Below, one piece after another: positions 1 to 64,000 of a stretch of DNA of 64,000 bases. The notes under the pieces were generated by a model. The model saw nothing but the letters and a program-made list of their open reading frames with translations. It was not told where the DNA came from and searched no databases. How positions within the stretch are numbered: the first letter of the stretch is position 1; each line of letters opens with the position of its first letter. The translations under genes were made by a program, and so were the position numbers. The stretch covers positions 23,559-87,558 of the forward strand of contig JAADIO010000048.1 in NCBI GenBank assembly GCA_013151235.1. The letters are read 5' to 3'. This DNA comes from Deltaproteobacteria bacterium. Its GTDB lineage: Bacteria; CG2-30-53-67.

Positions 1-213
1 TTCTGCTGATTGTCCGGAATTTTCTAAGGAGCCCTTTGAAAATCTCTTTTTCTGCTGAAAAGTAAGAAAAGATTATTTCCCTTCAGGGCAGAAATTTTCT
101 TTTTGTTTCAAGGAAGATAGAGATTGTTTCCCGGCCCGTCCGGGTTCCTGCAGGAAATCTTTCTTGCAGCAGTCCTACTTTCGTTGCAGTGAATGACGCA
201 CTTGTTTTTTGGA

Positions 214-229
214 TGGCATGTGACTTGCA
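214..229 (+). promoter_or_regulatory. Candidate sigma-54 (-24/-12) promoter
   Basis: TGGCATGTGACTTGCA fits TGGCAC-N5-TTGCW with the correct GG/GC spacing. It lies about 58 nt upstream of the ATG at 288. Confidence 0.6.
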
Positions 230-287
230 AAAAGTGAGTTCTGCCTGCCGAAAAACTGTAAAGAATATGAAACCGAGGAGCATGTGA

Positions 288-1379
288 ATGAGTGATCGAG
301 GAATGGTTTTGATCGTGGATGATGAAATCGGTCCTGTGGAATCGATGCGGATGATCTTAAAACCCCACCATCATGTCGATACCGCCGGCAGTGGAGCGGA
401 GGCGTTACGGATGTTGTCTCAAAAGCAGTATGATGTGGTCACCCTCGATTTGAACATGCCCGATATGCACGGCATTGATGTACTTAAAAAGATCAGGGAG
501 GATCATGAAGAGGTTGAAGTAATTGTCGTCACCGGTTACGGGACCCTGACAACGGCACAGCAGGCACTCCGGTATAATGTTTTTGACTACATTACCAAGC
601 CCTTTGACGTCTCGGACCTGATTCGTGTGGCGGATGCCGCAGTTCAAAAGAAGCGTCTTCGGCAAGAGAGTCACCGGGAGATTTCCGAATTTCAGTGCAT
701 GAGCCATTCGAGGGATGAACGACAGGCTCGGGAAGTAGCCATTGAAGTTCCCCTGCAGAATGCATGTTCTTATTACCATGATCTCAGCCTCATGGATTTT
801 ATCAAAGTCCTCTCCCGGATTCTGGAAGAGAAAAGTCCCAGTATGCATTATCATTCCGTTCGGGTGGATCGGTTTTCCCGGGTGATCGCGGAAGAGATCG
901 GACTACCCCGGCAAGAGAGAGATTATCTGACCATTGCCGCTTTTCTCCATGATATCGGCAAGGTAGGAATCAACAACAGTACACTGAACAAGGCGGGGGC
1001 ACTGAGCGCCCATGAATGGGAGGAGATGCGGGAACACCCTTCCCGCGGGGTGGAACTGGTCCGACCGCTCTGTCTGCCCGAGGAGGTCCTTTCCATCATT
1101 CTCCATCATCACGAATCCTACGACGGTAGTGGCTATCCCCACGGGCTGAAGGGAAATGAGATTCCTCTTTGTGCACGGATTATCGGGATCATCGACAGTT
1201 ACGATGCCATGATCTCCAATCGTCCTTACCGAAAGGCCCGTCCTATGGGATGGGTCATCCGGGAGTTGCGGGACTGTGCCGGGACACAGTTTGACCCGGA
1301 GATCATCGATGTCTTCATCAACTGTTTGCAGTACCAGCAGGAGTTGCAGCCGGTTCAGGCCTGCCAACTTTCCCTTTGA
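288..1379 (+). CDS. Response regulator with REC receiver and HD-GYP output domain
   Basis: 363-aa ORF. N-terminal receiver motifs: VLIVDDE, TLDLNMPDMHG, KPF. C-terminal HD-GYP motifs: HDIGKVG, HHHESYDGSGYPHGL. Confidence 0.9.
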   Translation: MSDRGMVLIVDDEIGPVESMRMILKPHHHVDTAGSGAEALRMLSQKQYDVVTLDLNMPDMHGIDVLKKIREDHEEVEVIVVTGYGTLTTAQQALRYNVFDYITKPFDVSDLIRVADAAVQKKRLRQESHREISEFQCMSHSRDERQAREVAIEVPLQNACSYYHDLSLMDFIKVLSRILEEKSPSMHYHSVRVDRFSRVIAEEIGLPRQERDYLTIAAFLHDIGKVGINNSTLNKAGALSAHEWEEMREHPSRGVELVRPLCLPEEVLSIILHHHESYDGSGYPHGLKGNEIPLCARIIGIIDSYDAMISNRPYRKARPMGWVIRELRDCAGTQFDPEIIDVFINCLQYQQELQPVQACQLSL

Positions 1380-1491
1380 CAGAGAAAAAACTTTATGGTA
1401 TCCAGGCTTCCTGTGCGAAAACGTTCTGCTTTGGCAGGTCAACGTTGCCTCGTGAGTACCGATCCCGAACATTCACAGGAAGGAAGGCAAG

Positions 1492-1992
1492 ATGCCGATC
1501 TACGAATTTTATTGCTCCGAATGTCACCGAATCTATAATTTTCTCTCCCGCTCCGTTCAAATAAAAAAACGTCCCGATTGTCCGCAGTGCGGCAAAAAGG
1601 AGCTTGCAAAGCAGGTTTCCCTCTTCGCGATTTCCAGGGGACGGGAGGAGGGGGAGTCCGGGGAGCTTCCTGACATCGACGAGGCGAAGATGGCGAAGGT
1701 CATGGAGTCAATGGCCGGTGAAGTGGAAGGGATGGATGAGGAGGATCCCCGCCAGGCCGCGCAGCTCATGCGGAAGCTCTATGATGCAACAGGCCTGAAT
1801 CTGGGGCCCGGCATGGAAGAGGCCATCCACCGGATGGAGGCGGGTGAGGATCCCGACCGGATCGAGGAAGAATTAGGGGACCTCCTCGAAAACGAAGATC
1901 CCTTTTCCGCCGGGACGAAGCAGGGGACGCTTAAGAACTTTTCCAGAAAGATCCTTCCCCCTTCCACCGATGACACCCTCTACGAGATGTAG
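1492..1992 (+). CDS. FmdB-family zinc-ribbon protein with acidic C-terminal tail
   Basis: N-terminus MPIYEFYCSECHRIY...CPQCG is the CxxC..CxxC signature of the FmdB/CxxC_CxxC_SSSS family. The rest is Glu/Asp-rich. Confidence 0.7.
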   Translation: MPIYEFYCSECHRIYNFLSRSVQIKKRPDCPQCGKKELAKQVSLFAISRGREEGESGELPDIDEAKMAKVMESMAGEVEGMDEEDPRQAAQLMRKLYDATGLNLGPGMEEAIHRMEAGEDPDRIEEELGDLLENEDPFSAGTKQGTLKNFSRKILPPSTDDTLYEM

Positions 1993-1998
1993 TTATGC

Positions 1999-3927
1999 TC
2001 AACGATGGGGGGGGCTCTTCCGGAAGGCTTCTTCGATGACCTCTTTCGTCTTCTCCGTGGCCGGTTCCCCCGTTTTTGCATCGATCCTGCGAAAGACGAT
2101 TCCTTTGGGCACCGGGAAGTAGGAAGGGGCATGATTTTTCAGCGCCCCCTGCAGCAGGGCGACGAAGATCGGTCCTGCCGCACGGGCGCCTGTTTCGCCC
2201 GGTCCGATCGACTGCCGGTCATCGTAGCCGACCCAAATCCCGGCGGCAAGTTCCGGGGTATACCCGATAAACCAGGCGTCACTGTAATTGTCGGTGGTTC
2301 CCGTTTTTACGGCGACCGGGCGGTTCAGGCTTCGGGCGATCCGTCCCGTGCCGGACTGGGTAACTCCCTCGAGGAGGTAGGTGATGAGAAAGGCGGTCTG
2401 CTCATCTACAGCGACGCTTTGTTCCGGCCGGTGTTCCTTCAGGAGGTGTCCTTCGCTGTCATAGATCCGGGTCAGGAAATGGGGACGGGAATAGATCCCC
2501 TCTGCGGCGAAGGTTGCGTAAGCACTGGTCAGCTCCATCAGAGACACCTCGGAGGTCCCGAGGGCAAGAGAGAGATAAGGTTTCAGGGGGCTTTCAATCC
2601 CCAGTTTGTGAGCCAGGTTGATGACCGGTGTGAACCCGATCTCCCGCAGGAGACGGACCGTGGGTACATTGAGGGAACGTTCGAGGGCATATCGCAGTGT
2701 CACCGGTCCATGAAAGACGTGCTCGAAGTTCTGCGGTGTCCAGCTCTTTCCCGTGTCGGCATCCGTACAGGTGATGGGGAGGTCCATCAGAAGATCCGAA
2801 AGCTTGTGACCCGATCGGAGGGCGGCGGCAAAGATCAGCGGTTTAAAGGCGGATCCGGGCTGCCGTTTCGCCTGTACCGCCCGGTTGAACTGACTGACGG
2901 CATAGGAGCGCCCCCCGACCATTGCCTCGATGGCGCCGGTTCGCGGGTTCAGTACGATCACCGCTCCCTGAAGCGGCTCAATTGCAGGGGGTGTCCGGCG
3001 GGCCTCGATCTTGTTCAATCCTTCCTGTAGTGCCTTCTGTGCGATCTTCTGGATCCGTACATTCAAGGTAGTGTGAAGGGTCAGGCCTCCCTCGTAGAGT
3101 TCCTTCCGGCCGAATCGCTCTGCTACCTTCCGGACAACGGACTCAACGAAGTAGGGTGCCCGGTTGCCGTAATCCCCGTTTCGACGATCGGGTATCGGTT
3201 CGGCCCGGGCCTGCTCCGCCTCCTTGCGTGTGATGTATCCTTCAACAACCATCCTTTCCAACACCAGGTTCCGCCGTCTGCGTGCTGCTTCCGGATGGGT
3301 CAGCGGGGAGTATCGCTCCGGAGATTTCGGGAGCCCCGCGAGCAGGGCTGCCTCCGCCAGGGAAATTTTCGAGATCTTTTTGCCGAAGTACTTTTCCGAT
3401 GCCGTCTGGACCCCGTAGCAGCCGGATCCGAGATAGATCTGGTTGAGATAAAAGTTCAGGATCTGGTCTTTTGTGTAGTGCTGCTCGATCTGCAGGGTCA
3501 GGATGGCTTCCTTGATTTTGCGGATCAGTGTCCGTTTCGAAGAAAAGAAGAGGACCTTGCTCAACTGCTGCGTGATGGTACTTCCCCCTTCAATAATCCT
3601 GCCCGCAGCGATGTCCCGGATCAATGCACGGGCGACCCCCCGGAAGTCGATTCCATGGTGGAAATAAAACCGGCTGTCCTCCACGGCGATCACGGCCTGT
3701 CGGAGAAATTCCGGGATCCGGGCAAAGGGGACGACCTCCCGTTTTTCGAGAAACAGTTCTTCGATGACCGTGCCGTCGTCCGCGAGGATACGGGAGGCCT
3801 GGCTGGGCTGGAAGTTTTCCAACTGCGTGACGTCGGGCAGCCGGACCAGCCGGGAAAAGAGTCCGCCCGTAAAGATGCCGAGGAGGAGAATGCCGCCGAG
3901 GAGGAGAAAGTAGGTACGTAGTTTCAT
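1999..3927 (-). CDS. mrcA: Class A penicillin-binding protein (glycosyltransferase + transpeptidase), PBP1A type
   Basis: GT51 motif EDSRFYFHHGID. Transpeptidase motifs SAFKP (SxxK), SLN and KTGTT. Start placed at the internal ATG (MKLRTYFLLLGG, TM anchor) rather than the 740-aa ORF start. The ATG overlaps the upstream stop (ATGA). Confidence 0.92.
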   Translation of the reverse strand: MKLRTYFLLLGGILLLGIFTGGLFSRLVRLPDVTQLENFQPSQASRILADDGTVIEELFLEKREVVPFARIPEFLRQAVIAVEDSRFYFHHGIDFRGVARALIRDIAAGRIIEGGSTITQQLSKVLFFSSKRTLIRKIKEAILTLQIEQHYTKDQILNFYLNQIYLGSGCYGVQTASEKYFGKKISKISLAEAALLAGLPKSPERYSPLTHPEAARRRRNLVLERMVVEGYITRKEAEQARAEPIPDRRNGDYGNRAPYFVESVVRKVAERFGRKELYEGGLTLHTTLNVRIQKIAQKALQEGLNKIEARRTPPAIEPLQGAVIVLNPRTGAIEAMVGGRSYAVSQFNRAVQAKRQPGSAFKPLIFAAALRSGHKLSDLLMDLPITCTDADTGKSWTPQNFEHVFHGPVTLRYALERSLNVPTVRLLREIGFTPVINLAHKLGIESPLKPYLSLALGTSEVSLMELTSAYATFAAEGIYSRPHFLTRIYDSEGHLLKEHRPEQSVAVDEQTAFLITYLLEGVTQSGTGRIARSLNRPVAVKTGTTDNYSDAWFIGYTPELAAGIWVGYDDRQSIGPGETGARAAGPIFVALLQGALKNHAPSYFPVPKGIVFRRIDAKTGEPATEKTKEVIEEAFRKSPPHR

Positions 3928-4835
3928 TCCGGGTCCCCGGCCGTCGGGAGGGTGAGCCAGAGGCCCCGTACGCGATCCCTTTGGTATTCCAGACCGACCC
4001 TGCCGCCCTGGACGCGGATCAGCTCCCGGGCGATCCGGGCGCTGAGGCTGCATCCTCCGGAGGTGGGAGGGTTCGTGGTCTCTGCGGGGAAGAGTTTTCG
4101 GAAGAAGTTGTCCAGGAGTTGTTCTTCCATGCCTGTGTGCCGGACAATCATGGAAATACGGACGAAATTCTCCTTTCCATGACAAGGTTCCGGCAGGGAA
4201 TTTCCTTTCCGGTTGCTGCATTGTGCGTGCAAAAGAATCTCTCCTTCCGACAGGACGTGGGAGATCTTCCCAAGCAGTCGTGTCAGGATTTGTTGCAGGC
4301 GTTCGGCATCAGCATACAGAGGAGGAAGGGAGTCCGGGACCTCGCAGGTGATGATGCACCCTTTTCCTTTGTTTTCTTCGCCAAGTTTTTCGACGGTTTC
4401 CCGGAGTGCTTCCGCCGGTGAGAGGGCGGTCCGGTTTAACAAGAGTGTGCCCGATGAAATCATCTCCATCTCCAGGAGGTCATTGACCTGATCCGTCAGA
4501 GAACGGGCACTGTTGAGGATAATTCCCAGATCTTTTCGCTGCGGTTCCGTCAGTTCTCCCTCCATGCCGGAGAGGAGGATCTCGGTAAAACCGATAATGT
4601 TGTTTAAGGGACTGCGGAGATCATGGACGACGGAGTGGATGATTTCGGTCTGTTCCTTTTTCCGATGTATCTCTTTTTGATGTAAATGCTTCAGTTCTGC
4701 AAGGAGCCCGGCCTCTTTTTCCTGTTTCAGGAGCAGGCTGCTTTTGAGTTTTTTCCCGCGGATGAGGAGAATGAGGAGGGCTGAAAGCATGAGGAGGGAA
4801 AAAACGCACAGGAAAATGGTCAATGTGTTATTCAT
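3924..4835 (-). CDS. Membrane histidine-kinase-like protein (intact H-box, divergent ATP-binding motifs)
   Basis: One N-terminal TM helix, a coiled coil, and the HisKA H-box HSVVHDLRSPLNNIIGF. The C-terminal HATPase-like region has N, G1 and G2 boxes that look substituted. Start taken at MNNTLTIF (4835), downstream of the predicted extended -10. Confidence 0.75.
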   Translation of the reverse strand: MNNTLTIFLCVFSLLMLSALLILLIRGKKLKSSLLLKQEKEAGLLAELKHLHQKEIHRKKEQTEIIHSVVHDLRSPLNNIIGFTEILLSGMEGELTEPQRKDLGIILNSARSLTDQVNDLLEMEMISSGTLLLNRTALSPAEALRETVEKLGEENKGKGCIITCEVPDSLPPLYADAERLQQILTRLLGKISHVLSEGEILLHAQCSNRKGNSLPEPCHGKENFVRISMIVRHTGMEEQLLDNFFRKLFPAETTNPPTSGGCSLSARIARELIRVQGGRVGLEYQRDRVRGLWLTLPTAGDPE

Positions 4836-4889
4836 TGTTTTTGCCCGGGGGAACAGGGTGCGATTTCGTTGATCACAAGACAATTTAAC

Positions 4890-4898
4890 ATTATACCA
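4890..4898 (-). promoter_or_regulatory. Extended -10 promoter element (TGGTATAAT) for the kinase/PBP1A unit
   Basis: The reverse complement reads TGGTATAAT (TGnTATAAT consensus). It sits about 55 nt upstream of the ATG at 4835. Confidence 0.45.
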
Positions 4899-4935
4899 CA
4901 GGGCTTCGGGAGTGCGAGAGAGTATTCCCCCCTGT

Positions 4936-4964
4936 TTGACATAGCATAAAACCTATTATAAAAT
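4936..4964 (+). promoter_or_regulatory. Sigma-70-like promoter for uvrB (TTGACA-N17-TAAAAT)
   Basis: TTGACA at 4936-4941, 17-nt spacer, TAAAAT at 4959-4964. It sits about 30 nt upstream of the GTG start. Confidence 0.5.
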
Positions 4965-4994
4965 AAAGGAAAAATCAATTTTCCCGAGGATTTT

Positions 4995-7004
4995 GTGAAC
5001 CGGTTCCGTATTGTCTCGAATTTTGTCCCCTGCGGGGACCAACCGGAAGCGATCCAGAAACTTTCCACCTGGATTCGTGAGGGGCGTCCCCATTCGGTAT
5101 TGCTCGGAGTGACCGGCTCGGGGAAGACCTATACCCTGGCGAAGGTGATCGAAGAGGTCGGCAAAACGACCCTGTTGATCGCTCCGAACAAGACTCTGGC
5201 CGCCCAGCTCTACAACGAACTGAAATCCTTTTTTCCCGAAAATGCCGTTGAGTATTTCGTCAGTTATTACGATTACTATCAGCCGGAGGCCTATCTTCCT
5301 TCAACGGATACCTATATCGAGAAGGATTCCTCCATCAACGATGAGATCGACAAACTGCGTCATTCCGCCACCCGGTCTCTCCTTGAGAGAAACGACGTGA
5401 TTATTGTTGCCTCCGTTTCGTGTATCTACGGTCTCGGGTCGCCCGAGGCCTACCATGGTATGTTGGTCTACCTGGAGGAGGGGTGCGAGACGGACCGTGA
5501 CGTTTTGCTGAAGAAGCTGGTGGAAATCCAGTACCGGCGTAACGAAATTGATTTCAAGCGGGGGACCTTTCGGGTGCGGGGCGACGTGGTGGAGATCCTG
5601 CCGGTTTATTCCGATACGGCCATCCGGGTGGAATTTTTCGGGGACGTGGTGGAGGCGATATCCGAGGTCGATTCCCTAACGGGGAAGCGGCTTCGTTCGA
5701 TTCCCAAGATCGCCCTCTATCCCGGGAGCCATTACGTGACTCCGAAGGAGCGGCTGGAAAAGGCCCGTGAGGCCATCCTGAAGGAATTGCGGGACCGGGT
5801 GACCGAATTGGAGCGGGAGAACAAGCTCGTGGAGGCCCAGCGGTTGGAGCAGCGGACACTCTTTGACTTGGAGATGATCCGCGAGGTCGGTTATTGCCAG
5901 GGGATCGAAAACTATTCCCGGCACCTCACGGGACGACTGCCGGGCCGGCCGCCGCCGACACTGATCGACTATCTTCCGAAGGATTCCCTTGTGATGATCG
6001 ATGAGAGTCATGTGACGGTTCCACAGTTGAACGGGATGTACCGCGGCGACCGGTCCCGGAAGGAGACCCTGGTGAATTTCGGATTCCGTCTTCCCTCGGC
6101 GTTTGATAATCGTCCGCTCCGTTTTGAAGAGTTTGCCGAACTGGTCCCGCAGACGGTCTATGTCTCAGCGACGCCGGGCCCGTTCGAACTGGAAAAGGCC
6201 GGGGAGCGGGTGGCGGAACAGATCATTCGGCCCACCGGACTGCTCGACCCGGAGATCATTGTCCGGCCTGTGGAGGGGCAGGTGGATGATCTGCTCCATG
6301 AAATTCGTGTACGGATCAAACGGTACGAGCGGGTCCTGGTGACCACGTTGACCAAACGGATGGCAGAGGATCTGACCGATTATTATTCCGATCTCGGGGT
6401 CAGGGTCCGGTATCTCCATTCCGATGTGGAGACGTTGGAACGGATGGAGATTCTCCGGAGTCTCCGTAAAGGAGAGTTTGATGTTCTCGTCGGGATTAAC
6501 CTGCTGCGAGAGGGGCTCGATCTTCCGGAGGTATCGCTGGTGGCCATCCTCGATGCGGACAAGGAAGGGTTTCTCCGTTCGGCGCGTTCCCTGATTCAGA
6601 CGTCGGGGCGGGCGGCCCGAAATGCCGGGGGGCAGGTTCTCTTTTACGCTGACCGGGTTACCGATTCGATGGCCCGGGCGATTGGAGAGACGGAACGGCG
6701 GCGGAAGATTCAGCAGGATTACAATGAGAGGATGGGGATTACGCCGAAGACCATTGAAAAAGAGATCCCCGCAAGTCTCGTTGAAATGTGTGAGGCCGAT
6801 TACGCAGGTGTCCCCCGGGTGGAGGAGGAGGGGGAAGAGTATCTGTCGGAAAAGGAACTGGCGGCAAAATTGGATATACTGGAAGAGGAGATGCTGAAGG
6901 CGGCCCGGGAGCTGGAGTTCGAACGGGCGGCGGAGTTACGGGATCAGCTGATTGCACTGAAGGACCGTCAGGTAGGGGTGAAGACGGCGGGCATTGGGAA
7001 ATAG
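4995..7004 (+). CDS. uvrB: Excinuclease ABC subunit B
   Basis: 669 aa. GDQPEAI, Walker [13 protein letters not shown] box, helicase C motifs and a C-terminal UVR domain ([14 protein letters not shown]). GTG start. Confidence 0.97.
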
Positions 7005-7074
7005 AAATTGGAAAGTGGAAGATAGAAATTCGGGAATTCGCAAATTGAAAACAGCGGAAAAGAAGACGACAGCC

Positions 7075-8919
7075 ATGAAAGAGTCCATCCGGGAGACGGT
7101 GAAGGGCCTGCCTGCTTCGCCCGGTGTGTATATGATGAAGGACCGGGAAGGGAAGATCCTCTATGTGGGGAAGGCCAAGAATCTTCGAAACCGGGTCCGT
7201 TCCTATTTTGTGCCGAAGGCGCATCATACGGCGAAGACGGAGGTGATGCTTTCCAGGGTTTTCCAGGTCGATTTCATGGTCACGGCATCGGAGGTGGAGG
7301 CCTTCATCCTGGAGAGCAACCTGATCAAGAAGAATCGCCCCCGTTACAATATTCTTCTGAAGGACGACAAACATTATCCCTATCTCCGGCTGACCGTGCA
7401 GGAGGAATTCCCCCGCCTTGAGGTGGTCCGGAAAGTCGGGAAGGACGGGGCGCTTTATTTCGGTCCCTATGTTCCGGGAAGCCGTCTTCGCTCCACCCTC
7501 GATCTGATCGAACGGACCTTTCCCCTCCGAAAGTCAAAGCGGAAGATCGAAGGGACAGGGAATCGGCCTTGCCTCAATTACCAGATCGGTCGTTGTCTTG
7601 CGCCCTGTGCCGGGAAGATTTCAAAGACGGAGTATGGACGGATCGTGCAGGAGGTGACGCTCTTTCTCAAGGGAAGGAACCGGATACTCCTCCGGAAGCT
7701 TCGGAGCGGGATGGAGACGGCCGCCCGCGACCTGAAATTTGAAAAGGCGGCACGGCTCCGGGACCAGATCCGGAGGATCGAACGGGTGACGGAACGGCAG
7801 AAGATCATCTCCACCGCCCTGGAGGACAAGGATGTCCTGGGCGTGGCCCATGCAGGCAATACGGCTTGTGTGGAGATCCTCTTTGTCCGGGGCGGAAGAC
7901 TTCTTGGAAAGAAGGAGTTCTTTTTCGAGCTTCCCGAAGACGACCCTTCCGGGGTGCTTCTGCATTCCTTCCTGTCCCTGTATTACGGAGAGGAGAGCCT
8001 GATCCCGCCACGGATCTTTGTGCCCGGCAAGGTTCCGGACGGGGAGACATTGGAATGGGCCTTGACCGCTCTGCGGGGGCGGCGGACACGGATCGTGACC
8101 CCGCACCGGGGGTTGAATCATCAGTTGATTCGTATGGCGAATGAAAATGCCGAACTTGCGCTTCAGGGATACCTGCGGGAGAAAGACCGGGACCGGATCC
8201 TCCTGAAAGACCTGCAAAAACGGGCGGATCTGCAGCGTTTCCCGCAACGGATCGAGGCCTTCGACATTTCCAATATCCAGGGAGAATTCCCCGTGGCGTC
8301 AATGGTGGTCTTTGAAAACGGACGTCCCCGTAACTCCCATTACCGCCACTTCCGGGTCCGATCGGTTGCGGGGGCGAATGACTACGCCATGATGGAAGAG
8401 GTCCTCATGCGCCGCTATCGTCCGGAACCGGAGGCGCCCCTCCCGATGCCGGACCTCATCATGGTCGACGGCGGCAAGGGGCAGCTCCATGTGCTGTGCC
8501 GTGTGTCGGAAGAGATCGGTTTTGCCTCCCGGACGGACCTGATGGCCCTGGCCAAGGCCCGGCCGGGGAGGGGAGACGACTCCGTGGATCGCATTCTGCG
8601 TCCCGGATGGAAAACGGAGATCCGGTTGAAACCGGACGATCCCGTGATCCATCTTCTGCAGCGGGTCCGGGATGAGTCTCATCGTTTTGCGATCAACTAT
8701 TACCGGAAACTCCATACGAAAGATCTTCTCTCGACGCAGCTTCTTGAAATTCCGGGGGTGGGCCGCAAAAGGAGCCTTTCGCTCCTGAAGCATTTCGGGA
8801 GCCTCCGCCAGGTACGGGAAGCGAGTTTGGAGGAACTATTGTCTGCGCCCGCAATCAACCGGGAGGTGGCCCTGCGGATCTATCATTCATTTCATTCCAG
8901 GGGGAATGCTGCGCCATGA
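7075..8919 (+). CDS. uvrC: Excinuclease ABC subunit C
   Basis: GIY-YIG motif (GVYMMKDREGKILYVGKAKNLRNRVRSYF), UVR domain (FEKAARLRDQI), C-terminal HhH. Start moved to the ATG at 7075 (MKESIRE). Confidence 0.95.
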   Translation: MKESIRETVKGLPASPGVYMMKDREGKILYVGKAKNLRNRVRSYFVPKAHHTAKTEVMLSRVFQVDFMVTASEVEAFILESNLIKKNRPRYNILLKDDKHYPYLRLTVQEEFPRLEVVRKVGKDGALYFGPYVPGSRLRSTLDLIERTFPLRKSKRKIEGTGNRPCLNYQIGRCLAPCAGKISKTEYGRIVQEVTLFLKGRNRILLRKLRSGMETAARDLKFEKAARLRDQIRRIERVTERQKIISTALEDKDVLGVAHAGNTACVEILFVRGGRLLGKKEFFFELPEDDPSGVLLHSFLSLYYGEESLIPPRIFVPGKVPDGETLEWALTALRGRRTRIVTPHRGLNHQLIRMANENAELALQGYLREKDRDRILLKDLQKRADLQRFPQRIEAFDISNIQGEFPVASMVVFENGRPRNSHYRHFRVRSVAGANDYAMMEEVLMRRYRPEPEAPLPMPDLIMVDGGKGQLHVLCRVSEEIGFASRTDLMALAKARPGRGDDSVDRILRPGWKTEIRLKPDDPVIHLLQRVRDESHRFAINYYRKLHTKDLLSTQLLEIPGVGRKRSLSLLKHFGSLRQVREASLEELLSAPAINREVALRIYHSFHSRGNAAP

Positions 8920-11303
8920 GTCGTGCCGGATTTTCCCATGAACCCGTGCTGCAAGGGGGGCTGCTTTTCCTGACGCTGCGTTTTGCCGTTTTTCTGCTGA
9001 TCGCACTTTCTGTTTCCCTGCCCTTCTTTGCGGAACGGCCTTTGGTTCAGTGGGGGGTCCTGAGCTATTTTGCCTTCTCCGAAATCCTGCTGCTCCTCCG
9101 GTCCAACCGGTGGACGCGGCGGAAGATCGCCATCGGGATCTATTTCCTCGACGTCTATGCCGTGACCTCCCTCATCCTGACGCAGGGACTTTCGGTCGTC
9201 TGGTATCTGACGATTCCCGTCTTCATGCTGGGGGTCAACCTCCTTTACAAGGGGAGACGCTCCTGGCTGTTGATCTCCCTGATTCCCGCGGTACTGATCC
9301 TTCTGCAACTCTTCCGGCAGGGCGGTCTTACCACCGGGGTGATCTGGGAGTATGGTGGTGTGGTTTTCCTCTTTTTCGTTTTTGAAGGGACCGTGCATGC
9401 CCTGGTCGGCCGTCTGGAATACCTGAATGCCCTCTGCCGGGGACAGCAGAAGGTTGTGCGGTGTATCATCGATGACGATTCCTCCGTCTCGCTGAAGGAG
9501 GGAATGCAAAAAATCCTCGAAAAGGAGGTCCCCTTCGGAGTGGATCTGCAGGTTTTCCTCTTTCGGGATCCCGCAGGGGACCTGCGCGGGCTGGAACGGC
9601 GTCGGGAGGGAGAGGTCAGCGAGGTTTGGATCCATCATGCCGGTTTGCCCTATTGGTTGGAGAAGGTGCCGGTCCGGGGGCGTTACCTGGAAAAGCTTCA
9701 ACGAGACGATCCCGGTGACGACTTCCGGAGTGCCCGGGATGTGCAAAGCCTCCTGATTCTTCCGATGCAGGTGGAAGCGAGGGAGGGGTTTCTCCTCTTC
9801 GGGCGGCGATCCCCCTCGGCCTTTTCAACGCTGGAACGGGAGAACCTGCTCCTCTATGGCGAAATGATCCGCCGGCGGCTGGTCCGGTCCGATGTGCAGA
9901 ACATTCCGTCTTGTATGGATGGAGAGGGGCGTGAACCCCGATTTTCCGCCGCTTCTCCTCCGGGTGAAAAAGACGAAAGGGAAGAAGAACTACGGGAACG
10001 GCTTGCACGTCTGAAACAGGAGAACGCCCGGCTGCAATCAGTCATCGACAATGAACTTCATTCGGAGACGCTGGAACTCAAGAAGGCGGCACTGGCCGTT
10101 CTCTCCCGGGAATCGGAGCAGGATCGAAAGGTTCTGGAGAAACTTGCCTCGGCGGAACTGAGCCAGGCCGTCTCCCATCTCTTTGACATGCACCTTGTGC
10201 TTGACCTGATCCTTGAAGTGATCTGCAAAAAACTCAAGGTTGAGAATGCCTCCATCATGCTGTTACGTGAGGAGAGCCGCGATCTGATTATCTCCGCCCA
10301 TCGGGGTTTGAAAGACGAAGTCGTCCGGGAGACCCGGCTGATGGTGGGGGAGGCGATTGCCGGCTACGTCGCGCAGAAGGGCGAACCGCTCCTGATCGAA
10401 GATGTCCGGAAGGATCCCCGCTTCGTTCCCTTCAGCCGGGAACGATACCGTTCCGGCACGTTGCTCAGTGTCCCGATCCTCGGCAAGGAAAAGGTTCTCG
10501 GTGTGATTAACCTTTCCGATCCGGCCCAGGACGGTCCCTTCCGGGAGCAGGACCTCGAAATCCTTCAGGCGATGTCCCGCCAGGCGGCTATTGTGATCGA
10601 AAATGACCGGATGTACCAGGAGTTCAAGAACGGCCGGTGGATTCGTGAGATCTATGAGGAAGAACTGTCGCAGCGAGTCTCGAAAAAGGTTTTTCAGGAA
10701 GGACAGGTGCTTGAGAAGGTAGCGGGCGAATATCCGGTGACCATTCTTTCCGTTCATCTTCATGAAGCCGGGAGCTCCGCGGCCGTGGACAGTCTGGAAA
10801 GAATCCGCCTGATCGAACAGTGTTTTCAGGATTGTCGTCGAATTCTTGTCCGGCGCCGGGGGGATGTCGCCGGAGAGACGGGCGCCGGGATGATCGGACT
10901 TTTCGGTCTGCCTTTTCCGGACGCGAAGGATGCCTGGCAGTCGGTTCTTGCCGCGGTGGATCTGCTGAAATATTTTGCCGGGAAAAGTTCGAAAACCGGG
11001 ACAGTGAGAGAAGAAGGTTTTGGGGTTTCCATCGGAATCTCCACGGGAAGGGTCCTTCTCCGGGAAAAGCAGGGAACGGTCCCCTATGCCGTTTTCGGAG
11101 AAACCTGGGAACGGGCCGTGACCCTGATGCATGCCGCCTCTCCGGGACAGATCCTGGTCGATGAGCCGACCCATGACCGGATTGAGGACGCCGTCAATGC
11201 CCTCCGCCTGGTTCTCCCCTACGGGATCAATAAACAGTTGACGGCCTTCGGGATCAAGGGGTTGAAAAAGGTGGTTGTTGCGGCGGAATCGGTTGAGATG
11301 TAG
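8916..11303 (+). CDS. Multi-pass membrane protein with GAF domain and degenerate class III cyclase-homology domain
   Basis: About 5-6 N-terminal TM helices, a coiled coil, a GAF-like block (IMLLREESRDLII...GVINLSD) and a C-terminal cyclase-like block (GMIGLFGLP...GISTGRVLL...AVFGETWERA). ATGA overlap with the uvrC stop. Confidence 0.7.
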   Translation: MSRAGFSHEPVLQGGLLFLTLRFAVFLLIALSVSLPFFAERPLVQWGVLSYFAFSEILLLLRSNRWTRRKIAIGIYFLDVYAVTSLILTQGLSVVWYLTIPVFMLGVNLLYKGRRSWLLISLIPAVLILLQLFRQGGLTTGVIWEYGGVVFLFFVFEGTVHALVGRLEYLNALCRGQQKVVRCIIDDDSSVSLKEGMQKILEKEVPFGVDLQVFLFRDPAGDLRGLERRREGEVSEVWIHHAGLPYWLEKVPVRGRYLEKLQRDDPGDDFRSARDVQSLLILPMQVEAREGFLLFGRRSPSAFSTLERENLLLYGEMIRRRLVRSDVQNIPSCMDGEGREPRFSAASPPGEKDEREEELRERLARLKQENARLQSVIDNELHSETLELKKAALAVLSRESEQDRKVLEKLASAELSQAVSHLFDMHLVLDLILEVICKKLKVENASIMLLREESRDLIISAHRGLKDEVVRETRLMVGEAIAGYVAQKGEPLLIEDVRKDPRFVPFSRERYRSGTLLSVPILGKEKVLGVINLSDPAQDGPFREQDLEILQAMSRQAAIVIENDRMYQEFKNGRWIREIYEEELSQRVSKKVFQEGQVLEKVAGEYPVTILSVHLHEAGSSAAVDSLERIRLIEQCFQDCRRILVRRRGDVAGETGAGMIGLFGLPFPDAKDAWQSVLAAVDLLKYFAGKSSKTGTVREEGFGVSIGISTGRVLLREKQGTVPYAVFGETWERAVTLMHAASPGQILVDEPTHDRIEDAVNALRLVLPYGINKQLTAFGIKGLKKVVVAAESVEM

Positions 11304-11326
11304 GAACAGTACCGGAGGCGGGAAGG

Positions 11327-11689
11327 ATGTCATTATTCCCCGGTGGACGGAAAAAGAGACGATTTCCCCGGGTCAGTCCGGAGAAGGGCCGACCGATCCG
11401 GGTCGACATTAACGGAGTCGATTTTCTCGAGATCGTTTATGCCGACAATCTCAGTGAAGGGGGACTTTCCATTGTGGCTCCCCATGAGTTCAGGGGATGC
11501 AAAATCGACCAGCCCGTTTCGCTCATTATCTCCCTTCCGGAACCGGAAAAAGCAAACATCCTGGTTGCCGGGATCATTCGTTATATTTCCTACACCCGGA
11601 AGATCTTCGGCGTTGCCTTTGTGGACCTCAAAAAAGAAGACCGGAAGAAGATTCAGCGCTACGTTGAATATCGAATGAAGGGAGACTGA
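11327..11689 (+). CDS. PilZ-domain protein (c-di-GMP receptor family)
   Basis: 120 aa with RRFPR (RxxxR) followed by DNLSEGG (D/NxSxxG). Confidence 0.8.
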   Translation: MSLFPGGRKKRRFPRVSPEKGRPIRVDINGVDFLEIVYADNLSEGGLSIVAPHEFRGCKIDQPVSLIISLPEPEKANILVAGIIRYISYTRKIFGVAFVDLKKEDRKKIQRYVEYRMKGD

Positions 11690-11791
11690 CCTCTGTCCCG
11701 GAACCTTCATTCACTCTTATTTCCGGCGGTCTCAGGCGGGTGGTGGAACATTTATGACATTTTTTTGAGATTGTTTTTTGACAATACCCCT

Positions 11792-11820
11792 TGACAAGGA
11801 TATATCGTTGTTTTAATATC
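11792..11820 (+). promoter_or_regulatory. Sigma-70-like promoter for the nuo operon (TTGACA-N17-TAATAT)
   Basis: TTGACA at 11792-11797 and TAATAT at 11815-11820. A second TTGACA lies at 11779. About 95 nt upstream of nuoA. Confidence 0.5.
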
Positions 11821-11913
11821 CAATTTAACGTTCTTGGCGTGTTCTCGTTGGATCCCGGGGATATTCAAAGGCAGTACGTATAGAAACTGCGGTTCATATT
11901 ATCAGAGTCTGAG

Positions 11914-12285
11914 ATGCCTGAAACGATTATTCCTGCCGGCTATTTCCCCATTATCCTGTTCCTGATCCTTGCCTTGCTTTTCGGGGTAGTGACCCTCTTT
12001 TTCGGGTCATTGATTCGTCCGAACCGTCCTGGTATTGACAAACTCTCCCCCTATGAATGCGGCAACCCCCCCTTCATGGATTCCCGGTCCCGGATCTTCA
12101 TCCGTTATTACCTGGTGGCCGTACTGTTTGTTCTCTTCGATCTGGAAGCGGTCTTTCTCTATCCCTGGGCCGTGGTCTATCACAAGATCGGCATGTACGG
12201 CCTTGTGGAGATGGTCCTCTTTATTGTGATTCTCCTTGTCGGCTATGCCTATGCCTGGCGGAAAGGGGCATTGGAATGGGATTGA
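11914..12285 (+). CDS. nuoA: NADH-quinone oxidoreductase subunit A
   Basis: 123 aa, three TM helices, SPYECG motif. First gene of a colinear nuoA-N set. Confidence 0.92.
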
Positions 12286-12758
12286 TTGAACATCGATTCA
12301 ACGACAACTTTCTCACGACGACGGTGGACCAGGTGATCAACTGGGCCCGGAAGTCCTCCCTCTGGCCGGTGACCTTCGGGCTTGCCTGCTGTGCGATTGA
12401 AATGATGACGACCGGTTCCGCCCATTACGATCTCGACAGGATGGGAGTGATTTTCCGTGCTTCGCCGCGACAGTCCGATCTGATGATCGTTGCGGGGACC
12501 CTGACCTGGAAGATGGCCCATGTGCTGCGCAAGATCTATGACCAGATGCCGGAGCCGAAATATGTGATCTCCATGGGAAGCTGTGCCGCATCGGGCGGGG
12601 TCTTCAACACCTACAGTGTGGTCCAGGGGGTTGACCAGGTTGTTCCCGTGGACGTTTATGTCCCGGGTTGTCCGCCCCGCCCTGAAGCACTGATGTACGG
12701 GATCGTCAAACTGCAGGAGAAAATAGAAAAGGCGCGGTATATCCGGAAGGAACTATGA
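12276..12758 (+). CDS. nuoB: NADH-quinone oxidoreductase subunit B
   Basis: Cluster N2 cysteines ([18 protein letters not shown]). Internal ATG at 12276 chosen, giving a 10-nt overlap with nuoA. Confidence 0.95.
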
Positions 12759-13315
12759 GCGAAATCCATCTGAGTCAGGACGAAGAAGCGATCATCGCCG
12801 CCTTGAAGGACCGGGTGGAGAAGTTGGAACCTGCCGTGGAGAAGATCTGCGGTCAGCTTTCCCTGGGGATCGAAGGAAAAGATCTCACGGCGGTCTGCAG
12901 GGTACTGAAAGAGCATCCGGCCATGCAGTTCGATTACCTGGCCGATCTCTGCGGCGTTGATTATCTCGGAAAACATGCCCGCCGTTTTCAGGTGGTCTAT
13001 AATCTTTACTCTATTTCGCTGAATCACCGGGTCCGGATCAAGGTCGACCTGCAGGAAGGGGAGGCGATCGACTCGGTTACGAAGATCTGGAACACGGCGA
13101 ACTGGCACGAGCGGGAGCTCTTCGACTTGTTCGGGATCGAGGTTTTAGGCCATCCCGATCTGAAAAGGATCCTCATGCCGGAAGGTTGGGAGGGGCATCC
13201 ACTGCGGAAGGATTATCCCCTCCAGGGGAAGGGGCAGCGGGAGGATTTTTCCTTTATTCCGGAAAATGAACGGCCCCCGACGCGCAGGCCGAAGGTCCGG
13301 TCGGAGGAATGGTAG
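12755..13315 (+). CDS. nuoC: NADH-quinone oxidoreductase subunit C
   Basis: 30-kDa subunit motif [16 protein letters not shown] overlap with nuoB. Confidence 0.93.
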
Positions 13316-13415
13316 AAAAATTAAAAACAAAAAAATAAAATTATAAATCCAGGACCGTATTCCAGGTCGGAATCAATATTTCACAACTGAAAATCCAAAA
13401 CGAAAAGCGGACGAT

Positions 13416-14585
13416 TTGATTACCCAGGAACTGAAAATCAATATGGGACCGCAGCATCCCAGTACCCACGGGGTCTTGCGCCTGGTGCTCAATATCGATG
13501 GTGAAAAGGTCCGGAAAGCCGAGCCGCGGGTGGGGTATCTTCACCGGGGGATCGAGAAGCTTTCCGAGTACGGCTCCTACCAGCAGGTGATCACCCATAT
13601 CGACCGCCTCGACTATATCTCGGCCATCACCAACGAGTTCGCCTATACCCGCACCGTGGAAAAACTTTTGGGGGTTCGTATCCCGGAACGGGCGGAATAT
13701 GTCCGGACCATTGTGGCAGAGATGCAGCGCATTTCGTCGCACCTTCTCTGGCTGGCCACCCATGCCCTCGACATCGGTGCCATGACGGTCTTCCTCTATA
13801 CCTTCCGGGAGCGGGAGACGATCCTCGACCTCTTTGAAGAATTGACCGGGGCGCGGCTGAACAACAACTATATGCGAATCGGCGGTGTGAGCCGGGATCT
13901 TTCTTCGTTCTTTATCGATACCCTGTACAAATTCTGCGACGAATTCCCCGCACATATCGAAGAGTACGATACCCTGATCCGGGAAAACCGGATCTGGCAC
14001 AACCGGACCCGCGGGGTAGGGGTGATCTCCGCGGAAGAGGCGGTCAGCTACGGTCTCTCTGGTCCGACCCTTCGCGGTTCCGGCGTCAACTGGGATATCC
14101 GCAAGGCCGAACCCTACGGTGTCTATGACAAGGTGGAGTGGGAGGTTCCCCTCGGGGAGAACGGCGATGTCTATGACCGCTACTGGATCCGGGTGGAGGA
14201 ACTCCATCAGAGTACGAAGATCATCCGTCAGTGTCTGGATCAGCTTCCCGAAGGGCCGATCCTGATCGACGACCCGAAGATCGTCTCCCCGACCAAAGAG
14301 AAGATGAACATGGAGATCGAATCCCTGATCCATCAATTCAAACTGATGACCGAAGGGTTCAGGGTCCCGGAAGGCGAGGTGTACTGCGCCACGGAAGTCC
14401 CGAAAGGGGAGCTGGGGTTCTATCTGGTCAGCGACGGGTCGTCCCGCCCCTATCGGCTGAAGATCCGGGCCCCCTCCTTCGTCCACCTGGGGGCCTTCGA
14501 CCGGATGGTCCGGGGGGGATTTGTGGCGGATGTGATTGCCGTGATCGGGACGATTGATATTGTCCTGGGAGAGTGCGACCGGTAG
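13416..14585 (+). CDS. nuoD: NADH-quinone oxidoreductase subunit D
   Basis: 49-kDa subunit, MGPQHPSTHGVLRL near the N-terminus. TTG start. Confidence 0.95.
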   Translation: MITQELKINMGPQHPSTHGVLRLVLNIDGEKVRKAEPRVGYLHRGIEKLSEYGSYQQVITHIDRLDYISAITNEFAYTRTVEKLLGVRIPERAEYVRTIVAEMQRISSHLLWLATHALDIGAMTVFLYTFRERETILDLFEELTGARLNNNYMRIGGVSRDLSSFFIDTLYKFCDEFPAHIEEYDTLIRENRIWHNRTRGVGVISAEEAVSYGLSGPTLRGSGVNWDIRKAEPYGVYDKVEWEVPLGENGDVYDRYWIRVEELHQSTKIIRQCLDQLPEGPILIDDPKIVSPTKEKMNMEIESLIHQFKLMTEGFRVPEGEVYCATEVPKGELGFYLVSDGSSRPYRLKIRAPSFVHLGAFDRMVRGGFVADVIAVIGTIDIVLGECDR

Positions 14586-14722
14586 ATGGGTAAAGGCACA
14601 GGGGCGCGCACAGGGGCAGAGGCACAAAGTTTAAAGTTAAAACCAAAGGCGAAAGGCATTCACCGCAAAGACGCAAAGGTCGCAGAGAAAATCTAATATC
14701 GAAATCAAGGGAACAACAGATC

Positions 14723-15208
14723 ATGCAAAGTACGGTCCCTGCAAAATTTTCCGAGGAGACACTGCTACGGATCAATGAGATCCTGGCGCGCTATGCGACG
14801 AAGCGGGCGGCGGCGCTGCCGGTCCTCTACCTGGCGCAGAAGGAGTTCGGCTGTATCAATGATGCGGCTCTGGATGCCGTCTCCCGTGTCCTTGAGATCT
14901 CCCGGGCCGATATCTACAGCCTGGCGACCTTCTATTCCATGTTTCATCAGGAACCGCTGGGGCGGAATGTGATTTTTCTCTGTGACAACCTGGCCTGTAC
15001 CCTCCTCGGTGCCGAATCGTTGCGGGATTACCTGGAACGGAAACTGGATGTCCGAATGGGGGAGACCACGGACGATGGTCGATTTACCCTGAAGAATGCA
15101 GAATGCCTCGGGGCCTGCGGACAGGCGCCGGTGATGCTGGTCAATGACGATTTTTACGAAGGCCTGACCGAGGCCCGGATTGATGAGGTTCTGGAAAAAT
15201 ACAAATAA
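14723..15208 (+). CDS. nuoE: NADH-quinone oxidoreductase subunit E
   Basis: 24-kDa 2Fe-2S subunit; cysteines in CDNLAC and CLGACGQAP. Confidence 0.93.
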   Translation: MQSTVPAKFSEETLLRINEILARYATKRAAALPVLYLAQKEFGCINDAALDAVSRVLEISRADIYSLATFYSMFHQEPLGRNVIFLCDNLACTLLGAESLRDYLERKLDVRMGETTDDGRFTLKNAECLGACGQAPVMLVNDDFYEGLTEARIDEVLEKYK

Positions 15209-15209
15209 A

Positions 15210-16490
15210 ATGGAAAAGATTTTATTAAATAGAGTTCATCTGAAGAACTCCCGATCCATCGAGGTTTACCTCGCCCACGAGGGGTATGAGGGGCTCAAAA
15301 AGGCCCTTGTCATGACTCCCAAGGAGGTCATCGAAGAGGTCAAGCGGGCGAACCTTCGCGGTCGGGGCGGGGCCGGGTTCCCGGCGGCCATGAAATGGGG
15401 GTTTGCCGCTGCAGATCCGAACCGGCCTAAATATCTTCTTTGCAACGCCGACGAGGGGGAACCGGGGACCTGCAAGGATCGGCAGATCATGGAGGGGGAT
15501 CCCCATGAACTGATTGAAGGGATGGCGATCGCCGGCTACGCCTTTGGTGCCGAGTTCGGCTATATCTATCTCCGCGCGGAATATCCCCGGTTGGTGGGGG
15601 TGCTGGAGACGGCCATCGCCGAGGCCGGGGCGAAGGGGTTCCTGGGAAGTAAAATTCTCGGCTCCGATTTTAATTTTACGATCCGTGTCCATCGCGGCGC
15701 CGGAGCCTATATTTGCGGAGAAGAGACGGCCCTCATTGAGTCGATCGAAGGCAAACGGGGCCAGTCCCGGGTCAAGCCGCCCTTTCCCGTCAATGTGGGG
15801 CTCTTCGGGAAACCGACGGTGGTCAACAATGTTGAGACCTTGTCCAACGTTTCCCATATCCTCCGCAAAGGGGGGAAATGGTTCGCCTCGATCGGTTCGG
15901 AGAAGTGTCCCGGCACACGGATCGTTTCTCTTTCCGGTCATGTCAACCGCCCTGGTTATTACGAACTCCCCATGGGGGTGACCTTCCGGGAGGTGATCTA
16001 TGAGCACGGCGGCGGCATCCGGGGCGGAAAGGAACTGAAGGCCTTCATCCCCGGCGGTGCTTCCGCCTCCTGCCTGACCCCGCAACACCTCGATGTGAAG
16101 ATGGACTACGATTCCGTGGCGGCGGCAGGGAGCATGCTCGGTTCCTCGGCCCTGATGGTGATGGATGAGACGACCTGCATGGTTAAGGTCGCGGAACGGC
16201 TGATGCGTTTCTTTGTGCATGAATCGTGCGGAAAATGTACCCCCTGCCGGGAGGGGACGGACTGGCTCCTGAAACTCCTTCAGCGGATCGAGGCGGGGGA
16301 GGGGAAGGAGAAAGACATCGACCTCCTCCGGGAGATCTGTGACAACATCTCAGGGAAAACCTTCTGTCCCTTAGGCGAAGGGGCCTTAGGCCCGGTGCGG
16401 GGAACGTTGAAATATTTTGAGGAAGAGTACCGGGAGCATCTTCGGTTGAAGGGATGTCCCGTAAAGCGGAAATCAAGAATTGGGAATTAG
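15210..16490 (+). CDS. nuoF: NADH-quinone oxidoreductase subunit F
   Basis: 51-kDa subunit; GRGGAGFP and ESCGKCTPCREG motifs. Start at the ATG at 15210, just after the nuoE stop. Confidence 0.95.
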   Translation: MEKILLNRVHLKNSRSIEVYLAHEGYEGLKKALVMTPKEVIEEVKRANLRGRGGAGFPAAMKWGFAAADPNRPKYLLCNADEGEPGTCKDRQIMEGDPHELIEGMAIAGYAFGAEFGYIYLRAEYPRLVGVLETAIAEAGAKGFLGSKILGSDFNFTIRVHRGAGAYICGEETALIESIEGKRGQSRVKPPFPVNVGLFGKPTVVNNVETLSNVSHILRKGGKWFASIGSEKCPGTRIVSLSGHVNRPGYYELPMGVTFREVIYEHGGGIRGGKELKAFIPGGASASCLTPQHLDVKMDYDSVAAAGSMLGSSALMVMDETTCMVKVAERLMRFFVHESCGKCTPCREGTDWLLKLLQRIEAGEGKEKDIDLLREICDNISGKTFCPLGEGALGPVRGTLKYFEEEYREHLRLKGCPVKRKSRIGN

Positions 16491-16505
16491 GAATCGGGAA
16501 GAGCT

Positions 16506-19010
16506 TTGTCGACGATCAAGATTACATTCGATGATCAGGAATACGAAACCGAACCGGGTTTGACGGTGATCCAGGCGGCGGACCGGGTGGGGGTCTTCAT
16601 CCCCCGTTTCTGCTACCTGGAGAAGCTCTCCCCTCTTGGGGGGTGCCGCATGTGCCTGGTGGCTCTCAAGGGGGTGCCGAAGCTCCAGACGGCCTGCACG
16701 ACGCCGGCCAGGGACGGGATGGAGATTGTGACCCGTTCCGGGGAGATTCATCAGGCCCGCAAGGCGATGCTCGAGTTTCAGTTGGCGCAGCATCCCCTCG
16801 ATTGTTTTTATTGCGACAAGGCGACGGAGTGTGATCTCCAGGATCTGACCTACCTCTTTGCCGATATTGAACACCGCTACGATTTCCCGCCGCACAAGCG
16901 GGGGACGGTCTATGACAACCCGCTGATTGAGCGCAACCTCGAGCGTTGTGTCCACTGTGAACGGTGTATCCGGGTCTGTAGTGAGATCCAGGGTGCCCAT
17001 GCCGTGGTCGCAACCAAACGGGGACGGATGACGGAGATGCGTGAGGTCCCCGGCGGCGGGGAGTGTCAGTTCTGCGGCCATTGCATTGATGTCTGTCCCG
17101 TGGGGGCCAACCTCGATCGTCTCTTCACTTACGGTGGTCGTCCCTTCCAGATGGAGAAGGGGGATTCCATCTGCCCCTACTGTGGTTGCGGCTGTACGGT
17201 CAGTCTGAACATGCGGGAGGAAAAACTGGTTCGGGTCCGTCCCGGGGTCGATACGGGCGTCAACAATGGAAGCCTCTGCGCCCGGGGTCGTTTCGGCTGG
17301 GGGTTCGTCCATGACCCGGAACGGCTGACCCGTCCCCTGATTCGCAAGGAAGGAAAGTTCGTCGAGGCCGGGTGGGACGAGACCCTGCTCTACGTTGCCA
17401 CGCGTTTTGAAAAGATTATCAAGGAGAAAGGTCCGGAAGTGATCGGGGGACTCGGTTCCGTTCGCTCCACCGATGAAGCGAACTATCTCTTCCAGCGTTT
17501 CCTCCGGACGGTCATTGGAAGTAACCATATCGATAGCAGCGCCCGGCTGAATTATGCAGCGGTTCTTGCGGGATGGCTCGGGACGAAGGAGCAAGCCCGG
17601 GAGGCGACCTTTGAGGAGGTCCGGAAGGCCCGCCGGGTCCTGGTGATCGGCGCCGATCCCCTCGAGACGAATCCGATCCTGGGACTGGCCGTCAAGGCGA
17701 TGCAGAACCGGGGCGGCACACTCTGGATTGCCGATTCCAGGGTGACCCTCACGACCCGCCTTGCAAACCGTCATTTACCGATCCTGCCCGGAGCGGAAGT
17801 TCCCCTGATTCTGGCCCTGGCTCGATCCGGGTTGGAAGAACCGGCCCTGTCCGGATTTTCCGGGTCCGACGTTTCAGCACGGACCGGTCTGACATCAAAG
17901 GTACTGGATGAGATCGCGACCTTTCTCGGTGAGGATGCGGAAAAGACGGTCATCCTCGCGGGACGGGGAGTGAGCCAGGCTCCCTTCGGCGCGGCGGCGG
18001 TCTCGCTTCTGTTGCGGCTGGCCGCTGTAAGAGGCATCTCATATCTTTTTGCCCTGGACAAAAACAATGAGCGGGGAAGCTGTGAGATGGGGGTCCTGCC
18101 CGACCGCCTTCCCGGACTGGCCCCGCTGAGCGAGAAGGCGAGATTCGAAAAGGTCTGGGGGGACCGTATCCCCGATCGGCCGGGCTATTCAGCCTACGAG
18201 ATGCTCCAGGCGGCCAGGGAGAGAAAGCTTTCCGCTCTCTATATTATGGGGGAGAATCCTCTGGTTGATTTCCCTGATACGAAGTTCGTGGAGGAGGCCC
18301 TGGGATCGCTCGATTTTCTGGTGGTCCAGGATCTCTTTCTCACCCGGACGGCTTCCATGGCGGATGTGGTCTTGCCGGCGGCCGCCTTTGCGGAAAAGTC
18401 CGGGAGCTTTACCAACCTCGAAGGGCGGGTACAATTCTTTCCCTCTCTGGTCCCGGTGGCAGAAGGGGTCCGTGCGGATGCGAGAATCCTGGTGGAACTT
18501 TCCCGCAAGATGGGGAAGGGCTTTGCCTTGAAGAATATTGCCGAGGTCCGGGAGGAGATCGACTCTCTTGTCCCGATGAACGGGACCAGGAGAATGCTGC
18601 AGACCGGCGGACCGGAGATCCCTCTGCCCGGGACGGAAATGCAGTGGGGAGCGGGGGAGGACCCGGACTATCCTTCTCTTTTGATGTTGACCTCATCCCT
18701 CTACCGCAACGGGACCCTGTCGAACCGGGCGGCGGGGCTGAAGAAGGCGCAGGAAAAGGCCCATTTGCTGATGAATGAACAGGATGCAAGTCTTCTGAAA
18801 ATCGGCGAAGGGGACAAGGTGATGCTCAGCTCGAAACAGGGTGAAATCCAGGTGGGTGTCCGGCTTTCCCATGAGATTCCCGCCGGGACTCTGCAGATGC
18901 CCGAAGGATTCTCGGATGCCAACCCGAAGAGCCTCCTTTCTCATGCACTCGATCCGGTCTCCCGGACGCCGATGGCGCGCTTTGTACGCGTCAAGATAAG
19001 GAAGATCTGA
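16506..19010 (+). CDS. nuoG: NADH-quinone oxidoreductase subunit G (long form with molybdopterin-oxidoreductase-like domain)
   Basis: 834 aa. N-terminal Fe-S cysteine clusters (CRMCLV, CHCERCIRVC, CQFCGHCIDVCPVGA, CPYCGCGC). TTG start. Confidence 0.95.
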   Translation: MSTIKITFDDQEYETEPGLTVIQAADRVGVFIPRFCYLEKLSPLGGCRMCLVALKGVPKLQTACTTPARDGMEIVTRSGEIHQARKAMLEFQLAQHPLDCFYCDKATECDLQDLTYLFADIEHRYDFPPHKRGTVYDNPLIERNLERCVHCERCIRVCSEIQGAHAVVATKRGRMTEMREVPGGGECQFCGHCIDVCPVGANLDRLFTYGGRPFQMEKGDSICPYCGCGCTVSLNMREEKLVRVRPGVDTGVNNGSLCARGRFGWGFVHDPERLTRPLIRKEGKFVEAGWDETLLYVATRFEKIIKEKGPEVIGGLGSVRSTDEANYLFQRFLRTVIGSNHIDSSARLNYAAVLAGWLGTKEQAREATFEEVRKARRVLVIGADPLETNPILGLAVKAMQNRGGTLWIADSRVTLTTRLANRHLPILPGAEVPLILALARSGLEEPALSGFSGSDVSARTGLTSKVLDEIATFLGEDAEKTVILAGRGVSQAPFGAAAVSLLLRLAAVRGISYLFALDKNNERGSCEMGVLPDRLPGLAPLSEKARFEKVWGDRIPDRPGYSAYEMLQAARERKLSALYIMGENPLVDFPDTKFVEEALGSLDFLVVQDLFLTRTASMADVVLPAAAFAEKSGSFTNLEGRVQFFPSLVPVAEGVRADARILVELSRKMGKGFALKNIAEVREEIDSLVPMNGTRRMLQTGGPEIPLPGTEMQWGAGEDPDYPSLLMLTSSLYRNGTLSNRAAGLKKAQEKAHLLMNEQDASLLKIGEGDKVMLSSKQGEIQVGVRLSHEIPAGTLQMPEGFSDANPKSLLSHALDPVSRTPMARFVRVKIRKI

Positions 19011-19012
19011 CG

Positions 19013-20026
19013 ATGGCGGTACAGTTCGTAAATATGATAAAATTCCTCTGGGCACACAGTGTATTACAGATTGTGATTGTCTTTGCCTGTACCCTGCTGA
19101 TGGTCCCGATCCTGACCTGGGTGGAACGGAAGGTGATCGGTCACATGCAGGTTCGTCTCGGCCCCATGCGGGTCGGTCCCCACGGAATCCTGCAGGGGAT
19201 CGCCGACGGAGTCAAACTCCTCCTGAAGGAAAACATCGTTCCTTCCGGTGCGGACAAGCAGATCTTTATCCTGGCGCCGATCCTCTCGTTGGTTCCGGCG
19301 ATGATCGCCTTTTCCGTGATTCCTTTTGACAAGTGGTTCTATATTACCGATATCAATATTGCGGTTCTCTATGTGCTGGCGATCTCTTCGGTGGGGACCT
19401 ACGGGATTATTCTGGCCGGCTGGTCGTCGAACAGTAAGTATGCCCTCCTGGGGGCGTTGCGGTCGGCGGCGCAGGTCATCAGTTATGAACTTGCCATCGG
19501 TCTGGCCCTCGTCGGCCCCCTGATGATGGCGGGGACCCTGAGCATGGTGGGGATCACGAAGGCCCAGGCGCAGCACTGGTTCCTTCTTCCGCAGATCCTC
19601 GGATTCTTCATCTATTTCGTGGCCATGCTCGCCGAGACGAACCGGGCCCCCTTTGATCTGCCCGAGGCGGAGACGGAACTGGTGGCGGGGTTCCATGTGG
19701 AATACAGCGGCATGCGCTTTGCCTTCTTCTTCATCGCCGAGTATGCCAACATGGTCCTCGTCTCCTCCATGGCCACGGTCATGTTCCTGGGCGGATGGAA
19801 CCCGCCCTTCCAGGCCTTCGAGGTGATGCACGTGCTGCAGCGTGTGCCGGGGATCTTCTGGTTTTTCGGCAAGATTTCATTTCTTCTTTTCTGCTTTTTC
19901 TGGGTGCGGGCGACCTTCCCCCGCTTTCGCTATGATCAACTGATGCGGCTGGGGTGGAAGGTACTCATTCCGCTGGCCTTTGCAAATATCCTGGGAACGG
20001 GGATCGTCCTTGCGCTTCTGAGGTAG
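19013..20026 (+). CDS. nuoH: NADH-quinone oxidoreductase subunit H
   Basis: ND1 family polytopic membrane protein; ETNRAPFDLPEAETELVAGFHVEYSG. Confidence 0.95.
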   Translation: MAVQFVNMIKFLWAHSVLQIVIVFACTLLMVPILTWVERKVIGHMQVRLGPMRVGPHGILQGIADGVKLLLKENIVPSGADKQIFILAPILSLVPAMIAFSVIPFDKWFYITDINIAVLYVLAISSVGTYGIILAGWSSNSKYALLGALRSAAQVISYELAIGLALVGPLMMAGTLSMVGITKAQAQHWFLLPQILGFFIYFVAMLAETNRAPFDLPEAETELVAGFHVEYSGMRFAFFFIAEYANMVLVSSMATVMFLGGWNPPFQAFEVMHVLQRVPGIFWFFGKISFLLFCFFWVRATFPRFRYDQLMRLGWKVLIPLAFANILGTGIVLALLR

Positions 20027-20052
20027 ATCGGGTATAAAAAGGAACATTTCAA

Positions 20053-20550
20053 TTGTCCGGTTCATTTAAAAAATTTATCCGAACCGTCACGCTCGTTGAT
20101 CTGATCAAGGGGCTCGCCCTGACCGGGGGTGTCTGGGTCAGGAGCATTGTGACGCCGAAACATGTACTGGTTACCCGGCAATATCCGGAAGAAAAACGGC
20201 CGTCCTTTCCCAATTTCAAGGGGCACCACGGGTTCCTGCTCAAGGAGGACGGCTCGCTCAAGTGCGTCGGGTGCGGGATCTGCGCCGGGGTTTGTCCCGC
20301 CAAGGCGATCCGTGTTTACACCGAGGAGGGAAAGGACCATGAGAAGGTCGTCACCGGCTATGAGGTCGACGCCTTCCGGTGTATCTACTGCGGATTCTGC
20401 GAGGAGGCATGCCCCAAGGATGCCATCATCCTGACCCGGCTCTACGAGTTGGCCGATTACGATAATCGGGAACAATACCGCTGGAAGATGGACCGGCTCA
20501 TCGAGGTCGGGAAAAAACGTCCGCTCTTCCGGGATGAAGTCAAACTGTAA
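20053..20550 (+). CDS. nuoI: NADH-quinone oxidoreductase subunit I
   Basis: Two 4Fe-4S motifs (CVGCGICAGVCP, CIYCGFCEEACP). TTG start. Confidence 0.93.
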   Translation: MSGSFKKFIRTVTLVDLIKGLALTGGVWVRSIVTPKHVLVTRQYPEEKRPSFPNFKGHHGFLLKEDGSLKCVGCGICAGVCPAKAIRVYTEEGKDHEKVVTGYEVDAFRCIYCGFCEEACPKDAIILTRLYELADYDNREQYRWKMDRLIEVGKKRPLFRDEVKL

Positions 20551-20559
20551 GGACACTCC

Positions 20560-21090
20560 ATGTTCGGAACCATATTCTTCTATTATCTCTTTTTCATGAT
20601 CCTGGCCTCGGCGGTGATGATGGTCACCCGGAAGCATGTGGTCCATTCCGTCCTCTATATGCTCCTCATGTTCTTCCATGTGGCCGGTCTCTATATCCTC
20701 CTCGATGCGGAATTTCTGGCGGCGATCCAGATGATCGTCTATGCCGGGGCGATTCTGGTTCTTTATCTCTTTGTCATCATGCTGGTGAGCATCAAGACGG
20801 AGCGTACCCTGCGGGAGCAGCTCTTCGGACATCTCCCCTTTGCCCTGGTCAGCGCCGGGCTCCTCTGTGCCGGTGTCGTGACGGTCCTGATCCGGGAGAC
20901 CCTCTTGAAAAAACCGCCGGAGGCCGTGGTCCGGGCATCGACATTGAGCAACCCCGAGGCATTGGGCCAGGTCCTTTATACGCAGTATCTCTTTCCCTTC
21001 GAGGTCGCCTCCCTGATCCTGCTGGTGGCGCTCGTGGGAGCGGTGTTGATTGCCGGTCGAAAGAACGTAGATACGACGGAGAATAAATAA
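20560..21090 (+). CDS. nuoJ: NADH-quinone oxidoreductase subunit J
   Basis: 176-aa ND6-like membrane protein in the conserved position. Confidence 0.88.
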   Translation: MFGTIFFYYLFFMILASAVMMVTRKHVVHSVLYMLLMFFHVAGLYILLDAEFLAAIQMIVYAGAILVLYLFVIMLVSIKTERTLREQLFGHLPFALVSAGLLCAGVVTVLIRETLLKKPPEAVVRASTLSNPEALGQVLYTQYLFPFEVASLILLVALVGAVLIAGRKNVDTTENK

Positions 21091-21395
21091 TGACGATTAC
21101 GCTGGAACATTACATCCTTCTGGGTTCGCTCCTTTTCTTCATCGGCATGGCGGGGTTTCTGATTCGCCGCAATGTCTTTCTCATGTTCATGTGCATTGAA
21201 CTGATGATGAACGGTGTCAATATCTGTTTTGTATCGTTTGCTCGCTATTACCATAATCTTTCCGGTCAGGTCTTCGTTCTGTTTGTCATGACCGTTGCGG
21301 CGGCCGAGGCGGCCGTGGGACTGGCGATTATCCTGACGCTTTACCGGAATCGAGAGACGTTGAATGCGGATGAGTTTTGCCTGATGAAACATTGA
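21090..21395 (+). CDS. nuoK: NADH-quinone oxidoreductase subunit K
   Basis: 101 aa, three TM helices, ND4L-like. The ATG overlaps the nuoJ stop. Confidence 0.9.
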   Translation: MTITLEHYILLGSLLFFIGMAGFLIRRNVFLMFMCIELMMNGVNICFVSFARYYHNLSGQVFVLFVMTVAAAEAAVGLAIILTLYRNRETLNADEFCLMKH

Positions 21396-21396
21396 C

Positions 21397-21520
21397 GGCT
21401 TTGCAAAAAGTCCGTCTGCGGCGTTTATCAGGTTTTGAGTTCATTGCGGCGTACAACGAATGTACGCCGCATTCCTCAAAACCTTCGCGCCTTGCATACG
21501 GAGCTTTTTATCGTGCCGTC
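21397..21520 (+). repeat. Palindromic MITE/REP-like element, family A, copy 1 (nuoK-nuoL spacer)
   Basis: About 124 bp, self-complementary. Central hairpin GCGGCGTACA-ACGAA-TGTACGCCGC, flanked by AGGTTTTGAG/CTCAAAACCT. A second inverted copy lies at 53419-53541. Confidence 0.75.
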
Positions 21521-21522
21521 TT

Positions 21523-21565
21523 AAAAAAGGAAAAGGTCTGATGAGACCTGACCTTTTCCTTTTTT
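21523..21565. terminator. Bidirectional intrinsic-terminator-like hairpin inside the nuo operon
   Basis: AAAAAAGGAAAAGGTC (21523-21538) pairs perfectly with GACCTTTTCCTTTTTT (21550-21565) across an 11-nt loop. The A-tract and T-tract arms give terminator geometry on both strands. Confidence 0.55.
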
Positions 21566-21581
21566 AATAAGGAGAACCTTC

Positions 21582-23537
21582 TTGGTACAGACACCGACTT
21601 GGATCCATATTCTGATCCCCGGCCTGCCTTTGCTGGCCTTTGTGATCAACGGCCTCTTCGGCAGGATTTTGAAGACCCGGGCCGCTTACGTCTCCATCGG
21701 GGCGGTGGTCCTCTCCTGCGTCCTCTCCCTGGTCACCCTCGGCCAGGTCCTTGCCGGGAGCCGTTTCTATGGGACCGTCTATGAATGGATCGGGGCGGGG
21801 AATTTCCGGGTCTCCATCGGTCTCAATATCGACCCGTTGTCCGCCGCCATGATTGCCATGGTGACCTTTGTCGCCTCCCTGATCCATATCTATTCCGTAG
21901 GCTACATGCACGGCGACCGCGGGGTCGCCCGCTTCTTCGCCTACCTCTCGCTCTTTACCTTCTCCATGCTCGTTCTGGTCCTGGCGAACAACTTCCTGCT
22001 GCTCTATTTAGGGTGGGAGGCGGTGGGACTCTGCTCCTATCTCCTGATCGGTTTCTGGTATGAAAAGAAGTCGGCCGCGGATGCCGGCAAGAAAGCCTTT
22101 GTCGTCAACCGGGTCGGGGACTTCGGTTTCGGTCTGGGGGTGATGCTCATCTTCGTCACCTTCGGGAGCCTCGACTACCATACCGTTTTTGCCGGGGTCC
22201 CCGGCATCCTCGGCCGGACCCTGGCGATCCCTCTTGGGGTGACGACGATTCAGGCAAGCCTTGTGACGGTGATCTGTCTCCTCCTCTTTGTCGGGGCCAT
22301 GGGAAAATCGGCACAGTTCCCGCTCCATGTATGGCTTCCGGACGCGATGGAGGGACCGACGCCGGTCTCCGCCCTGATCCATGCAGCGACCATGGTCACG
22401 GCCGGGGTCTACATGGTGGCCCGTGCAAACCCGCTCTTCGCCGAGTCGAAGACGGCCCTCATGGTGGTCGGGATCGTCGGAGGTTTTACGGCCTTCTTCG
22501 CGGCGACGATCGCCCTGGCGCAGAACGATATCAAGCGGGTTCTTGCCTATTCGACGGTGAGCCAGCTCGGATACATGTTCCTGGCGCTGGGCATCGGGGC
22601 CTGGACGGCGGCGATCTTCCACCTGCTGACCCATGCCTTCTTCAAGGCCCTCCTCTTCCTCGGTTCCGGCGCGGTGATCCATGCCATGTCGGGCGAGCAG
22701 GATATGCGGAAGATGGGAGCGCTCCGAAAGAAAATCCCCTGGACCTACTGGACCTTTATCGTGGCGACCCTGGCCATCTCCGGCATTCCTCCCTTCGCCG
22801 GTTTTTTCAGCAAGGACGAGATCCTCTGGAAGGCCTTCTCTTACGGCACGACCTATGGAATGATTCTCTATGTCCTGGGTGCTTCGGCGGCGCTCCTGAC
22901 CGCCTTCTATATGTTCCGGCTGATCTTTCTGACCTTCCACGGCGAGTCCCGGGTGGAACCGGAGCCAGCCCGGCATCTCCATGAATCTCCCTGGAACATG
23001 GTCGTCCCACTGGTCGTCCTGGCCCTCTTTTCAGCGATCGCCGGTTTTGCCGGGGTACCCGAGGTCTGGGGCGGAGCAAACCGGATCCATCATTTTCTGG
23101 GGCCCGTCTTTGGTCACGGTGCCGCCGGGGGGATCGTCCATGCCTCGGCGGCCGGTCTCGAACAGCTCATGGCCGGCGTGTCGGTCCTGATTGCCTCGGC
23201 CGGGATCCTTCTTGCCTGGTGGATGTATATCGCGAATCCCGCACTTCCGGGGAGGGTGGCTTCCGCCTTGGGCGGTCTCTACCGGGCGGTTCTGAATAAA
23301 TGGTATTGCGACGAGATTTATGATGCCCTCCTTGTCAATCCCTGCAAACGTTTCGGCACCTTTCTCTGGGAGATCATCGATGCCGGGCTGATCGACGGGA
23401 TCGTCAACGGCACGGCCGCCCTGGTTCATTTCTGCGGGGAACGGATCCGGCGGCTGCAGACGGGGCATGTCGAAAATTATGCCCTCTTCATGGTGTTGGG
23501 GATCGTGGTGATTCTCGGATTCTATCTTCTGATCTGA
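21582..23537 (+). CDS. nuoL: NADH-quinone oxidoreductase subunit L
   Basis: 651-aa ND5-family antiporter-like subunit. TTG start preceded by AAGGAG. Confidence 0.94.
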   Translation: MVQTPTWIHILIPGLPLLAFVINGLFGRILKTRAAYVSIGAVVLSCVLSLVTLGQVLAGSRFYGTVYEWIGAGNFRVSIGLNIDPLSAAMIAMVTFVASLIHIYSVGYMHGDRGVARFFAYLSLFTFSMLVLVLANNFLLLYLGWEAVGLCSYLLIGFWYEKKSAADAGKKAFVVNRVGDFGFGLGVMLIFVTFGSLDYHTVFAGVPGILGRTLAIPLGVTTIQASLVTVICLLLFVGAMGKSAQFPLHVWLPDAMEGPTPVSALIHAATMVTAGVYMVARANPLFAESKTALMVVGIVGGFTAFFAATIALAQNDIKRVLAYSTVSQLGYMFLALGIGAWTAAIFHLLTHAFFKALLFLGSGAVIHAMSGEQDMRKMGALRKKIPWTYWTFIVATLAISGIPPFAGFFSKDEILWKAFSYGTTYGMILYVLGASAALLTAFYMFRLIFLTFHGESRVEPEPARHLHESPWNMVVPLVVLALFSAIAGFAGVPEVWGGANRIHHFLGPVFGHGAAGGIVHASAAGLEQLMAGVSVLIASAGILLAWWMYIANPALPGRVASALGGLYRAVLNKWYCDEIYDALLVNPCKRFGTFLWEIIDAGLIDGIVNGTAALVHFCGERIRRLQTGHVENYALFMVLGIVVILGFYLLI

Positions 23538-23549
23538 CAGGCGGGAGCG

Positions 23550-25058
23550 ATGACGGAACATATCTTAAGTTACATTACCTTTTTCCCCCTGGCCGGTGTG
23601 GTCCTGCTTCTGTTGACACCGAGGGGCAGGGATGAGGCGGTCCGCAAGGTCTCCTTCACCGCCTCCCTGATCACCTTTGCCCTCTCTCTCTATCCGCTTC
23701 TCCGTTTCGACCGGGGGTCCTTCCGGATGCAGTTCACGGAATCGGTCCCCTGGATCCCGGCCTGGGGCGTTCATTATTCCGTCGGTGTCGACGGTATCAG
23801 CCTTTTGATGGTCGCCCTGACCACTCTTCTGTCCATGATTGCGATTCTCTCGTCGTGGACGGCGGTTCGGGAACGGGTAAAAGAGTACATGATTGCCCTG
23901 CTGGTTCTGGAAACGGCCATGCTGGGGGTTTTTGTCTCGACCGATCTCTTCCTTTTTTATATCTTCTGGGAACTGGAACTGATTCCCATGTTCTTTCTCA
24001 TCGGGATCTGGGGCGGCCCCCGCAGGCATTATGCTGCGATCAAGTTCTTTCTTTATACCCTGGCCGGATCGGTCCTGATGATGGTGGCGATCCTGGCCCT
24101 CTACGTCCATAGCGGGGCTCATCCGACCTTCGATCTTGCGACCCTGACGTCGGCGGCCGGAGGGTTCAGCCCGAAGTTTCAGTTCTGGGTCTTCTGGGCC
24201 TTTTTTATGGGGTTTGCTTTCAAGGTGCCCATGTTCCCCTTTCATACGTGGCTTCCCGATGCCCACGTGGAGGCGCCAACGGCCGGTTCCGTGATCCTGG
24301 CAGGGGTTTTGTTGAAAATGGGGATCTACGGGTTCCTCCGTCTTGCCATCCCCCTCTGCCCCCGGATCGTCCTGCGGCCGGAGACGGTGACGATCATGAT
24401 GGCCCTCGCTGCGGTGGCCATTATTTACGGGGCGCTGGTGGCGATGATGCAGAAGGACATGAAGAAGCTCGTGGCCTACTCCTCGGTCTCCCACATGGGG
24501 TATGTCATGCTCGGCATCTTTGCTTATAATCTCCAGGGGGTCTCCGGCGGGATCCTCCAGATGTTCAATCACGGTGTTGTTACGGGCGCTCTTTTCCTGA
24601 TCGTCGGGATGCTCTACGAACGGCGCCATACCCGGATGATTGCCGACTTCGGCGGGATCGCAAAGGTCATGCCGCTCTATGCAGCGCTCTTTCTGATCTT
24701 TACCCTGGCCTCCATCGGGATGCCCGGAACGAACGGTTTCATCGGGGAATTCCTGATTCTGATCGGCGCCTTTGCCTCCCATTACCGGATCGCCGCCGTG
24801 GTCGGCGCCTTCGGGATTATCCTCGGTGCGGGATACATGCTCTGGCTCTATCAACGGGTGATCTTCAACCCGATGGTACACAAGTCGAACCAGGGACTGG
24901 CCGATCTCAGCCTCCGGGAGGTGGTGACGCTGGCGCCGCTTCTGATCCTGGTCTTCTGGATCGGTTTCTATCCGGCGCCCTTTCTGAATCTCCTCAATGC
25001 TTCGGTAACGCACTTGATCGCACCGCTTTCGGCCTATTCTGTGGCGATGTTGCCATGA
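23550..25058 (+). CDS. nuoM: NADH-quinone oxidoreductase subunit M
   Basis: 502-aa ND4-family antiporter-like subunit. Confidence 0.94.
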   Translation: MTEHILSYITFFPLAGVVLLLLTPRGRDEAVRKVSFTASLITFALSLYPLLRFDRGSFRMQFTESVPWIPAWGVHYSVGVDGISLLMVALTTLLSMIAILSSWTAVRERVKEYMIALLVLETAMLGVFVSTDLFLFYIFWELELIPMFFLIGIWGGPRRHYAAIKFFLYTLAGSVLMMVAILALYVHSGAHPTFDLATLTSAAGGFSPKFQFWVFWAFFMGFAFKVPMFPFHTWLPDAHVEAPTAGSVILAGVLLKMGIYGFLRLAIPLCPRIVLRPETVTIMMALAAVAIIYGALVAMMQKDMKKLVAYSSVSHMGYVMLGIFAYNLQGVSGGILQMFNHGVVTGALFLIVGMLYERRHTRMIADFGGIAKVMPLYAALFLIFTLASIGMPGTNGFIGEFLILIGAFASHYRIAAVVGAFGIILGAGYMLWLYQRVIFNPMVHKSNQGLADLSLREVVTLAPLLILVFWIGFYPAPFLNLLNASVTHLIAPLSAYSVAMLP

Positions 25059-25080
25059 TATCTTTGAACGGGAGAAGAGG

Positions 25081-26529
25081 ATGACCTTGATATTGCCGCC
25101 GATTCCCAACCTGCATGCGATCACCCCGGAGATCATTGTGGTGGTGACCTCGCTTCTGGTGCTGGTGATCGATATTATTCAGCCGCGCGGGAAGAAGGGA
25201 AAGCTGGCTTTTCTGGGAGCGGTGGGGCTCGCCGCCGCCGGCCTGTCCAGTTACAACCTCCTGCAACATCCCCTTGCGGCGGATATTTCCGGCTTCTCCG
25301 TGGATGCCTATGCCCAGTTTTTCAAGATCATCTTCTGCCTGGCCGGTCTGATGGTGATCGGGATCTCTGTACGGTATCTCGACCTGGAAGGCTTCTCCCT
25401 CGGGGAATACTATTCCATCATCCTCCTCGCGATCCTCGGGCAGATGGTCATGGCCTCCGGAACGAACCTGCTGGTGATCTACGTGGGCCTGGAGCTGATG
25501 GCGATCTCCCTCTATATCCTTGCAGGCTTCTTCAAAGACCATCCCAAATCGAACGAGGCGTCGGTGAAGTATTTTCTCCTGGGCTCTTTTTCATCGGGGA
25601 TTTTTCTCTACGGGATCATGATGACCTACGGACTGACAGGAAGTCTCGATCTTTCGGTGATTGCCGGGAAGATCGAAGGTTCGCAATTCACGGGGCTTTT
25701 GCTCCTGGCCGTGGTCATGATGGGAGCGGGGTTCGCCTTCAAGATTGCCGCCGCCCCCTTCCATTTTTGGACCCCCGATGTCTATGAAGGGTCTCCCACG
25801 TCGGTGACGGCCTTCATGTCGGTCGGGCCGAAGGCGGCGGCCTTTGCGGTCCTGATCCGGGTTTTTTCCACCGCCTTTGGGAGTCTGAGAATCGAATGGA
25901 CGACCCTTTTTATCTGTCTCTCCATTGCCACGATGGTTACGGGAAATCTCATCGCGTTGCGGCAGACCAATATCAAGCGGATGCTCGCTTATTCCAGCAT
26001 CGCCCATGCCGGGTACCTCATGATCGGTTTTGTTGCGGGCGGAGAGATGGGGATCTCGAGCATGATGTTTTATCTCATGATCTATGCCTTTATGAATATC
26101 GGGGCCTTCGGTGTGGTGATCCTCCTGAACCGGGTCGGGGGGATCGGGGATCAGATCGATGATTTTGCAGGTTTGTCGAAGGTCAGCCGGGCCTCGGCCT
26201 TTGTCATGATGGTCTTCATGTTCTCCCTCGCGGGGATCCCCCCGACGGCCGGATTCGCAGGAAAGTTCTACATCTTCATGGCGGCGGTGAAGAGCGGCTA
26301 TGTCTGGCTGGCCGTCATCGGGGTCCTCAATTCCGCCGTCTCCGCCTACTATTATCTGCGGGTAATCATGCGGATGTATATGGCGGAACCGAATGGTGAA
26401 CCGGTATTGAATGTTTCTACCGCTCTTTCGGCGATTCTCCTGATCGCCGTTGTCGGTATTCTTGCCATCGGTATTTTCCCCGGTTTCTGCCTTGATCTGG
26501 CCCGTGCCTCCGTAACCTCGATTTTATAG
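25081..26529 (+). CDS. nuoN: NADH-quinone oxidoreductase subunit N
   Basis: 482-aa ND2-family antiporter-like subunit; last gene of the set. Confidence 0.94.
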   Translation: MTLILPPIPNLHAITPEIIVVVTSLLVLVIDIIQPRGKKGKLAFLGAVGLAAAGLSSYNLLQHPLAADISGFSVDAYAQFFKIIFCLAGLMVIGISVRYLDLEGFSLGEYYSIILLAILGQMVMASGTNLLVIYVGLELMAISLYILAGFFKDHPKSNEASVKYFLLGSFSSGIFLYGIMMTYGLTGSLDLSVIAGKIEGSQFTGLLLLAVVMMGAGFAFKIAAAPFHFWTPDVYEGSPTSVTAFMSVGPKAAAFAVLIRVFSTAFGSLRIEWTTLFICLSIATMVTGNLIALRQTNIKRMLAYSSIAHAGYLMIGFVAGGEMGISSMMFYLMIYAFMNIGAFGVVILLNRVGGIGDQIDDFAGLSKVSRASAFVMMVFMFSLAGIPPTAGFAGKFYIFMAAVKSGYVWLAVIGVLNSAVSAYYYLRVIMRMYMAEPNGEPVLNVSTALSAILLIAVVGILAIGIFPGFCLDLARASVTSIL

Positions 26530-26602
26530 CACGGGGGACGAAGATTTTTTGAGTCTCTAACGAAATAATCTGTTGTATCGGTTCCCCACCGGGAGGGTGT
26601 AT

Positions 26603-27958
26603 ATGACCAGTCGGATTGTTTCCCTGAACCGTGACCGCGGGATTGAGATTCCGGAACATATCCTTGATGAAATGCAGTTGAAAATCGGTGATCGATTCCT
26701 TATTTACAGGGAAGCCGGCGTGGTCCATCTCCGCAAGGTTGACGAATCCGCGACCTGGAGGGCGAAAGGGGAGAGAGATCTTAAGGATCAGGAAGAATTC
26801 CTCGAAGCAGTGGAGAACTGGTTCCTGACGAACCTGAAGGGGTTTGAAAAGAAGATGACCTTTCAGGGGAACCTCGAGAGTATGCATCTTTCGGAGATTC
26901 TTCTTTTTCTCGCAATGTCCAAAAAGACCGGGGTCCTGATCCTGAAGGGAAAGAACGTTACAAAGAAGGTTTACTTCGAGAACGGAGAGATCGTCTTTGC
27001 CGCCTCCACACTGCCCGAAGAACGGTTGGGGGACATCCTGTTGCAGGAGGGAACGATCTCCGGGGAGCAATACCGGCAATCCGCTGCGCGAATCGAAGCG
27101 GGCAAACGGCAGGGGAGGGTACTCGTTGAGATGGGAGTGATCCCACCGGAGGCCCTCTGGAAGGCGGTCTGCCGGCAGGTAGAGGGGATCGTGCATAGTC
27201 TTTTTACCTGGGAGATGGGCTATTTTGAATTTTTGGAAGGGAGCCTCCCGACGGAAGAAAAGATCAAACTGGCGGTCGGTGTCCCGAACCTGATCCTGGA
27301 GGGAATGCGGAAGGTCGCCCGGCAGGGGATCAACCAAGTCCACCATCCCGATGACAGCCAGGTCGTCTACTGTCTCTCGGGAGAAGGGAATGAATTCGGG
27401 GGGATCGAACTCACCGACGAGGAAAAGACCCTCCTCTCCCGGATAGAATCCGGAATGACGGTCCGGAAGGTCTGTGAACAAAGTCCTTTGTCTGTGGAGG
27501 ATACAAAGGAGATACTTTTTCGTCTCATAGCGGGGGGGGTGATTCGCTCCGCCAAAGTCCGAGGTCCCTACGTGGAGGCTGTGGAGATTGAAGACTCGGC
27601 AACATTGACGGCACGGATCGAGCAGTGTAATATGATTTTCCGGCTCATTACGGAATTTCTCCGGATGGCCGTAGGGGACCGGGTCCACGTTATCCTCGGG
27701 GCCTTCTTCCGGGGGGTTGATCACGGTCAGGAGATCCTTTTTGACACGGTTTCCCTGGAACCGGACGGATCGCTCGACGCCCGTCCCCTCCTGGCCAACA
27801 TCGCGGAATATCTTCCGGAGGAACGGGAGTCCATCCTCATCCGAGGGTTGAACGAACTCCTCTATTTTCAGCTCTTTGCCGTCCGGAACAACCTGGGGCA
27901 TCAACAGGAAAAGGAAATTCTGACGGCCTTGCGCGAAATGCAATTTTTGGAAGAGTAA
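26603..27958 (+). CDS. AbrB/SpoVT-like N-terminal domain fused to DUF4388-type domain protein
   Basis: N-terminus SRIVSLNRDRGIEIPEHILDEMQLKIGDRF resembles a swapped-hairpin AbrB fold. LSEILLFLAMSKKTGVLILKGKNVTKKVYFENGEIVFAAS is typical of DUF4388. ATG at 26603 preceded by GGGAGGG. Confidence 0.6.
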   Translation: MTSRIVSLNRDRGIEIPEHILDEMQLKIGDRFLIYREAGVVHLRKVDESATWRAKGERDLKDQEEFLEAVENWFLTNLKGFEKKMTFQGNLESMHLSEILLFLAMSKKTGVLILKGKNVTKKVYFENGEIVFAASTLPEERLGDILLQEGTISGEQYRQSAARIEAGKRQGRVLVEMGVIPPEALWKAVCRQVEGIVHSLFTWEMGYFEFLEGSLPTEEKIKLAVGVPNLILEGMRKVARQGINQVHHPDDSQVVYCLSGEGNEFGGIELTDEEKTLLSRIESGMTVRKVCEQSPLSVEDTKEILFRLIAGGVIRSAKVRGPYVEAVEIEDSATLTARIEQCNMIFRLITEFLRMAVGDRVHVILGAFFRGVDHGQEILFDTVSLEPDGSLDARPLLANIAEYLPEERESILIRGLNELLYFQLFAVRNNLGHQQEKEILTALREMQFLEE

Positions 27959-28045
27959 AAAAGGGTTCCGGGGCCCGGGGGGGTGGTTTGCCCACTCGCG
28001 CCCTTGGCTCCTTTTTCTCAATGTTGATGAGAACCGAGGAAGTTG

Positions 28046-28801
28046 ATGATGCGCAAGACGCGGCCTGAGAAGAAGTTGCCGGTGAGTGACCGCCTGATCG
28101 TCGCCCTGGATTACGAGACGGAAGAGGCAGCCCTGATGATGGTAGAGAGGCTTTCCGAGTTACTTACGACCTTCAAAGTCGGAAGCCAGCTCTTTACAAA
28201 ATGCGGACCGGAGATTGTCCGGAAGATCCACGATGCGGGAGGACGGGTCTTCCTCGATCTTAAGTTTCACGACATCCCGACGACTGTCGCAAAGTCCGGA
28301 ATCGAAGCGGCCCGCCTCGGGGTCTTCATGTTCAACGTCCACGTTTCCGGCGGTGGGACCATGATGAAGCGGTGTGTGGAAATGGTCGGAGAGGTTTGCG
28401 AAAGGGAAGGACTGTCACGCCCCTACATCATCGGCGTGACCCTTCTGACCAGCATCTGTAAAGAAACCCTGCGGGACGACCTGGGGGTCGCGAAGCCGGT
28501 TCCCGAACAGGTCACACACTTGGCCCGACTGGCCGAAGAATGCGGTCTGGACGGTGTCGTCTCTTCGGCCCGTGAAGTCAAATTGATCCGGAAGACCTGC
28601 GGTCCCGATTTTCGGATTGTCACCCCCGGCATACGCCCCGCCGGGGCCTCCATAGACGACCAGAGCCGTGTTGCAACGCCGGGCGATGCGCTTCGGAGTG
28701 GTGCAGATTATCTGGTGATCGGCAGGCCGATCACAGCCGCGCCCGATCCCGCCAGGACCGTGCAGGAAATCCTCAAGGAGATGGAAGCAAAAAAGTTTTG
28801 A
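28046..28801 (+). CDS. pyrF: Orotidine 5'-phosphate decarboxylase
   Basis: LIVALDY, FKVGSQLF and FLDLKFHDIPTTV motifs. ATG after GAGGA. Confidence 0.92.
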   Translation: MMRKTRPEKKLPVSDRLIVALDYETEEAALMMVERLSELLTTFKVGSQLFTKCGPEIVRKIHDAGGRVFLDLKFHDIPTTVAKSGIEAARLGVFMFNVHVSGGGTMMKRCVEMVGEVCEREGLSRPYIIGVTLLTSICKETLRDDLGVAKPVPEQVTHLARLAEECGLDGVVSSAREVKLIRKTCGPDFRIVTPGIRPAGASIDDQSRVATPGDALRSGADYLVIGRPITAAPDPARTVQEILKEMEAKKF

Positions 28802-28862
28802 CTAATCTTTCGTTTCCATTTATTATTCATAGATTCCCAATTCCGGATTTCTGCAATTCCGT

Positions 28863-28938
28863 GGGGGTGTAGCTCAGTTGGGAGAGCGCAGCGTTCGCAA
28901 CGCTGAGGTCGTCGGTTCGATCCCGATCACCTCCACCA
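28863..28938 (+). tRNA. tRNA-Ala (anticodon CGC)
   Basis: 76-nt cloverleaf folded by hand: acceptor GGGGGTG/CACCTCC with G3:U70, anticodon loop TTCGCAA, T-loop GGTTCGATCC, encoded CCA. Confidence 0.93.
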
Positions 28939-29074
28939 ATTAAATCAATCACTTACAAGATTCGGATTCTCTGGAAATTGTCTTGTGTGTTCATTTCGCG
29001 CCCTCTTTTTTTCCATAGGACCGCATAATCAGTCATACAAAAAAAACAATAAGACCCCTTAAAGTACATGATTA

Positions 29075-29902
29075 TCAGAACTGAAGAAGCGTTCCTTCCT
29101 TTCTGGCCCGGTTGAGGGCACGCTGGAAGAGGAAAAGGCTTACGGGGATGCCGAACAGGGCGAAGCCCGCCAGCGCCCAGAGATCGATCCCGAGCCGGGA
29201 TACAGGTGTTCCCAGAAGAATGGCATGACGCATGGCGCGGAGGGCATAGGTCAGGGGGAGCAGGTTCGAACATTTCTGTACCCATTCCGGAAGGATGGTG
29301 ACCGGATAATAGACTCCTCCCAGGAGGGTTGACAGGGTTCCGAAGAGGAAGGAGATTGGATCTCCCCGCTTGAAGACAAGGACAAAGGCGGCCGAGAGAA
29401 TGCCGAAGGCGGAGAAGGCACAAATGGTCAGGACGAGAACAACCAGCGTAGAGAGCAGATCGGCCGAGCCGACCTGGAGTCCGAAGCCGAAGATGCCGGT
29501 CAGCAGATAGAGTGCAACCTCATAGGTGACATAGAAATAATCCCAGAGACTGGAATAGACGAGGACGGCCAGATACCGGGTCGGGGTGATCAGCATTACT
29601 TCTACGGTTCCCGTTTCCTGTCCGTCCCGGACGGTATCGGCAAAGGTGCTCAGCGCCACGTTCAGGTACCGCGTAAAGGCGATCCCGATCAGGACAAAGG
29701 GGAAATACTTACCGCCGTAGGCGGCCAGATAAGGCGAAGCGGATGTGCCGAAGAGGCGGGAGATAAAATAGAACATGACTACGGAAAAGAGAACGCCGAA
29801 GACCTGCCACAGAAAGGAAAGACGGTAACTTGCTGCCTCCATGAAATCCCGACGGAGGAAGGAGAGCGGTTTATAGATCAGGGGAAGAGAGAGGGCGGTC
29901 AT
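29075..29902 (-). CDS. ABC-2 type exporter permease
   Basis: 275 aa, six predicted TM helices. Directly follows the ATPase gene. Confidence 0.8.
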   Translation of the reverse strand: MTALSLPLIYKPLSFLRRDFMEAASYRLSFLWQVFGVLFSVVMFYFISRLFGTSASPYLAAYGGKYFPFVLIGIAFTRYLNVALSTFADTVRDGQETGTVEVMLITPTRYLAVLVYSSLWDYFYVTYEVALYLLTGIFGFGLQVGSADLLSTLVVLVLTICAFSAFGILSAAFVLVFKRGDPISFLFGTLSTLLGGVYYPVTILPEWVQKCSNLLPLTYALRAMRHAILLGTPVSRLGIDLWALAGFALFGIPVSLFLFQRALNRARKEGTLLQF

Positions 29903-30676
29903 TCAGACGGCCTCCTTCCGGGTGATCCGTGTATAGATATTTCCCAGGCCCGATCCCGTGCGCTCGTGGGGTTCGATCTCCTCAATCCCTCCCCGGCGCA
30001 GGATGCCGATCCGGTCACAAACCGTTTCCACTTCGCCGATGCGGTGCGTGACCATCAAAATGGTGGCCCCGGAACGCTCCGTCAGGAAACGGAGAGATTG
30101 CAGAAGGGTTCGTGCGGCCTCCGGGTCGAGGCCCCGCGTCGGTTCGTCCAGCAGGAGGATTTTTGCCCCCCCGAGAAGTCCACGCGCCACGGCAAGACGT
30201 TGCCGCATGCCTGTTGAATATGCATCAAAACGATGATCCAGAAAATCCTCCATCTCCAACAGATTCGTCAGTTCTCCGATCCGACGTTCCAGGGCCTTGC
30301 CGGTCAGATTCCACAAACGCCCGAAGAAGCGGAGGTTTTCCCGGCCGCTGAGGCGCCAGCAGAAACTTCGTTCATCGGAGTGGACCCAGCCGATCTTTTC
30401 CCTGACTTTGTTTTCTTCAGTCACAACATCGTGTCCTGCAATTCGTACCGTTCCTTCATCGGGCCGGAGAAGGGTTGCCAGAACCTTGAGCAGGGTTGTC
30501 TTTCCGCCGCCGTTCGGTCCTAACAATACAAAAATCTCCCCCCGGCGAATGTCCAGATCCAGCCCTTCGAAGACCCGGATTTCATGTTGAATAGGAGAGG
30601 TGGAAAGCCAGTGGGCAATCCCCGTTGCAGGACGGAAAACCTTGGTGAGTTTTGAAACCTCGATAATGGAGGACAT
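29903..30676 (-). CDS. ABC transporter ATP-binding protein
   Basis: Walker A GPNGGGKTT, signature YSTGMRQR, Walker B LLLDEP. Start at MSSIIEV (30676). Confidence 0.9.
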   Translation of the reverse strand: MSSIIEVSKLTKVFRPATGIAHWLSTSPIQHEIRVFEGLDLDIRRGEIFVLLGPNGGGKTTLLKVLATLLRPDEGTVRIAGHDVVTEENKVREKIGWVHSDERSFCWRLSGRENLRFFGRLWNLTGKALERRIGELTNLLEMEDFLDHRFDAYSTGMRQRLAVARGLLGGAKILLLDEPTRGLDPEAARTLLQSLRFLTERSGATILMVTHRIGEVETVCDRIGILRRGGIEEIEPHERTGSGLGNIYTRITRKEAV

Positions 30677-30678
30677 GA

Positions 30679-31899
30679 TCAAGTCTTCGGTGTTTTGTGA
30701 TGGCTGGCACCGGCTTTCATGTTCCACCCATTCTTCTCACCGAGGATATCCTCTTCGTAAACGGACCGGATGATATAGATCAGGGGAGTATCCTTCAAAC
30801 GGACGACTTTGGGTACCTTGAGGCTGTGCCCCTCTGCATCATAGAGGATCTCCACCGTGGGTCGGAGAGGCCGGTCTTCACTGGTTTCGATTACCTTGCC
30901 GACTTCATTGGTATTCAGTTTCACAAACCCTTCCAGAGGGAAAACGGAAATCTTTTTGAGCAGGGTTTTGATCAGACGAGGAGCAAAAACCCCCTTTTCG
31001 CTCTCTACGATGATCTTGACGGCATCATAGGGGAGAAAACGGCGCCGTTGTGGACGAGTATGGGTCAGGGCCTCGTAGTAATCGACAAGACCGATGATCT
31101 GAGCGTACTCGTGAATCTCCTCACCGGTCAGCCCGCGGGGATAGCCTTTTCCGTTGATCCGTTCATGTTCCTGCCGGACGACCGCGGCGATCCAGGTATA
31201 GGTAGGTCCGAGCCGGGAGAGCATCTCGTAGCTGTATTCCGGATGACGTTTCATCTCCTCATATTCTTCCTTGCTCAGGACGTCTTCCTTGTTGATCAGT
31301 TCCAGATCGAGCTTGGCCATCCCGATGTCATGGAGTAACGCCACCGTGCCGAGACGGATGAGCTGGTTTTCGTTGTAGTCGAGTCCCATTCCGATTTTGA
31401 GGGAGAAAATGGCCACATTGACGGCATGAGAGACAAGGTCGGTCGAAGAGTGACGGGTATAGACGGCCTTCAGATAGAGACGGTCCGCCGCCATGAGGCT
31501 GTGAACCATCCGTACGGTACATTCGGCAATCCGTTCCGCCGAGAAGGATTCCCCTGCCTTGCCGCGATCCATGGCGATCTGCACCTGTTCCTTGGATTCA
31601 TCGTAGATCTTTTCCACATCTCCGTAGATCCACTCCCCTTCGGAACGCTTGGTTTCCACACGTTCCCGGAGGATGGACGATCGTCGGCGAAGCGCCTCCT
31701 GGGGCATCACATTCCCGATCCCCTGCTCTTCACTCTCCTTGAGGAGTTCATCGACGGAGAGGATCTCGCTCAGTTTTAGATCCCTTTTCGGAGGTTCCGG
31801 CTGTTCCATTTTCGGAGTTGCAGCCGGATCGGTGGGAGAAGAGGAGGGAGCCGATTTTGTTGCATCGGACTCTTTCAGAATATCCGTGATTCGTACCAT
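30679..31899 (-). CDS. HD-GYP domain protein with unassigned N-terminal region
   Basis: HDIGMAKL, HPEYSYEML and HERINGKGYPRGL motifs. About 140 aa of uncharacterised N-terminus. Confidence 0.85.
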   Translation of the reverse strand: MVRITDILKESDATKSAPSSSPTDPAATPKMEQPEPPKRDLKLSEILSVDELLKESEEQGIGNVMPQEALRRRSSILRERVETKRSEGEWIYGDVEKIYDESKEQVQIAMDRGKAGESFSAERIAECTVRMVHSLMAADRLYLKAVYTRHSSTDLVSHAVNVAIFSLKIGMGLDYNENQLIRLGTVALLHDIGMAKLDLELINKEDVLSKEEYEEMKRHPEYSYEMLSRLGPTYTWIAAVVRQEHERINGKGYPRGLTGEEIHEYAQIIGLVDYYEALTHTRPQRRRFLPYDAVKIIVESEKGVFAPRLIKTLLKKISVFPLEGFVKLNTNEVGKVIETSEDRPLRPTVEILYDAEGHSLKVPKVVRLKDTPLIYIIRSVYEEDILGEKNGWNMKAGASHHKTPKT

Positions 31900-31911
31900 A
31901 ACAAAACTCCC

Positions 31912-32709
31912 TTATAAAGAACCGTGGGCGGATTTTTCCACGATTGCACTATTGATGAAATTGACACTCTCTCCGCATCCGATCAGGAGGCTTAAGTCAC
32001 AGATATTGTTGATCTTCCGGGGAATCCCGCAACTGAAATCATAGATCTTACGGAGGGCATCGTTCGTGAACATGTTCCGTCTTGCTCCTGCTTTCTTGAG
32101 ACGGAAAAAGATGAATTTGACCATCTCCTTCACATCGAGAGCCTGGAGGTGATAACGAATGGCGATCCGTTGATTGAGTTGAGTAATATGTTCGATCTTC
32201 TCTTTCAGTTCCGGCTGGCCGATGAGAATCAGCGTCAGCAGAAAACGGTCATTGAGCTGAAAATTCAGCAGCAGCCGCAATTCTTCGAAGGTGTGTTCAC
32301 TGTTGATCAACTGGGCTTCATCAACAATGATGACGGAGTTTTTTCCCTCGTTGAGGTTCTGATAGAGATGATCATTCAACCGATGAATCATCTCCCGCCT
32401 GGATTCGTTCGTTGTCTCCATCCCGAACTGGTAGAGAATTTCCCGGAGAAAATCTTCCGATTCCAGGCAGGGGTTTTCAATCAGAGCAATCTGATAGTTC
32501 CGTTTCACCAGCCGTTGGACAAGAAGCCGGCTGATGGTGGTCTTCCCGCAGCCGATCTCTCCCGTCAGCATTGCCGCACCTTTGCGGCTTTCAATCGCGT
32601 AGATCAGACGGGTCAGAGCCTCTTCGTGAAGCGGCGACTTGTAGAGGTACCCGGGATTGGGAAGGTTTTCGAAGGGGTATTCGATGAGGCCCCAGTAATC
32701 TTTGTACAT
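31912..32709 (-). CDS. ExeA/GspA/MshM-like AAA ATPase
   Basis: Walker A GEIGCGKTT, Walker B IIVDEAQ, LILIGQPEL block typical of the ExeA family. Confidence 0.75.
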   Translation of the reverse strand: MYKDYWGLIEYPFENLPNPGYLYKSPLHEEALTRLIYAIESRKGAAMLTGEIGCGKTTISRLLVQRLVKRNYQIALIENPCLESEDFLREILYQFGMETTNESRREMIHRLNDHLYQNLNEGKNSVIIVDEAQLINSEHTFEELRLLLNFQLNDRFLLTLILIGQPELKEKIEHITQLNQRIAIRYHLQALDVKEMVKFIFFRLKKAGARRNMFTNDALRKIYDFSCGIPRKINNICDLSLLIGCGESVNFINSAIVEKSAHGSL

Positions 32710-32859
32710 GGACAGATTCTCCGGAAAGGGTAAAGGTCAAAGCAATCCCGGCCCAGGGCTCTGCTTGCCGGTACATCCTCTGATATCATGCAGAAAAGAA
32801 GAAAATCTATTACTAATAATATGTTAAATGGCATCCTTGAAATCTGTCAAGCTATTATT

Positions 32860-33834
32860 TCAGGGAGTTGGAGGGAGAAACTTGCGGAGTTTCCTGAGGA
32901 TCTCGTTGGTATAGCGGAAAAATTCGTCGGCAACGATGGCGACCCAGAGTCCTTTTTCGCCCCGCTCTTCCAGAACTTTCATTCCGTAGACGGTCATCCC
33001 GGAGGAAGGCCCTGCGACAATCCCTTCCCGGCATATCATTTCCACCAGGGTGCGATAGGCATCGTCGGAGTCGACGAGGATTTTTTCATCGATGATCGAT
33101 TCATCATAGATCTCCGGCTTCATCGTGTATTCCGTGTTGCGCAGACCGTAAAACTCGTGGCTCTGCTCACTCGGTTCCACGGAGATGATCCTGATCTCCG
33201 GGTTCTTTTCCTTCAGGTATCGGCCCACCCCGGTGATGGTGCCCCCGGTGCCGACGCCGCTGATGAAGTGGGTGATCTTTCCGGCCGTCTGCGCCCAGAT
33301 CTCCGGTCCCGTCGTTTGAAAATGGATCTCCGGATTATGACGATTTCCATACTGATAGGGAACCATATGATCGGGCAGGTTCTTGTAACCGAAGGCGGCG
33401 GCAATGGCTCCTTCTCCGGGGAAACGGGGGCAGGCGTCATCGGGGCTTAAATCCATCGAGGAGGTCGTCAGGGTCAGCAGCGCCTTCTTGCCGGCGGGGA
33501 TCTGCTCCCCCGAGGTGATCACCGGCTTCTTGTATCCTAAAAGGTTCAGAAAAACGCTGAGGGCCACCCCCGTGTTTCCCGATGTCGGTTCGACACAGGT
33601 GGTCTCCGGCTTCAAATCACCATCTTCAATGGCGCCGGTAATCATGCCGAAAGCGGTCCGGTCCTTGATCGATCCCACGGGGTTGAAAAATTCCAGTTTC
33701 GCGCAGGCGATCCGATCCTTCTTCGGTTCAATAACATGATTCAGGCGCACCAAAGGAGTGTCCCCGATCAGCTCGGTGATGTTGTTGTAGATCCCCCGAT
33801 GTTTCAGCGGTGGTCTGGTATGCTCTGTCATCAT
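32860..33834 (-). CDS. Cysteine synthase family PLP enzyme (CysM/CysK-like)
   Basis: GDTPLVRL and NPVGSIKDR (PLP lysine) motifs. 324 aa. Confidence 0.88.
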   Translation of the reverse strand: MMTEHTRPPLKHRGIYNNITELIGDTPLVRLNHVIEPKKDRIACAKLEFFNPVGSIKDRTAFGMITGAIEDGDLKPETTCVEPTSGNTGVALSVFLNLLGYKKPVITSGEQIPAGKKALLTLTTSSMDLSPDDACPRFPGEGAIAAAFGYKNLPDHMVPYQYGNRHNPEIHFQTTGPEIWAQTAGKITHFISGVGTGGTITGVGRYLKEKNPEIRIISVEPSEQSHEFYGLRNTEYTMKPEIYDESIIDEKILVDSDDAYRTLVEMICREGIVAGPSSGMTVYGMKVLEERGEKGLWVAIVADEFFRYTNEILRKLRKFLPPTP

Positions 33835-33912
33835 CTCTCCTTTCCGGCACCCGGCGGGGAGGATTCTTCCGTTCTGTCATATAAGAAGCCGCCGGTTCAT
33901 ACAGATGAAGCG

Positions 33913-34155
33913 TCACTTTTTCTTTGCAATTATTTGCCAGTCCGTTTCGTTGACGGCGCTGACTTCCAGCACCTCGTGTCCCTCCCCCCTGAGACTGCGG
34001 GGCACGTTTTCCGTGGCGGGCTGATGGTCCACGATGATTCTCAGTATCTCGCCGGCCGAGAGGGTCTCCAACGCCAGTTTCGTCTTGACGAAGGTGTAGG
34101 GACAGACTTCTCCTTTGATGTCCAGTTCCCTGTCGATCTTGTATGGATCGTTCAT
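33913..34155 (-). CDS. TusA/SirA-like sulfurtransferase
   Basis: 80 aa; LDIKGEVCPYTFVKTKLAL carries the conserved Cys-Pro. Confidence 0.8.
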   Translation of the reverse strand: MNDPYKIDRELDIKGEVCPYTFVKTKLALETLSAGEILRIIVDHQPATENVPRSLRGEGHEVLEVSAVNETDWQIIAKKK

Positions 34156-34233
34156 GAAGTTTTCTCCTCATAATATCATTTCCCGTTCCCTGCCGGAATC
34201 CATGAGAGGTGATTGATCCCCCCCGCCGGAGCG

Positions 34234-34500
34234 TCACCAGCAGATTACGGCATCCGCCTCCAGAAGAAGGGAAACAATGGCATCATAGTCTACGAGTTCG
34301 CCTGTGATCGACTTTCCTCTCGCCTCGACGTCGTCCCGGCAGGCATAGACCTTCTCGATCCCTTCCACCGGAGTCAGCACGGCATCATGGAGGAGGAGTA
34401 CGGAAACCTCGGCTCCGGCCGCCTGTTCCTCCAGGATTTCAACGGCATAAGGATCCTGCCGGCTTTTGAGAACATGGAGGATTTTTTTCGGCATACCCAC
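34234..34500 (-). CDS. DsrH/TusB-like protein
   Basis: 88 aa with VYACRDDVEARG. Third gene of a TusD-C-B-ordered trio. Confidence 0.6.
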   Translation of the reverse strand: MGMPKKILHVLKSRQDPYAVEILEEQAAGAEVSVLLLHDAVLTPVEGIEKVYACRDDVEARGKSITGELVDYDAIVSLLLEADAVICW

Positions 34501-34504
34501 TCCC

Positions 34505-34849
34505 TCAACAGCCGATTACAAGATCGCTCCCGGCAAGGATCTTGCCGAGGGTACGACGATTCTCCCGGGTTACGGGGAAGACGGTCTCGACGATGCTCCG
34601 CTCCGCCATTGACTCCTTCTCCGCCAGAAAGGGACACCCTAATTCCCGGAGAGTCCGCACATGGCGGTGAATTTCGGACAAACCGATCCTCTCCGGTGCC
34701 GGGGCCTGCAGGAGAAAGACCCCTTCTTCGGCCAGCACGATCTTGACCCTATTCCCGGAAAGCGTCATCCCCAGGGACATGCGGAGCATTTCCGAGATAA
34801 ACATTCGTTCCAGGGGCGGTTTCCGTAGAAGTATGACGAGCTCTTTCAT
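34505..34849 (-). CDS. DsrF/TusC-like protein
   Basis: 114-aa DsrE-fold-like sequence in the middle of the trio. Confidence 0.6.
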   Translation of the reverse strand: MKELVILLRKPPLERMFISEMLRMSLGMTLSGNRVKIVLAEEGVFLLQAPAPERIGLSEIHRHVRTLRELGCPFLAEKESMAERSIVETVFPVTRENRRTLGKILAGSDLVIGC

Positions 34850-34860
34850 GAATATTTGCC

Positions 34861-35175
34861 TCAGTGAAAGGAGAGGAACGCATCGCCCTTCGCGACCATT
34901 TCCGACAGATCATACTGACTGCCGAAGAGGACCCCCTCCCGGCGGGGCACTTTTCTTTGGTCGGCATCGTAGGCACAGAGAATAATCTCCACCCCCCGGT
35001 CCGCAAGTTCCATGAAATCGTCCCGGAGAATATGGTAGACCCCGTCGTACATCAGAAAGATCCGGACCCGGTGCCCCTGCCGGAGGGCCGCTTCCGAGAT
35101 CTTCATCACGGTCCGGCGATTTTCACTTTCCGGGCTGGAGGTCAGCAGAAGACCGATCGCAGCGGACTTGCCCAT
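34861..35175 (-). CDS. DsrE/TusD-like protein
   Basis: 104 aa from the internal ATG (MGKSAAIGLLLTSSP). Conserved Cys in ILCAYDADQR. Confidence 0.62.
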   Translation of the reverse strand: MGKSAAIGLLLTSSPESENRRTVMKISEAALRQGHRVRIFLMYDGVYHILRDDFMELADRGVEIILCAYDADQRKVPRREGVLFGSQYDLSEMVAKGDAFLSFH

Positions 35176-35648
35176 TATGCATAACTCCCTTCCCGGAATT
35201 GTTTCCGGGGGATGATCCTCAATCGCTCTTCCCGGAAGGATCTCTCCTGCGGCTCCAAAACCCAGGACCTTGACGATGGGTCTTTCCCCTCGATGACTGA
35301 AACAATCAGATAGGAATATTCGTTCCATGCACGGTGAAGATCCACGGAGGAGGGGAGGGAAGGCCCATCGGGATGAGAGTGATAAAAGCCGAGGATCTCC
35401 CGACCGGCCTTTCGGGCCTCCCGGTCTACCCGCAGGAAGTCTCTTCCGTCGATCGCATAACGGTCACATCCCCGAAGGTGTTCGCGGTTCTTTGTCGGAA
35501 AATTTTTTTCAACCCGTTTCTCTTTCCCCAACCGGCCGACGAGAATTCCGCAACATTCCTGAGGATATTCCCGGACGGCCTGCCGATGGATGCGTTGAAG
35601 AAGAGAGGGGGAAATCAGGAGTGCGGTCAAGAATGGATCACCTCGCAA
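35175..35648 (-). CDS. JAMM/MPN+ metalloprotease (Mec+/HcyD-like)
   Basis: EYPQECCGILVG and HSHPDGPSLPSSVD (the ExnHxHx7Sx2D motif). The start codon is uncertain (TTG). Confidence 0.85.
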   Translation of the reverse strand: MRGDPFLTALLISPSLLQRIHRQAVREYPQECCGILVGRLGKEKRVEKNFPTKNREHLRGCDRYAIDGRDFLRVDREARKAGREILGFYHSHPDGPSLPSSVDLHRAWNEYSYLIVSVIEGKDPSSRSWVLEPQERSFREERLRIIPRKQFREGSYA

Positions 35649-35663
35649 GGGGACGGAAAGCCG

Positions 35664-36470
35664 TCAGAAGTTTACCCGGCAGAATTCTTCATAATCGATC
35701 AATTCCGTAATGGTCGGATGCTCCCCGCAGACGGGGCAGCCGGGATCTTTCCGCACCTTGATGGTCCGGAACTCCATTTCCAGCGCCTCGTAATTCAGCA
35801 TCCGGCCCTGCAGAAGTTTTCCCGTCTTCAGGATCAGCTTCAGAACTTCCGTCGCCTGAAGCAGACCGATCACGCCGGGGAGAACCCCGAGAACCCCCGC
35901 TTCTTCACAGGAGGCCGTCATCCCCGGCGGGGGCGGCTCCCGGAAGAGACAGCGATAACAGGGACCCTCTCCGGGGAGAATGGTCATGACCTGACCGGTA
36001 AAACGGAAGACCGCTCCGTAGGAGAGGGGCTTGCCGGTCAGGACACAGGCGTCATTGACAAGATAGCGGGTCGGAAAATTGTCGCTCCCGTCGACAACAA
36101 TGTCATAGCCCTGAAGGATCTCCAGAATATTCTTTGAGGTCACCCGCTCCTGATAGGTCGTTACCTCCACGGCCGGATTCAGCGCTTCCAGGGTTTCTTT
36201 GGCGGAGAGTGCCTTGTTCTTCCCCAGGTCCGTCATGCTGTGTACCACCTGCCGTTGCAGGTTGCTCAACTCCACGTGGTCGCCGTCGACAATCCCGATC
36301 TTTCCCACGCCTGCGGCGGCGAGATAGTAACCTACCGGCGCCCCGAGACCTCCGCCTCCGATCATCAACACACGGGCATCACGGATCTTTTTCTGGCCTG
36401 CTCCCCCGACCTCCGGGAGAAGAATATGCCGGCTGTAGCGCTTGATTTCGTCTTCCGAAAAGTCAAACAT
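35664..36470 (-). CDS. MoeB/ThiF-family E1-like adenylyltransferase (no rhodanese domain)
   Basis: YSRHILLPEVG, GGGGLGAP nucleotide loop, CYRC and CPVC zinc pairs. It ends at 268 aa. Confidence 0.9.
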   Translation of the reverse strand: MFDFSEDEIKRYSRHILLPEVGGAGQKKIRDARVLMIGGGGLGAPVGYYLAAAGVGKIGIVDGDHVELSNLQRQVVHSMTDLGKNKALSAKETLEALNPAVEVTTYQERVTSKNILEILQGYDIVVDGSDNFPTRYLVNDACVLTGKPLSYGAVFRFTGQVMTILPGEGPCYRCLFREPPPPGMTASCEEAGVLGVLPGVIGLLQATEVLKLILKTGKLLQGRMLNYEALEMEFRTIKVRKDPGCPVCGEHPTITELIDYEEFCRVNF

Positions 36471-36472
36471 TT

Positions 36473-36697
36473 TCAGTTGCGTTCCTCCACGTTCACGTGC
36501 ATCGTTCGTAAAAACGAGACTGCGCGCTCGATCTCCTTTTCCTCACCCTCCAGTTCCAGGAGGACCCATCCTTCCTGTTCCGTTACCGCCGCCTGAAAGA
36601 TGCTGGTCACCACCTTGAATTCGTGACCGATCCGATAGATGACCGGTTCCTGAATCAACTCGTCGGAAAAGGTCAGACTGATCATTTTCTTCGCCAT
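36473..36697 (-). CDS. Stand-alone NIL-domain protein
   Basis: 74 aa. ISLTFSDELIQEPVIYRIGHEFKVVTSIFQAAV...GWVLLELEGEE follows the pattern of the MetN C-terminal NIL domain. Confidence 0.72.
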   Translation of the reverse strand: MAKKMISLTFSDELIQEPVIYRIGHEFKVVTSIFQAAVTEQEGWVLLELEGEEKEIERAVSFLRTMHVNVEERN

Positions 36698-36721
36698 ATC
36701 ATTGCTCCCCGTCCTCCACCG

Positions 36722-36958
36722 CTATTCGATCACATCCATTACGACCGGTTCGACCCGCACGTCCTGTGACTTCAGGTATTCCATGGCCCGGCCGATCTCT
36801 TCCGGTTCCCCTTCCAATTCCAGCCCGACAACCCCGATCTCGTCGGTCACACTGGCACAACGAATGTTGGTCACCACATTGAACTTGTGACCCACATGAT
36901 AGATCAGCGGCTCCCGGATCAGTTTGGGGGGAAAGGTCAGATAAACTTTACGTTTCAT
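36722..36958 (-). CDS. Stand-alone NIL-domain protein (paralogue)
   Basis: 78 aa. VYLTFPPKLIREPLIYHVGHKFNVVTNIRCASV...GVVGLELEGEPEE. ATG at 36958 after GGAGG. Confidence 0.72.
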   Translation of the reverse strand: MKRKVYLTFPPKLIREPLIYHVGHKFNVVTNIRCASVTDEIGVVGLELEGEPEEIGRAMEYLKSQDVRVEPVVMDVIE

Positions 36959-36960
36959 CC

Positions 36961-37236
36961 TCAACCTCCTGCAATGGCGGGAACGATGGAAAGAGCGTCC
37001 CCGTCCTTGATCTTTGTTTCCAGATCGTTCAGAAACCGGATATCCTCGTCATTGAGATAGACGTTCACGAATCTTCGCAATTTCTCATTCTCATCGCAGA
37101 TTCGTTCCTGAATGCCGGAATATTGCTTCTCCATGTTCGAAATGATTTCCCGAACCGTTTCCCCTTCAGCGGTCACCTCCGATGCGCCATCGGTCAGTGA
37201 TCGAAGCGGCGTTGGAATTCTGATTGTTACGGACAT
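36961..37236 (-). CDS. ThiS/MoaD-fold sulfur-carrier protein (CysO-like), C-terminal Gly-Gly
   Basis: 91 aa, ends AIAGG-stop. IPTPLRSL...YSGIQERI...RFVNVYLNDEDIRF...DGDALSIVPAIAGG closely resembles my recollection of CysO. ATG after GGGAGG. Confidence 0.85.
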   Translation of the reverse strand: MSVTIRIPTPLRSLTDGASEVTAEGETVREIISNMEKQYSGIQERICDENEKLRRFVNVYLNDEDIRFLNDLETKIKDGDALSIVPAIAGG

Positions 37237-37273
37237 TATTGACCTCCCATGTTTCAGTTTTTTAGATGTTTTA

Positions 37274-38515
37274 TCATAACCGGGACTGATTTTCCAGCAA
37301 AAGGGCTTCAAAGGAGTCGAGCCTGGAATCGATCACCGGGTGGGGATGCAACCGGCCGACGAGGGCTTCCTGAGTTTTCAGGCCATTTCCTGTAATGGAA
37401 ACCACGATCGATTCGTCGCGGGGGATCTTTCCCTGTTCAATGAGTTTTTTCGCCGCCCCCAGGGTGACCCCGCCGGCGGTTTCCGTGAAGATCCCTTCCG
37501 TCTCCGCCAGCAGTTTGATCGCTTCGATGATCTCATCGTCGGTGACCTCTTCTCCCCACCCTCCCGAATCGGTCATGGTCCGGATGGCGTAGAACCCGTC
37601 CGCAGGATTTCCGATGGCCAGCGATTTGGCGATGGTGTCCGGTTTGACCGGTTTGAAAAGCTCCGTCCCTTTCTTCACGGCCGTTACAATCGGGGAGCAG
37701 CCGGTCGCCTGGGCTCCGAACATCTTCGTGGGGCTCTCCTCCACCAGACCGATCTTCGCCATCTCCTGAAAGGATTTCTTCAGCTTGGTGATCAGCGAAC
37801 CTCCGGCCATCGGCACCACCACATTCTGCGGAAGCCGCCACCCTAATTGCTCTGCGATTTCGTATCCGAAGGTTTTGGATCCTTCCGCATAGAAGGGACG
37901 AAGATTGATGTTGACGAATGCCCACCGGTGTTGGTCGGCCACTTCGGTACAGAGCCGGTTTACATCGTCATAGTTCCCTTCGACCCCCACGAGGTTCGTC
38001 CCGAAGACCTGCGTTCCCATAATCTTTCCCTGCTCCAGGTCGGCCGGGATGAAGACGTAGCTCTTCAGACCGGCGGACGAAGCACAGGCCGCCACGGCAT
38101 TGGCCAGATTCCCCGTCGATGCGCAGGCAATCGTGTCGAAGCCGAACTCCTTTGCTTTCGAGACCGCCACGGCGACCACCCGGTCCTTGAAGGAGAGCGT
38201 TGGGAAACTGACAGCGTCATTCTTGATATAGAGTTCCGAGACGCCGAGTTTGTGCGCCAGGTTTTCCGCCCGGACGAGAGGCGTATAACCGACGTTCTCT
38301 CCTACGGTCGGTGCTTCATCCAGGGGGAGCAGTTCCAGATAACGCCACATGTCCGGCGGCCGGGCCATGATCTTTTCACGTGACAAGACGTCGGCAATCT
38401 CATCATATTGATAGACCACTTCCAGCGGCCCGAAACAGAACTCACAGATATTGATCGGATCCTTGGGGTATTCTCTTCCGCATTCCCTGCATTTCAAACC
38501 CTGTACATAACCCAT
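37274..38515 (-). CDS. Threonine-synthase-family PLP enzyme with N-terminal zinc ribbon
   Basis: CRECG...CEFCFG ribbon. PTLSFKDR (PLP lysine). 413 aa. Confidence 0.88.
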   Translation of the reverse strand: MGYVQGLKCRECGREYPKDPINICEFCFGPLEVVYQYDEIADVLSREKIMARPPDMWRYLELLPLDEAPTVGENVGYTPLVRAENLAHKLGVSELYIKNDAVSFPTLSFKDRVVAVAVSKAKEFGFDTIACASTGNLANAVAACASSAGLKSYVFIPADLEQGKIMGTQVFGTNLVGVEGNYDDVNRLCTEVADQHRWAFVNINLRPFYAEGSKTFGYEIAEQLGWRLPQNVVVPMAGGSLITKLKKSFQEMAKIGLVEESPTKMFGAQATGCSPIVTAVKKGTELFKPVKPDTIAKSLAIGNPADGFYAIRTMTDSGGWGEEVTDDEIIEAIKLLAETEGIFTETAGGVTLGAAKKLIEQGKIPRDESIVVSITGNGLKTQEALVGRLHPHPVIDSRLDSFEALLLENQSRL

Positions 38516-38532
38516 TTCCCTGTCCCTTTCAT

Positions 38533-38976
38533 TTAGATCTGATACATATCCCGGGAAAGACTCTCCCGCTTTTTTTCTCGCTCCGCAACATCTTCCAGAG
38601 TGATTGATTTCAGATGATTCACGATCTTCTCATTGACTTCGCCCCAGATATCACGGGTCACACACCGGTCCGACCGTTGGCAGAAAGAGCGGTCTGCCAC
38701 ACACTCCGTCAAGCTGAAGGCGCCTTCCAGCACGGTGATAATCGTGTAGAGATCAATTTCAGCGGGTGACCTTGCCAGGTGATAACCGCCGTGCGGCCCC
38801 CGGGTACTCTTGACCAGACCGCCGACCCGCAAGGGAGTGACCAACTGCTCCAGATACTTCACGGAGATTTCCTGCCGTTTCGAAACCTCTCGAAGGAGGA
38901 TCGGGCCTTCTCCGAAATGAAGTGCAAGATCGAGCATGAATCGTGTGCCGTATCGTCCCCGTGTTGAAAGTTTCAA
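38533..38976 (-). CDS. Rrf2-family transcriptional regulator (IscR/CymR-like)
   Basis: MKLSTRGRYGTRFMLDLA and GGYHLARSP. Three C-terminal Cys (CVADRSFCQRSDRC). TTG start. Confidence 0.9.
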   Translation of the reverse strand: MKLSTRGRYGTRFMLDLALHFGEGPILLREVSKRQEISVKYLEQLVTPLRVGGLVKSTRGPHGGYHLARSPAEIDLYTIITVLEGAFSLTECVADRSFCQRSDRCVTRDIWGEVNEKIVNHLKSITLEDVAEREKKRESLSRDMYQI

Positions 38977-39074
38977 TGGTCCAGGCCCTCTTAGTAGCTT
39001 ATTATCCCTATCTGTTTAGTCAAGTTAAGATACTCGAAATAAAAAAGGGTGTCAAGCAATTTTTTTAAGAAAAT

Positions 39075-39641
39075 TTAAAGAATAATCTGATCGAGGGGAC
39101 GTTTCGGCACATGGTGTACGTCCGTCTCATCCCGCCAGTAGCGGATATTCCCATCAGCCCCGACCTCCTCGATGACCACTTTTTCCTTCGGCCTGCCGAT
39201 GGCCAGGACCAGAAGAATTTTGTAGCGATCCGGAATTTCCAGGGATGCCCGCAGTTTCTCCCGCCGGATCGAGCCGATCATGCAGCCGCCCAACCCCTTT
39301 TCCACGGCTCCGAGGAGAATCGTCTGGGCTGCAATCCCGTGATCACATCCGAAGTCCTTGACGATATTCGTATCCCCCAGGATGACGATATAGGCCGCCG
39401 GTCGTTCCCCCGGCGCCGGTCCTTTCCACTCTTTGAGATAACCGGCCCAGGCAAGATGGGGGAAGATCCGGGCGTTTTGTTCCGGCTCGCAGGAAAGAAG
39501 ATATTTCAGGGGTTGCAGATTGGCCGCCGCAGCGCTGTGACGCGCCAGGTCGACCAGTTTTCGCAAGGCCTGCATGGAAACGGTCTCCCCTTCATAAAAA
39601 CGGCGATAACTTCGGTTCCGGTATACCAGATCCTTGAACAT
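39075..39641 (-). CDS. Nitroreductase-family protein
   Basis: RNRSYRRF and AANLQPL motifs. ATG at 39641 preceded by GGGAGGA. Confidence 0.8.
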   Translation of the reverse strand: MFKDLVYRNRSYRRFYEGETVSMQALRKLVDLARHSAAAANLQPLKYLLSCEPEQNARIFPHLAWAGYLKEWKGPAPGERPAAYIVILGDTNIVKDFGCDHGIAAQTILLGAVEKGLGGCMIGSIRREKLRASLEIPDRYKILLVLAIGRPKEKVVIEEVGADGNIRYWRDETDVHHVPKRPLDQIIL

Positions 39642-39717
39642 CCTTATTCCTCCCTTCTTGGTCAAACTGATAACAGCTCATGATTATAAAGCAGGTGTTC
39701 CGAATTGTCACCCCAAC

Positions 39718-39908
39718 AATTTTGATGAAGTCGTAAAAAGTCGTTTTCAGGATTCCGTTCATGGTTCGACAAGCTTCCGAGCATGGTGAGCTTGCCGAAC
39801 CACACGAACGGAATATCAATTACTTACACCGTTCGCCCTGAGCACGCCTGTCCTGAGCCGGTCGAAGGGTCGAAGGGCTTCGTGACTTTTTACGACACCA
39901 TCAATTTT
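39718..39908. mobile_element. MITE-like element, family B, with 25-bp terminal inverted repeats
   Basis: The TIR AATTTTGATGAAGTCGTAAAAAGTC (39718-39742) matches the reverse complement of 39884-39908 at 21 of 25 positions. Internal hairpin ATTCCGTTC...GAACGGAAT. No ORF. Confidence 0.7.
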
Positions 39909-40116
39909 CAGGGCAGGCGCAGAAGTGCAAACAGCTTATAACGGCGAATGGCTCATTTTGCGGGATCCTCTGTCGGAGCGGTTCGTATGATTTTATCTGT
40001 GGCCGGTTCGGCGCTGACTTCCGGGCGGCTGCAATTTCTTTTCTTCCCGGGATGGATCTGGTAAGATAAAACAATTTTTTTTGACGAAAGTTGTGGGGAA
40101 AGGGCGGAAATCCAGG

Positions 40117-41469
40117 ATGAAACCTTCAGAGACAATTCAGGTTCCGGTTATTTGCGACAAAGAGTATCTCCACCAGCTCGAAGAAGATCGTCTGGCGGTC
40201 TATGCCATGAAGAGCCGTCGGGCCACCCGGAGGCATCGGATTCCCGCGGAAGGTCGCAGTCACGACTACCGGACCGAGTTCCAGCGTGATCGGGACAGGA
40301 TTCTCCACTCCCGGGCCTTCCGGCGCCTGAAACACAAGACGCAGGTTTTTCTCGCCACCGAAGGGGATCATCAGCGGACCCGGTTGACCCATACCCTGGA
40401 GGTTGCCCAGGTGGCCCGGACCCTTTGCCGGGCACTGTCGTTGAACGAGGACCTGGCGGAGGCCATCGCCCTGGGGCATGATCTCGGCCACACCCCCTTC
40501 GGACATATTGGTGAGGCGGTGCTCCACAAGATCATGTCCGGGCAGGATTCCCTGGAAGGGCTGCTGGACATCAAGGTCTCAGCGAACACCGGAGGGTTCC
40601 GGCACAATTTTCAGAGTCTTCGTGTTGTTGATTTGCTGGAGAAACGGTACAAAGGGGAGGGGCTTAATCTGACCGATGAGACCCGATTGGGAATTGTCAG
40701 GCATACGTCGCTTCCTTCCGATGTGACTTACCAGCCTTTTCAAGCGCAACTCTTCACCCTGGACAGCCCCCCGTTTCTCGAAGCCCAGATTGTAGCCCTG
40801 TCCGACGAAATCGCCCAGCAGACACACGACATGGAAGATGGTCTCCGGACGGGGCTGGTCAACCTGGAGCGGTTGGAGAAGCTGGAACTGATCGAAGAAG
40901 TAATTCGGCGGATTGCGGTGGACTATTCCGATTCTCATCGTTCCTTCCATAAACAGAACATGCTCGTTCGGGGAACGATCCATTTCCTGGTTACGGACAT
41001 CCTCCTTCAGACGGGCAGGAGGATTCGGGCCTGGATCAAAAAAGAAGGGATCCGTTCCTCTCAGGATTTTTACAAGAAGATCGGGGACCTTCCGCCCGAT
41101 CTGGTTGCCTTCTCTCCCAGGGGGAAGAAACTCTACGGAGGGCTGAAAAACTTTGTCTACCGGGAGATCATCAACAGTTATCGGGTCAACCGAATGGATG
41201 GCCGGGCGATCCATTTTCTGCGGAGTCTCTTTATGGCCTATTACGTTAATCCTCGGCAGCTTCAGGACTGGGCATTGTTGCGTTATGCACAAGACCGAAA
41301 TGAATCCTACCTGCGGGACATTCCCTTAACGCAGGTAGAGAAGAAGATACGGGCATTGCAGAAAGAACCTTCCTTTCTGCGTCTTCTTTGTGATCATGTC
41401 GCCGGCATGAGTGACCGCTTTGCCATGGAAGAGTACCGGAAACTTTATCTGCCGAACATGCAGGGATAG
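40117..41469 (+). CDS. dGTP triphosphohydrolase-like HD-domain protein
   Basis: FQRDRDRILHSRAFRRLKHKTQVF, RLTHTLEVAQV and LGHDLGHTPFGH. Confidence 0.9.
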   Translation: MKPSETIQVPVICDKEYLHQLEEDRLAVYAMKSRRATRRHRIPAEGRSHDYRTEFQRDRDRILHSRAFRRLKHKTQVFLATEGDHQRTRLTHTLEVAQVARTLCRALSLNEDLAEAIALGHDLGHTPFGHIGEAVLHKIMSGQDSLEGLLDIKVSANTGGFRHNFQSLRVVDLLEKRYKGEGLNLTDETRLGIVRHTSLPSDVTYQPFQAQLFTLDSPPFLEAQIVALSDEIAQQTHDMEDGLRTGLVNLERLEKLELIEEVIRRIAVDYSDSHRSFHKQNMLVRGTIHFLVTDILLQTGRRIRAWIKKEGIRSSQDFYKKIGDLPPDLVAFSPRGKKLYGGLKNFVYREIINSYRVNRMDGRAIHFLRSLFMAYYVNPRQLQDWALLRYAQDRNESYLRDIPLTQVEKKIRALQKEPSFLRLLCDHVAGMSDRFAMEEYRKLYLPNMQG

Positions 41470-41611
41470 GAATGATTCGGTCTGATGAGCGTACAAGTAC
41501 AACGCGGAGAGCAGGCGGCAAACCGTGTCTGAAGAAGAGAACCTGAATATGAACATCCCCTTTTCCACATGTATGGATCCCGGCAATGCGTTGATGGGAC
41601 CGTGTGGGCAC

Positions 41612-42106
41612 TTATTCAGCGGCGGGGGTCTGTTTCCCGTCTTTGCCGTCCGGGGTTTTGACGACCACCCGTTCCGTGGTAAAGGGTCCCCAGGTCCGGT
41701 CGAGGATATCCTTCCAGGTGCCTTTCATCTTGTTGCCCTGAACCTCGGCATCAAAGGCATAGCTGCGGCCGGTGCGAAAATTGCTTCCGTTGGCGGTCGC
41801 CGTAAAGGTCAGCCGGCTACCGATCAGTTTGGCGTCGGAGATGATTGCATGCTCGAAAGTCCCGTCTTTGGAGGTAATCGTTCCCCAGACCAACCCATTT
41901 TTCTGCTGGTTCAATTGGAGAGAAAAAACAGCATTGGGCGTTCCGGTTTGCTGTGCAGCTCCCTTCCAGATTCCCTGGATGTTGTCGGTGCCGGTTCCAT
42001 CCGCTTTTTTATGTTTGGCCGGTTTGCTGCATCCGATTGCAGCAGTCAGCAACACACAAAAGACAAGAATCACGAGTTTCTTCAGCCGGTTTGATGAGAT
42101 ATCCAT
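41612..42106 (-). CDS. Hypothetical lipoprotein
   Basis: Signal peptide with lipobox LTAAIGC. No recognised domain. Confidence 0.6.
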   Translation of the reverse strand: MDISSNRLKKLVILVFCVLLTAAIGCSKPAKHKKADGTGTDNIQGIWKGAAQQTGTPNAVFSLQLNQQKNGLVWGTITSKDGTFEHAIISDAKLIGSRLTFTATANGSNFRTGRSYAFDAEVQGNKMKGTWKDILDRTWGPFTTERVVVKTPDGKDGKQTPAAE

Positions 42107-42230
42107 GTTCTTTTTTAAACCTCCTTGACCATCTTCGAAATTAAGTTATAGAATGTAAGTTACTGAACGATACTGGTTCATTTCCTGAAAATCAAGAAGA
42201 AAATTATCCGGCACTGAATGGGGAAATGGA

Positions 42231-44021
42231 ATGACTCTGGAAAGCGAAAAAATAGAAGAGATGAATGATTATTTTGTCAAGATTGCCTACTTCAGTATGG
42301 AAGTAGGGTTGGAGGAGGATGTGCCTACCTACAGCGGGGGGCTGGGGATTCTGGCGGGGGATACGTTGAAATCCTGTGCGGATCTGCATCTTCCGGTCGT
42401 GGGAATGACCCTTCTGCAGGGAAAAGGTTATTTCATCCAGAAGCTGGACGCAAAGGGTAACCAGAGTGAGGAACCGGTGAACTGGGACCCCTCTTTTTCG
42501 ATGAAACAGTTGCCTTACAGAGTCAAGGTCCGGATCGGCGGCCGGGAGGTCGCAATCCAGGCCTGGCGCTACATGATCCGGGGGGAAACGGATGCCGCCG
42601 TTCCGGTCTATTTTTTAGACACCAATGTGGAAGACAATCATCCCGAGGATCGTGAGATTACCTCCTACCTTTATGGGGGGGACCATGCCTACCGGTTCAA
42701 ACAGGAAATCGTTCTGGGGATCGGCGGAGTACGGATGTTGCGGGCCATGGGATATGACCGCCTGACCACCTATCACATGAACGAAGGCCATGCGAGTCTT
42801 TTGACCCTTGAGCTGTTGCGTGAGAACGAAAAGTCCCCGGAAGCGGTCTGGTTTGAACAGGCGCGGTGGGACCCGGAGTCCGTCAAAGATCTCTGTGTTT
42901 TTACGACCCACACTCCGGTGCCGGCGGGGCATGACCGTTTTGAGAATGACCTGGTCAAGAAACTGCTCGGGGAGAAGAAGGAAAACCTGCAGGGGGAGGA
43001 GGACCCCTATCTCATTCACAAGATCCCCTTTGAGGTCGTCGATAATCTGAGCGGCAAGGGGAAATTCAATATGACACTTCTGGCGCTGAACCTGAGCCGC
43101 TATGCCAACGGGGTGGCCAAGAAGCATGGACAGGTGTCGAAAGAAATGTTTCCGGAATATGAGATCGATTCCATCACGAACGGTGTCCATGTACGGACCT
43201 GGATGTCAAAGGAGTTCCAGGCACTCATGGATAAGTATGTCCGGGGATGGAAGACCGACTCTTTCATGCTGCGCCAGGCCATGGGGATCCCTCCGGAGGA
43301 GGTCTGGACGGCCCATCAGCAGTGCAAGAAAAAACTCTTCGATTATATTCACCGGACGACCGGTGTCGATCTGGATCCGGAGGTGCTGACCATTGGTTTC
43401 GCTCGCCGGGCGGCCGCCTACAAACGGGGGGACTTGCTCTTCCGGGATATTAAACGGCTGAAAGAAATCCTGGAGAAGGCGGGGAAATTTCAGTTGGTTT
43501 ATGCCGGGAAGGCCCATCCCAGGGATGAACCGGGCAAGGCCCTGATTCGGAAAATCATTCAGCATAGTCATGAACTGGCCGACACGATTCCTATCGTCTA
43601 TCTGGAGAACTACGACTTTGCACTGGGAAGATTGTTGACCTCCGGCGTGGATGTCTGGCTTAACAACCCGAAACGCCCTCAGGAGGCCTCCGGGACCAGC
43701 GGGATGAAGGCGACCCTGAACGGAGTCATCAATTTCAGCGTACTCGACGGCTGGTGGATCGAAGGACATCGTGAAGGGATTACCGGCTGGTCGATCGGCC
43801 CGAGGCCGTCCAGCGTTCCACCGGGGGCCGATACGGATGCCCTGGATGTACAGGACCTTTATGAAAAACTGGAAGAGGTGATTTTGCCCACCTATTACCA
43901 CAAACGGGAAGACTGGATCGGGATCATGCTCAACGGGATCAGTCTGAACGGATCTTTCTTTAACACCAACCGGATGATGTTGCAGTATGTTTCCAGCGCC
44001 TACCTGAGAAGACTGGGCTGA
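42231..44021 (+). CDS. glgP: Alpha-glucan (glycogen/maltodextrin) phosphorylase, short GT35 type
   Basis: YFSMEVG...YSGGLGILAGD and EASGTSGMKATLNG (PLP lysine). Confidence 0.9.
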   Translation: MTLESEKIEEMNDYFVKIAYFSMEVGLEEDVPTYSGGLGILAGDTLKSCADLHLPVVGMTLLQGKGYFIQKLDAKGNQSEEPVNWDPSFSMKQLPYRVKVRIGGREVAIQAWRYMIRGETDAAVPVYFLDTNVEDNHPEDREITSYLYGGDHAYRFKQEIVLGIGGVRMLRAMGYDRLTTYHMNEGHASLLTLELLRENEKSPEAVWFEQARWDPESVKDLCVFTTHTPVPAGHDRFENDLVKKLLGEKKENLQGEEDPYLIHKIPFEVVDNLSGKGKFNMTLLALNLSRYANGVAKKHGQVSKEMFPEYEIDSITNGVHVRTWMSKEFQALMDKYVRGWKTDSFMLRQAMGIPPEEVWTAHQQCKKKLFDYIHRTTGVDLDPEVLTIGFARRAAAYKRGDLLFRDIKRLKEILEKAGKFQLVYAGKAHPRDEPGKALIRKIIQHSHELADTIPIVYLENYDFALGRLLTSGVDVWLNNPKRPQEASGTSGMKATLNGVINFSVLDGWWIEGHREGITGWSIGPRPSSVPPGADTDALDVQDLYEKLEEVILPTYYHKREDWIGIMLNGISLNGSFFNTNRMMLQYVSSAYLRRLG

Positions 44022-44036
44022 CCGGAGGAGGACCGT

Positions 44037-45089
44037 ATGAATTTTTCAGGCCGTTGTCTGGGGACCGGCATCGGCAGTCTCCCTTTTACCGATGTACAAA
44101 AGGCGTGTGCGATCGTCCGGGAGCATCTTCCCGAGATCCCTTTCTGGCCGCAGCTTCCGAAACTCGGTTTTCGGGAGCAGATGGTCCCGCAGTATTCCGA
44201 GGCCTTCCCCGGCATCGTCATCGACCTGGAGAGAGAAAAGATTTCCGTGGATTCCAATCGGGCGTTGGCGGAGCTGGAACGCTTCTATGAAAAGGAAATG
44301 GCGGGGGAGGCGGATCACTTCCGGCTCTCCCCGGACTATGCCGCAGGTTTGACCCCCTTTATCGAGGGGCTGCGGGAGGAACGACCGTCGGAGCTGATCT
44401 GTACCAAGGGGCATGTCACCGGTCCGGTAACCTTCGGATTCTCCGTAAAGGACGAAGAGGGGAGGGCGATCTTTTACGATCCCAACCTGCAGGATGCCGT
44501 CGTCCGCCTGATCGCCATGAAGGCGCTCTACCAGATTGAACGGCTCAGGGAATTCCATGTACCCACGATCATCTTTATGGATGAGCCCTATATGGCGGCC
44601 TTCGGGACCACGGGGATGAACGTCGGCCGGGAGGAGGTCGTGCAGTCTCTCAACGGAGTGGTGAAACGGATTGGTGATGCGGGCGGGATTGCCGGGGTTC
44701 ACTGCTGCGGAAATACCGACTGGTCCCTCCTTTTTGAAACGGATGTTGATATCGTAAATTTCGATGCCTATGATTTCATGGACCGGATGGCCCTCTACCC
44801 CGAAGCGGTCAAGGCCTTCTTGAACAGGGGGGGCAATCTTGCCTGGGGGATCGTGCCCACCTCTGCGGCCGTTCGGGAAGAGACGGCTGAATCCCTTGCA
44901 GGTCGGTTCCGGAATGGGTATGACAAACTGGTTTCTCTCGGTGTCGATGCCCGACGATTACGGACCCAATGTCTGGTGACGCCGGCCTGCGGATTGGGGA
45001 GCCTCTCCGAAGCGGATGCCCTCCGGGCCCTCGGCCTCGTCCGGGATCTTTCCCTGCATCTCCGGTCGGAGTTCGGATCGGCGGGGTAG
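44037..45089 (+). CDS. Short MetE-like / URO-D-like TIM-barrel protein (candidate core methionine synthase)
   Basis: 350 aa. VHCCGN and VTPACGLG resemble the zinc-ligand motifs of the cobalamin-independent methionine synthase C-terminal domain. Confidence 0.55.
   Translation: MNFSGRCLGTGIGSLPFTDVQKACAIVREHLPEIPFWPQLPKLGFREQMVPQYSEAFPGIVIDLEREKISVDSNRALAELERFYEKEMAGEADHFRLSPDYAAGLTPFIEGLREERPSELICTKGHVTGPVTFGFSVKDEEGRAIFYDPNLQDAVVRLIAMKALYQIERLREFHVPTIIFMDEPYMAAFGTTGMNVGREEVVQSLNGVVKRIGDAGGIAGVHCCGNTDWSLLFETDVDIVNFDAYDFMDRMALYPEAVKAFLNRGGNLAWGIVPTSAAVREETAESLAGRFRNGYDKLVSLGVDARRLRTQCLVTPACGLGSLSEADALRALGLVRDLSLHLRSEFGSAG
45043..45089 (+). repeat. Left copy of a 47-nt imperfect direct repeat (3' end of the MetE-like gene)
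   Basis: 38 of 47 nt identical to 47786-47832, including the first 22 nt. Both copies end in a stop codon. Confidence 0.85.
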
Positions 45090-45219
45090 GGGGGGGTATA
45101 AAGTCAAGGTCAAGAGCAATTCACCACGGAGCACACAGAGTTCGAGCGAGAGGTTGGCCTCCCCGCCGACGATTGAGAGCCCTTAACCATAGCGTGCACA
45201 CGGATTGCCTACGTGCTTA

Positions 45220-45492
45220 AAAATAGGGACAGCGACCATTATTATTGACAGCTTTTGGGAAATATGATACATCTTTTTCATGCCAAGAATAGCAAGAGCC
45301 GCAGCCCAGGGATATCCACATCATGTTACACAGCGAGGCAACGACCGTCAGACGGTATTTGAGGATGATGAAGATTTCCTTGTGGCAGCGATGCATTTAT
45401 TCGGAAGATAGGAAAGACGGTTGGCCGAGACTTAATGGCGAGGGGGAGGGGTAGACCACGAAAAGGCAAATAATGGTCGCTGTCCCTATTTT
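45220..45492. mobile_element. REP pair flanking a RAYT gene remnant
   Basis: Perfect 24-bp inverted repeat AAAATAGGGACAGCGACCATTATT (45220-45243 versus 45469-45492). Confidence 0.75.
45280..45411 (+). pseudogene. Truncated Y1 (IS200-like/RAYT) transposase, N-terminal 43 codons only
   Basis: MPRIARAAAQGYPHHVTQRGNDRQTVFEDDEDF then a stop. It parallels the N-terminus of the full RAYT at 46793. Confidence 0.6.
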
Positions 45493-45599
45493 ATGCCCCT
45501 GTACGTTGGGAGACTGAGGTATTAGCAAACTGTGCTGCCCCAGGCGTTACAGCGGGGTAACGGAAAGTGCCTTCTTGAAAATCTATAACCGGAGAGATT

Positions 45600-46559
45600 A
45601 TGAAAAATAATTTGAAGTCATTGAGCCATCAGTTGACCGATCAAATCAATGCACAACGAGGGGGCGGCGGAAAATGGCCGTCGCATTTCGATTATACGGT
45701 TGACCTTGAGAACCGCCGGATCACCCTGGATGCTCGCAAAAAAATCAATAAGTCGGGTTACCGCTGCTTAGACTCCTGGGGTATGGCTCTTTTTCACTAT
45801 GTATGCAATGACCAGCATCAAGAGATCAGGGAAATCCGGTTTTGTATCAACAAGAATGGATCAGCACGGGAACCGAATACCGAGGCCTTCAAACGAAGGG
45901 TTTCGTTTCTTTCCATCAATAACGAGGAGATTGATTTCAGGGTCATTCATAATCACCGTCAGATCGGTCTCTACTCCAGGAAAGAGCTTTTTGAGAGGCC
46001 GGCGAATGAAAAGATACACACTGTCTTGAACAAGAGAGGAGATGATGACAGGGGAGAGCGGATTGAAAAAGATTTCCAGACTTTCTTGTTCGGGAAAGGT
46101 CTCAAAACCAGAACGAATGACCGGCTTGCAATATTGGGGGAGCATTTCTTCCTGTTAAAGAAGAAAAAGTATGGGGTTCTGAGGGAGTTCCCGACGGGCG
46201 TATTCCTGGACAGCGTTTCCAAGCTCAACATGATCATGCCCACTGAATTTGTCGATATCGTGACGCTCAACCGCAGAGGATATTTGTCTGTGATCGAATT
46301 GAAATTGGACGATGTGAAATTGGAAGTCATGTCGCAACTGTTGGACTATGCGCTCTATTTCGCTTGTTACAGAAAGGAAATTCTGAAGCTCCTGGGAAAA
46401 TATTCAGAGATCAGACCGAAGAGAAAGATGATCATGTGCTATGTGGTAAACAATCGGTTCCATCCACGGTTCGATGACGTCTTTCGCTATTACAGCACCA
46501 AAAACAAATCCTACAGCTTCAGAATCTTTAAGGTCGTATTGGGAGACACATGTGAGTGA
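45600..46559 (+). CDS. Hypothetical protein with C-terminal PD-(D/E)xK (NucS/RecB-like) nuclease motif
   Basis: 319 aa. About 40-45% GC by hand count. EFVDIV-x11-SVIELK-x11-QLLDY (D219, E233, K235). The N-terminal 150 aa are unassigned. Confidence 0.55.
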   Translation: MKNNLKSLSHQLTDQINAQRGGGGKWPSHFDYTVDLENRRITLDARKKINKSGYRCLDSWGMALFHYVCNDQHQEIREIRFCINKNGSAREPNTEAFKRRVSFLSINNEEIDFRVIHNHRQIGLYSRKELFERPANEKIHTVLNKRGDDDRGERIEKDFQTFLFGKGLKTRTNDRLAILGEHFFLLKKKKYGVLREFPTGVFLDSVSKLNMIMPTEFVDIVTLNRRGYLSVIELKLDDVKLEVMSQLLDYALYFACYRKEILKLLGKYSEIRPKRKMIMCYVVNNRFHPRFDDVFRYYSTKNKSYSFRIFKVVLGDTCE

Positions 46560-46761
46560 TGCAAAGATCAAAAACGACTATGCCGAATACATAGCCCGGT
46601 TGACTCGGCAATTGTGGGCCTATCAGCAAAGCCATTTCCCCCGGTGGGAAGAGTATCTTGAAAAGCCCGAAGATGGTACAGGCAGGCCGCCTGTGTTTCT
46701 CAAGGAGAAAGCCGAGGGGAACGGAACCTCTTGGGGTCAGACTTTGTTGTTTTTATATTGA
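46552..46761 (+). CDS. Short ORF, probably the 5' remnant of a gene truncated by the REP/RAYT element
   Basis: GTG overlaps the upstream stop (GTGAGTGA). The last codons (WGQTLLFLY-stop) are encoded by the left REP. Confidence 0.3.
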   Translation: MSDAKIKNDYAEYIARLTRQLWAYQQSHFPRWEEYLEKPEDGTGRPPVFLKEKAEGNGTSWGQTLLFLY

Positions 46762-47777
46762 CACCGGCATACGAATCTGTTATCGATTTACAATGGCCAG
46801 GAAACCTCGGGTACAATATCAGGGAGCTTTCTATCATGTTATTGCCAGGGGCAATCAGCGTCAAAAGGTCTTCCTTGATGACGAAGATTACCAGCAGTAC
46901 CGGAACCGCCTGATCACCTACCAGAAACGCTATTGCTGTACGTTCTATGCTTACGTCCTTATGTCAAACCATGTTCATCTGTTGATTGAACAGGGGGAAA
47001 CAGACCTATCCAAAATCATGCAAGGGCTTCAGCAAAGTTACACCATGTACTTCAACAAAAAGTACGGCAAGACAGGTCATCTCTTTCAAGGAAGATACAA
47101 AGCCATCATCTGTGACAGGGATGCCTATCTGTTAGAACTGATCCGGTATATACATCTGAATCCTGTTCGAGCGGGAATTACAAAGTTGCCGGACGACTAT
47201 ATCTGGAGTAGCCACCATGCATATCTCTCAGGGAGGTCCTCGTTTTGGCTTGAAGTAGAAATGCCGCTGGCCTGTTTGGCGAAGAGCAGAAAGAAAGCGG
47301 TTTCTTTATATAAGGATTTTATCAATGTTGCAGTAAACGATGGGTATAGAGAAGACCTCTATGAAGTCAAAGAACAGCGTTATCTTGGAGAAGACAAATT
47401 TGTAGAAAAGTTAGAGAAGCGGTTTGTCAGGGGAAAACCAATACGTTTTCCTGTTGCTCTGGACATGGATGCACTTGTTGTGAAGATCGGAAGGTCTTTC
47501 AAGGTGCCCGTTGGGAGGATAATGGACCACACTCGAAGCAGAGATGCTGCATTGTGCAGAGCTGTGACGGCCTATGTTGCGAAGGAAGTGGGAAGCATTA
47601 CTTTGGGGGAGGTGGCACGCTACTTTGCTCGGGACCCGGTGTCCATAAGTATCGGGGTGAGAAAGCTCAGAGAGAGGTTAGAAGATGATGCTGAACTTGC
47701 TGCACAAATGAATAGGATAGAGAAGTCTTTAAGAAAAGGGCGGCGAGTAAAATATAAAATTAGCAAAGTCTGACCCC
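46733..47777 (+). mobile_element. RAYT gene flanked by inverted REP sequences
   Basis: GGGGTCAGACTTTG (46733-46746) and CAAAGTCTGACCCC (47764-47777). The inverted repeat extends to about 27 bp. Confidence 0.78.
46793..47773 (+). CDS. REP-associated tyrosine transposase (IS200/Y1-like) with C-terminal DnaA-C-like HTH
   Basis: YHVIARGNQRQKVF, MSNHVHLLI (HUH) and YIHLNPVRAG. The C-terminus TLGEVARYFARDPVSISIGVRKL resembles the DnaA domain IV HTH. Confidence 0.8.
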   Translation: MARKPRVQYQGAFYHVIARGNQRQKVFLDDEDYQQYRNRLITYQKRYCCTFYAYVLMSNHVHLLIEQGETDLSKIMQGLQQSYTMYFNKKYGKTGHLFQGRYKAIICDRDAYLLELIRYIHLNPVRAGITKLPDDYIWSSHHAYLSGRSSFWLEVEMPLACLAKSRKKAVSLYKDFINVAVNDGYREDLYEVKEQRYLGEDKFVEKLEKRFVRGKPIRFPVALDMDALVVKIGRSFKVPVGRIMDHTRSRDAALCRAVTAYVAKEVGSITLGEVARYFARDPVSISIGVRKLRERLEDDAELAAQMNRIEKSLRKGRRVKYKISKV

Positions 47778-47785
47778 AGGACTTG

Positions 47786-47832
47786 GGGATCTTTCCCTGC
47801 ATCTCCGTGCGGAGTTCAGCCCGGCGGATTGA
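47786..47832 (+). repeat. Right copy of the 47-nt direct repeat
   Basis: Encodes GDLSLHLRAEFSPAD-stop, versus RDLSLHLRSEFGSAG-stop in the left copy. Confidence 0.85.
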
Positions 47833-47882
47833 TGCCGCACCCTGAATCTTCATCTTCATTTTTTTTCCAGAACGAAATATTC

Positions 47883-47911
47883 TTGACATCCGTTTTGGAA
47901 CATGGTCTAAT
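47883..47911 (+). promoter_or_regulatory. Sigma-70-like promoter (TTGACA-N17-TCTAAT) upstream of the csp leader
   Basis: Perfect -35 at 47883-47888; weaker -10 at 47906-47911. Confidence 0.4.
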
Positions 47912-47962
47912 GCCGTGCAAGTAGAGGGTTGTGCAGACTTATCATCGTGAATTGGTAACATG

Positions 47963-47993
47963 AAAGCCGCCCGATTATACGGGTGGTTTTTTT
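47963..47993 (+). terminator. Intrinsic-terminator-like hairpin within the csp 5' region
   Basis: GCCGCCCG-ATTATA-CGGGTGGT followed by seven T. It lies between the predicted promoter and the ATG at 48059. Confidence 0.55.
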
Positions 47994-48058
47994 CCCACTG
48001 AACGGTTGAGGTTGCACATGGATTTACGGTTTGGATCCTGAGAGGAAAAGGAGAAGAG

Positions 48059-48259
48059 ATGTCAGAAGGAACAGTAAAGTGGTTTAACGACGGCAAGGGG
48101 TATGGTTTCATTGAACAGGAAGATGGTCCTGATGTGTTTGTCCATTTTTCCGCCATCCAGGAAGAGGGGTTCAAAACTCTGGAAGAAGGTCAGCGGGTGA
48201 GTTTTGACGTGAGCGAAGGACAGAAAGGGCCCCAGGCCTCGAATGTCGTCCGCCTGTAA
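48059..48259 (+). CDS. cspA: Cold-shock domain protein
   Basis: 66 aa. [15 protein letters not shown] (RNP1) and VFVHFSAI (RNP2). Confidence 0.95.
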
Positions 48260-48281
48260 ATTATTCCATCATTGTCAATCC

Positions 48282-48321
48282 AAAAGCTCCATGAGTGATC
48301 ATGGAGCTTTTTTTGTTTTTT
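48282..48321 (+). terminator. Rho-independent terminator of csp
   Basis: Perfect 9-bp stem GCTCCATGA/TCATGGAGC, 4-nt loop, then TTTTTTTGTTTTTT. Confidence 0.85.
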
Positions 48322-48373
48322 GATGAGGAATGGTGTACTATAATTTTTCCGGTTTTTCGGGAGAGCGTGCAGG

Positions 48374-49339
48374 ATGTCGTACAAGCGCAGGTTGCAGAAG
48401 ATGATCTTGTCCAGGGTGGTTTTGTTCGGGTGTCTCGGCATGCTGGTCGTCCTGTTTGCTTGTCATCCGGCAAACGAAAACGAAGCGAATTTACAGCAGA
48501 TCCGGGTGGTGGCCAGCATCTACCCTCTTGCGGATTTTGTCCGGAATGTGGGTGGAGACCGGGTTGTGGTCATGACACTGCTGCCGCCGGGGGCAAGTCC
48601 CCATGTTTTCTCTCCCGCGCCGAGGGATCTTGCAAAAATATCCGGCGCCCGGCTTTTCGTGAAGATCGGTTTGGGGTTCGAGTTCTGGGCGGAAGGTTTT
48701 CTGCCGTCTGAAACGGTCGGTTCCCTTGAAGTTGTGGACACCTCCCGGGGCATCAGGACCCTGGACGGTGCGGTCGGGCAACCGAACGGCGGGCGGATTG
48801 CCAATCCCCATCTCTGGCTGGACCCGTTACGTGCCATGGAGCAGGTGGGGCGGATTCGGGATGCGCTCATCCGGATCGATCCCGCACACAGGATGGAGTA
48901 TGAAAAGAATACGCGTGCCTACCTGGCGCAATTGCAACAGCTTGATCGGGAGATCCGGGCGACGGTCGCAACCTTTCCGAAACGTCTCTTTGTTGCGATC
49001 CATCCCTCCTGGCGTTATTTTGCCCGCCGCTATGGACTGCCGGAAGGGGGGGTGATTGAGAAAACGCCGGGGAAAGAACCGACGCCGACGGAGTTGATCC
49101 GGATGGTTCAACGAATTCGGAAGGCGGGGGGGGCGGTGATCGTCGCAGAACCGCAGTTAAATGACAAAGCCGCCCGTGTTCTGGCGGCGGAGACAGGCGC
49201 TGTGATCGTCCGGATGGACCCCCTCGGCACACCCGGGGATGCAGAGCGATCAACCTATCTGAAACTGATGCGCTACAATCTGAGTCATCTGAAACGAGGT
49301 TACCTGACCGTTGTGGATTTCGGGGGAGGTGCCGGGTGA
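48374..49339 (+). CDS. Metal ABC transporter substrate-binding lipoprotein (ZnuA/TroA family)
   Basis: Lipobox LFAC. ASIYPLADFVRNVGGDRV and LLPPGASPHVF blocks. Confidence 0.8.
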   Translation: MSYKRRLQKMILSRVVLFGCLGMLVVLFACHPANENEANLQQIRVVASIYPLADFVRNVGGDRVVVMTLLPPGASPHVFSPAPRDLAKISGARLFVKIGLGFEFWAEGFLPSETVGSLEVVDTSRGIRTLDGAVGQPNGGRIANPHLWLDPLRAMEQVGRIRDALIRIDPAHRMEYEKNTRAYLAQLQQLDREIRATVATFPKRLFVAIHPSWRYFARRYGLPEGGVIEKTPGKEPTPTELIRMVQRIRKAGGAVIVAEPQLNDKAARVLAAETGAVIVRMDPLGTPGDAERSTYLKLMRYNLSHLKRGYLTVVDFGGGAG

Positions 49340-50130
49340 CAAAGGAACGGAAGGTCGTTGTCGAAACCCGTCACCTCCATGTTGCCATCAACGGTTGTGC
49401 CGTACTGAAGGATGTGAATCTGCGTCTCCTTGAAAACTCCTTTACCGGTCTCATCGGTCCCAACGGGGGAGGGAAGACTACCCTCCTTCGAACCTTGCTC
49501 GGTTTAATTCGTCCGGAGAGCGGGGAAGTCCTTGTTGAAGGACAACGACTCGGGACGGGCAGGAAAGGTGCCTGGGTGATGGGGTACGTTCCGCAACAGA
49601 TCCGGATCGACAGGCGGTTTCCCCTTTCCGTACTCGATGCAGTTGTCATGGGGCGTTACGGGACGATCGGACTGGGGCGCCGTGCCGGTCGCAGGGATCG
49701 GGAAATCGCTCTCGACTGTCTTGATCGTGTCGGTCTGGTACACTTGGCCCGCGTCCGGATCGGCGATCTTTCCGGAGGGGAACAGCAGCGTGTTTTTATT
49801 GCCCGCGCCCTTTCCGCCTCTCCGAAGGTCTTGATTCTTGATGAACCGATGGCGGCCGTCGATGTGGCGGCACAGGACGGTTTTTACCGTCTGATCAAAA
49901 AGTTACAGCAGAGCTATTCCCTGACCGTGGTCATGGCAACCCATGACATCGGGGTTGTACCGATTTACTGTGACGCCATTGCCTGCCTCAACCGGACGCT
50001 CCATCTTCACGGTCGTCCGGAGGAGATCCTGAAGAATGAGGTTTTCAAAAAGCTCTACGGGTCGGAAGTGGAAGTGGTGATGCACGGAAAGCTTCCCCAC
50101 CGGATGATCGGAGGCCATCCGCATGGCTGA
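49336..50130 (+). CDS. Metal ABC transporter ATP-binding protein (ZnuC-like)
   Basis: GPNGGGKTT, LSGGEQQR and LILDEP. GTGA overlap with the upstream stop. Confidence 0.87.
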   Translation: MTKERKVVVETRHLHVAINGCAVLKDVNLRLLENSFTGLIGPNGGGKTTLLRTLLGLIRPESGEVLVEGQRLGTGRKGAWVMGYVPQQIRIDRRFPLSVLDAVVMGRYGTIGLGRRAGRRDREIALDCLDRVGLVHLARVRIGDLSGGEQQRVFIARALSASPKVLILDEPMAAVDVAAQDGFYRLIKKLQQSYSLTVVMATHDIGVVPIYCDAIACLNRTLHLHGRPEEILKNEVFKKLYGSEVEVVMHGKLPHRMIGGHPHG

Positions 50131-50980
50131 AATCTTTTCCTACGGATTTATGCAGAAAGCGTTGATGGCCGGCGCCATGGTCAGTGTGATCTGCTCCCTG
50201 ATCTCTTTTTTTGTCCTCGTGAACCGTCTCTCCTTTATCGGCGTCGGGATTTCCCATGCATCTTTCGGCGGTGTGGCCATCGGTGTCGCCTTGGGTGTGG
50301 ATCCCACACTGTCGGCAATTCTCTTTGCGGTCCTGACCGCCTGGCTGATCGGTCTCGTCAGCCGAAAGGGGATGCTCCATGAGGATACGACGATCGGGAT
50401 CTTCTACGCCGCCGCCATGGCCCTGGGGGTCGTGATTATCGGACTTTCAAAAGGATACAACGTCGATCTTTTCGGTTATCTCTTCGGAAATATTCTGGCC
50501 GTTACCCGGCAGGATTTGTGGCTGATCCTGTTTCTGGGGCTTTCCGTGATCGGGCTTTTGGCCTTCTTTTTCAAAGAGCTTCTCTACATCAGTTTTGATG
50601 AAGAGTCCGCCCAGGTGAGTGGTGTCCCGGTGACCTTTCTCTATTATCTTCTCCTGACCCTCATGGCGGTGACCATCGTCATTTCCATGAAGGTCGTAGG
50701 GATCATTCTCGTTTCGGCGCTTCTGGTGATTCCCGCTGCCGCCGCCTATGAAGTCAGCGGTGATTTCCGAACCGTTCTCATTGTTTCCGTCTGCATCGGT
50801 CTCCTCTCCGCCCTGGGCGGTCTTTTCCTTTCCGTCCGGTTGAATACCGCCTCCGGTGCTACGATTGTCCTCCTTGCGGCTGCGATATTTCTGGTCTTTT
50901 TCATGTTCCGGTTTCTCCGGGACCGTTTTTTCAGTTTTTCTTCCGGGACCCGGTGTGCGGTGGAGAAGAATGGGGACTGA
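50123..50980 (+). CDS. Metal ABC transporter permease (ZnuB-like)
   Basis: 285-aa polytopic protein. Overlaps the ATPase stop. Confidence 0.85.
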   Translation: MAEIFSYGFMQKALMAGAMVSVICSLISFFVLVNRLSFIGVGISHASFGGVAIGVALGVDPTLSAILFAVLTAWLIGLVSRKGMLHEDTTIGIFYAAAMALGVVIIGLSKGYNVDLFGYLFGNILAVTRQDLWLILFLGLSVIGLLAFFFKELLYISFDEESAQVSGVPVTFLYYLLLTLMAVTIVISMKVVGIILVSALLVIPAAAAYEVSGDFRTVLIVSVCIGLLSALGGLFLSVRLNTASGATIVLLAAAIFLVFFMFRFLRDRFFSFSSGTRCAVEKNGD

Positions 50981-51010
50981 AAAGATCTTCTGCGGTTTTG
51001 ATCACCAGCG

Positions 51011-51277
51011 TTACATCAAACAACCGACAACCTGCCCTTCGTGGGTCCCCCCGTCATCGGCCCGCATACGGGTGAAGCGATTCGGCCCGTTGAAGATTCT
51101 TATCCCATTTTCGTAGGCTGCCTTTTCTTCATGGGTGAGCCAGATCACCCCGGGGTTGTTGCATCGACCGCAGATCAGCGCCGTATCGGGGTAGCCGACC
51201 GGTTTTACATAAGCCACATATTCCTGTTTCCTTCCCCGGGGCCAGCAGTGGACCTCGATACACCTGCAAATTGACAT
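51011..51277 (-). CDS. Small Cys-rich hypothetical protein
   Basis: 88 aa from an ATG preceded by AGGAGG. Cysteines in CRC, HC and CGRC arrangements. Confidence 0.5.
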   Translation of the reverse strand: MSICRCIEVHCWPRGRKQEYVAYVKPVGYPDTALICGRCNNPGVIWLTHEEKAAYENGIRIFNGPNRFTRMRADDGGTHEGQVVGCLM

Positions 51278-51376
51278 TCTTGCCTCCTTGACAGAAATAT
51301 CCTGCACTGATATTTTGGTGCAAAGATACAAATAACGATACAGGCTTTCATATTGTATATCATGAAAGGAGAGGGG

Positions 51377-52351
51377 ATGTATACCGAACCGGATCGATCG
51401 ATCAACTACGTCCTGGTTGCGATTATCATCATTCTGCTGGGATGCGCAATCTTTTTCTATGTCGAACGGGACCGGGTGGGGCAATGGCTCTCAAAGGATC
51501 GGATTGAACAGGAGAAGTCGGCTCTTGAAGAGAGGATTGCCACCCTGGAGGATGAGGTCTCAAGCCTGAAAAAAGAGGCAGCCCTGCAAGCCCCGCCGCA
51601 GGCGGTTCCGGAGGCCCGGAAAGAAGAGGTCTTCGGGAAGAAGCAGGAACCCGTATCGAGGGGAGAAGAAGAAAACTCTCCTGCAACATCTTCCACGGAA
51701 GATGAATGCCGTGACCTGAATAACCGACTGGACCATTTCTGCAACTACCTGAATGGCCGGGAATATGTTTCCGCTTACGGATTGAAAGAGGGGGTTTGCC
51801 GACATTTTCAGGATTTGCTCCCCCGCCTGATGAAGAGGCCTCCCGTGGTGGTTCGGGAAACGGATGATCTGTTGCGGGTCCTTCACAATAACGCCCATTT
51901 CTTCCGGGTCCTGGGAAAGAAGAACACCCTTCTGCTGCGGGACATTCTCCGCTATGACGGGGATATGATGGAGTCTGTTTTTGCACTTCTCTACCGGACG
52001 CTCACAGAAGGTGTCTCCTGCAGGAAAGCGGGAGCGGGCCTGTCGGTTTCACTTCCCCTGCGGGGAAGCTATGATTATGCCGTCTATTTTCTGAATACCC
52101 TGGGGGGGCGCTCCTATCTCATGCGCAGGGATTCCCGGGTGCGGATGCTGACACAGTATTACTCCATTCTCATCCTCGACCGGGCCAATGACGCCCACCT
52201 CAACCGGTGGGGAATGGATATTCGTTATCCCTTGAATGCCCTGATCTCGGATATCCGGGGGGCGGCCAATCTCGAAAAACGGACGGAATATTTACATACC
52301 CTGAATGTCTTGCAGAAAAAATATCGTAAACGTTACGGGGCCGCGGGATGA
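51377..52351 (+). CDS. Membrane-anchored hypothetical protein with coiled coil
   Basis: ATG after AAGGAGAGGGG. One TM helix (YVLVAIIIILLGCAIFFYV), then a coiled coil, then an unassigned 200-aa domain. Confidence 0.55.
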   Translation: MYTEPDRSINYVLVAIIIILLGCAIFFYVERDRVGQWLSKDRIEQEKSALEERIATLEDEVSSLKKEAALQAPPQAVPEARKEEVFGKKQEPVSRGEEENSPATSSTEDECRDLNNRLDHFCNYLNGREYVSAYGLKEGVCRHFQDLLPRLMKRPPVVVRETDDLLRVLHNNAHFFRVLGKKNTLLLRDILRYDGDMMESVFALLYRTLTEGVSCRKAGAGLSVSLPLRGSYDYAVYFLNTLGGRSYLMRRDSRVRMLTQYYSILILDRANDAHLNRWGMDIRYPLNALISDIRGAANLEKRTEYLHTLNVLQKKYRKRYGAAG

Positions 52352-53352
52352 TTCGCCGTTTTCTCTTTCCTGCCGGCCGTCCCGCCGGAGGCCGGCGCTT
52401 TTGCGGAGACGACCAGTTTCGCCGGATCTTTCATGATCCGTTCGGCCTTCCATTCCGAGAGGTAAAAGGGATAAGGACTTTCCGAAGAGGTCGCCCGGTA
52501 ACGGTTTCCCACCTTTTTGAAGATCCTTACCGTGTATGTTTTCGTCCCTTTCAGTTTGACCGAATAGATCGGCGTCTCCGTTTCCTTCAGGCCTTTTGAA
52601 TCCTCAATGAAACCGTCGCATCGCAGATGAGTGAGAGCAGCGACCACTTCGTCTATTGCCCCTTCCTCTGCCTTTTTTCCGTCGGGGGTCTGCCAACGCT
52701 CTGGTGGGGGGACGGACTCGGCGCTCTTCTCTTTTTGAGGCTCTTCCGATTTTGCAGTAACCGTAGGTGACTTGACGAAGGTAGCCGTCTGTTTCCCTTG
52801 GGAGAGGATGACCTGTCGAATTTTTCCATTCAGGGGCAGGACTTCTTTGTCCCGCAGTTCCGGCACCTTTTTGTTGAAGAGGATCGAGAGGTTTTCTTCT
52901 GCGAGGTAGACCCCTTTTTCTTTGGGAAGCTTGACAAAGGTCTGTTGGCGGGAGGAGGTGACTTTTCCGATCCCGACCTCCCGAAGGAGTTTGTCCCCCT
53001 GGTAGAGTTGCACGTCGATCCGCTTGTCCTCCTCCAGGTCATAAAGGTTGTAGTTTCCTGATTCCGAGGTGAGGGCCGTCAGATTCAGTTGGACAATTCC
53101 GTCAACCATCTCTTTTACCATGGAGGGATCGGCGGGGTATTTCCGGGGAAGAATCACCCACCGGTCGTCGACCTTTTTCAGTGTCAGATCCTGTTTCCCG
53201 TTGTGGATATGCAGCCGGGTAACATCTTTGGCTGTAACCGGAGGGAGTTTGGGGAGGATGTAGTTGGTCTTTCCTTTCTTGTGCAACACCAGGTAGGTCG
53301 AAAGCGCTGCGATGATCAGGACGAGGATCAGGATTTCTTTTTTCCCTTTCAT
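52333..53352 (-). CDS. DUF4340-like membrane-anchored protein
   Basis: N-terminal TM anchor. Last position of a GldA/F/G-type ABC cluster, where DUF4340 proteins usually sit. The family assignment is from memory. Confidence 0.55.
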   Translation of the reverse strand: MKGKKEILILVLIIAALSTYLVLHKKGKTNYILPKLPPVTAKDVTRLHIHNGKQDLTLKKVDDRWVILPRKYPADPSMVKEMVDGIVQLNLTALTSESGNYNLYDLEEDKRIDVQLYQGDKLLREVGIGKVTSSRQQTFVKLPKEKGVYLAEENLSILFNKKVPELRDKEVLPLNGKIRQVILSQGKQTATFVKSPTVTAKSEEPQKEKSAESVPPPERWQTPDGKKAEEGAIDEVVAALTHLRCDGFIEDSKGLKETETPIYSVKLKGTKTYTVRIFKKVGNRYRATSSESPYPFYLSEWKAERIMKDPAKLVVSAKAPASGGTAGRKEKTANHPAAP

Positions 53353-53418
53353 TGTATCTTCTCCCGCTGTTGAGGGTTGTGTCCATCCAGATTGATGGAC
53401 TCGCAAGAAGTCCTATAG

Positions 53419-53541
53419 GATGGCACAGCAAAAAGATCCGAATGCAAGGAGCGAAAGTTTTGAGGAGTGAGGCGTACTTTTTTGTACGTCGAAGCGAACT
53501 CAAAACCTGATAAACGTAGCAAGCGGACTTTTTGCAAAGCC
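53419..53541 (-). repeat. Palindromic MITE/REP-like element, family A, copy 2
   Basis: Its reverse complement aligns over its full length with 21397-21520, roughly four-fifths identical by eye. It lies between the gldG-like and DUF4340-like genes. Confidence 0.75.
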
Positions 53542-53542
53542 A

Positions 53543-55735
53543 TCAGGCTTGTGTAAAGATTTGCTGAATATGCCGCTTCCGTGCCGAGCGGCGGTACCAG
53601 ATGATCAGGCCGGCAAAGATGATCAGGATGGGAAGACCTGCAATATTTGCCGCCTTAATCATCGTCTTTGCCATAGGTGATACCTCTTTCAGGGGGTTAA
53701 ATCGCTGAGACTTGCTCCGCATGACGGCGGTATCCACCCGGTGATTTAAGGCATCGAAGATGTTCATCACAAACTGGGCATTCGGACTGGTCCCGTTGTC
53801 TCCCAAAACATTGTCCTTCAGAATCGCCGAGGTTCCGATGAGAAAGATCCTGCCGCCTCTGGAGGTCTTCAGCGTAATTCCTTGCGCCTGGATATGCGAC
53901 ATGTCGATTCCCCCCGTTTTTTCGTTCCCGGCGGTTTGCTTCTTTTCTTTCTGCTGCGTGTTTACGTTTCGTTCCGGGATTGGTTTGTCGGCAAAGTAGC
54001 TGGGAATCGGGCCGGTGAGGGTATAGGCCAGCGCGAATTGCTGCAGGTCCGATGTCCGGCGGGGAGGCTGCAGGAACATCGGGTTCAGGTTCACCCGCCC
54101 CTCCATTTTCCATGCCTCCCGGCTGGAGGAGAAGAGCCGTGTTGCCGTCAGAGCGTGCTTTTTGATGCTCGCTTCATCGAGGTTCAGCGGGGCGGCTTTC
54201 AGCAGGACCAGTCCCTTGATGTTTGTGAGATAGGGGACGGACTTGTTGATGAAGGTATTCTTGATGATCGGGGCAAAGTAGATCTGCCGTTCACCACCGC
54301 CGAAGGCCTGGGGAATCTCCTGCCGGAAACAGTTTTTGTCCAGCACATAAGCAGCCTTCAGATGGATTCCGTAGGCGGAAAGGAGTTTCTCCAGTCCCGT
54401 GTGGATGGGCAGATACATCGGACCCTGCCCCCCCACCATCATTCCCTGTTGAGGAAGCGAGGTCTCCTTGAAGGGATCGAGGAAGAGGGCCAGGTTGCCC
54501 CCCCGCATCAGGTACTGATCGACCCGGTAGAGTTCTTCCTCGGAAAACGGTTTTGTGGGCCCGGCAATGATCAGGGTCGGCAACCCCTCCGGGATTCCCC
54601 CATCCTTCAGGCGAACCTCCCGGACGTTGTATTCTTCCGAAAGGAGTTTGTGAAACTGAGAAAGAGAATCACTTTGAGCTTCGCCCGGCATCGCGGGATA
54701 GGACTCAAGAGGGAGAGTCCCGTGGTCGGCAAGATAACCGATCTTCTCGTTTGTGTTGATCAGGTTTTCTACGGCGTTTTCGATTCCTTCTTCGATCTCC
54801 TTCATTTTCGCCAACTGGTATTGTGTTCCGAAGATCGGAAGGCGGAAGATGTGAAGCAAGGGGATCGTTTCCTTGTGATTCCCATGTTGTATCATGATCC
54901 CGGCATAGCCGTGGCCGGCCGGGATGGTTTTGCCCCGCCGATCGGTGAAGGCATCCCACTGGAGAGGAAGGATTTGCCGGCCGCGGATCTCTTTTTCCCG
55001 GCTTGGGTCCCGTGTCGGGTCGATGGCGGAGAAGGCCAGCCGTCCGTAGTTCTTTTCATTCAGCTTCTTTACGACCGCTTTGATCCGGGAGGGGAGTTCC
55101 GCCAGTCCCGTCAGATTCATATAGGGGCCTACGATCTGCAGGGAAGAAGAGAGGATCAGGTTGACCTTCACCTTGTCTTTCAGAGCCAGCAGGGCGCTGA
55201 TCTTGTTGTTCATCGTCCGGATCGTGGAGGTGATCTTGTATTCCAGTCCTTCCGTCGAGGTGATGGTTGGGATCGTTTTAATCAGGTCGCCGTGGATGAG
55301 AACCATCCCCATGAAGGCGTTCTGGAACTTTACCTGGTCCTGTTCAATGTTGCGGATCTGAACCGGATTGATCCCGTAGTTTTGCGCCATCTCCTGATTT
55401 TTCCGGGCCGATTCATTCTCTTCGCCGGAGACGTCGTAGAACTGATAATTAAAATAGCGGTTGCCGGCAATACTGTATTCCTGGAGGAGGTCGTGGAGAT
55501 AACGTTCCAGTGTGTTATAGGGGGCGGGGAGGTTCTTGGTAAAGAAAACCTTGATGGTCAATGGTTCCGAGAGAGTAGAGACCACCTTTCGGCTGGCTCT
55601 GGAGAGGGAATAGATGTGGTTGGCCGTCAAGTCGACCCGGAAGAAGAGGCTCGTTGCGGCTATGTTCAGAAGAACAATCACGACGAGGTAGAGAAGAAAT
55701 TTCGGTCGGAATATTTTATGGAGTACGGCGTTCAT
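53543..55735 (-). CDS. GldG-family ABC transporter auxiliary protein
   Basis: 730 aa with N- and C-terminal TM anchors. Position and size are typical of GldG-like proteins. Confidence 0.72.
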   Translation of the reverse strand: MNAVLHKIFRPKFLLYLVVIVLLNIAATSLFFRVDLTANHIYSLSRASRKVVSTLSEPLTIKVFFTKNLPAPYNTLERYLHDLLQEYSIAGNRYFNYQFYDVSGEENESARKNQEMAQNYGINPVQIRNIEQDQVKFQNAFMGMVLIHGDLIKTIPTITSTEGLEYKITSTIRTMNNKISALLALKDKVKVNLILSSSLQIVGPYMNLTGLAELPSRIKAVVKKLNEKNYGRLAFSAIDPTRDPSREKEIRGRQILPLQWDAFTDRRGKTIPAGHGYAGIMIQHGNHKETIPLLHIFRLPIFGTQYQLAKMKEIEEGIENAVENLINTNEKIGYLADHGTLPLESYPAMPGEAQSDSLSQFHKLLSEEYNVREVRLKDGGIPEGLPTLIIAGPTKPFSEEELYRVDQYLMRGGNLALFLDPFKETSLPQQGMMVGGQGPMYLPIHTGLEKLLSAYGIHLKAAYVLDKNCFRQEIPQAFGGGERQIYFAPIIKNTFINKSVPYLTNIKGLVLLKAAPLNLDEASIKKHALTATRLFSSSREAWKMEGRVNLNPMFLQPPRRTSDLQQFALAYTLTGPIPSYFADKPIPERNVNTQQKEKKQTAGNEKTGGIDMSHIQAQGITLKTSRGGRIFLIGTSAILKDNVLGDNGTSPNAQFVMNIFDALNHRVDTAVMRSKSQRFNPLKEVSPMAKTMIKAANIAGLPILIIFAGLIIWYRRSARKRHIQQIFTQA

Positions 55736-55747
55736 CAGGTTTTCTCC

Positions 55748-56452
55748 TTAATTCATTTCATCGACGGCCAGGTGGGTTCCGTAGAGCATAACGAAGGCAA
55801 GACTCAGAAAATAGAGAACATCCCGGGAATCAATGATTCCCCGGGCGATGTTCTGGAAATGGGAATCCGCACTTAAAAACTGGAAGACGCTCAGAAGGGA
55901 CTTGGGCAGAAAAATGAGCATCTTGTCGAGAAGGGTGAGGGAGAAGCAGACCGCCATCCCGGAAATAAAAGCGATAATCTGATTGTGGGTCAGAGCGGAA
56001 GCGAAAAGTCCGATGGCGGAAAAGGCTGCACCTAAGAGAATCGCTCCCACGTATCCCCCGATCAAGGGTCCTACATCAAGATCTCCCAAAAAGGAGATGC
56101 ATGCACCGTAGGAGAGGGTGGGAAGCAGCATGACTGCCACGAAGGCGACGGCGGCCAGGAATTTTCCGAGGACGATGTCGGTTGAGGAGACCGGCATGGT
56201 CAGGAGCAGTTCATAGGAGCCGCTGTTGAACTCCTCGGAAAAGAGACGCATCGTCACCGCGGGGATGACGAAGGAGAAGGTCAGGGGGAGCAGGGAGAAA
56301 AAGTTTCGGAGATCGGCCTGGTTGTAGAGGAAAAAGGTGGAAAAGAAAAACCAGCCGGTCAGAACAAGAAAAATCGAAATGACGATATAGGCGATCGGGG
56401 AGATGAAATACCCCCCGAATTCTTTTTTAAAAATCTGGGTGACGTTTCGCAT
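55748..56452 (-). CDS. ABC-2 permease (GldF-like)
   Basis: 234 aa from the internal ATG (MRNVTQIFKKEF). Six TM helices. Confidence 0.75.
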   Translation of the reverse strand: MRNVTQIFKKEFGGYFISPIAYIVISIFLVLTGWFFFSTFFLYNQADLRNFFSLLPLTFSFVIPAVTMRLFSEEFNSGSYELLLTMPVSSTDIVLGKFLAAVAFVAVMLLPTLSYGACISFLGDLDVGPLIGGYVGAILLGAAFSAIGLFASALTHNQIIAFISGMAVCFSLTLLDKMLIFLPKSLLSVFQFLSADSHFQNIARGIIDSRDVLYFLSLAFVMLYGTHLAVDEMN

Positions 56453-56453
56453 T

Positions 56454-57389
56454 TCATCCCTCCTTTGTGAGTTGCCGGAAGATCGACTCCAGGGTCCGGG
56501 TCTTTCGATGGAATTCCAGCAGGCGCCATTCCTGTTTTCGTATGATCTCATAGAGCACCGGACGGAGATCTTTTGCCGTCCGGCAGGTCAGAGAGAAATC
56601 GAGGGTTCCGTTCCGGCTGCCGATCCGTTTTGGCGCGTCCACATCGGGGATCCCGGCAAAGGCCTTTTGAACCTGCTCGAAATTTTCTTCCTGCAGGGAG
56701 ATCTCAACGGTGTACTCGCCGCCGGCGCGTTCCTTCAGGGTTTCCGTCGGCCCGTCGGCGACGATTTTCCCTTTGTTGATGATGACCATCCGGTCGCAGG
56801 TCGCTTCGGCCTCGCTCAGGATATGGGTGGAGAGAATCACCGTTTTCTCCCGGCCGATCTCCCGGATGATCGCCCGGATCTCTACGATCTGGTTTGGATC
56901 GAGGCCGGAGGTCGGTTCGTCAAGAACGAGGATCTCCGGATCACTCATCATGGCGTGGGCCAGTCCGACCCGCTGCTTGTATCCTTTGGAAAGTTCATGA
57001 ATCGGTTTGTGCATCACGTCATTCAGGCCGCATAACCGTGCCAGTTCTTTGATGCGGCTCATCCGGTTTGCCTCCCGGAGTTTGCGGAGACCGGCCACAA
57101 AGAGGAGGTAATCGTAGACGAGCATATCCGGATAAATCGGCGCCGACTCCGGCAAATAGCCGATCATCTCCTTGATCTTGATGGCATGGTCATGAATGTT
57201 TAAGTCCCGGACGGTGATGTTGCCGGAAGAGGGGGGGAGATAACAGGTCAGGATCCGCAGGGTCGTTGATTTGCCGGCCCCGTTGGGACCGAGCAGGCCC
57301 AGGATCTCTCCCTTCCGTATTTGAAAACTGATTCCGTTGACGGCATGAACATCGCCGTAATGCTTTGTGAGGTTTTCCACCCGTATCAT
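56454..57389 (-). CDS. ABC transporter ATP-binding protein (GldA-like)
   Basis: GPNGAGKST, LSKGYKQR and LVLDEP. ATG at 57389 after GGGAGGA. Confidence 0.88.
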   Translation of the reverse strand: MIRVENLTKHYGDVHAVNGISFQIRKGEILGLLGPNGAGKSTTLRILTCYLPPSSGNITVRDLNIHDHAIKIKEMIGYLPESAPIYPDMLVYDYLLFVAGLRKLREANRMSRIKELARLCGLNDVMHKPIHELSKGYKQRVGLAHAMMSDPEILVLDEPTSGLDPNQIVEIRAIIREIGREKTVILSTHILSEAEATCDRMVIINKGKIVADGPTETLKERAGGEYTVEISLQEENFEQVQKAFAGIPDVDAPKRIGSRNGTLDFSLTCRTAKDLRPVLYEIIRKQEWRLLEFHRKTRTLESIFRQLTKEG

Positions 57390-57569
57390 CGGCAATTTCC
57401 TCCCTGGATGAACTGCGAAAGGATGCAGTTCACAGATGAACCCTGCTTCGTATAGGCAGGAAAGCGGCCGGAAGGCATGCGATAAGGATGTCTTCAAACG
57501 ATACGATCGCCCTGAAACCTTTCCTGCGAAACACGGAATTACGGACAGGGTATTTTGAAAACGTCGGGA

Positions 57570-57598
57570 AATATATGCCTCTCGTATTTGTTTGTCAA
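57570..57598 (-). promoter_or_regulatory. Sigma-70-like promoter for the gldA-like operon (TTGACA-N17-TATATT)
   Basis: Read on the minus strand: -35 at 57593-57598 and -10 at 57570-57575. Confidence 0.5.
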
Positions 57599-57841
57599 GA
57601 CCTGACTTTTTAATCTCTCTTTGGGGTTAGCCTATGCTCCGCAGTTATTCCCTATGAGTGGTTTTTCTCGGAGTTTTGTATGGAGCATCTTTAAGCGGGG
57701 AGAGAGAAGGTTCCCTGGACGATCTGTCTCATCGGAGAAGATTAATGACGACCGTTTCTACTGTCTTCACGCATGTTGTGTCTTTGCGAACCGGTTTTTA
57801 AGTTTTCGGATTCGAAATTATCACGGGTGCTGTAATTATTG

Positions 57842-57875
57842 TGTAATCGATTACATAGTTGTGTAGTCCGTTACA
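57842..57875 (+). promoter_or_regulatory. Tandem TGTA-N6-TACA palindromes (candidate enhancer/UAS)
   Basis: TGTAATCGATTACA (perfect, 57842-57855) and TGTAGTCCGTTACA (57862-57875), with centres 20 bp apart. They lie about 115 bp upstream of the -24/-12 element. Confidence 0.45.
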
Positions 57876-57972
57876 TAAGCATTCCCCGATTCCGAGCTTT
57901 TCTGTATTTCAACATTTCTGAATAATCTTTATCTAACGGTAAGATACGGACCGGCACCTCTGAATGGTAAAA

Positions 57973-57988
57973 TGGCATGCTCCTTGCT
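57973..57988 (+). promoter_or_regulatory. Candidate sigma-54 (-24/-12) promoter of the minor-pilin operon
   Basis: TGGCATGCTCCTTGCT fits TGGCAC-N5-TTGCW. It lies 38 nt upstream of the ATG at 58026. Confidence 0.65.
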
Positions 57989-58025
57989 ACCGTATGGAGG
58001 TGTGTGGAGAAAAAGGAGGTCCATT

Positions 58026-58565
58026 ATGAAGAGGTCTGAGCAAGAGGGATACACTCTAATTGAACTTGTTATCACCTTGTCAATTGTTGCGCTGACGCTG
58101 CTTTTTTCGGCACCTTCCATTGCCGATTGGGCACCTTATTACCGAATGAAGGGAGATGCTACAACGATTGCAGGGATGCTGACCAATGCCCGTTTTGAGG
58201 CGGTGAAGCGAGGACAGAATGTAACCGTTACCTTCGATCCCTCGGCAGAAACGGTAACGGTCTCTGCGGGAGGAACGACTCTGAATACCTACACACTCAG
58301 CCAATCCGTTGATTTCGGAATTAATCAGGTAATAGAAAAAGACGACTTAAATGCCAGTGGTCATCCGCCTACGAAAAAGATTACCTTCGCTGGTAGTAGT
58401 GTTGTCTTTGCTTCCAACGGTGCTGCAACGCCGGCGGGCGAACTCTATTTGATGTTTGACCCGGCGGCCACTGTAAACAAACAGTATTTTTTCGGGGTTG
58501 CCGTAGAAGCGAGTGGACAAGTGACATATTCTCGCTGGAATGAATCAGGCGCCGCCTGGGATTAG
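58026..58565 (+). CDS. GspH/FimT-like minor (pseudo)pilin
   Basis: Type IV prepilin leader MKRSEQEG/YTLIELV plus a hydrophobic helix. ATG after AAGGAGG. Confidence 0.75.
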   Translation: MKRSEQEGYTLIELVITLSIVALTLLFSAPSIADWAPYYRMKGDATTIAGMLTNARFEAVKRGQNVTVTFDPSAETVTVSAGGTTLNTYTLSQSVDFGINQVIEKDDLNASGHPPTKKITFAGSSVVFASNGAATPAGELYLMFDPAATVNKQYFFGVAVEASGQVTYSRWNESGAAWD

Positions 58566-58575
58566 GAGGAAAGAA

Positions 58576-59031
58576 ATGTATCGCAAAAGTATGAAGTCAA
58601 ACGCCGGATTTACGTTGATTGAGGTCATGGTAGCCATGGTTGTAATGGCCTACGGCATTCTGGCTGTCATGTCGATGTCGGTGGCGGCGATCCGGGGAAA
58701 CTCCACGGCGGATCATGTGACCCAGGTCACGATTCTATCTGATGAAGTGATCGAAATGATCCGGGCGAATGTCGATAACATCTCTGCCTACAACGGGATT
58801 GATACCAGTAATGTCAATACCCGCCCCTCCATTGATGCTACAGCCGGTGCCGACTATGACACGATTGTAAGCCGGATCTCGGATTTGGGGCTTCCTTCCG
58901 GTAAATGCTCAATTGAGATACAAAATAATACCCCTACTGCCGGGATTAGTACAGCACAGGTGACTATTGCCTGGAGCCGGACCGGAAACCACTCCATGAC
59001 TTTCACGAGGGAGTTTGAAGGGTTACACTAA
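58576..59031 (+). CDS. pilV: PilV-like minor pilin
   Basis: Leader ...SNAG/FTLIEVMVAMVV. Confidence 0.72.
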   Translation: MYRKSMKSNAGFTLIEVMVAMVVMAYGILAVMSMSVAAIRGNSTADHVTQVTILSDEVIEMIRANVDNISAYNGIDTSNVNTRPSIDATAGADYDTIVSRISDLGLPSGKCSIEIQNNTPTAGISTAQVTIAWSRTGNHSMTFTREFEGLH

Positions 59032-59046
59032 TTGGAGGAATCAGGC

Positions 59047-59679
59047 ATGTACAGCAACCAAAAGGGTTTTACCCTGATCGAAATCATGGTCTCTCTTGTG
59101 GTGACATTGGTCATCGTGGCGGGGGCCTATGCCGTCTTTGCCATACAGAACAAGTCTGCCAATGTCCAGAATGAGGTGGCGACGATGCAGCAGAACGGCC
59201 GGATTGCCATGGATGTACTTGTGGAGGAAATTCGGAGGGGGGCTTACAACAATCCGGCAAACCCCGCCGGTGCAACTATTACTGTCGATGCTTCCGGCAG
59301 TATGATTACCATTCAGAAGGATGTCAATGATGACGGAGTGATTAATGATACGTTAGCCAGTTCTGCGGATGATGAGGAGTGGATTGTCCTGCAGGTGAAC
59401 GGCAATAACCAATTGACGAAGCAGATCCTGCGTAAATCCGATGGATCGGATGTACAGACCCTGATTTTGGCGGATAATATATATTCCTTGTCTTTTTCTC
59501 CGGCCGGGGTCACCGATCCGTCCTCTGTCGACATTTCCCTGACGGTTCGGACGAAGCATGAGGATCCGAATTGGACTGACACAAACAAGGGTGTCAATCT
59601 TTCGGGGTCTGTATCGGATGGTTTGGCACGGATTCGAAATTATCAGAAAACCGTCTGGGTCCGGAATCTGAATCTCTAA
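59047..59679 (+). CDS. pilW: PilW-like minor pilin
   Basis: Leader MYSNQKG/FTLIEIMVSLVV. Confidence 0.72.
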   Translation: MYSNQKGFTLIEIMVSLVVTLVIVAGAYAVFAIQNKSANVQNEVATMQQNGRIAMDVLVEEIRRGAYNNPANPAGATITVDASGSMITIQKDVNDDGVINDTLASSADDEEWIVLQVNGNNQLTKQILRKSDGSDVQTLILADNIYSLSFSPAGVTDPSSVDISLTVRTKHEDPNWTDTNKGVNLSGSVSDGLARIRNYQKTVWVRNLNL

Positions 59680-59698
59680 ACGGCAAAGGAGAACAATC

Positions 59699-60331
59699 AT
59701 GTATCTGAATCGGGCGGGAAATCAGAAAGGGATGGCCCTGATTGTTGCATTGTTGCTTTTGGTGGCACTTTCGGCTGTTGCATTAAGTTTGATGTTTTCA
59801 TCCACTTTTGAGAATACCATTGCCGCAAATGATAAAAAAAACACGATCGCTTTCCAGAATGCTGAAACGGGGATCGAGATGGCCAGAAACGTCCTGTTGA
59901 ATTTTCGGGATCGGGATGAAGGATTCACGAAGCTTTTGTCCATTATTCCAAGCAGTGCTGATCCCGTAGTGCTTGATTTAGAAAATGTAGGAATCAATTC
60001 CGGCGATCCCGTTTATAGCGTTGGTGCGAATGTTTATAATCTTGATACCACTCGTTACACTGTGACTATCTGGGATGACAGCAACGATCCCCTGGAAACC
60101 GATAATAACGACCGTGTGGACAGCAATTTTTCTGTTATGGTCCGTTCCGTTGGGAAGGATCCCACGGGGAATGCGGCGAAGACGATTACCACGAAACTTC
60201 GCTATGGGGATGCACGGGAATTTGCACAGGGGAAACAGGACGCAAACTCTGGAAGCAGCAAGGACCAGAAAGTAGAAACCGAAGCAGGCAATGGAAGGAG
60301 TACCAGTACTTTTGATCCCTCGACCACGTAA
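59699..60331 (+). CDS. pilX: PilX-like minor pilin
   Basis: NQKGMALIVALLLLVALSAV N-terminus typical of PilX. Conserved position before pilY1. Confidence 0.68.
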   Translation: MYLNRAGNQKGMALIVALLLLVALSAVALSLMFSSTFENTIAANDKKNTIAFQNAETGIEMARNVLLNFRDRDEGFTKLLSIIPSSADPVVLDLENVGINSGDPVYSVGANVYNLDTTRYTVTIWDDSNDPLETDNNDRVDSNFSVMVRSVGKDPTGNAAKTITTKLRYGDAREFAQGKQDANSGSSKDQKVETEAGNGRSTSTFDPSTT

Positions 60332-60433
60332 AACGATTTCCCGGCTTACCCGGGCCTGTGGTGGTATGGTGACGCCCGGTTGAAGCGGGAGCCTGATCTC
60401 CCGATCCAAGGGGAAGAACTAAGGAGGTTCATT

Positions 60434-63400
60434 ATGAAAAAGATTGAGATCTTAATTGCTGTGATATCAGCGCTATTTGTTTTTGCCGGCAGTGCCACAG
60501 CGGATCAGCGGACCTTTCCAGCCGGTTCCCTGATTATTCCGATGAACAGCAGCTACCAGGGAGCGACGGACCACGGAATCTTCGAAGCTTACGGTCTGAT
60601 GTATGCTCTCCTGGACCACAAGGATACCGCCGGAGATCCCGACCCGATTCCGGTTTTCTGGTGCATAAATCCGGATAAGACTTCTATTACGGACACGGAT
60701 TTTTCTATTAGTACCGATACGGGGGTTGATCCGGCATCGGAATATGACCACGCCGGAAGTACGAATCCAATCAACACGGGGATTTACACCAACACCGACG
60801 GAGCGCTCCAGATCGACTATTTCGGCGGGCCCTTTGTGATCGATGCTGCCTATGCCGATGCGGCCAAGACTATAATCGATAATTGGAAAAACGTGAATAT
60901 CCATGTCGCGAATGCTCCCTTCACAGCCGATATCGGACGGGTCTTAGACGGCGTTCCGCCAAAGATTGCTCTCTTGAACGACACAGAGTCCCATACCAAC
61001 GGCAATGCTGTGACTATTCTTGCCGGTTATCTTGAAATTGCCGGAATCGGTAGCGGTGTGTATGACGTGGTAACGCCAGATGAAGTTGGTGGCATCGCTA
61101 CGACTGTGGATGGTGTTTCCGTGCCGGCGGGTAACGGGATTCTGGAAGAAAAGGATGCTGACGGGAAATATGTCTACGATCTCCTGTGGGCGCCCCACTG
61201 GACGGCCTACAAAGATTACGGTGCAAATGCAAAAAAAATCATCAGCAAGATTGGCGACTTTCTCGATCGGGGTGGCGCACTTTTTGCCGAATGTGCCTCC
61301 ATTATGAATTTCGAATACCACCCGAACGATGCAGGAAGCTACAATGTCGGTCCCTGGCTGACCACGAACGATATCTCTCACAACGGCGGTACAAACAACG
61401 CCGCCGACATCATTGTTGCCGACCCGACGATCCCCTTCACCCAGACGGGGGATTTTGCTTTCGGACCCGAAGGGGGGCACCTTCACAATTGGGAGCCGTA
61501 CAATACGTCCAATAGCGGTTATTTTGACGCCTCGGACTTCTCCTACGGTGTGCCTGTTGCGCCGCCGGATAGTGATTACAACGCAACAGTGCAGCGTTTA
61601 ATTTATGATACGACCGGTTGGGACTACTATGTTGCCGGCTACAAGGATGGTGATGACAGCAAGGGGTTCATCAGTTACCTGGGAGGGCATACATACGTTG
61701 ATTGCACAGGAGGTGGCCCTGGAGGTCCTAAAGGCGGTCCCGGCGGAGGTGCGGTTCAAAATGCTCATGAGTTTAAATTCGAATTCAAGGACAAGGTGGA
61801 TGATCCCCATGCATCCTTTACGATCCATGTCGACTATAACGACGGAGGAACTTCTGAATCGACGGAGATCACATTTTCGAAGGGAGATGATTTTGCAACC
61901 GGTGATCCCCTGGAAATCGATTTGTCGAGCATGAAAATCAAGGACAAAACGATTGAAAAAGTTTTTTTCAACAACAAAGGAACGAACACCATTACACTCA
62001 CTCATTTTAAGATTACCTTCACAAAGGGAGGCAAATTAAAGAAAGTCGAGGACAAAGTAGGGAAAGATACAACAAACCTCCTGGATTCGCATGACGGGAT
62101 TCCGTCTGTAACATCTTTTGACACCAACGACGTTCTTGCTGCATCCAGTGGGGCCGGCACAGGCGGAGGTACACCGCTCAGTTCCTGTACTTATAAGAAT
62201 GTTGCCGGGATTCGCTACGTTCTGAATACCGTATTGGACCTTCAGGCCTACGTGAATTACAAGGAATTTATGAAGTCCTCTCCGGTTATGGATCTTGCCG
62301 ACTTGGATGGTAACGGTGAATATAATGATTTGATAGCCTATTATGGGTCTTTTGATTATCCTGGTTATACCGGCCACCTGAGAGCATTGAAGGTTAAAGA
62401 CGATGGCAGTTTTACCGAGCTATGGGATGCTGCAAACAAGATTCCGTCTAACCGGACTCTTTATACGGCGATTGACGACAGCGATGGGGACAGCCGGGTC
62501 GACGATCGGATTAACCTGGAGGCATCGGCCACCTTTCTTGCCCTAAACGATTCTGCGACCGGACAGACCATCAACGAGATTTTGAACGTGACACCTTCTG
62601 ACGGCACCGATACGGATGAAATCTCCTTGCTCAATAATGTGATCTCCAAAGATTTGGGCGGAATTATCCATTCCTCACCGGCTGTCGTCGGTCCGAGTCC
62701 CTTTGTGGACCCTGATCGTCCTATCGTAATCTATGCTGGGTCCGCCGACGGGATGCTCCATGCCTTTACGGGCTCAACCGGTGCGGAGCGGTGGGCTTTC
62801 CTTCCGCATAATTTATTGGGCAAGCTCTATGGCGCTTCGCTTCTCCAGGATACGGATATGCCGACGGCCGTGGTTGATGCCTCGCCGACGGTAGCTGATA
62901 TGATGGTGGACCGTATCGGGAGTACATTTGACGGAAACAAGCAGCGCCGAACAATTCTCCTTTCTGCGGAAGGGAGCGGAAATCACTATGTTTTTGCCAT
63001 GGATATCAGCGATCCTGATGATCCACAGCCCTGGTGGGAGGCCACCGCCACGAACATGGGGTATGCCTACCGGACCTCCATGGGGCATATCAAGGTCTGT
63101 GATGTAAATGACAATTGCGAAGTCAAGGCGGCAGCCTTTGTTTCCACCAATTATCAGGCGGGAACGGGAATCCAGGTCTACGCCTTTGATCTGGAGACAG
63201 GGGATGAATTCTGGTCTTTCGGGCAGAGCTATGGATCGACAAGCAACGAGATCCCTGATGCCCCGGTCCTCGTTGACAAAGACGGGGACGGGGTCATCGA
63301 TTCTGTTCTGGCCGCGGACATGGAAGGTCGGCTTTGGCAGTTGGATGCTGCTACGGGCAAGTCACTCTATGGAACAACGGAATCACCGCAGCCGGTCTAT

Positions 63401-63997
63401 CAGGTAAATGTCGGTGGGACCACGACCGGTTATCCCATTGGTTCCTCTCCGGCGGTTTATGTCTGTGACGGTGGTCATGTCCTCGTATTCTTCGGAACCG
63501 GTGGTGCTGATTTTGCTTCTGACAGCAATTCCGGGCATATCATCGGGATCGATATCACCAATGGTGCCGTTACGTCCGGTGGTACCGGTGAATTGTTCAA
63601 CTATACCCTGGATGTTGGTGAAAAGCTTTATGCCTCTCCGATCGTGACTAAAAACGCTGTCATTTTCGGTACGGCTTTTGGTGACCGGGAGACGACGGAC
63701 CCAAACTCAGATATTTCGGATAGTCAGTCCGGGAAAATCCACATTGTGAAGCCTGTAAGCGGAGACATCTGTTACGCCAGTGGATGTGGAGGTAACGGTC
63801 AATCAGACTATAATGACTCCAGTCATGAGGTTGTTTCCGATGTGAGCGCCAAGGTGACTGGAAGCTATGCGGAAGGAAACCAAGTGATCCTCGGGACTAT
63901 GGATGGCAAAATCATCCGGTTTGGCAAGGATAAAGAGGATGGGAACAATCTGGCTCCGAGCGAGCGGGTGAATATCGAATTTTGGCGTGATTTCTGA
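60434..63997 (+). CDS. pilY1: PilY1-like pilus tip adhesin with large divergent N-terminal region
   Basis: Signal peptide. C-terminal propeller blocks (IHSSPAVVG, GSADGMLHAF..GAERWAFLP, YVFAMDISDP). Calcium-loop-like DKDGDGVID. ATG after AAGGAGG. Confidence 0.8.
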   Translation: MKKIEILIAVISALFVFAGSATADQRTFPAGSLIIPMNSSYQGATDHGIFEAYGLMYALLDHKDTAGDPDPIPVFWCINPDKTSITDTDFSISTDTGVDPASEYDHAGSTNPINTGIYTNTDGALQIDYFGGPFVIDAAYADAAKTIIDNWKNVNIHVANAPFTADIGRVLDGVPPKIALLNDTESHTNGNAVTILAGYLEIAGIGSGVYDVVTPDEVGGIATTVDGVSVPAGNGILEEKDADGKYVYDLLWAPHWTAYKDYGANAKKIISKIGDFLDRGGALFAECASIMNFEYHPNDAGSYNVGPWLTTNDISHNGGTNNAADIIVADPTIPFTQTGDFAFGPEGGHLHNWEPYNTSNSGYFDASDFSYGVPVAPPDSDYNATVQRLIYDTTGWDYYVAGYKDGDDSKGFISYLGGHTYVDCTGGGPGGPKGGPGGGAVQNAHEFKFEFKDKVDDPHASFTIHVDYNDGGTSESTEITFSKGDDFATGDPLEIDLSSMKIKDKTIEKVFFNNKGTNTITLTHFKITFTKGGKLKKVEDKVGKDTTNLLDSHDGIPSVTSFDTNDVLAASSGAGTGGGTPLSSCTYKNVAGIRYVLNTVLDLQAYVNYKEFMKSSPVMDLADLDGNGEYNDLIAYYGSFDYPGYTGHLRALKVKDDGSFTELWDAANKIPSNRTLYTAIDDSDGDSRVDDRINLEASATFLALNDSATGQTINEILNVTPSDGTDTDEISLLNNVISKDLGGIIHSSPAVVGPSPFVDPDRPIVIYAGSADGMLHAFTGSTGAERWAFLPHNLLGKLYGASLLQDTDMPTAVVDASPTVADMMVDRIGSTFDGNKQRRTILLSAEGSGNHYVFAMDISDPDDPQPWWEATATNMGYAYRTSMGHIKVCDVNDNCEVKAAAFVSTNYQAGTGIQVYAFDLETGDEFWSFGQSYGSTSNEIPDAPVLVDKDGDGVIDSVLAADMEGRLWQLDAATGKSLYGTTESPQPVYQVNVGGTTTGYPIGSSPAVYVCDGGHVLVFFGTGGADFASDSNSGHIIGIDITNGAVTSGGTGELFNYTLDVGEKLYASPIVTKNAVIFGTAFGDRETTDPNSDISDSQSGKIHIVKPVSGDICYASGCGGNGQSDYNDSSHEVVSDVSAKVTGSYAEGNQVILGTMDGKIIRFGKDKEDGNNLAPSERVNIEFWRDF

Positions 63998-64000
63998 TCC

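What the first reader, a model, noticed from the sequence alone, without database searches (positions are those of the whole stretch)
32860..38976. Twelve-gene operon joins a CysO/MoeB/JAMM thiocarboxylate system to a TusA/DsrEFH relay, two NIL proteins and two PLP enzymes
All twelve genes are co-oriented with gaps of 0-80 nt. The order is Rrf2 regulator, ThrC-family enzyme, GG-terminated CysO-like carrier, NIL, NIL, MoeB-like E1, JAMM protease, DsrE/F/H-like trio, TusA-like, CysM/K-like synthase. The carrier/E1/JAMM/PLP-enzyme core is known from M. tuberculosis CysO-CysM-Mec+ and Wolinella HcyS-HcyD-HcyF-MetY. I do not recall it being combined in one transcription unit with a persulfide relay, NIL domains and a second ThrC-type PLP enzyme. 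This arrangement may supply both cysteine and homocysteine from one carrier.
Basis: partly seen in the sequence, partly recalled or inferred. Interest (0 to 1): 0.7.

Follow-up and report, generated by a model that had tools for sequence, protein, structure and literature searches.

The report
Sulfur-carrier operon for homocysteine and cysteine
This is a real twelve-gene operon that most likely builds homocysteine, and probably cysteine, on a small sulfur-carrier protein. The core chemistry is already known, but the way sulfur seems to be fed in (a TusA plus DsrEFH-like relay) and the two small NIL proteins have not been described in this setting.

Summary
Twelve minus-strand genes (32860-38976) are separated by -1 to 78 nt, and Pfam/NCBIfam confirm every family call.

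**Already known**
- A ThrC-like enzyme next to a GG-ended carrier is the MetM/MetO homocysteine pathway (Hasebe 2024).
- Rhodanese-less E1 genes next to SirA/TusA were noted in 2006.
- ThrC-like–carrier–NIL is widespread. In 80 related genome loci, 70 had the carrier adjacent and 52 also had NIL.

**Unusual here**
- A rare, short DsrE/DsrF/DsrH-like trio. It gives 17 word-index hits, and only 111 of 1.84 billion representatives reach E<=1e-10.
- Every locus examined for this trio that extended to the neighbouring gene had a ThiF-type E1 next to it.
- The full 12-gene order recurs in at least eight metagenomic lineages.
- In four loci NIL is fused to the carrier directly after its GG end.

**Best reading**
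TusA and the DsrEFH-like complex pass persulfide sulfur to the MoeB-like E1, which thiocarboxylates the CysO-like carrier. The MetM-type enzyme then makes homocysteine, the CysK/M-like enzyme probably makes cysteine, and the JAMM protease releases the products. I rate it a new variant of a known kind, of moderate interest. No step has been tested experimentally.

The parts
38993..39055 (-). Promoter-like site (TTGACA at 39055-39050, 17 nt, TATCTT) followed by a conserved ~33-nt block (ACTTGACTAAACAGATAGGGATAATAAGCTACT, 39025-38993). Candidate operator of the Rrf2 regulator.
   Evidence: Promoter scan and sequence. An alignment of six upstream regions from diverged loci shows the TTGACA and the GATAGG.ATA.TAAG core to be invariant. 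The operator role is inferred.
38533..38976 (-). Rrf2-family transcription regulator with three Cys (C..x7..C..x5..C). First gene of the operon.
   Evidence: Pfam Rrf2 1.2e-37. NCBIfam rrf2_super scores above its cut-off. IscR (133 bits) and CymR (126 bits) score below their equivalog cut-offs. It is the first gene in L081-L084, L088, L090, L094 and L097.
37274..38515 (-). ThrC-fold PLP enzyme with an N-terminal CxxC...CxxC zinc ribbon. Predicted MetM-type homocysteine synthase that depends on the carrier thiocarboxylate.
   Evidence: Pfam PALP 4.6e-71 plus a zinc-ribbon hit (NinF). NCBIfam PRK08197 'threonine synthase' 303.5 bits against a cut-off of 303. Solved ThrC structures match only residues ~52-402. 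A carrier gene is adjacent in 70 of 80 homologous loci.
36961..37236 (-). CysO/MetO-type ThiS/MoaD-family sulfur-carrier protein of 91 aa, ending exactly in Gly-Gly.
   Evidence: Pfam ThiS 1.5e-16. Full-length match to M. tuberculosis CysO (3dwg_C, E 8e-26) and to 4n6e_B (E 6e-27). All 72 homologues keep GG at the end of the domain.
36722..36958 (-). NIL1, a stand-alone NIL domain. The ATG at 36958 uses the GGAGG inside the last carrier codons as its ribosome-binding site.
   Evidence: Pfam NIL 5.7e-13 and junction sequence. NIL1 and NIL2 are 52% identical.
36473..36697 (-). NIL2, a stand-alone NIL domain homologous to the C-terminal domain of MetN.
   Evidence: Pfam NIL 1.8e-15. PDB matches are MetN C-terminal domains 2qsw (E 1e-3), 3dhx and 3dhw.
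35664..36470 (-). MoeB/ThiF-type E1 adenylyltransferase of 268 aa with no rhodanese domain. It has two CxxC pairs and the SCEEAGVLG cysteine.
   Evidence: Pfam ThiF 1.7e-84 covers residues 12-247 of 268. NCBIfam MoeB, UbaA and MoeZ all score below their equivalog cut-offs. There is no C-terminal extension.
35175..35648 (-). JAMM/MPN+ metalloprotease with an intact E...HSHx7Sx2D motif. Predicted Mec+-type hydrolase that releases the amino acid from the carrier.
   Evidence: Pfam Prok-JAB 6.2e-25. The motif HSHPDGPSLPSSVD is read from the translation. Its TAA stop overlaps the next ATG.
34861..35175 (-). Short DsrE/TusD-like subunit of 104 aa with invariant Cys67 at the TusD Cys78 position.
   Evidence: Pfam DsrE 5.3e-10. 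AlphaFold model pLDDT 96. Foldseek: YchN 1jx7 TM 0.86 and DsrE 2hy5_A TM 0.83. Cys67 is invariant in 18 sequences and aligns to 'NICVAAALRRG' of 2d1p_A.
34505..34849 (-). DsrF/TusC-like subunit of 114 aa with no Cys at the canonical active-site position.
   Evidence: Pfam DsrE 3.9e-6, 27.5 bits, above the cut-off. The family profile matches A. vinosum DsrF 2hy5_B at E 3e-8.
34234..34500 (-). DsrH/TusB-like subunit of 86-88 aa with invariant Cys54 in the motif YACRDDxEARG.
   Evidence: Pfam DsrH 1e-4, below the cut-off. NCBIfam TusB 1.2e-7, below the cut-off. The family profile matches TM0979 (6e-4) and DsrH 2hy5_C (4e-3) over the full length. Those proteins have Ile or Leu where this family has Cys.
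33913..34155 (-). TusA/SirA-family sulfurtransferase of 80 aa with invariant Cys18 (GEVCPYTF).
   Evidence: Pfam TusA 1.3e-21. The Cys is invariant in 24 homologues.
32860..33834 (-). CysK/CysM/CBS-family PLP enzyme of 324 aa with SIKDR lysine, TSGNTG and GVGTGGT loops. Predicted cysteine synthase whose sulfur substrate is uncertain.
   Evidence: Pfam PALP 1.9e-51. NCBIfam cysKM, cysM and cysK all score below their cut-offs. PDB matches are spread evenly over CBS, CysK and CysM. It is 80-92% identical within the DsrE-bearing clade and 34-40% identical elsewhere.

Best explanation
This is a single Rrf2-controlled operon for making sulfur amino acids through a protein thiocarboxylate. All steps below are inferred from homology and gene context.

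1. Sulfane sulfur is picked up as a persulfide on TusA Cys18. It is passed to the DsrEFH-like complex (DsrE-like Cys67, possibly also DsrH-like Cys54).
2. The rhodanese-less MoeB-like E1 adenylates the C-terminal Gly-Gly of the CysO-like carrier. The relay persulfide then converts the acyl-adenylate into the carrier thiocarboxylate. Here TusA and the DsrEFH-like trio do the job that the fused rhodanese domain does in MoeZ and Uba4.
3. The ThrC-like enzyme (MetM type) joins the thiocarboxylate to O-phosphohomoserine.
4. The CysK/M-like enzyme probably does the same with O-phosphoserine or O-acetylserine.
5. After the S-to-N acyl shift, the JAMM protease hydrolyses the carrier-amino acid amide. 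This releases homocysteine or cysteine and regenerates the carrier.
6. The two NIL proteins are paralogues of the C-terminal domain of MetN, which from my own knowledge binds methionine. They most likely act on the carrier or the E1 as a ligand-sensing or capping module.

My rough confidence for each step: homocysteine through the MetM-type enzyme 0.75, the relay feeding the E1 0.55, cysteine from the same carrier 0.45, and NIL as a sensor or cap 0.3.
For: All families are confirmed.

**Carrier, protease and E1**
- The carrier matches M. tuberculosis CysO over its full length at E 8e-26 and ends in GG.
- The JAMM motif is intact.
- The E1 has no rhodanese domain.

**ThrC-like enzyme**
- In 80 homologous loci the ThrC-like gene is adjacent to the carrier in 70. 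NIL follows in 52.
- MetM/MetO is an experimentally described pathway.

**DsrE-like subfamily**
- It is tiny: 17 hits, and 111 of 1.84 billion representatives at E<=1e-10.
- A ThiF-type E1 lies next to it in every locus that reaches that far. This includes the reduced modules ThiF-TusA-DsrE-DsrF-DsrH in a Ca. Methanoperedens MAG and ThiS-ThiF-DsrE-DsrF-DsrH in L092 (L098 begins at the DsrE-like gene).
- Its Cys sits at the TusD Cys78 position and is invariant. The predicted fold is DsrE/YchN.

**TusA and NIL**
- Among clusters with a single short E1, nearly all carry TusA or DsrE. This fits the 2006 proposal that SirA replaces rhodanese.
- Carrier-NIL fusions placed directly after GG occur in L008, L034, L036 and L038. 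L008, L034 and L038 also carry a JAMM gene; L036 is a 3.5-kb contig on which none was seen.

**Operon structure**
- The genes are tightly spaced or overlapping and there are no internal terminators.
- A conserved promoter/operator block lies upstream.
- The 12-gene order is conserved down to 49-55% identity of the small subunits.
Against: - No biochemical or expression data exist for this locus.
- The donor that loads TusA is not in the cluster. If it is a cysteine desulfurase, making cysteine this way would be circular.
- Canonical DsrEFH and TusBCD hand sulfur to DsrC or TusE. No such protein is encoded here.
- The CysK/M-like protein is not demonstrably an orthologue of the CysO-dependent CysM.
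- I could not compare the ThrC-like protein directly with S. albulus MetM.
- A cyanobacterial MetM homologue behaved in vitro as a threonine synthase/deaminase, not as a clear MetM (PMC12172450).
- The S. albulus metM gene is preceded by a SAM riboswitch. None is present here.
- The DsrH-like assignment rests on sub-threshold scores.
Confidence: 0.6

Rival explanations
1. The operon makes homocysteine only. The TusA and CysK/M-like genes at the 3' end form a separate inorganic-sulfur entry step. For example, TusA carries thiosulfate or persulfide to a CysM-type enzyme that makes S-sulfocysteine or cysteine. That cysteine, or the relay itself, then supplies sulfur to the carrier for the MetM-type reaction.
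For: - The TusA protein's best NCBIfam matches are YedF and the thiosulfate-utilisation protein TsuB/YeeD, both below their cut-offs.
- TusA and the CysK/M-like gene are set off from the rest by the two largest gaps, 78 nt each.
- The CysK/M-like protein is of a different lineage from the CysK/M genes in other ThrC-like clusters (34-40% identity).
- It is no closer to the CysO-dependent Mtb CysM than to ordinary CysK, CysM or CBS.
- From my own knowledge, E. coli CysM uses thiosulfate.
Against: - TusA and the DsrEFH-like genes occur with a ThiF E1 and no CysK/M gene in L086, L087 and L092. The primary link is therefore to the E1.
- A CysK/M-like gene sits beside the ThrC-like/carrier pair in 37 of 80 loci of many phyla. 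That fits better with a second consumer of the same carrier.
Confidence: 0.2
2. The carrier, E1 and JAMM form a ubiquitin-like protein-conjugation system of the archaeal SAMP/UbaA/desampylase or Thermus TtuB type. It would modify the neighbouring enzymes or other targets, either instead of or in addition to carrying sulfur.
For: - NCBIfam scores the carrier above the SAMP1 cut-off (63.2 against 60).
- The best or near-best models for the E1 and the JAMM are the SAMP-activating E1 UbaA and desampylase.
- From my own knowledge, SAMPs and TtuB are known to have both roles.
Against: - The UbaA (355 against 450) and desampylase (75 against 130) scores are far below their cut-offs.
- The carrier is much closer to CysO (E 8e-26) than to a SAMP1 homologue (E 1.5e-6).
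- The conserved partners are PLP sulfhydrylase-type enzymes and persulfide carriers, not proteasome or target-recognition genes.
Confidence: 0.08
3. The TusA, DsrEFH-like, E1 and carrier genes serve another thio-cofactor or tRNA thiolation pathway (2-thiouridine, molybdopterin or thiamine type). The two PLP enzymes would be ordinary threonine synthase and cysteine synthase that merely share the operon.
For: - TusA-TusBCD is the E. coli 2-thiouridine relay, and TusA also influences molybdenum cofactor synthesis (my own knowledge).
- All databases name the ThrC-like protein threonine synthase.
- The reduced ThiF-TusA-DsrEFH module in Ca. Methanoperedens has no PLP enzyme next to it.
Against: - The cluster has no MnmA, TtuA/NcsA, MoaE, ThiG/ThiH or TusE/DsrC gene.
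- The ThrC-like gene is adjacent to the carrier in 70 of 80 loci across many phyla. This is hard to explain for a housekeeping threonine synthase.
- The enzyme has an N-terminal zinc ribbon that solved ThrC structures lack.
Confidence: 0.1

Closest known systems
MetM/MetO thiocarboxylate-dependent homocysteine synthesis of Streptomyces albulus (Hasebe et al. 2024, as summarised in 10.1101/2024.10.14.618325 and PMC12172450)
   Same: A ThrC-homologous PLP enzyme lies next to a GG-ended ThiS/MoaD-family carrier, with an E1 and a JAMM hydrolase completing the cycle. The enzyme is annotated as threonine synthase.
   Different: - In Streptomyces the E1 is MoeZ and the hydrolase is Mec, as named. From my own knowledge MoeZ carries a rhodanese domain and both are shared with other pathways.
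- Here the E1 lacks rhodanese and sits in the same operon with TusA and a DsrEFH-like trio.
- Control is by an Rrf2 regulator and not by a SAM riboswitch (PMC12172450).
- Two NIL proteins and a CysK/M-like enzyme are added.
CysO-CysM-Mec+-MoeZ cysteine pathway of Mycobacterium tuberculosis
   Same: The carrier matches CysO over its full length (3dwg_C, E 8e-26) and ends in GG. A JAMM protease and a CysK/M-fold enzyme lie in the same cluster.
   Different: - The CysK/M-like protein is not specifically CysM-like.
- The E1 has no rhodanese domain.
- The operon also carries a MetM-type enzyme, NIL proteins and a persulfide relay.
HcyS-HcyD-HcyF-MetY of Wolinella succinogenes, and the 'type 4e' ThiS/MoaD-JAB-E1-SirA sulfur-assimilation neighbourhoods of Iyer, Burroughs and Aravind 2006 (PMC1779556)
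   Same: A rhodanese-less E1 occurs together with a SirA/TusA protein, a JAB protease and a carrier in a sulfur amino acid context.
   Different: - Those clusters carry sulfate or sulfite reduction genes and O-acetylhomoserine sulfhydrylase.
- Here there is no reductase. The homocysteine enzyme has the ThrC fold, and a DsrEFH-like trio is present.
- A relative that does have a small sulfite reductase exists (L096).
TusA-TusBCD-TusE (E. coli 2-thiouridine) and TusA-DsrEFH-DsrC (Allochromatium vinosum) persulfide relays
   Same: - TusA plus three consecutive E/F/H-type genes.
- A DsrE fold, with the Cys at the TusD Cys78 position.
- A second subunit that matches DsrF.
   Different: - The subunits are shorter (104, 114 and 88 aa) and very divergent.
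- The H-type subunit has an invariant Cys at the DsrE-type site where DsrH has Leu.
- There is no TusE/DsrC acceptor.
- The constant neighbour is a ThiF-type E1.
NIL domain of the methionine importer MetN, and the NIL-ferredoxin protein of the DUF39 homocysteine pathway (PMC5764234)
   Same: The domain family is the same, and it again appears in a methionine/homocysteine context.
   Different: Here NIL stands alone as two paralogues, or in other lineages is fused behind the GG end of the carrier. It is not attached to an ABC ATPase or a ferredoxin.

Membership tests
MetM/MetO thiocarboxylate-dependent homocysteine synthase system | ThrC-fold PLP enzyme with the catalytic lysine | tested here: met
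   PALP 4.6e-71 and thrC-type models. The SFKDR lysine motif is in the translation.
MetM/MetO thiocarboxylate-dependent homocysteine synthase system | Adjacent ThiS/MoaD-family carrier with a C-terminal Gly-Gly | tested here: met
   The carrier gene starts 37 nt downstream and ends in AGG. It is adjacent in 70 of 80 homologous loci, and all 72 carriers keep GG.
MetM/MetO thiocarboxylate-dependent homocysteine synthase system | Orthology to the characterised S. albulus MetM | not testable with these tools
The only indirect evidence is 60% identity to actinobacterial ThrC-like genes that are also followed by a carrier (L072, L074).
MetM/MetO thiocarboxylate-dependent homocysteine synthase system | Converts O-phosphohomoserine plus carrier thiocarboxylate to homocysteine | not testable with these tools
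   This needs an enzyme assay.
CysO-CysM-Mec+ cysteine pathway (M. tuberculosis) | Carrier orthologous to CysO | tested here: met
   Full-length match to 3dwg_C at E 8e-26.
CysO-CysM-Mec+ cysteine pathway (M. tuberculosis) | CysM-type O-phosphoserine sulfhydrylase specific for the carrier | tested here: inconclusive
   Mtb CysM (3dwg_A, 3dki_A) scores about 1e-44, below CBS, CysK and E. coli CysM at about 1e-50 to 1e-54. All NCBIfam cysteine synthase models score below their cut-offs.
CysO-CysM-Mec+ cysteine pathway (M. tuberculosis) | JAMM/MPN+ zinc hydrolase with an intact motif | tested here: met
   Prok-JAB 6e-25. E31 and HSHx7Sx2D are present.
CysO-CysM-Mec+ cysteine pathway (M. tuberculosis) | E1 fused to a rhodanese domain (MoeZ type) | tested here: not met
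   The protein is 268 aa, the ThiF domain covers 12-247, and there is no C-terminal extension.
DsrEFH/TusBCD sulfur relay complex | Three consecutive genes in E/D, F/C, H/B order | tested here: met
   Gene order. The second subunit's profile matches DsrF at 3e-8.
DsrEFH/TusBCD sulfur relay complex | DsrE fold with a Cys at the TusD/DsrE Cys78 position | tested here: met
   Model pLDDT 96, with TM 0.83-0.86 to 2hy5_A and 1jx7. The invariant Cys67 aligns with the Cys of 'NICVAAALRRG' in 2d1p_A.
DsrEFH/TusBCD sulfur relay complex | Third subunit is a DsrH/TusB family member | tested here: inconclusive
   Pfam DsrH 22.9 bits against a cut-off of 24.4, and NCBIfam TusB 31.8 against 49.2. The family profile matches TM0979 at 6e-4 and DsrH 2hy5_C at 4e-3 over the full length.
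DsrEFH/TusBCD sulfur relay complex | Hands sulfur to a DsrC/TusE-family acceptor | tested here: not met
   None of the twelve products matches DsrC/TusE. None appears in the related loci.
DsrEFH/TusBCD sulfur relay complex | Heterohexameric assembly and persulfide transfer | not testable with these tools
   This needs biochemistry or multimer modelling.
TusA/SirA sulfurtransferase | TusA fold with the conserved N-terminal CP-motif cysteine | tested here: met
   Pfam TusA 1.3e-21. Cys18 is invariant in 24 homologues.
NIL domain (MetN C-terminal domain) | Sequence membership in PF09383 | tested here: met
   5.7e-13 and 1.8e-15, both above the cut-off. PDB matches are MetN C-terminal domains.
NIL domain (MetN C-terminal domain) | Binds methionine or a related ligand | not testable with these tools
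   This needs binding assays.
SAMP/UbaA/desampylase ubiquitin-like conjugation | All three components reach the curated equivalog scores | tested here: not met
   SAMP1 63.2 against 60 is met. UbaA 355 against 450 and desampylase 74.9 against 130 are not.

The most novel reading that the evidence does not exclude
The short DsrE/DsrF/DsrH-like trio together with TusA is a dedicated persulfide-delivery module for rhodanese-less ThiF/MoeB-type E1 enzymes. That would be a previously unrecognised route to protein thiocarboxylates, used by both bacteria and archaea (Ca. Methanoperedens). It would connect the DsrEFH/TusBCD type of relay to ubiquitin-like sulfur carriers without any DsrC/TusE. In addition, the NIL domain would be a ligand-sensing cap or partner of the carrier. 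In some lineages it is fused behind the Gly-Gly end and would have to be removed by the JAMM protease, giving end-product control of carrier activation.
Probability: 0.4. Interest if true: 0.7.

Novelty: new variant of a known kind. Interest (0 to 1): 0.55.

Why it matters
- **Annotation.** Protein-thiocarboxylate routes to cysteine and methionine are still missing from most genome annotation. Every homologue of the key enzyme here is labelled threonine synthase, which produces false auxotrophy predictions for large groups such as Nitrospira, anammox Planctomycetes, Omnitrophota, Aquificota and Thermodesulfobacteriota.
- **Sulfur supply.** This locus brings the whole pathway together in one operon. 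It points to a specific, testable answer to an open question: how rhodanese-less E1 enzymes obtain sulfur.
- **NIL.** It also gives the first genomic handle on what NIL domains do outside the MetN transporter.
- **Value as a test system.** The operon is compact at about 6 kb, and the proteins are small enough for direct in vitro reconstitution.

Tried and rejected
- **Exact-sequence lookup of the window's ThrC-like protein.** It found no contig, so the organism could not be named. Cluster-member names did not help either. The nearest named relatives are only 'bacterium', 'Deltaproteobacteria' or 'Thermodesulfobacteriota' MAGs at about 70% identity.
- **Rfam scan for a SAM or other riboswitch.** It returned nothing but one tRNA.
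- **Single-sequence PDB searches with the DsrE-like and DsrF-like proteins.** They gave only noise. Family profiles were needed.
- **Single-linkage clustering of all six-frame ORFs around the 80 loci.** Overlapping-frame ORFs chained the clusters together, so I dropped it. I used HMM iteration with the twelve window proteins instead.
On alignment, the DsrF-like Cys72 lies five residues upstream of that position, so only the E-type and H-type subunits have it.
- **Reading the upstream conserved block as a CymR or IscR box.** I considered this from memory of the consensus sequences. I did not adopt it because the match was poor.
- **The Geobacter metallireducens genome paper and the archaeal Ubl survey.** Neither contained anything on this arrangement.
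- **Four literature searches** combining DsrE, TusA, ThiF, ThiS, thiocarboxylate, NIL and related terms found no description of it. Subscription-only papers were not searchable. These include Hasebe 2024 itself and reviews on TusA.

Full report
**1. Observation**

The twelve genes exist as described. One search lists twelve minus-strand ORFs between 32860 and 38976. After choosing start codons that have ribosome-binding sites, the gaps are 17, 37, 2, 24, 2, 15, -1, 11, 4, 78 and 78 nt. The JAMM stop codon overlaps the DsrE-like start (TAATG). The GGAGG inside the last codons of the carrier gene serves as the ribosome-binding site of NIL1.

Pfam and NCBIfam confirm each family: Rrf2, a ThrC-type PLP enzyme, a ThiS/MoaD carrier, two NIL domains, a ThiF/MoeB E1, Prok-JAB, two DsrE/F-type proteins, a DsrH-type protein just under the curated cut-offs, TusA, and a CysK/M-type PLP enzyme. 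The consensus scan finds one promoter-like site upstream of Rrf2 and no terminator-like site between genes on the coding strand. Rfam finds no riboswitch.

**2. Catalytic features**

These are read from the translations and checked against alignments.
- The carrier ends exactly in Gly-Gly. It matches M. tuberculosis CysO over its whole length (E 8e-26).
- The E1 is 268 aa with only a ThiF domain, two CxxC pairs and the SCEEAGVLG cysteine. It has no rhodanese domain.
- The JAMM protease has the glutamate and the HSHx7Sx2D motif.
- Both PLP enzymes keep the lysine motif.
- TusA has the CP-motif cysteine, which is invariant in 24 homologues.

**3. The ThrC-like enzyme and its wider context**

Solved threonine synthases match only residues ~52-402. 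The N-terminal CxxC...CxxC zinc ribbon is extra. A scan of one genome per species returned more than 500 relatives. The 80 best are 59-69% identical. They come from Nitrospirota, Omnitrophota, anammox and other Planctomycetota, Methylomirabilota, Aquificota, Thermodesulfobacteriota, Poribacteria, Actinomycetota and an archaeon.

Searching their ORFs with the twelve window proteins gave these counts:

| Feature in the 80 loci | Loci |
|---|---|
| Carrier gene present | 72 |
| Carrier directly after the ThrC-like gene | 70 |
| ThrC-like–carrier–NIL in that order | 52 |
| E1 | 46 |
| CysK/M-like gene | 37 |
| TusA | 13 |
| DsrE-like gene | 2 |

A protein search found at least 8000 clusters at E<1e-100. 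Every named one is called threonine synthase.

This pairing is the MetM/MetO route, in which O-phosphohomoserine plus a carrier thiocarboxylate gives homocysteine. It was described in Streptomyces albulus by Hasebe et al. 2024. I know it through the GapMind 2026 preprint, which notes that MetM is often misannotated as threonine synthase, and through PMC12172450. So the 'second ThrC-type enzyme' is a known kind, and the ThrC-like/carrier/NIL core is widespread.

**4. TusA**

Iyer, Burroughs and Aravind (PMC1779556) already reported carrier-JAB-E1 neighbourhoods in which the E1 lacks rhodanese and a SirA (TusA) gene is always present. They proposed that SirA substitutes for rhodanese.

My loci agree. 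All but two E1s are short. Clusters with a single short E1 nearly always carry TusA or DsrE. The Nitrospira-type clusters instead have two short E1 paralogues and no TusA.

**5. The DsrEFH-like trio**

This is the unusual part.
- **First subunit.** The model has pLDDT 96, and its best fold matches are YchN and DsrE (TM 0.83-0.86). Its invariant Cys67 aligns with the active-site Cys78 of TusD.
- **Second subunit.** Its profile matches A. vinosum DsrF at 3e-8. Like DsrF, it has no Cys at the active-site position.
- **Third subunit.** It matches TM0979 and DsrH only weakly (6e-4 and 4e-3). It carries an invariant Cys at the DsrE-type position, where DsrH has Leu and TM0979 has Ile.

The subfamily is rare. 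There were 17 clusters in the 5.8-billion-protein index for the E-type subunit and 10 for the H-type subunit. An exhaustive profile search of 1.84 billion representatives found only 378 at E<=1e-3 and 111 at E<=1e-10.

A ThiF-type E1 lies next to the trio in every context I retrieved that extends to the neighbouring gene.
- The full window layout is present in L081-L084, L088/L089, L090, L094, L095 and L097. L098 is partial and begins at the DsrE-like gene.
- Reduced forms also exist: ThiS-ThiF-DsrE-DsrF-DsrH (L092), ThiF-TusA-DsrE-DsrF-DsrH in a Ca. Methanoperedens MAG (L086), and ThrC-like–carrier–E1–DsrE–DsrF in L008 and L021.

No DsrC/TusE-type acceptor is present anywhere in these loci. 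The simplest reading is that this trio, with TusA, delivers persulfide sulfur to the E1-bound carrier adenylate. Four literature searches found no paper that combines these components. The library lacks most subscription journals.

**6. NIL**

NIL1 and NIL2 are 52% identical paralogues. Each corresponds to the C-terminal domain of the methionine importer MetN. From my own knowledge, that domain binds methionine for trans-inhibition. NIL-ferredoxin proteins are required for the unrelated DUF39 homocysteine pathway (PMC5764234).

In four of the 80 loci (L008, L034, L036, L038) NIL is fused to the carrier immediately after the conserved Gly-Gly. L008, L034 and L038 also carry a JAMM gene; none was seen on the 3.5-kb contig L036. 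Across all 72 carriers, 23 end at GG and the rest have tails of 1 to 99 residues.

The fusions argue for a direct physical partnership between NIL and the carrier. In those lineages the JAMM protease must expose the GG end. A role as a ligand-sensing cap or partner is my inference, and I hold it with low confidence.

**7. The CysK/M-like enzyme**

It is catalytically intact but cannot be assigned. All cysteine synthase models score below their cut-offs. Its PDB matches are spread evenly over CBS, CysK and CysM, and the CysO-dependent Mtb CysM is not favoured. It is 80-92% identical within the DsrE-bearing clade but only 34-40% identical to the CysK/M genes of the other clusters.

A separate role remains open, for example thiosulfate or persulfide assimilation together with the adjacent TusA.

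**8. Regulation**

The Rrf2 protein has three clustered cysteines. It scores similarly to IscR and CymR, below both cut-offs. Upstream regions of six diverged loci share an invariant TTGACA and a ~33-nt block around the -10 region (GATAGG.ATA.TAAG core). This is a good candidate operator. It contrasts with the SAM riboswitch reported upstream of S. albulus metM.

**9. Variants elsewhere**

L096 has the same core but carries a small sulfite reductase, TusA, a radical SAM protein and a Na/sulfate symporter in place of the Dsr-like trio. Different sulfur-supply modules therefore seem to plug into one conserved core.

**10. Verdict**

The finding is real and the functional reading is reasonable. 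The core is a known kind of system. The specific variant has not been described as far as I could search, and all of it is untested. That variant is a rhodanese-less E1 served by TusA plus a divergent DsrEFH-like trio, together with two NIL proteins and both PLP enzymes under an Rrf2 regulator. I rate it a new variant of a known kind, with interest 0.55.

The rest of the window is ordinary chromosomal context: complex I genes, uvrB, pyrF, znuABC and an IS200-like transposase.

Noticed in passing
L008:3622-4152; L034:11264-11812; L036:3032-3472; L038:6331-6903: The carrier and NIL are fused in one ORF. The NIL domain starts a few to about 20 residues after the conserved ...PAIAGG end, so the Gly-Gly must be exposed by proteolysis. 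Among all 72 carriers, 23 end at GG and the others have tails of 1-99 residues.
   Followed up: partly
L086:2356-4287 (Ca. Methanoperedens MAG, GCA_004298585.1) and L092:1737-4007: Reduced modules ThiF-TusA-DsrE-DsrF-DsrH and ThiS-ThiF-DsrE-DsrF-DsrH occur with no PLP enzyme. The E1-linked Dsr-like trio therefore also occurs in archaea and outside amino acid clusters.
   Followed up: partly
L096:7001-15341 (Deltaproteobacteria bacterium GWC2_42_11): A variant cluster: ThrC-like, small sulfite reductase (NIR_SIR plus Fer4), TusA, ThiS, NIL, CysK/M-like, JAB, ThiF, radical SAM and a Na/sulfate symporter. It is a different sulfur-supply module on the same core.
   Followed up: no
L043-L078 (Nitrospira and relatives): A very uniform layout: CysK/M, MoeB, ThrC-like, carrier, NIL, MoeB, JAMM. 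It has two short rhodanese-less E1 paralogues and no TusA. The role of the second E1 is unexplained.
   Followed up: no
L010, L012, L013, L016, L020, L022, L023, L026, L027, L032, L033 (Nitrospirota, incl. Thermodesulfovibrio and Magnetobacteriaceae MAGs): A second ThrC-like gene follows NIL (ThrC-like, carrier, NIL, ThrC-like). I did not examine whether it is a true threonine synthase or another carrier-dependent enzyme.
   Followed up: no
window 38993-39055 (-): A conserved TTGACA and a ~33-nt block around the -10 region lie upstream of the Rrf2 gene. They are shared by six loci whose proteins have diverged to 55-95% identity. This is a candidate Rrf2 operator.
   Followed up: partly
window 39075-39665 (-) and 30679-32709 (-): A nitroreductase-family gene lies upstream. 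An AAA_22 ATPase and an HD-GYP-type (HD_5) gene lie downstream on the same strand. All are syntenic in L081-L084, and the nitroreductase is also present in L097. They are absent from more distant copies, so they are probably just neighbours.
   Followed up: partly
L094:4709-5836: An Aminotran_5 (cysteine desulfurase-like) gene and an HMA-domain gene lie just upstream of the Rrf2 gene in one related locus. This is a possible sulfur donor for TusA. I did not check whether the window's genome has one.
   Followed up: no
window 15180-26529 (+): A complex I (nuo) gene set: a NuoF-like gene (15180-16490), a NuoG-like gene with a full molybdopterin oxidoreductase domain (16506-19010), and three antiporter-type subunits (21582-26529).
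   Followed up: no
window 46658-47773 (+): An IS200-like Y1 transposase domain is fused to a DnaA-C-type helix-turn-helix, in the lowest-GC segment of the window (0.458 at 46001-48000). A ZnuABC transporter follows at 48374-50980.
   Followed up: no
window 44037-45089, 45600-46559, 51353-52351 (+): Three ORFs of 319-350 aa have no Pfam match at E<=1e-5.
   Followed up: no
L045, L059, L060, L079, L080 (Aquificaceae, Aquifex aeolicus): Aquificota carry close homologues of the ThrC-like enzyme (about 60% identity). Price et al. 2018 listed Aquifex aeolicus as lacking every known homocysteine pathway. A carrier gene is adjacent only in L045, so the link is suggestive only.
   Followed up: no

Follow-up and report, generated by a model that had tools for sequence, protein, structure and literature searches.

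A 2.7-kb lower-GC insertion in the 3' end of a MetE-like gene, with a replacement tail from a related lineage

The last codons of a MetE-like gene recur 2.7 kb downstream of the gene, in the same orientation, within the 64-kb stretch of DNA analyzed here (the window). The locus raises the questions of which copy is the native end of the gene, what the DNA between the copies consists of and by which route it arrived. The first-pass annotation had read the arrangement as a single element that integrated into the 3' end of the gene and brought a replacement end. Features and coordinates are collected in Table 1.

Table 1. Features of the MetE-like gene 3' region, in window coordinates
Feature	Position	Strand	Basis or remarks
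MetE-like gene, 350 aa	44037-45089	+	ORF; the imported type-1 tail is now its end
Copy 1 of the exact 22-nt segment, candidate crossover core	45043-45064	+	Repeat and sequence comparison
Type-1 tail (last 8 codons and stop, to 45089) with ~55 nt 3' of it	45065-45143	+	Common to relative L001
Locus-specific motif TTMACCAYRGNGNRCACRG, two copies (45120-45138, 45183-45201)	45120-45201	+	
Internally deleted TIRtron, 273 nt	45220-45492	+	Perfect 24-nt terminal inverted repeats, 45220-45243 and 45469-45492
Two-gene nuclease module, fragment	45524-46723	+	87% nucleotide identity to L167:640-1842
ORF319, intact, nuclease-like, PD-(D/E)XK-like D..ELK motif	45600-46559	+	Predicted from sequence
REase-ARP gene, first 57 codons only	46552-46722	+	Comparison with L167
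Complete TIRtron with 31-nt terminal inverted repeats (46729-46759, 47751-47781)	46729-47781	+	Inverted-repeat search
TIRYT gene, 326 aa, Y1_Tnp and DnaA_C-like HTH	46793-47773	+	Inside the complete TIRtron
ACTTG, 5 unassigned nt between the TIRtron right end and copy 2	47781-47785	+	Read from sequence
Copy 2: 22-nt core (47786-47807) and stranded native type-2 tail	47786-47845	+	Match to relative L002
Native csp promoter region, cspA-thermoregulator-like 5'UTR and csp gene (48059-48259)	47882-48259	+	Conservation

Alignment of the direct repeat (45043-45089 and 47786-47832) confirmed 38 identical positions of 47, with positions 1-22 exact and mismatches starting at position 23. The reading frame places the start of each copy one base upstream, at 45042 and 47785, and the copies then translate as RDLSLHLRSEFGSAG and GDLSLHLRAEFSPAD respectively, each followed by a stop. 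Removal of 1 nt near 47825-47828 of copy 2 restores ...AEFSPA[I/V]DAAP and a stop, the 354-aa form. The search for further copies proposed in the first-pass annotation showed the 47-mer to be no dispersed repeat, with just two occurrences in the window. The 22-nt core also occurs twice in the 64 kb, even at up to 3 mismatches (0 expected from shuffles), and in 1.57 Mb of related loci it was found in MetE-like gene tails only, bar two chance matches with 4 mismatches. The gene lies 3' of a phosphorylase gene, as in all close relatives. Its MetE-like label agrees with the source name of its 5538 homologues, methionine synthase II (cobalamin-independent), but Pfam and NCBIfam profile searches gave no match.

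Empty sites were found in two distinct Nitrospirota lineages, L003/L004/L005/L087 (84% amino-acid identity) and L006/L088 (83%). Gene order at these sites is the same as in the window (phosphorylase, MetE-like gene, csp, znuA, ABC genes), and the MetE-like gene is separated from csp by 270-340 nt only. Copy 2 is collinear with the tail-to-csp interval of these relatives. GC content is 46.4% in the 2,696 nt between the copies, 54.3% in the window and 54.6-55.1% in the flanks; the earlier estimate of 38-48% against 55-60% was roughly right but overstated the contrast. The interval includes the lowest-GC 2.7-kb stretch of the window and ranks first of 614 windows in a scan for tetranucleotide deviation. 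By comparison with the empty sites of relatives, the 2.7-kb interval is an insertion. Downstream, the csp region is strongly conserved with L003, L006 and L087 and was left untouched. Its 5'UTR scored 64.8 bits against RF01766, which is below the gathering score of 78, and the csp gene carries a CSD domain (107.9 bits).

Two tail alleles can be told apart by comparison with relatives. Copy 2 and the next 24 nt match the functional tail of L002 and the sequence just 3' of it (82% identity over 74 nt; type 2). The last 25 nt of copy 1 are an allele unlike that of copy 2 (type 1), which L001 has as well, together with ~55 nt downstream; identity in this region is 86% over 80 nt to L001:1755-1834, and only 35% to L002. 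The core differs from L002 at one position and from L001 at five, the next 25 nt differ from L001 at three and from L002 at ten, and the sequence changes from L002-like to L001-like where the 22-nt identity stops. On these matches copy 2 is the native tail, and copy 1 carries a tail allele of the other type. Each allele is present on its own in relatives, which rules out divergence of the two copies in place. Together with the empty sites, these assignments uphold the proposed layout, in which the DNA entered the 3' end of the gene and supplied a replacement for it.

The region 3' of the MetE-like gene is variable in the clade, with REPs and an antitoxin gene in L001 and a ~229-nt insert in L002. 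In L001 the replacement tail and ~55 nt stand before cargo unlike that of the window. The motif TTMACCAYRGNGNRCACRG was found nowhere but 3' of the MetE-like gene, with two copies in the window, two in L001 and one in L002, apart from two unrelated matches in the distant locus L153.

The interval itself is a mosaic of at least four parts with separate histories, and the claim of a single integrated element was not sustained: pieces are found in other contexts in L167, L168-L170 and L001. The contents agree with the earlier description: one full Y1-transposase unit, part of another, a nuclease-like ORF that is intact, and no integrase. ORF, Pfam and NCBIfam searches found no integrase or recombinase domain or remnant in any substantial ORF of 45090-47785, which is nearly filled by ORFs and repeats and has no gap big enough for an integrase. 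The deleted TIRtron encloses a 33-codon N-terminal Y1 transposase fragment (45280-45378) that is 55% identical to residues 1-33 of the transposase of the complete TIRtron. Its 24-nt repeat contains AGGGACAG, a 7/8 fit to the GGGGWSAS consensus (PMC3733652), and has no further copy in the 64-kb window. In L167 the second gene of the nuclease module is longer, at least 273 aa, and matches PF22558 REase-ARP (61.5 bits); the module stands there in a context unlike that of the window, with a TPR gene as its upstream neighbor. ORF319 gave weak matches to PADLOC PDC-S11, and its homologues are located in defence-type islands.

The larger unit was first described as one of two RAYT/REP modules. The transposase is indeed of the Y1 RAYT type, but both units are TIRtrons with terminal inverted repeats and without REP hairpins. 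The arms of the complete TIRtron are 31 nt and 87% complementary; they start GGGGTCAG at 46733, the complement of which ends at 47777, and carry GGGGWSAS (consensus PMC3733652, PMC6006769). The TIRYT protein matched Pfam Y1_Tnp (63.4 bits, cut-off 23) and NCBIfam NF047646 REP_Tyr_transpos (83.5 bits, cut-off 80), and its HUH (HVH) motif and catalytic Tyr (YIHLNPV) align with those of E. coli TnpA-REP, 4ER8. The match to Bac_DnaA_C (26.7 bits, E = 5.7e-6) is below the Pfam cut-off of 31.5. DnaA equivalog models matched residues 223-315, and most close homologues bear a precomputed PF08299 mark. The match of the C-terminal HTH to Bac_DnaA_C is real, although sub-threshold.

L168, L169 and L170 each carry the same TIRtron in another setting, at 76-82% nucleotide identity, with its ends unchanged but other neighbors; homology begins and ends at the TIRs, as for a discrete unit. 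At the junctions of the L168 and L169 units, TIR-terminal sequence is repeated in short tandem duplications. No target motif is common to the flanks of the four units (window, L168-L170), folding gave no significant hairpins at the TIRs or junctions, and the TIRtron repeats have no other copy in the 64 kb. A classical REP/RAYT assignment (REPtron, REPIN) was rejected, as the flanking repeats are not hairpins and have no further copies in the 64 kb; true GTAG hairpins were seen in L001 only. An IS200/IS605 insertion sequence was rejected for want of hairpins and of a common flank motif, with the IS200 equivalog at 22.3 bits against a cut-off of 55. In the window the TIRtron is flanked by unrelated contexts, the REase-ARP gene on the left and the MetE-like gene tail on the right, with its right end 2-5 nt from copy 2. 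The ACTTG between them and the Gs that follow form CTTGGGG, and the same 7 nt occur at the left TIR junction (46730-46736). From the L002 alignment, native sequence may begin already at 47783.

These relationships indicate that an L002-like chromosome, in which a MetE-like gene with a type-2 tail directly preceded csp, took up 2.7 kb of foreign DNA of lower GC content in the last 15 codons of that gene. The MetE-like gene now ends in the type-1 allele of a related lineage, with its native tail lying unused 2.7 kb downstream. The functional cost was probably little: the extreme C-terminus of the family is variable both in sequence and in length, and csp retains the promoter and 5'UTR of its own.

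The most likely route, proposed tentatively, is a single reciprocal Campbell-type crossover between a circular DNA and the chromosome within the 22-nt identity. On the circle, the 22-nt core would have been followed by the type-1 tail, ~130 nt of flank, the cargo and the TIRtron, in that order. Exchange within the 22-nt stretch identical in circle and chromosome would give a left product of native body, core and imported tail, and a right product of circle end, core and native tail. The recombinase could have been an integrase, later lost or acting in trans, which would leave a decayed, att-flanked, CIME-like island, or RecA acting on the short identity. Other events would also have built or reshaped the interval: decay left just 273 nt of one TIRtron, and the second gene of the nuclease module was truncated to its first 57 codons where the complete TIRtron begins. 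The right end of that TIRtron became the junction with copy 2.

The copies are direct repeats of the attL/attR type, from the 3' end of the target gene and with an identical 22-nt core. All nine mismatches between them fall 3' of position 22, which counts for a crossover in the core (P = 0.0015 for this placement under a uniform-divergence model; P = 0.015 for any identical run of at least 22). The core is, however, the better-conserved part among relatives anyway: against four relatives the window has 5, 1, 5 and 5 mismatches in the core and 3, 10, 15 and 15 in the next 25 nt. The corrected clustering, by our own rough estimate, is P ~ 0.05, which counts against the crossover. Identity between the window and L001 is about 85-87% and stays even from the 3' end of the gene through the tail into the ~55 nt beyond. 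The imported tail thus looks like an ordinary sister-lineage allele, which also counts against the Campbell-type route. The position of the TIRtron right end, 2-5 nt from copy 2, would be a coincidence under an integrase model. No integrative element with this site specificity, and no tail duplication, was found in 156 MetE-like loci, of which the contigs of the two closest relatives, L001 and L002, end 276-815 nt 3' of the gene; the mechanism is therefore one that we infer. A route with no dedicated integrative element is almost as likely as the Campbell-type crossover.

Foremost among such routes is a possible recombination with linear DNA of a sister lineage. It could have taken the form of homology-facilitated illegitimate recombination, with MetE-like gene homology as the left anchor and GGG(G) microhomology at the right end, where the CTTGGGG next to the donor TIRtron right end would have been joined to recipient ...GTYC/GGGATC. 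Alternatively, a TIRtron would first have inserted into the recipient gene tail, and a donor carrying the gene, type-1 tail, island and same TIRtron would then have recombined by crossovers in the gene body and in the TIRtron. In both forms the donor tail arrives and the recipient tail is kept. L001-like and L002-like stretches alternate on a fine scale along the MetE-like gene, which points to frequent homologous exchange between the two lineages and favors linear DNA, as do the resemblance of the type-1 tail to a normal allele with gene-wide L001 divergence and the variability of the region 3' of the gene in L001 and L002. Unrelated TIRtron flanks would be expected if two TIRtron copies recombined or if the end was the junction partner; the right junction is tight, at 2-5 nt, and rich in G, the same TIRtron family occurs at other loci of relatives, and an integrase is not required. 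Against this, the 22/22 core identity and the switch from L002-like to L001-like sequence at its end would be coincidence or later gene conversion. The second form also requires a truncated-gene intermediate, and neither such an intermediate nor the donor arrangement was found in the relatives' loci examined.

Mobilization catalyzed by TIRYT is improbable. A single-stranded circle with gene tail, cargo and TIRtron would have been released by cleavage at the normal right end and, on the left, at a surrogate site in the donor MetE-like gene, where GGGATC resembles GGGGTC, the TIR start. It would have inserted at the same sequence in the recipient gene, in the manner of IS200/IS605 reinsertion by left-flank sequence. 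The TIRYT gene is intact, with HUH motif and catalytic Tyr, the right end of the TIRtron also bounds the whole insert on that side, CTTGGGG stands both at the left TIR junction and at the junction with copy 2, and the L168/L169 junction duplications suggest repeated cutting and joining. The lack of a common target motif in the flanks of the four units and of significant hairpins at the TIRs and junctions argues against this route, as do the failure of the core to fit GGGGWSAS and the weak similarity of the left TIR context to the core context (~9/19 by eye). Two papers on TIRtrons (PMC3733652, PMC6006769) moreover treat mobility by TIRYT and TIRs only as a proposal awaiting test, and neither reports that a TIRtron transposes.

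A metagenome assembly chimera of strains joined at the common 22-mer is very improbable. Related strains do co-occur per sample, L002, L005 and L167 all being from JGI sample 3300023444. A chimera at the 22-mer would, however, put gene-body sequence left of copy 2 and not the TIRtron end and ACTTG, so the junction at 47781-47786 was present in a real molecule. A length of 22 nt is also short compared with usual final assembly k-mers. Least credible is a local tandem duplication of the gene tail with in-place divergence and later insertions between the copies, which would yield a direct repeat of equal length and orientation but is contradicted by the match of the divergent 25 nt to separate alleles (copy 1 to L001, copy 2 to L002) and by the crowding of all mismatches beyond the first 22 nt.

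TIRtrons are TIRYT genes (Y1 HUH, RAYT subclass 2.1.2, with a Bac_DnaA_C-like C-terminus) within GGGGWSAS-bearing TIRs (Di Nocera 2013, PMC3733652; Quentin 2018, PMC6006769). The complete unit of the window has this domain pair, the HUH motif and Tyr, and TIRs with the characteristic start, and the 273-nt unit is a deleted relative. Unlike the TIRtrons described in those two papers, the complete unit has an end that bounds a larger insertion by a duplicated gene tail, with unrelated flanks. The locus shares a transposase superfamily with IS200/IS605 'peel-and-paste' elements, and a right-to-left-joined circle with a surrogate left end would give its layout; the subterminal hairpins, fixed 4-5-nt target and absence of duplication of those elements are not seen here. 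Homology-facilitated illegitimate recombination, in naturally transformable bacteria, uses one homologous anchor and a short G-rich microhomology junction. As in that process, foreign DNA was brought in beside a common gene; it is usually described as deleting recipient DNA, whereas here the duplicated segment is kept.

Replacement 3' ends are carried by phage 21 and e14 in icd. CIMEs are documented and common decayed islands of 1.2-13 kb that retain att repeats at protein-gene 3' ends but have no recombination genes left, and streptococcal ICEs and IMEs integrate in the 3' end of fda, rpsI and rpmG (PMC7563491). As with CIMEs, ICEs and IMEs, the window has a direct repeat from the target gene 3' end and a gene kept intact by an element-borne tail; size within the CIME range, accessory or defence-type cargo and the absence of recombination genes, which is part of the definition, are as in CIMEs. 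Unlike these systems, no parent ICE, IME or phage of this specificity was found among the 156 loci, the replacement tail resembles a sister-lineage allele, and the interval is a patchwork with a TIRtron as its right edge. In contrast to the streptococcal CIMEs and ICEs, the locus belongs to an uncultured Nitrospirota bacterium. It bears a genuine insertion scar, of a kind already familiar, and does not represent a new type of element.

Sequence comparison within the window bore out the repeat that the first-pass annotation had reported. The stretches 45043-45089 (copy 1) and 47786-47832 (copy 2) lie in the same orientation and are alike at 38 of 47 nt, the first 22 nt (the core) being identical. 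In codon register the copies start at 45042 and 47785 and read RDLSLHLRSEFGSAG* and GDLSLHLRAEFSPAD*, respectively. With up to 3 mismatches allowed, the core was found twice in the window (shuffles expect 0), and in 1.57 Mb of related loci it was confined to the tails of MetE-like genes, bar two chance matches with 4 mismatches. These counts rule out a dispersed-repeat origin of the 47-mer. The AT-richness claimed for the 2,696-nt insert was also recovered: its GC content is 46.4%, against 54.3% for the window and ∼55% for the flanks. It has the lowest GC among the 2.7-kb stretches of the window and ranks 1/614 for tetranucleotide deviation. The region of second-lowest GC (∼57.9-60.4 kb), checked for a trans-acting integrase, proved to be a minor-pilin cluster of type IV pili and not a mobile island.

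The closest genome bins point to an uncultured Nitrospirota bacterium as the host. Clusters of the window's protein contained the window's own contig alone and no closer relatives. The proposed insertion into the gene's 3′ end was upheld by empty sites in two distinct Nitrospirota lineages (L003/L004/L005/L087, 84% protein identity; L006/L088, 83%), which keep the gene order of the window without the insert and have 270-340 nt between the MetE-like gene and the cold-shock-type gene csp. Between copy 2 and csp, the window aligns collinearly with what lies between tail and csp in these sites, through the core, a variable spacer and the strongly conserved csp promoter and 5′UTR; this collinearity rules out the reversed polarity, with copy 2 foreign and copy 1 native.

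The two closest relatives, both on short contigs and with 87% protein identity, are L001 (JGI 3300013233) and L002 (JGI 3300023444). The final 25 nt of copy 1 are matched by the L001 tail, and the similarity runs on to ∼55 nt beyond the stop codon (86% over 80 nt; type-1 tail), while the functional tail of L002 and its next 24 nt match copy 2 with 82% identity over 74 nt (type-2 tail). Read with one nucleotide removed near 47825-47828, copy 2 gives ...AEFSPA[I/V]DAAP*, and L002 reads ...AEFGLLEDAAR*. From these matches, copy 2 is the native tail, now stranded, of the protein's 354-aa form, and the gene today ends in an imported allelic tail, much as had been suggested by the replacement end of the first-pass annotation. 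Since the two tails correspond to two alleles that relatives carry separately, a tandem duplication that diverged in place is excluded, and misassembly at the 22-mer would not place the end of a transposase unit left of copy 2. Among the 156 MetE-like loci tested, the tail duplication is present solely in the window. A candidate second case in an Omnitrophota locus (L157:4470-4565 and 9710-9738; a 29-nt match 5.1 kb apart) was discarded as a dispersed repeat (GTAACAGTTCAGCGTTCAGAAGTAAATCAG...GTCATTC) inside an over-extended ORF. Separately, a 13-nt exact repeat of the gene-tail part CTCCGGGAGGAAT was seen 74 nt past the stop of the empty sites of the first lineage (L003:11127-11139; also L004, L005 and L087), within the conserved csp upstream region and just 5′ of the csp -35 box. 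It is probably due to chance, though it could be an old scar.

The reading of the insert as one discrete element was not supported. The insert is a patchwork of type-1 flank, a mini-TIRtron (an internally deleted transposase unit), a nuclease-module fragment and a complete TIRtron.

Features of the MetE-like locus and its surroundings, in window coordinates
Feature	Position	Remarks
Phosphorylase gene	42231-44021	
MetE-like gene	44037-45089	ends in copy 1
Type-1 tail and flank	45065-45219	two copies of motif TTMACCAYRGNGNRCACRG
Motif TTMACCAYRGNGNRCACRG	45120-45138, 45183-45201	L001:1811-1829, 1867-1885; L002:2234-2252; often preceded by AAGGTCAAGAGC
Mini-TIRtron	45220-45492	273 nt; perfect 24-nt inverted repeats around 33-codon Y1 transposase gene fragment
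Nuclease-module fragment	45524-46723	87% identity to L167
Complete TIRtron	46729-47781	31-nt inverted repeats
Transposase gene	46793-47773	326 aa
ACTTG	47781-47785	copy 2 follows directly
End and core sequences		TIRtron end ...CTGACCCCAGGACTTG; core into type-1 tail GGGATC...GGTCGGAGTTCGG
csp leader	47923-48314	Rfam cspA thermoregulator, 64.8 bits (gathering score 78)
csp	48059-48259	
znuA, ABC ATPase and permease genes		in this order after csp
Minor-pilin cluster	57972-63997	GspH/FimT-like gene, two genes with N-terminal methylation motifs, PilX, PilY1

The transposase of the complete unit carries a Y1_Tnp domain, passes the NCBI REP-associated tyrosine transposase model and has a Bac_DnaA_C-like C-terminus at sub-threshold level; its HUH motif and catalytic tyrosine align with those of E. 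coli TnpA-REP. The gene lies between 31-nt inverted repeats beginning GGGGTCAG. By these sequence features both units are assigned to the TIRtrons, described as Y1 transposase (TIRYT) genes between terminal inverted repeats (TIRs) sharing GGGGWSAS (Di Nocera et al., PMC3733652). Proteins bearing DnaA_C were assigned to RAYT subclass 2.1.2 (Quentin et al., PMC6006769), and TIRYT mobility is a proposal only in both papers. The complete TIRtron was also found in three other contexts (L168, L169 and L170), one of them, L169, a relative with nuo genes matching those of the window; homology begins and ends at the repeats, so the TIRtron is a discrete, relocatable unit. Its flanks in the window come from unrelated contexts: on the left it adjoins a REase-ARP restriction-endonuclease-type gene, on the right the MetE-like tail. 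Neither inverted repeat (GGGGTCAGACTT; 24-nt) recurs elsewhere in the 64 kb, and significant hairpins were found neither at the TIRs nor at the junctions. In the public annotation the transposase is called at 371 aa, starting at TTG 46658 and running through the end of the REase-ARP fragment and the left TIR; ATG 46793 is the likely start, since homologues are 326 aa. Short tandem duplications including terminal TIR bases were observed beside TIRtron ends in L168 (1690-1735, 2750-2850) and L169 (5370-5415). ACAAACCTGGGGTC occurs twice before the left TIR of L169, and GCAGGGTCTGGG twice on the left of L168, where an array of CTGACCCTCATAACC-like units follows the right TIR. These duplications may be footprints of repeated cutting and rejoining.

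The nuclease module is also seen in L167, where an intact ORF319 (the nuclease-like ORF) precedes a REase-ARP gene at least 273 aa long and has an unrelated TPR gene as upstream neighbour. The window retains the first 57 codons of the REase-ARP gene; neither the rest of it nor a further transposase copy was found elsewhere in the window. A PD-(D/E)XK-like motif was recognised in ORF319, which also gave weak matches to PADLOC PDC-S11, and its homologues sit among restriction, Abi and ARPP-type genes.

Motif TTMACCAYRGNGNRCACRG, which could serve as a recombinase arm site or in regulation, occurs in 1-2 copies just 3′ of the MetE-like gene in each of the three closest lineages and is absent from the rest of the 64-kb window and from the empty-site loci; two unrelated matches lie in the distant locus L153. 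The sister lineage L001 holds different accessory cargo at the same site, since two GTAG-tagged REP hairpins (GTAGCGCCGGGGTTGATCCCCGGCG, GTAGCACCGGGGTTTACCCCCGGCG) and a PhdYeFM antitoxin gene lie 3′ of its type-1 tail (L001:1900-2594). In L002 a ∼229-nt insert was noted directly past the stop codon, inside a short ATCCTGTTS tandem repeat (L002:2123-2398). It carries the motif and a solo TIR-like GCGCTGTCCCTAC followed by CCCCTGCAAGGGGAG, an arrangement resembling window 45475-45515, the mini-TIRtron right end and beyond. The spot 3′ of the MetE-like gene is thus a variable site gathering TIRtrons, REPs, toxin-antitoxin genes and defence-type nucleases.

Two ordinary routes to the structure remain foremost. 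The leading one, put tentatively at somewhat under even chances, is that a circular DNA recombined with the chromosome by a single crossover within the 22 identical nt. It is favoured because one crossover within the core would yield the duplication in one step, because identity is clustered in the core, and because the gene sequence turns from L002-like to L001-like at the core end. The cores show no mismatch, against 9 in the 25 nt that follow; under uniform divergence this placement has P=0.0015, and an identical run of 22 nt or longer has P=0.015. The core is the better-conserved part among relatives too, and a rough correction (our own estimate) weakens the clustering to P ∼0.05. The recombinase may have been a lost or trans-acting integrase, which would leave a decayed att-flanked island without recombination genes, of the CIME kind often met at protein-gene 3′ ends (PMC7563491); RecA acting on the short identity is a possible alternative. 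The insert, type-1 junction and core had no match in phage, plasmid and viral-contig collections, and Rfam and tRNA scans gave no tRNA or tmRNA target, the sole match being the csp 5′UTR.

Recombination with linear DNA of a sister lineage is the less likely of the two. One crossover would have fallen in the gene, and the second junction on the TIRtron side would be either illegitimate, at GGG microhomology by the TIRtron end, or homologous, inside a TIRtron previously inserted in the recipient tail. This route agrees with the fine-scale mosaic of the MetE-like gene among lineages: within 44037-45064, ∼44300-44700 is nearer L001 (84-96% vs 73-88%) and ∼44660-45064 nearer L002 (79-97% vs 72-86% for L001), which indicates frequent homologous exchange among the Nitrospirota lineages of L001, L002 and the window. 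The type-1 tail acts like an ordinary allele, 2-5 nt separate the TIRtron end from copy 2, and no integrase was found, nor an integrase-bearing relative among the 156 MetE-like loci. More distant relatives (67-70% identity) likewise had no integrase next to the gene, which there overlaps a downstream ORF beginning with a GASGFLG dinucleotide-binding motif. The identity of the cores, however, must then be coincidence.

A third route, in which the TIRYT enzyme would have mobilised all 2.7 kb using a surrogate left end, is improbable. The enzyme would have cut its proper right end together with a similar site within a donor MetE-like gene, and the circle so released, bearing the host gene tail plus defence-type cargo, would have integrated at that sequence in another host. 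Junction geometry and the CTTGGGG common to both junctions fit, but there is no precedent in PMC3733652 or PMC6006769, no target motif in common and no hairpin.

The tail swap was probably neutral, as the extreme C-terminus of the MetE-like family varies in length and sequence. Downstream, csp retains its promoter and a cspA-thermoregulator-like leader, which scores below the Rfam gathering threshold and is strongly conserved in Nitrospirota relatives.

As an insertion scar the locus is clean and delimited in full: the empty site, the native tail left stranded and the allelic tail brought in can each be identified. Duplicated gene tails flanking decayed islands are familiar, which limits the wider value of the case; the lead for specialists is the TIRtron end lying exactly at the junction with the duplicated tail, and so taking part in a rearrangement junction. 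Were the transposase responsible, this would be the first natural footprint of TIRtron/RAYT activity transducing flanking genes and targeting a gene 3′ end. The components all belong to kinds already described: two TIRtrons, one of them decayed, the remnant of a defence-type nuclease, and a direct repeat of a gene tail.
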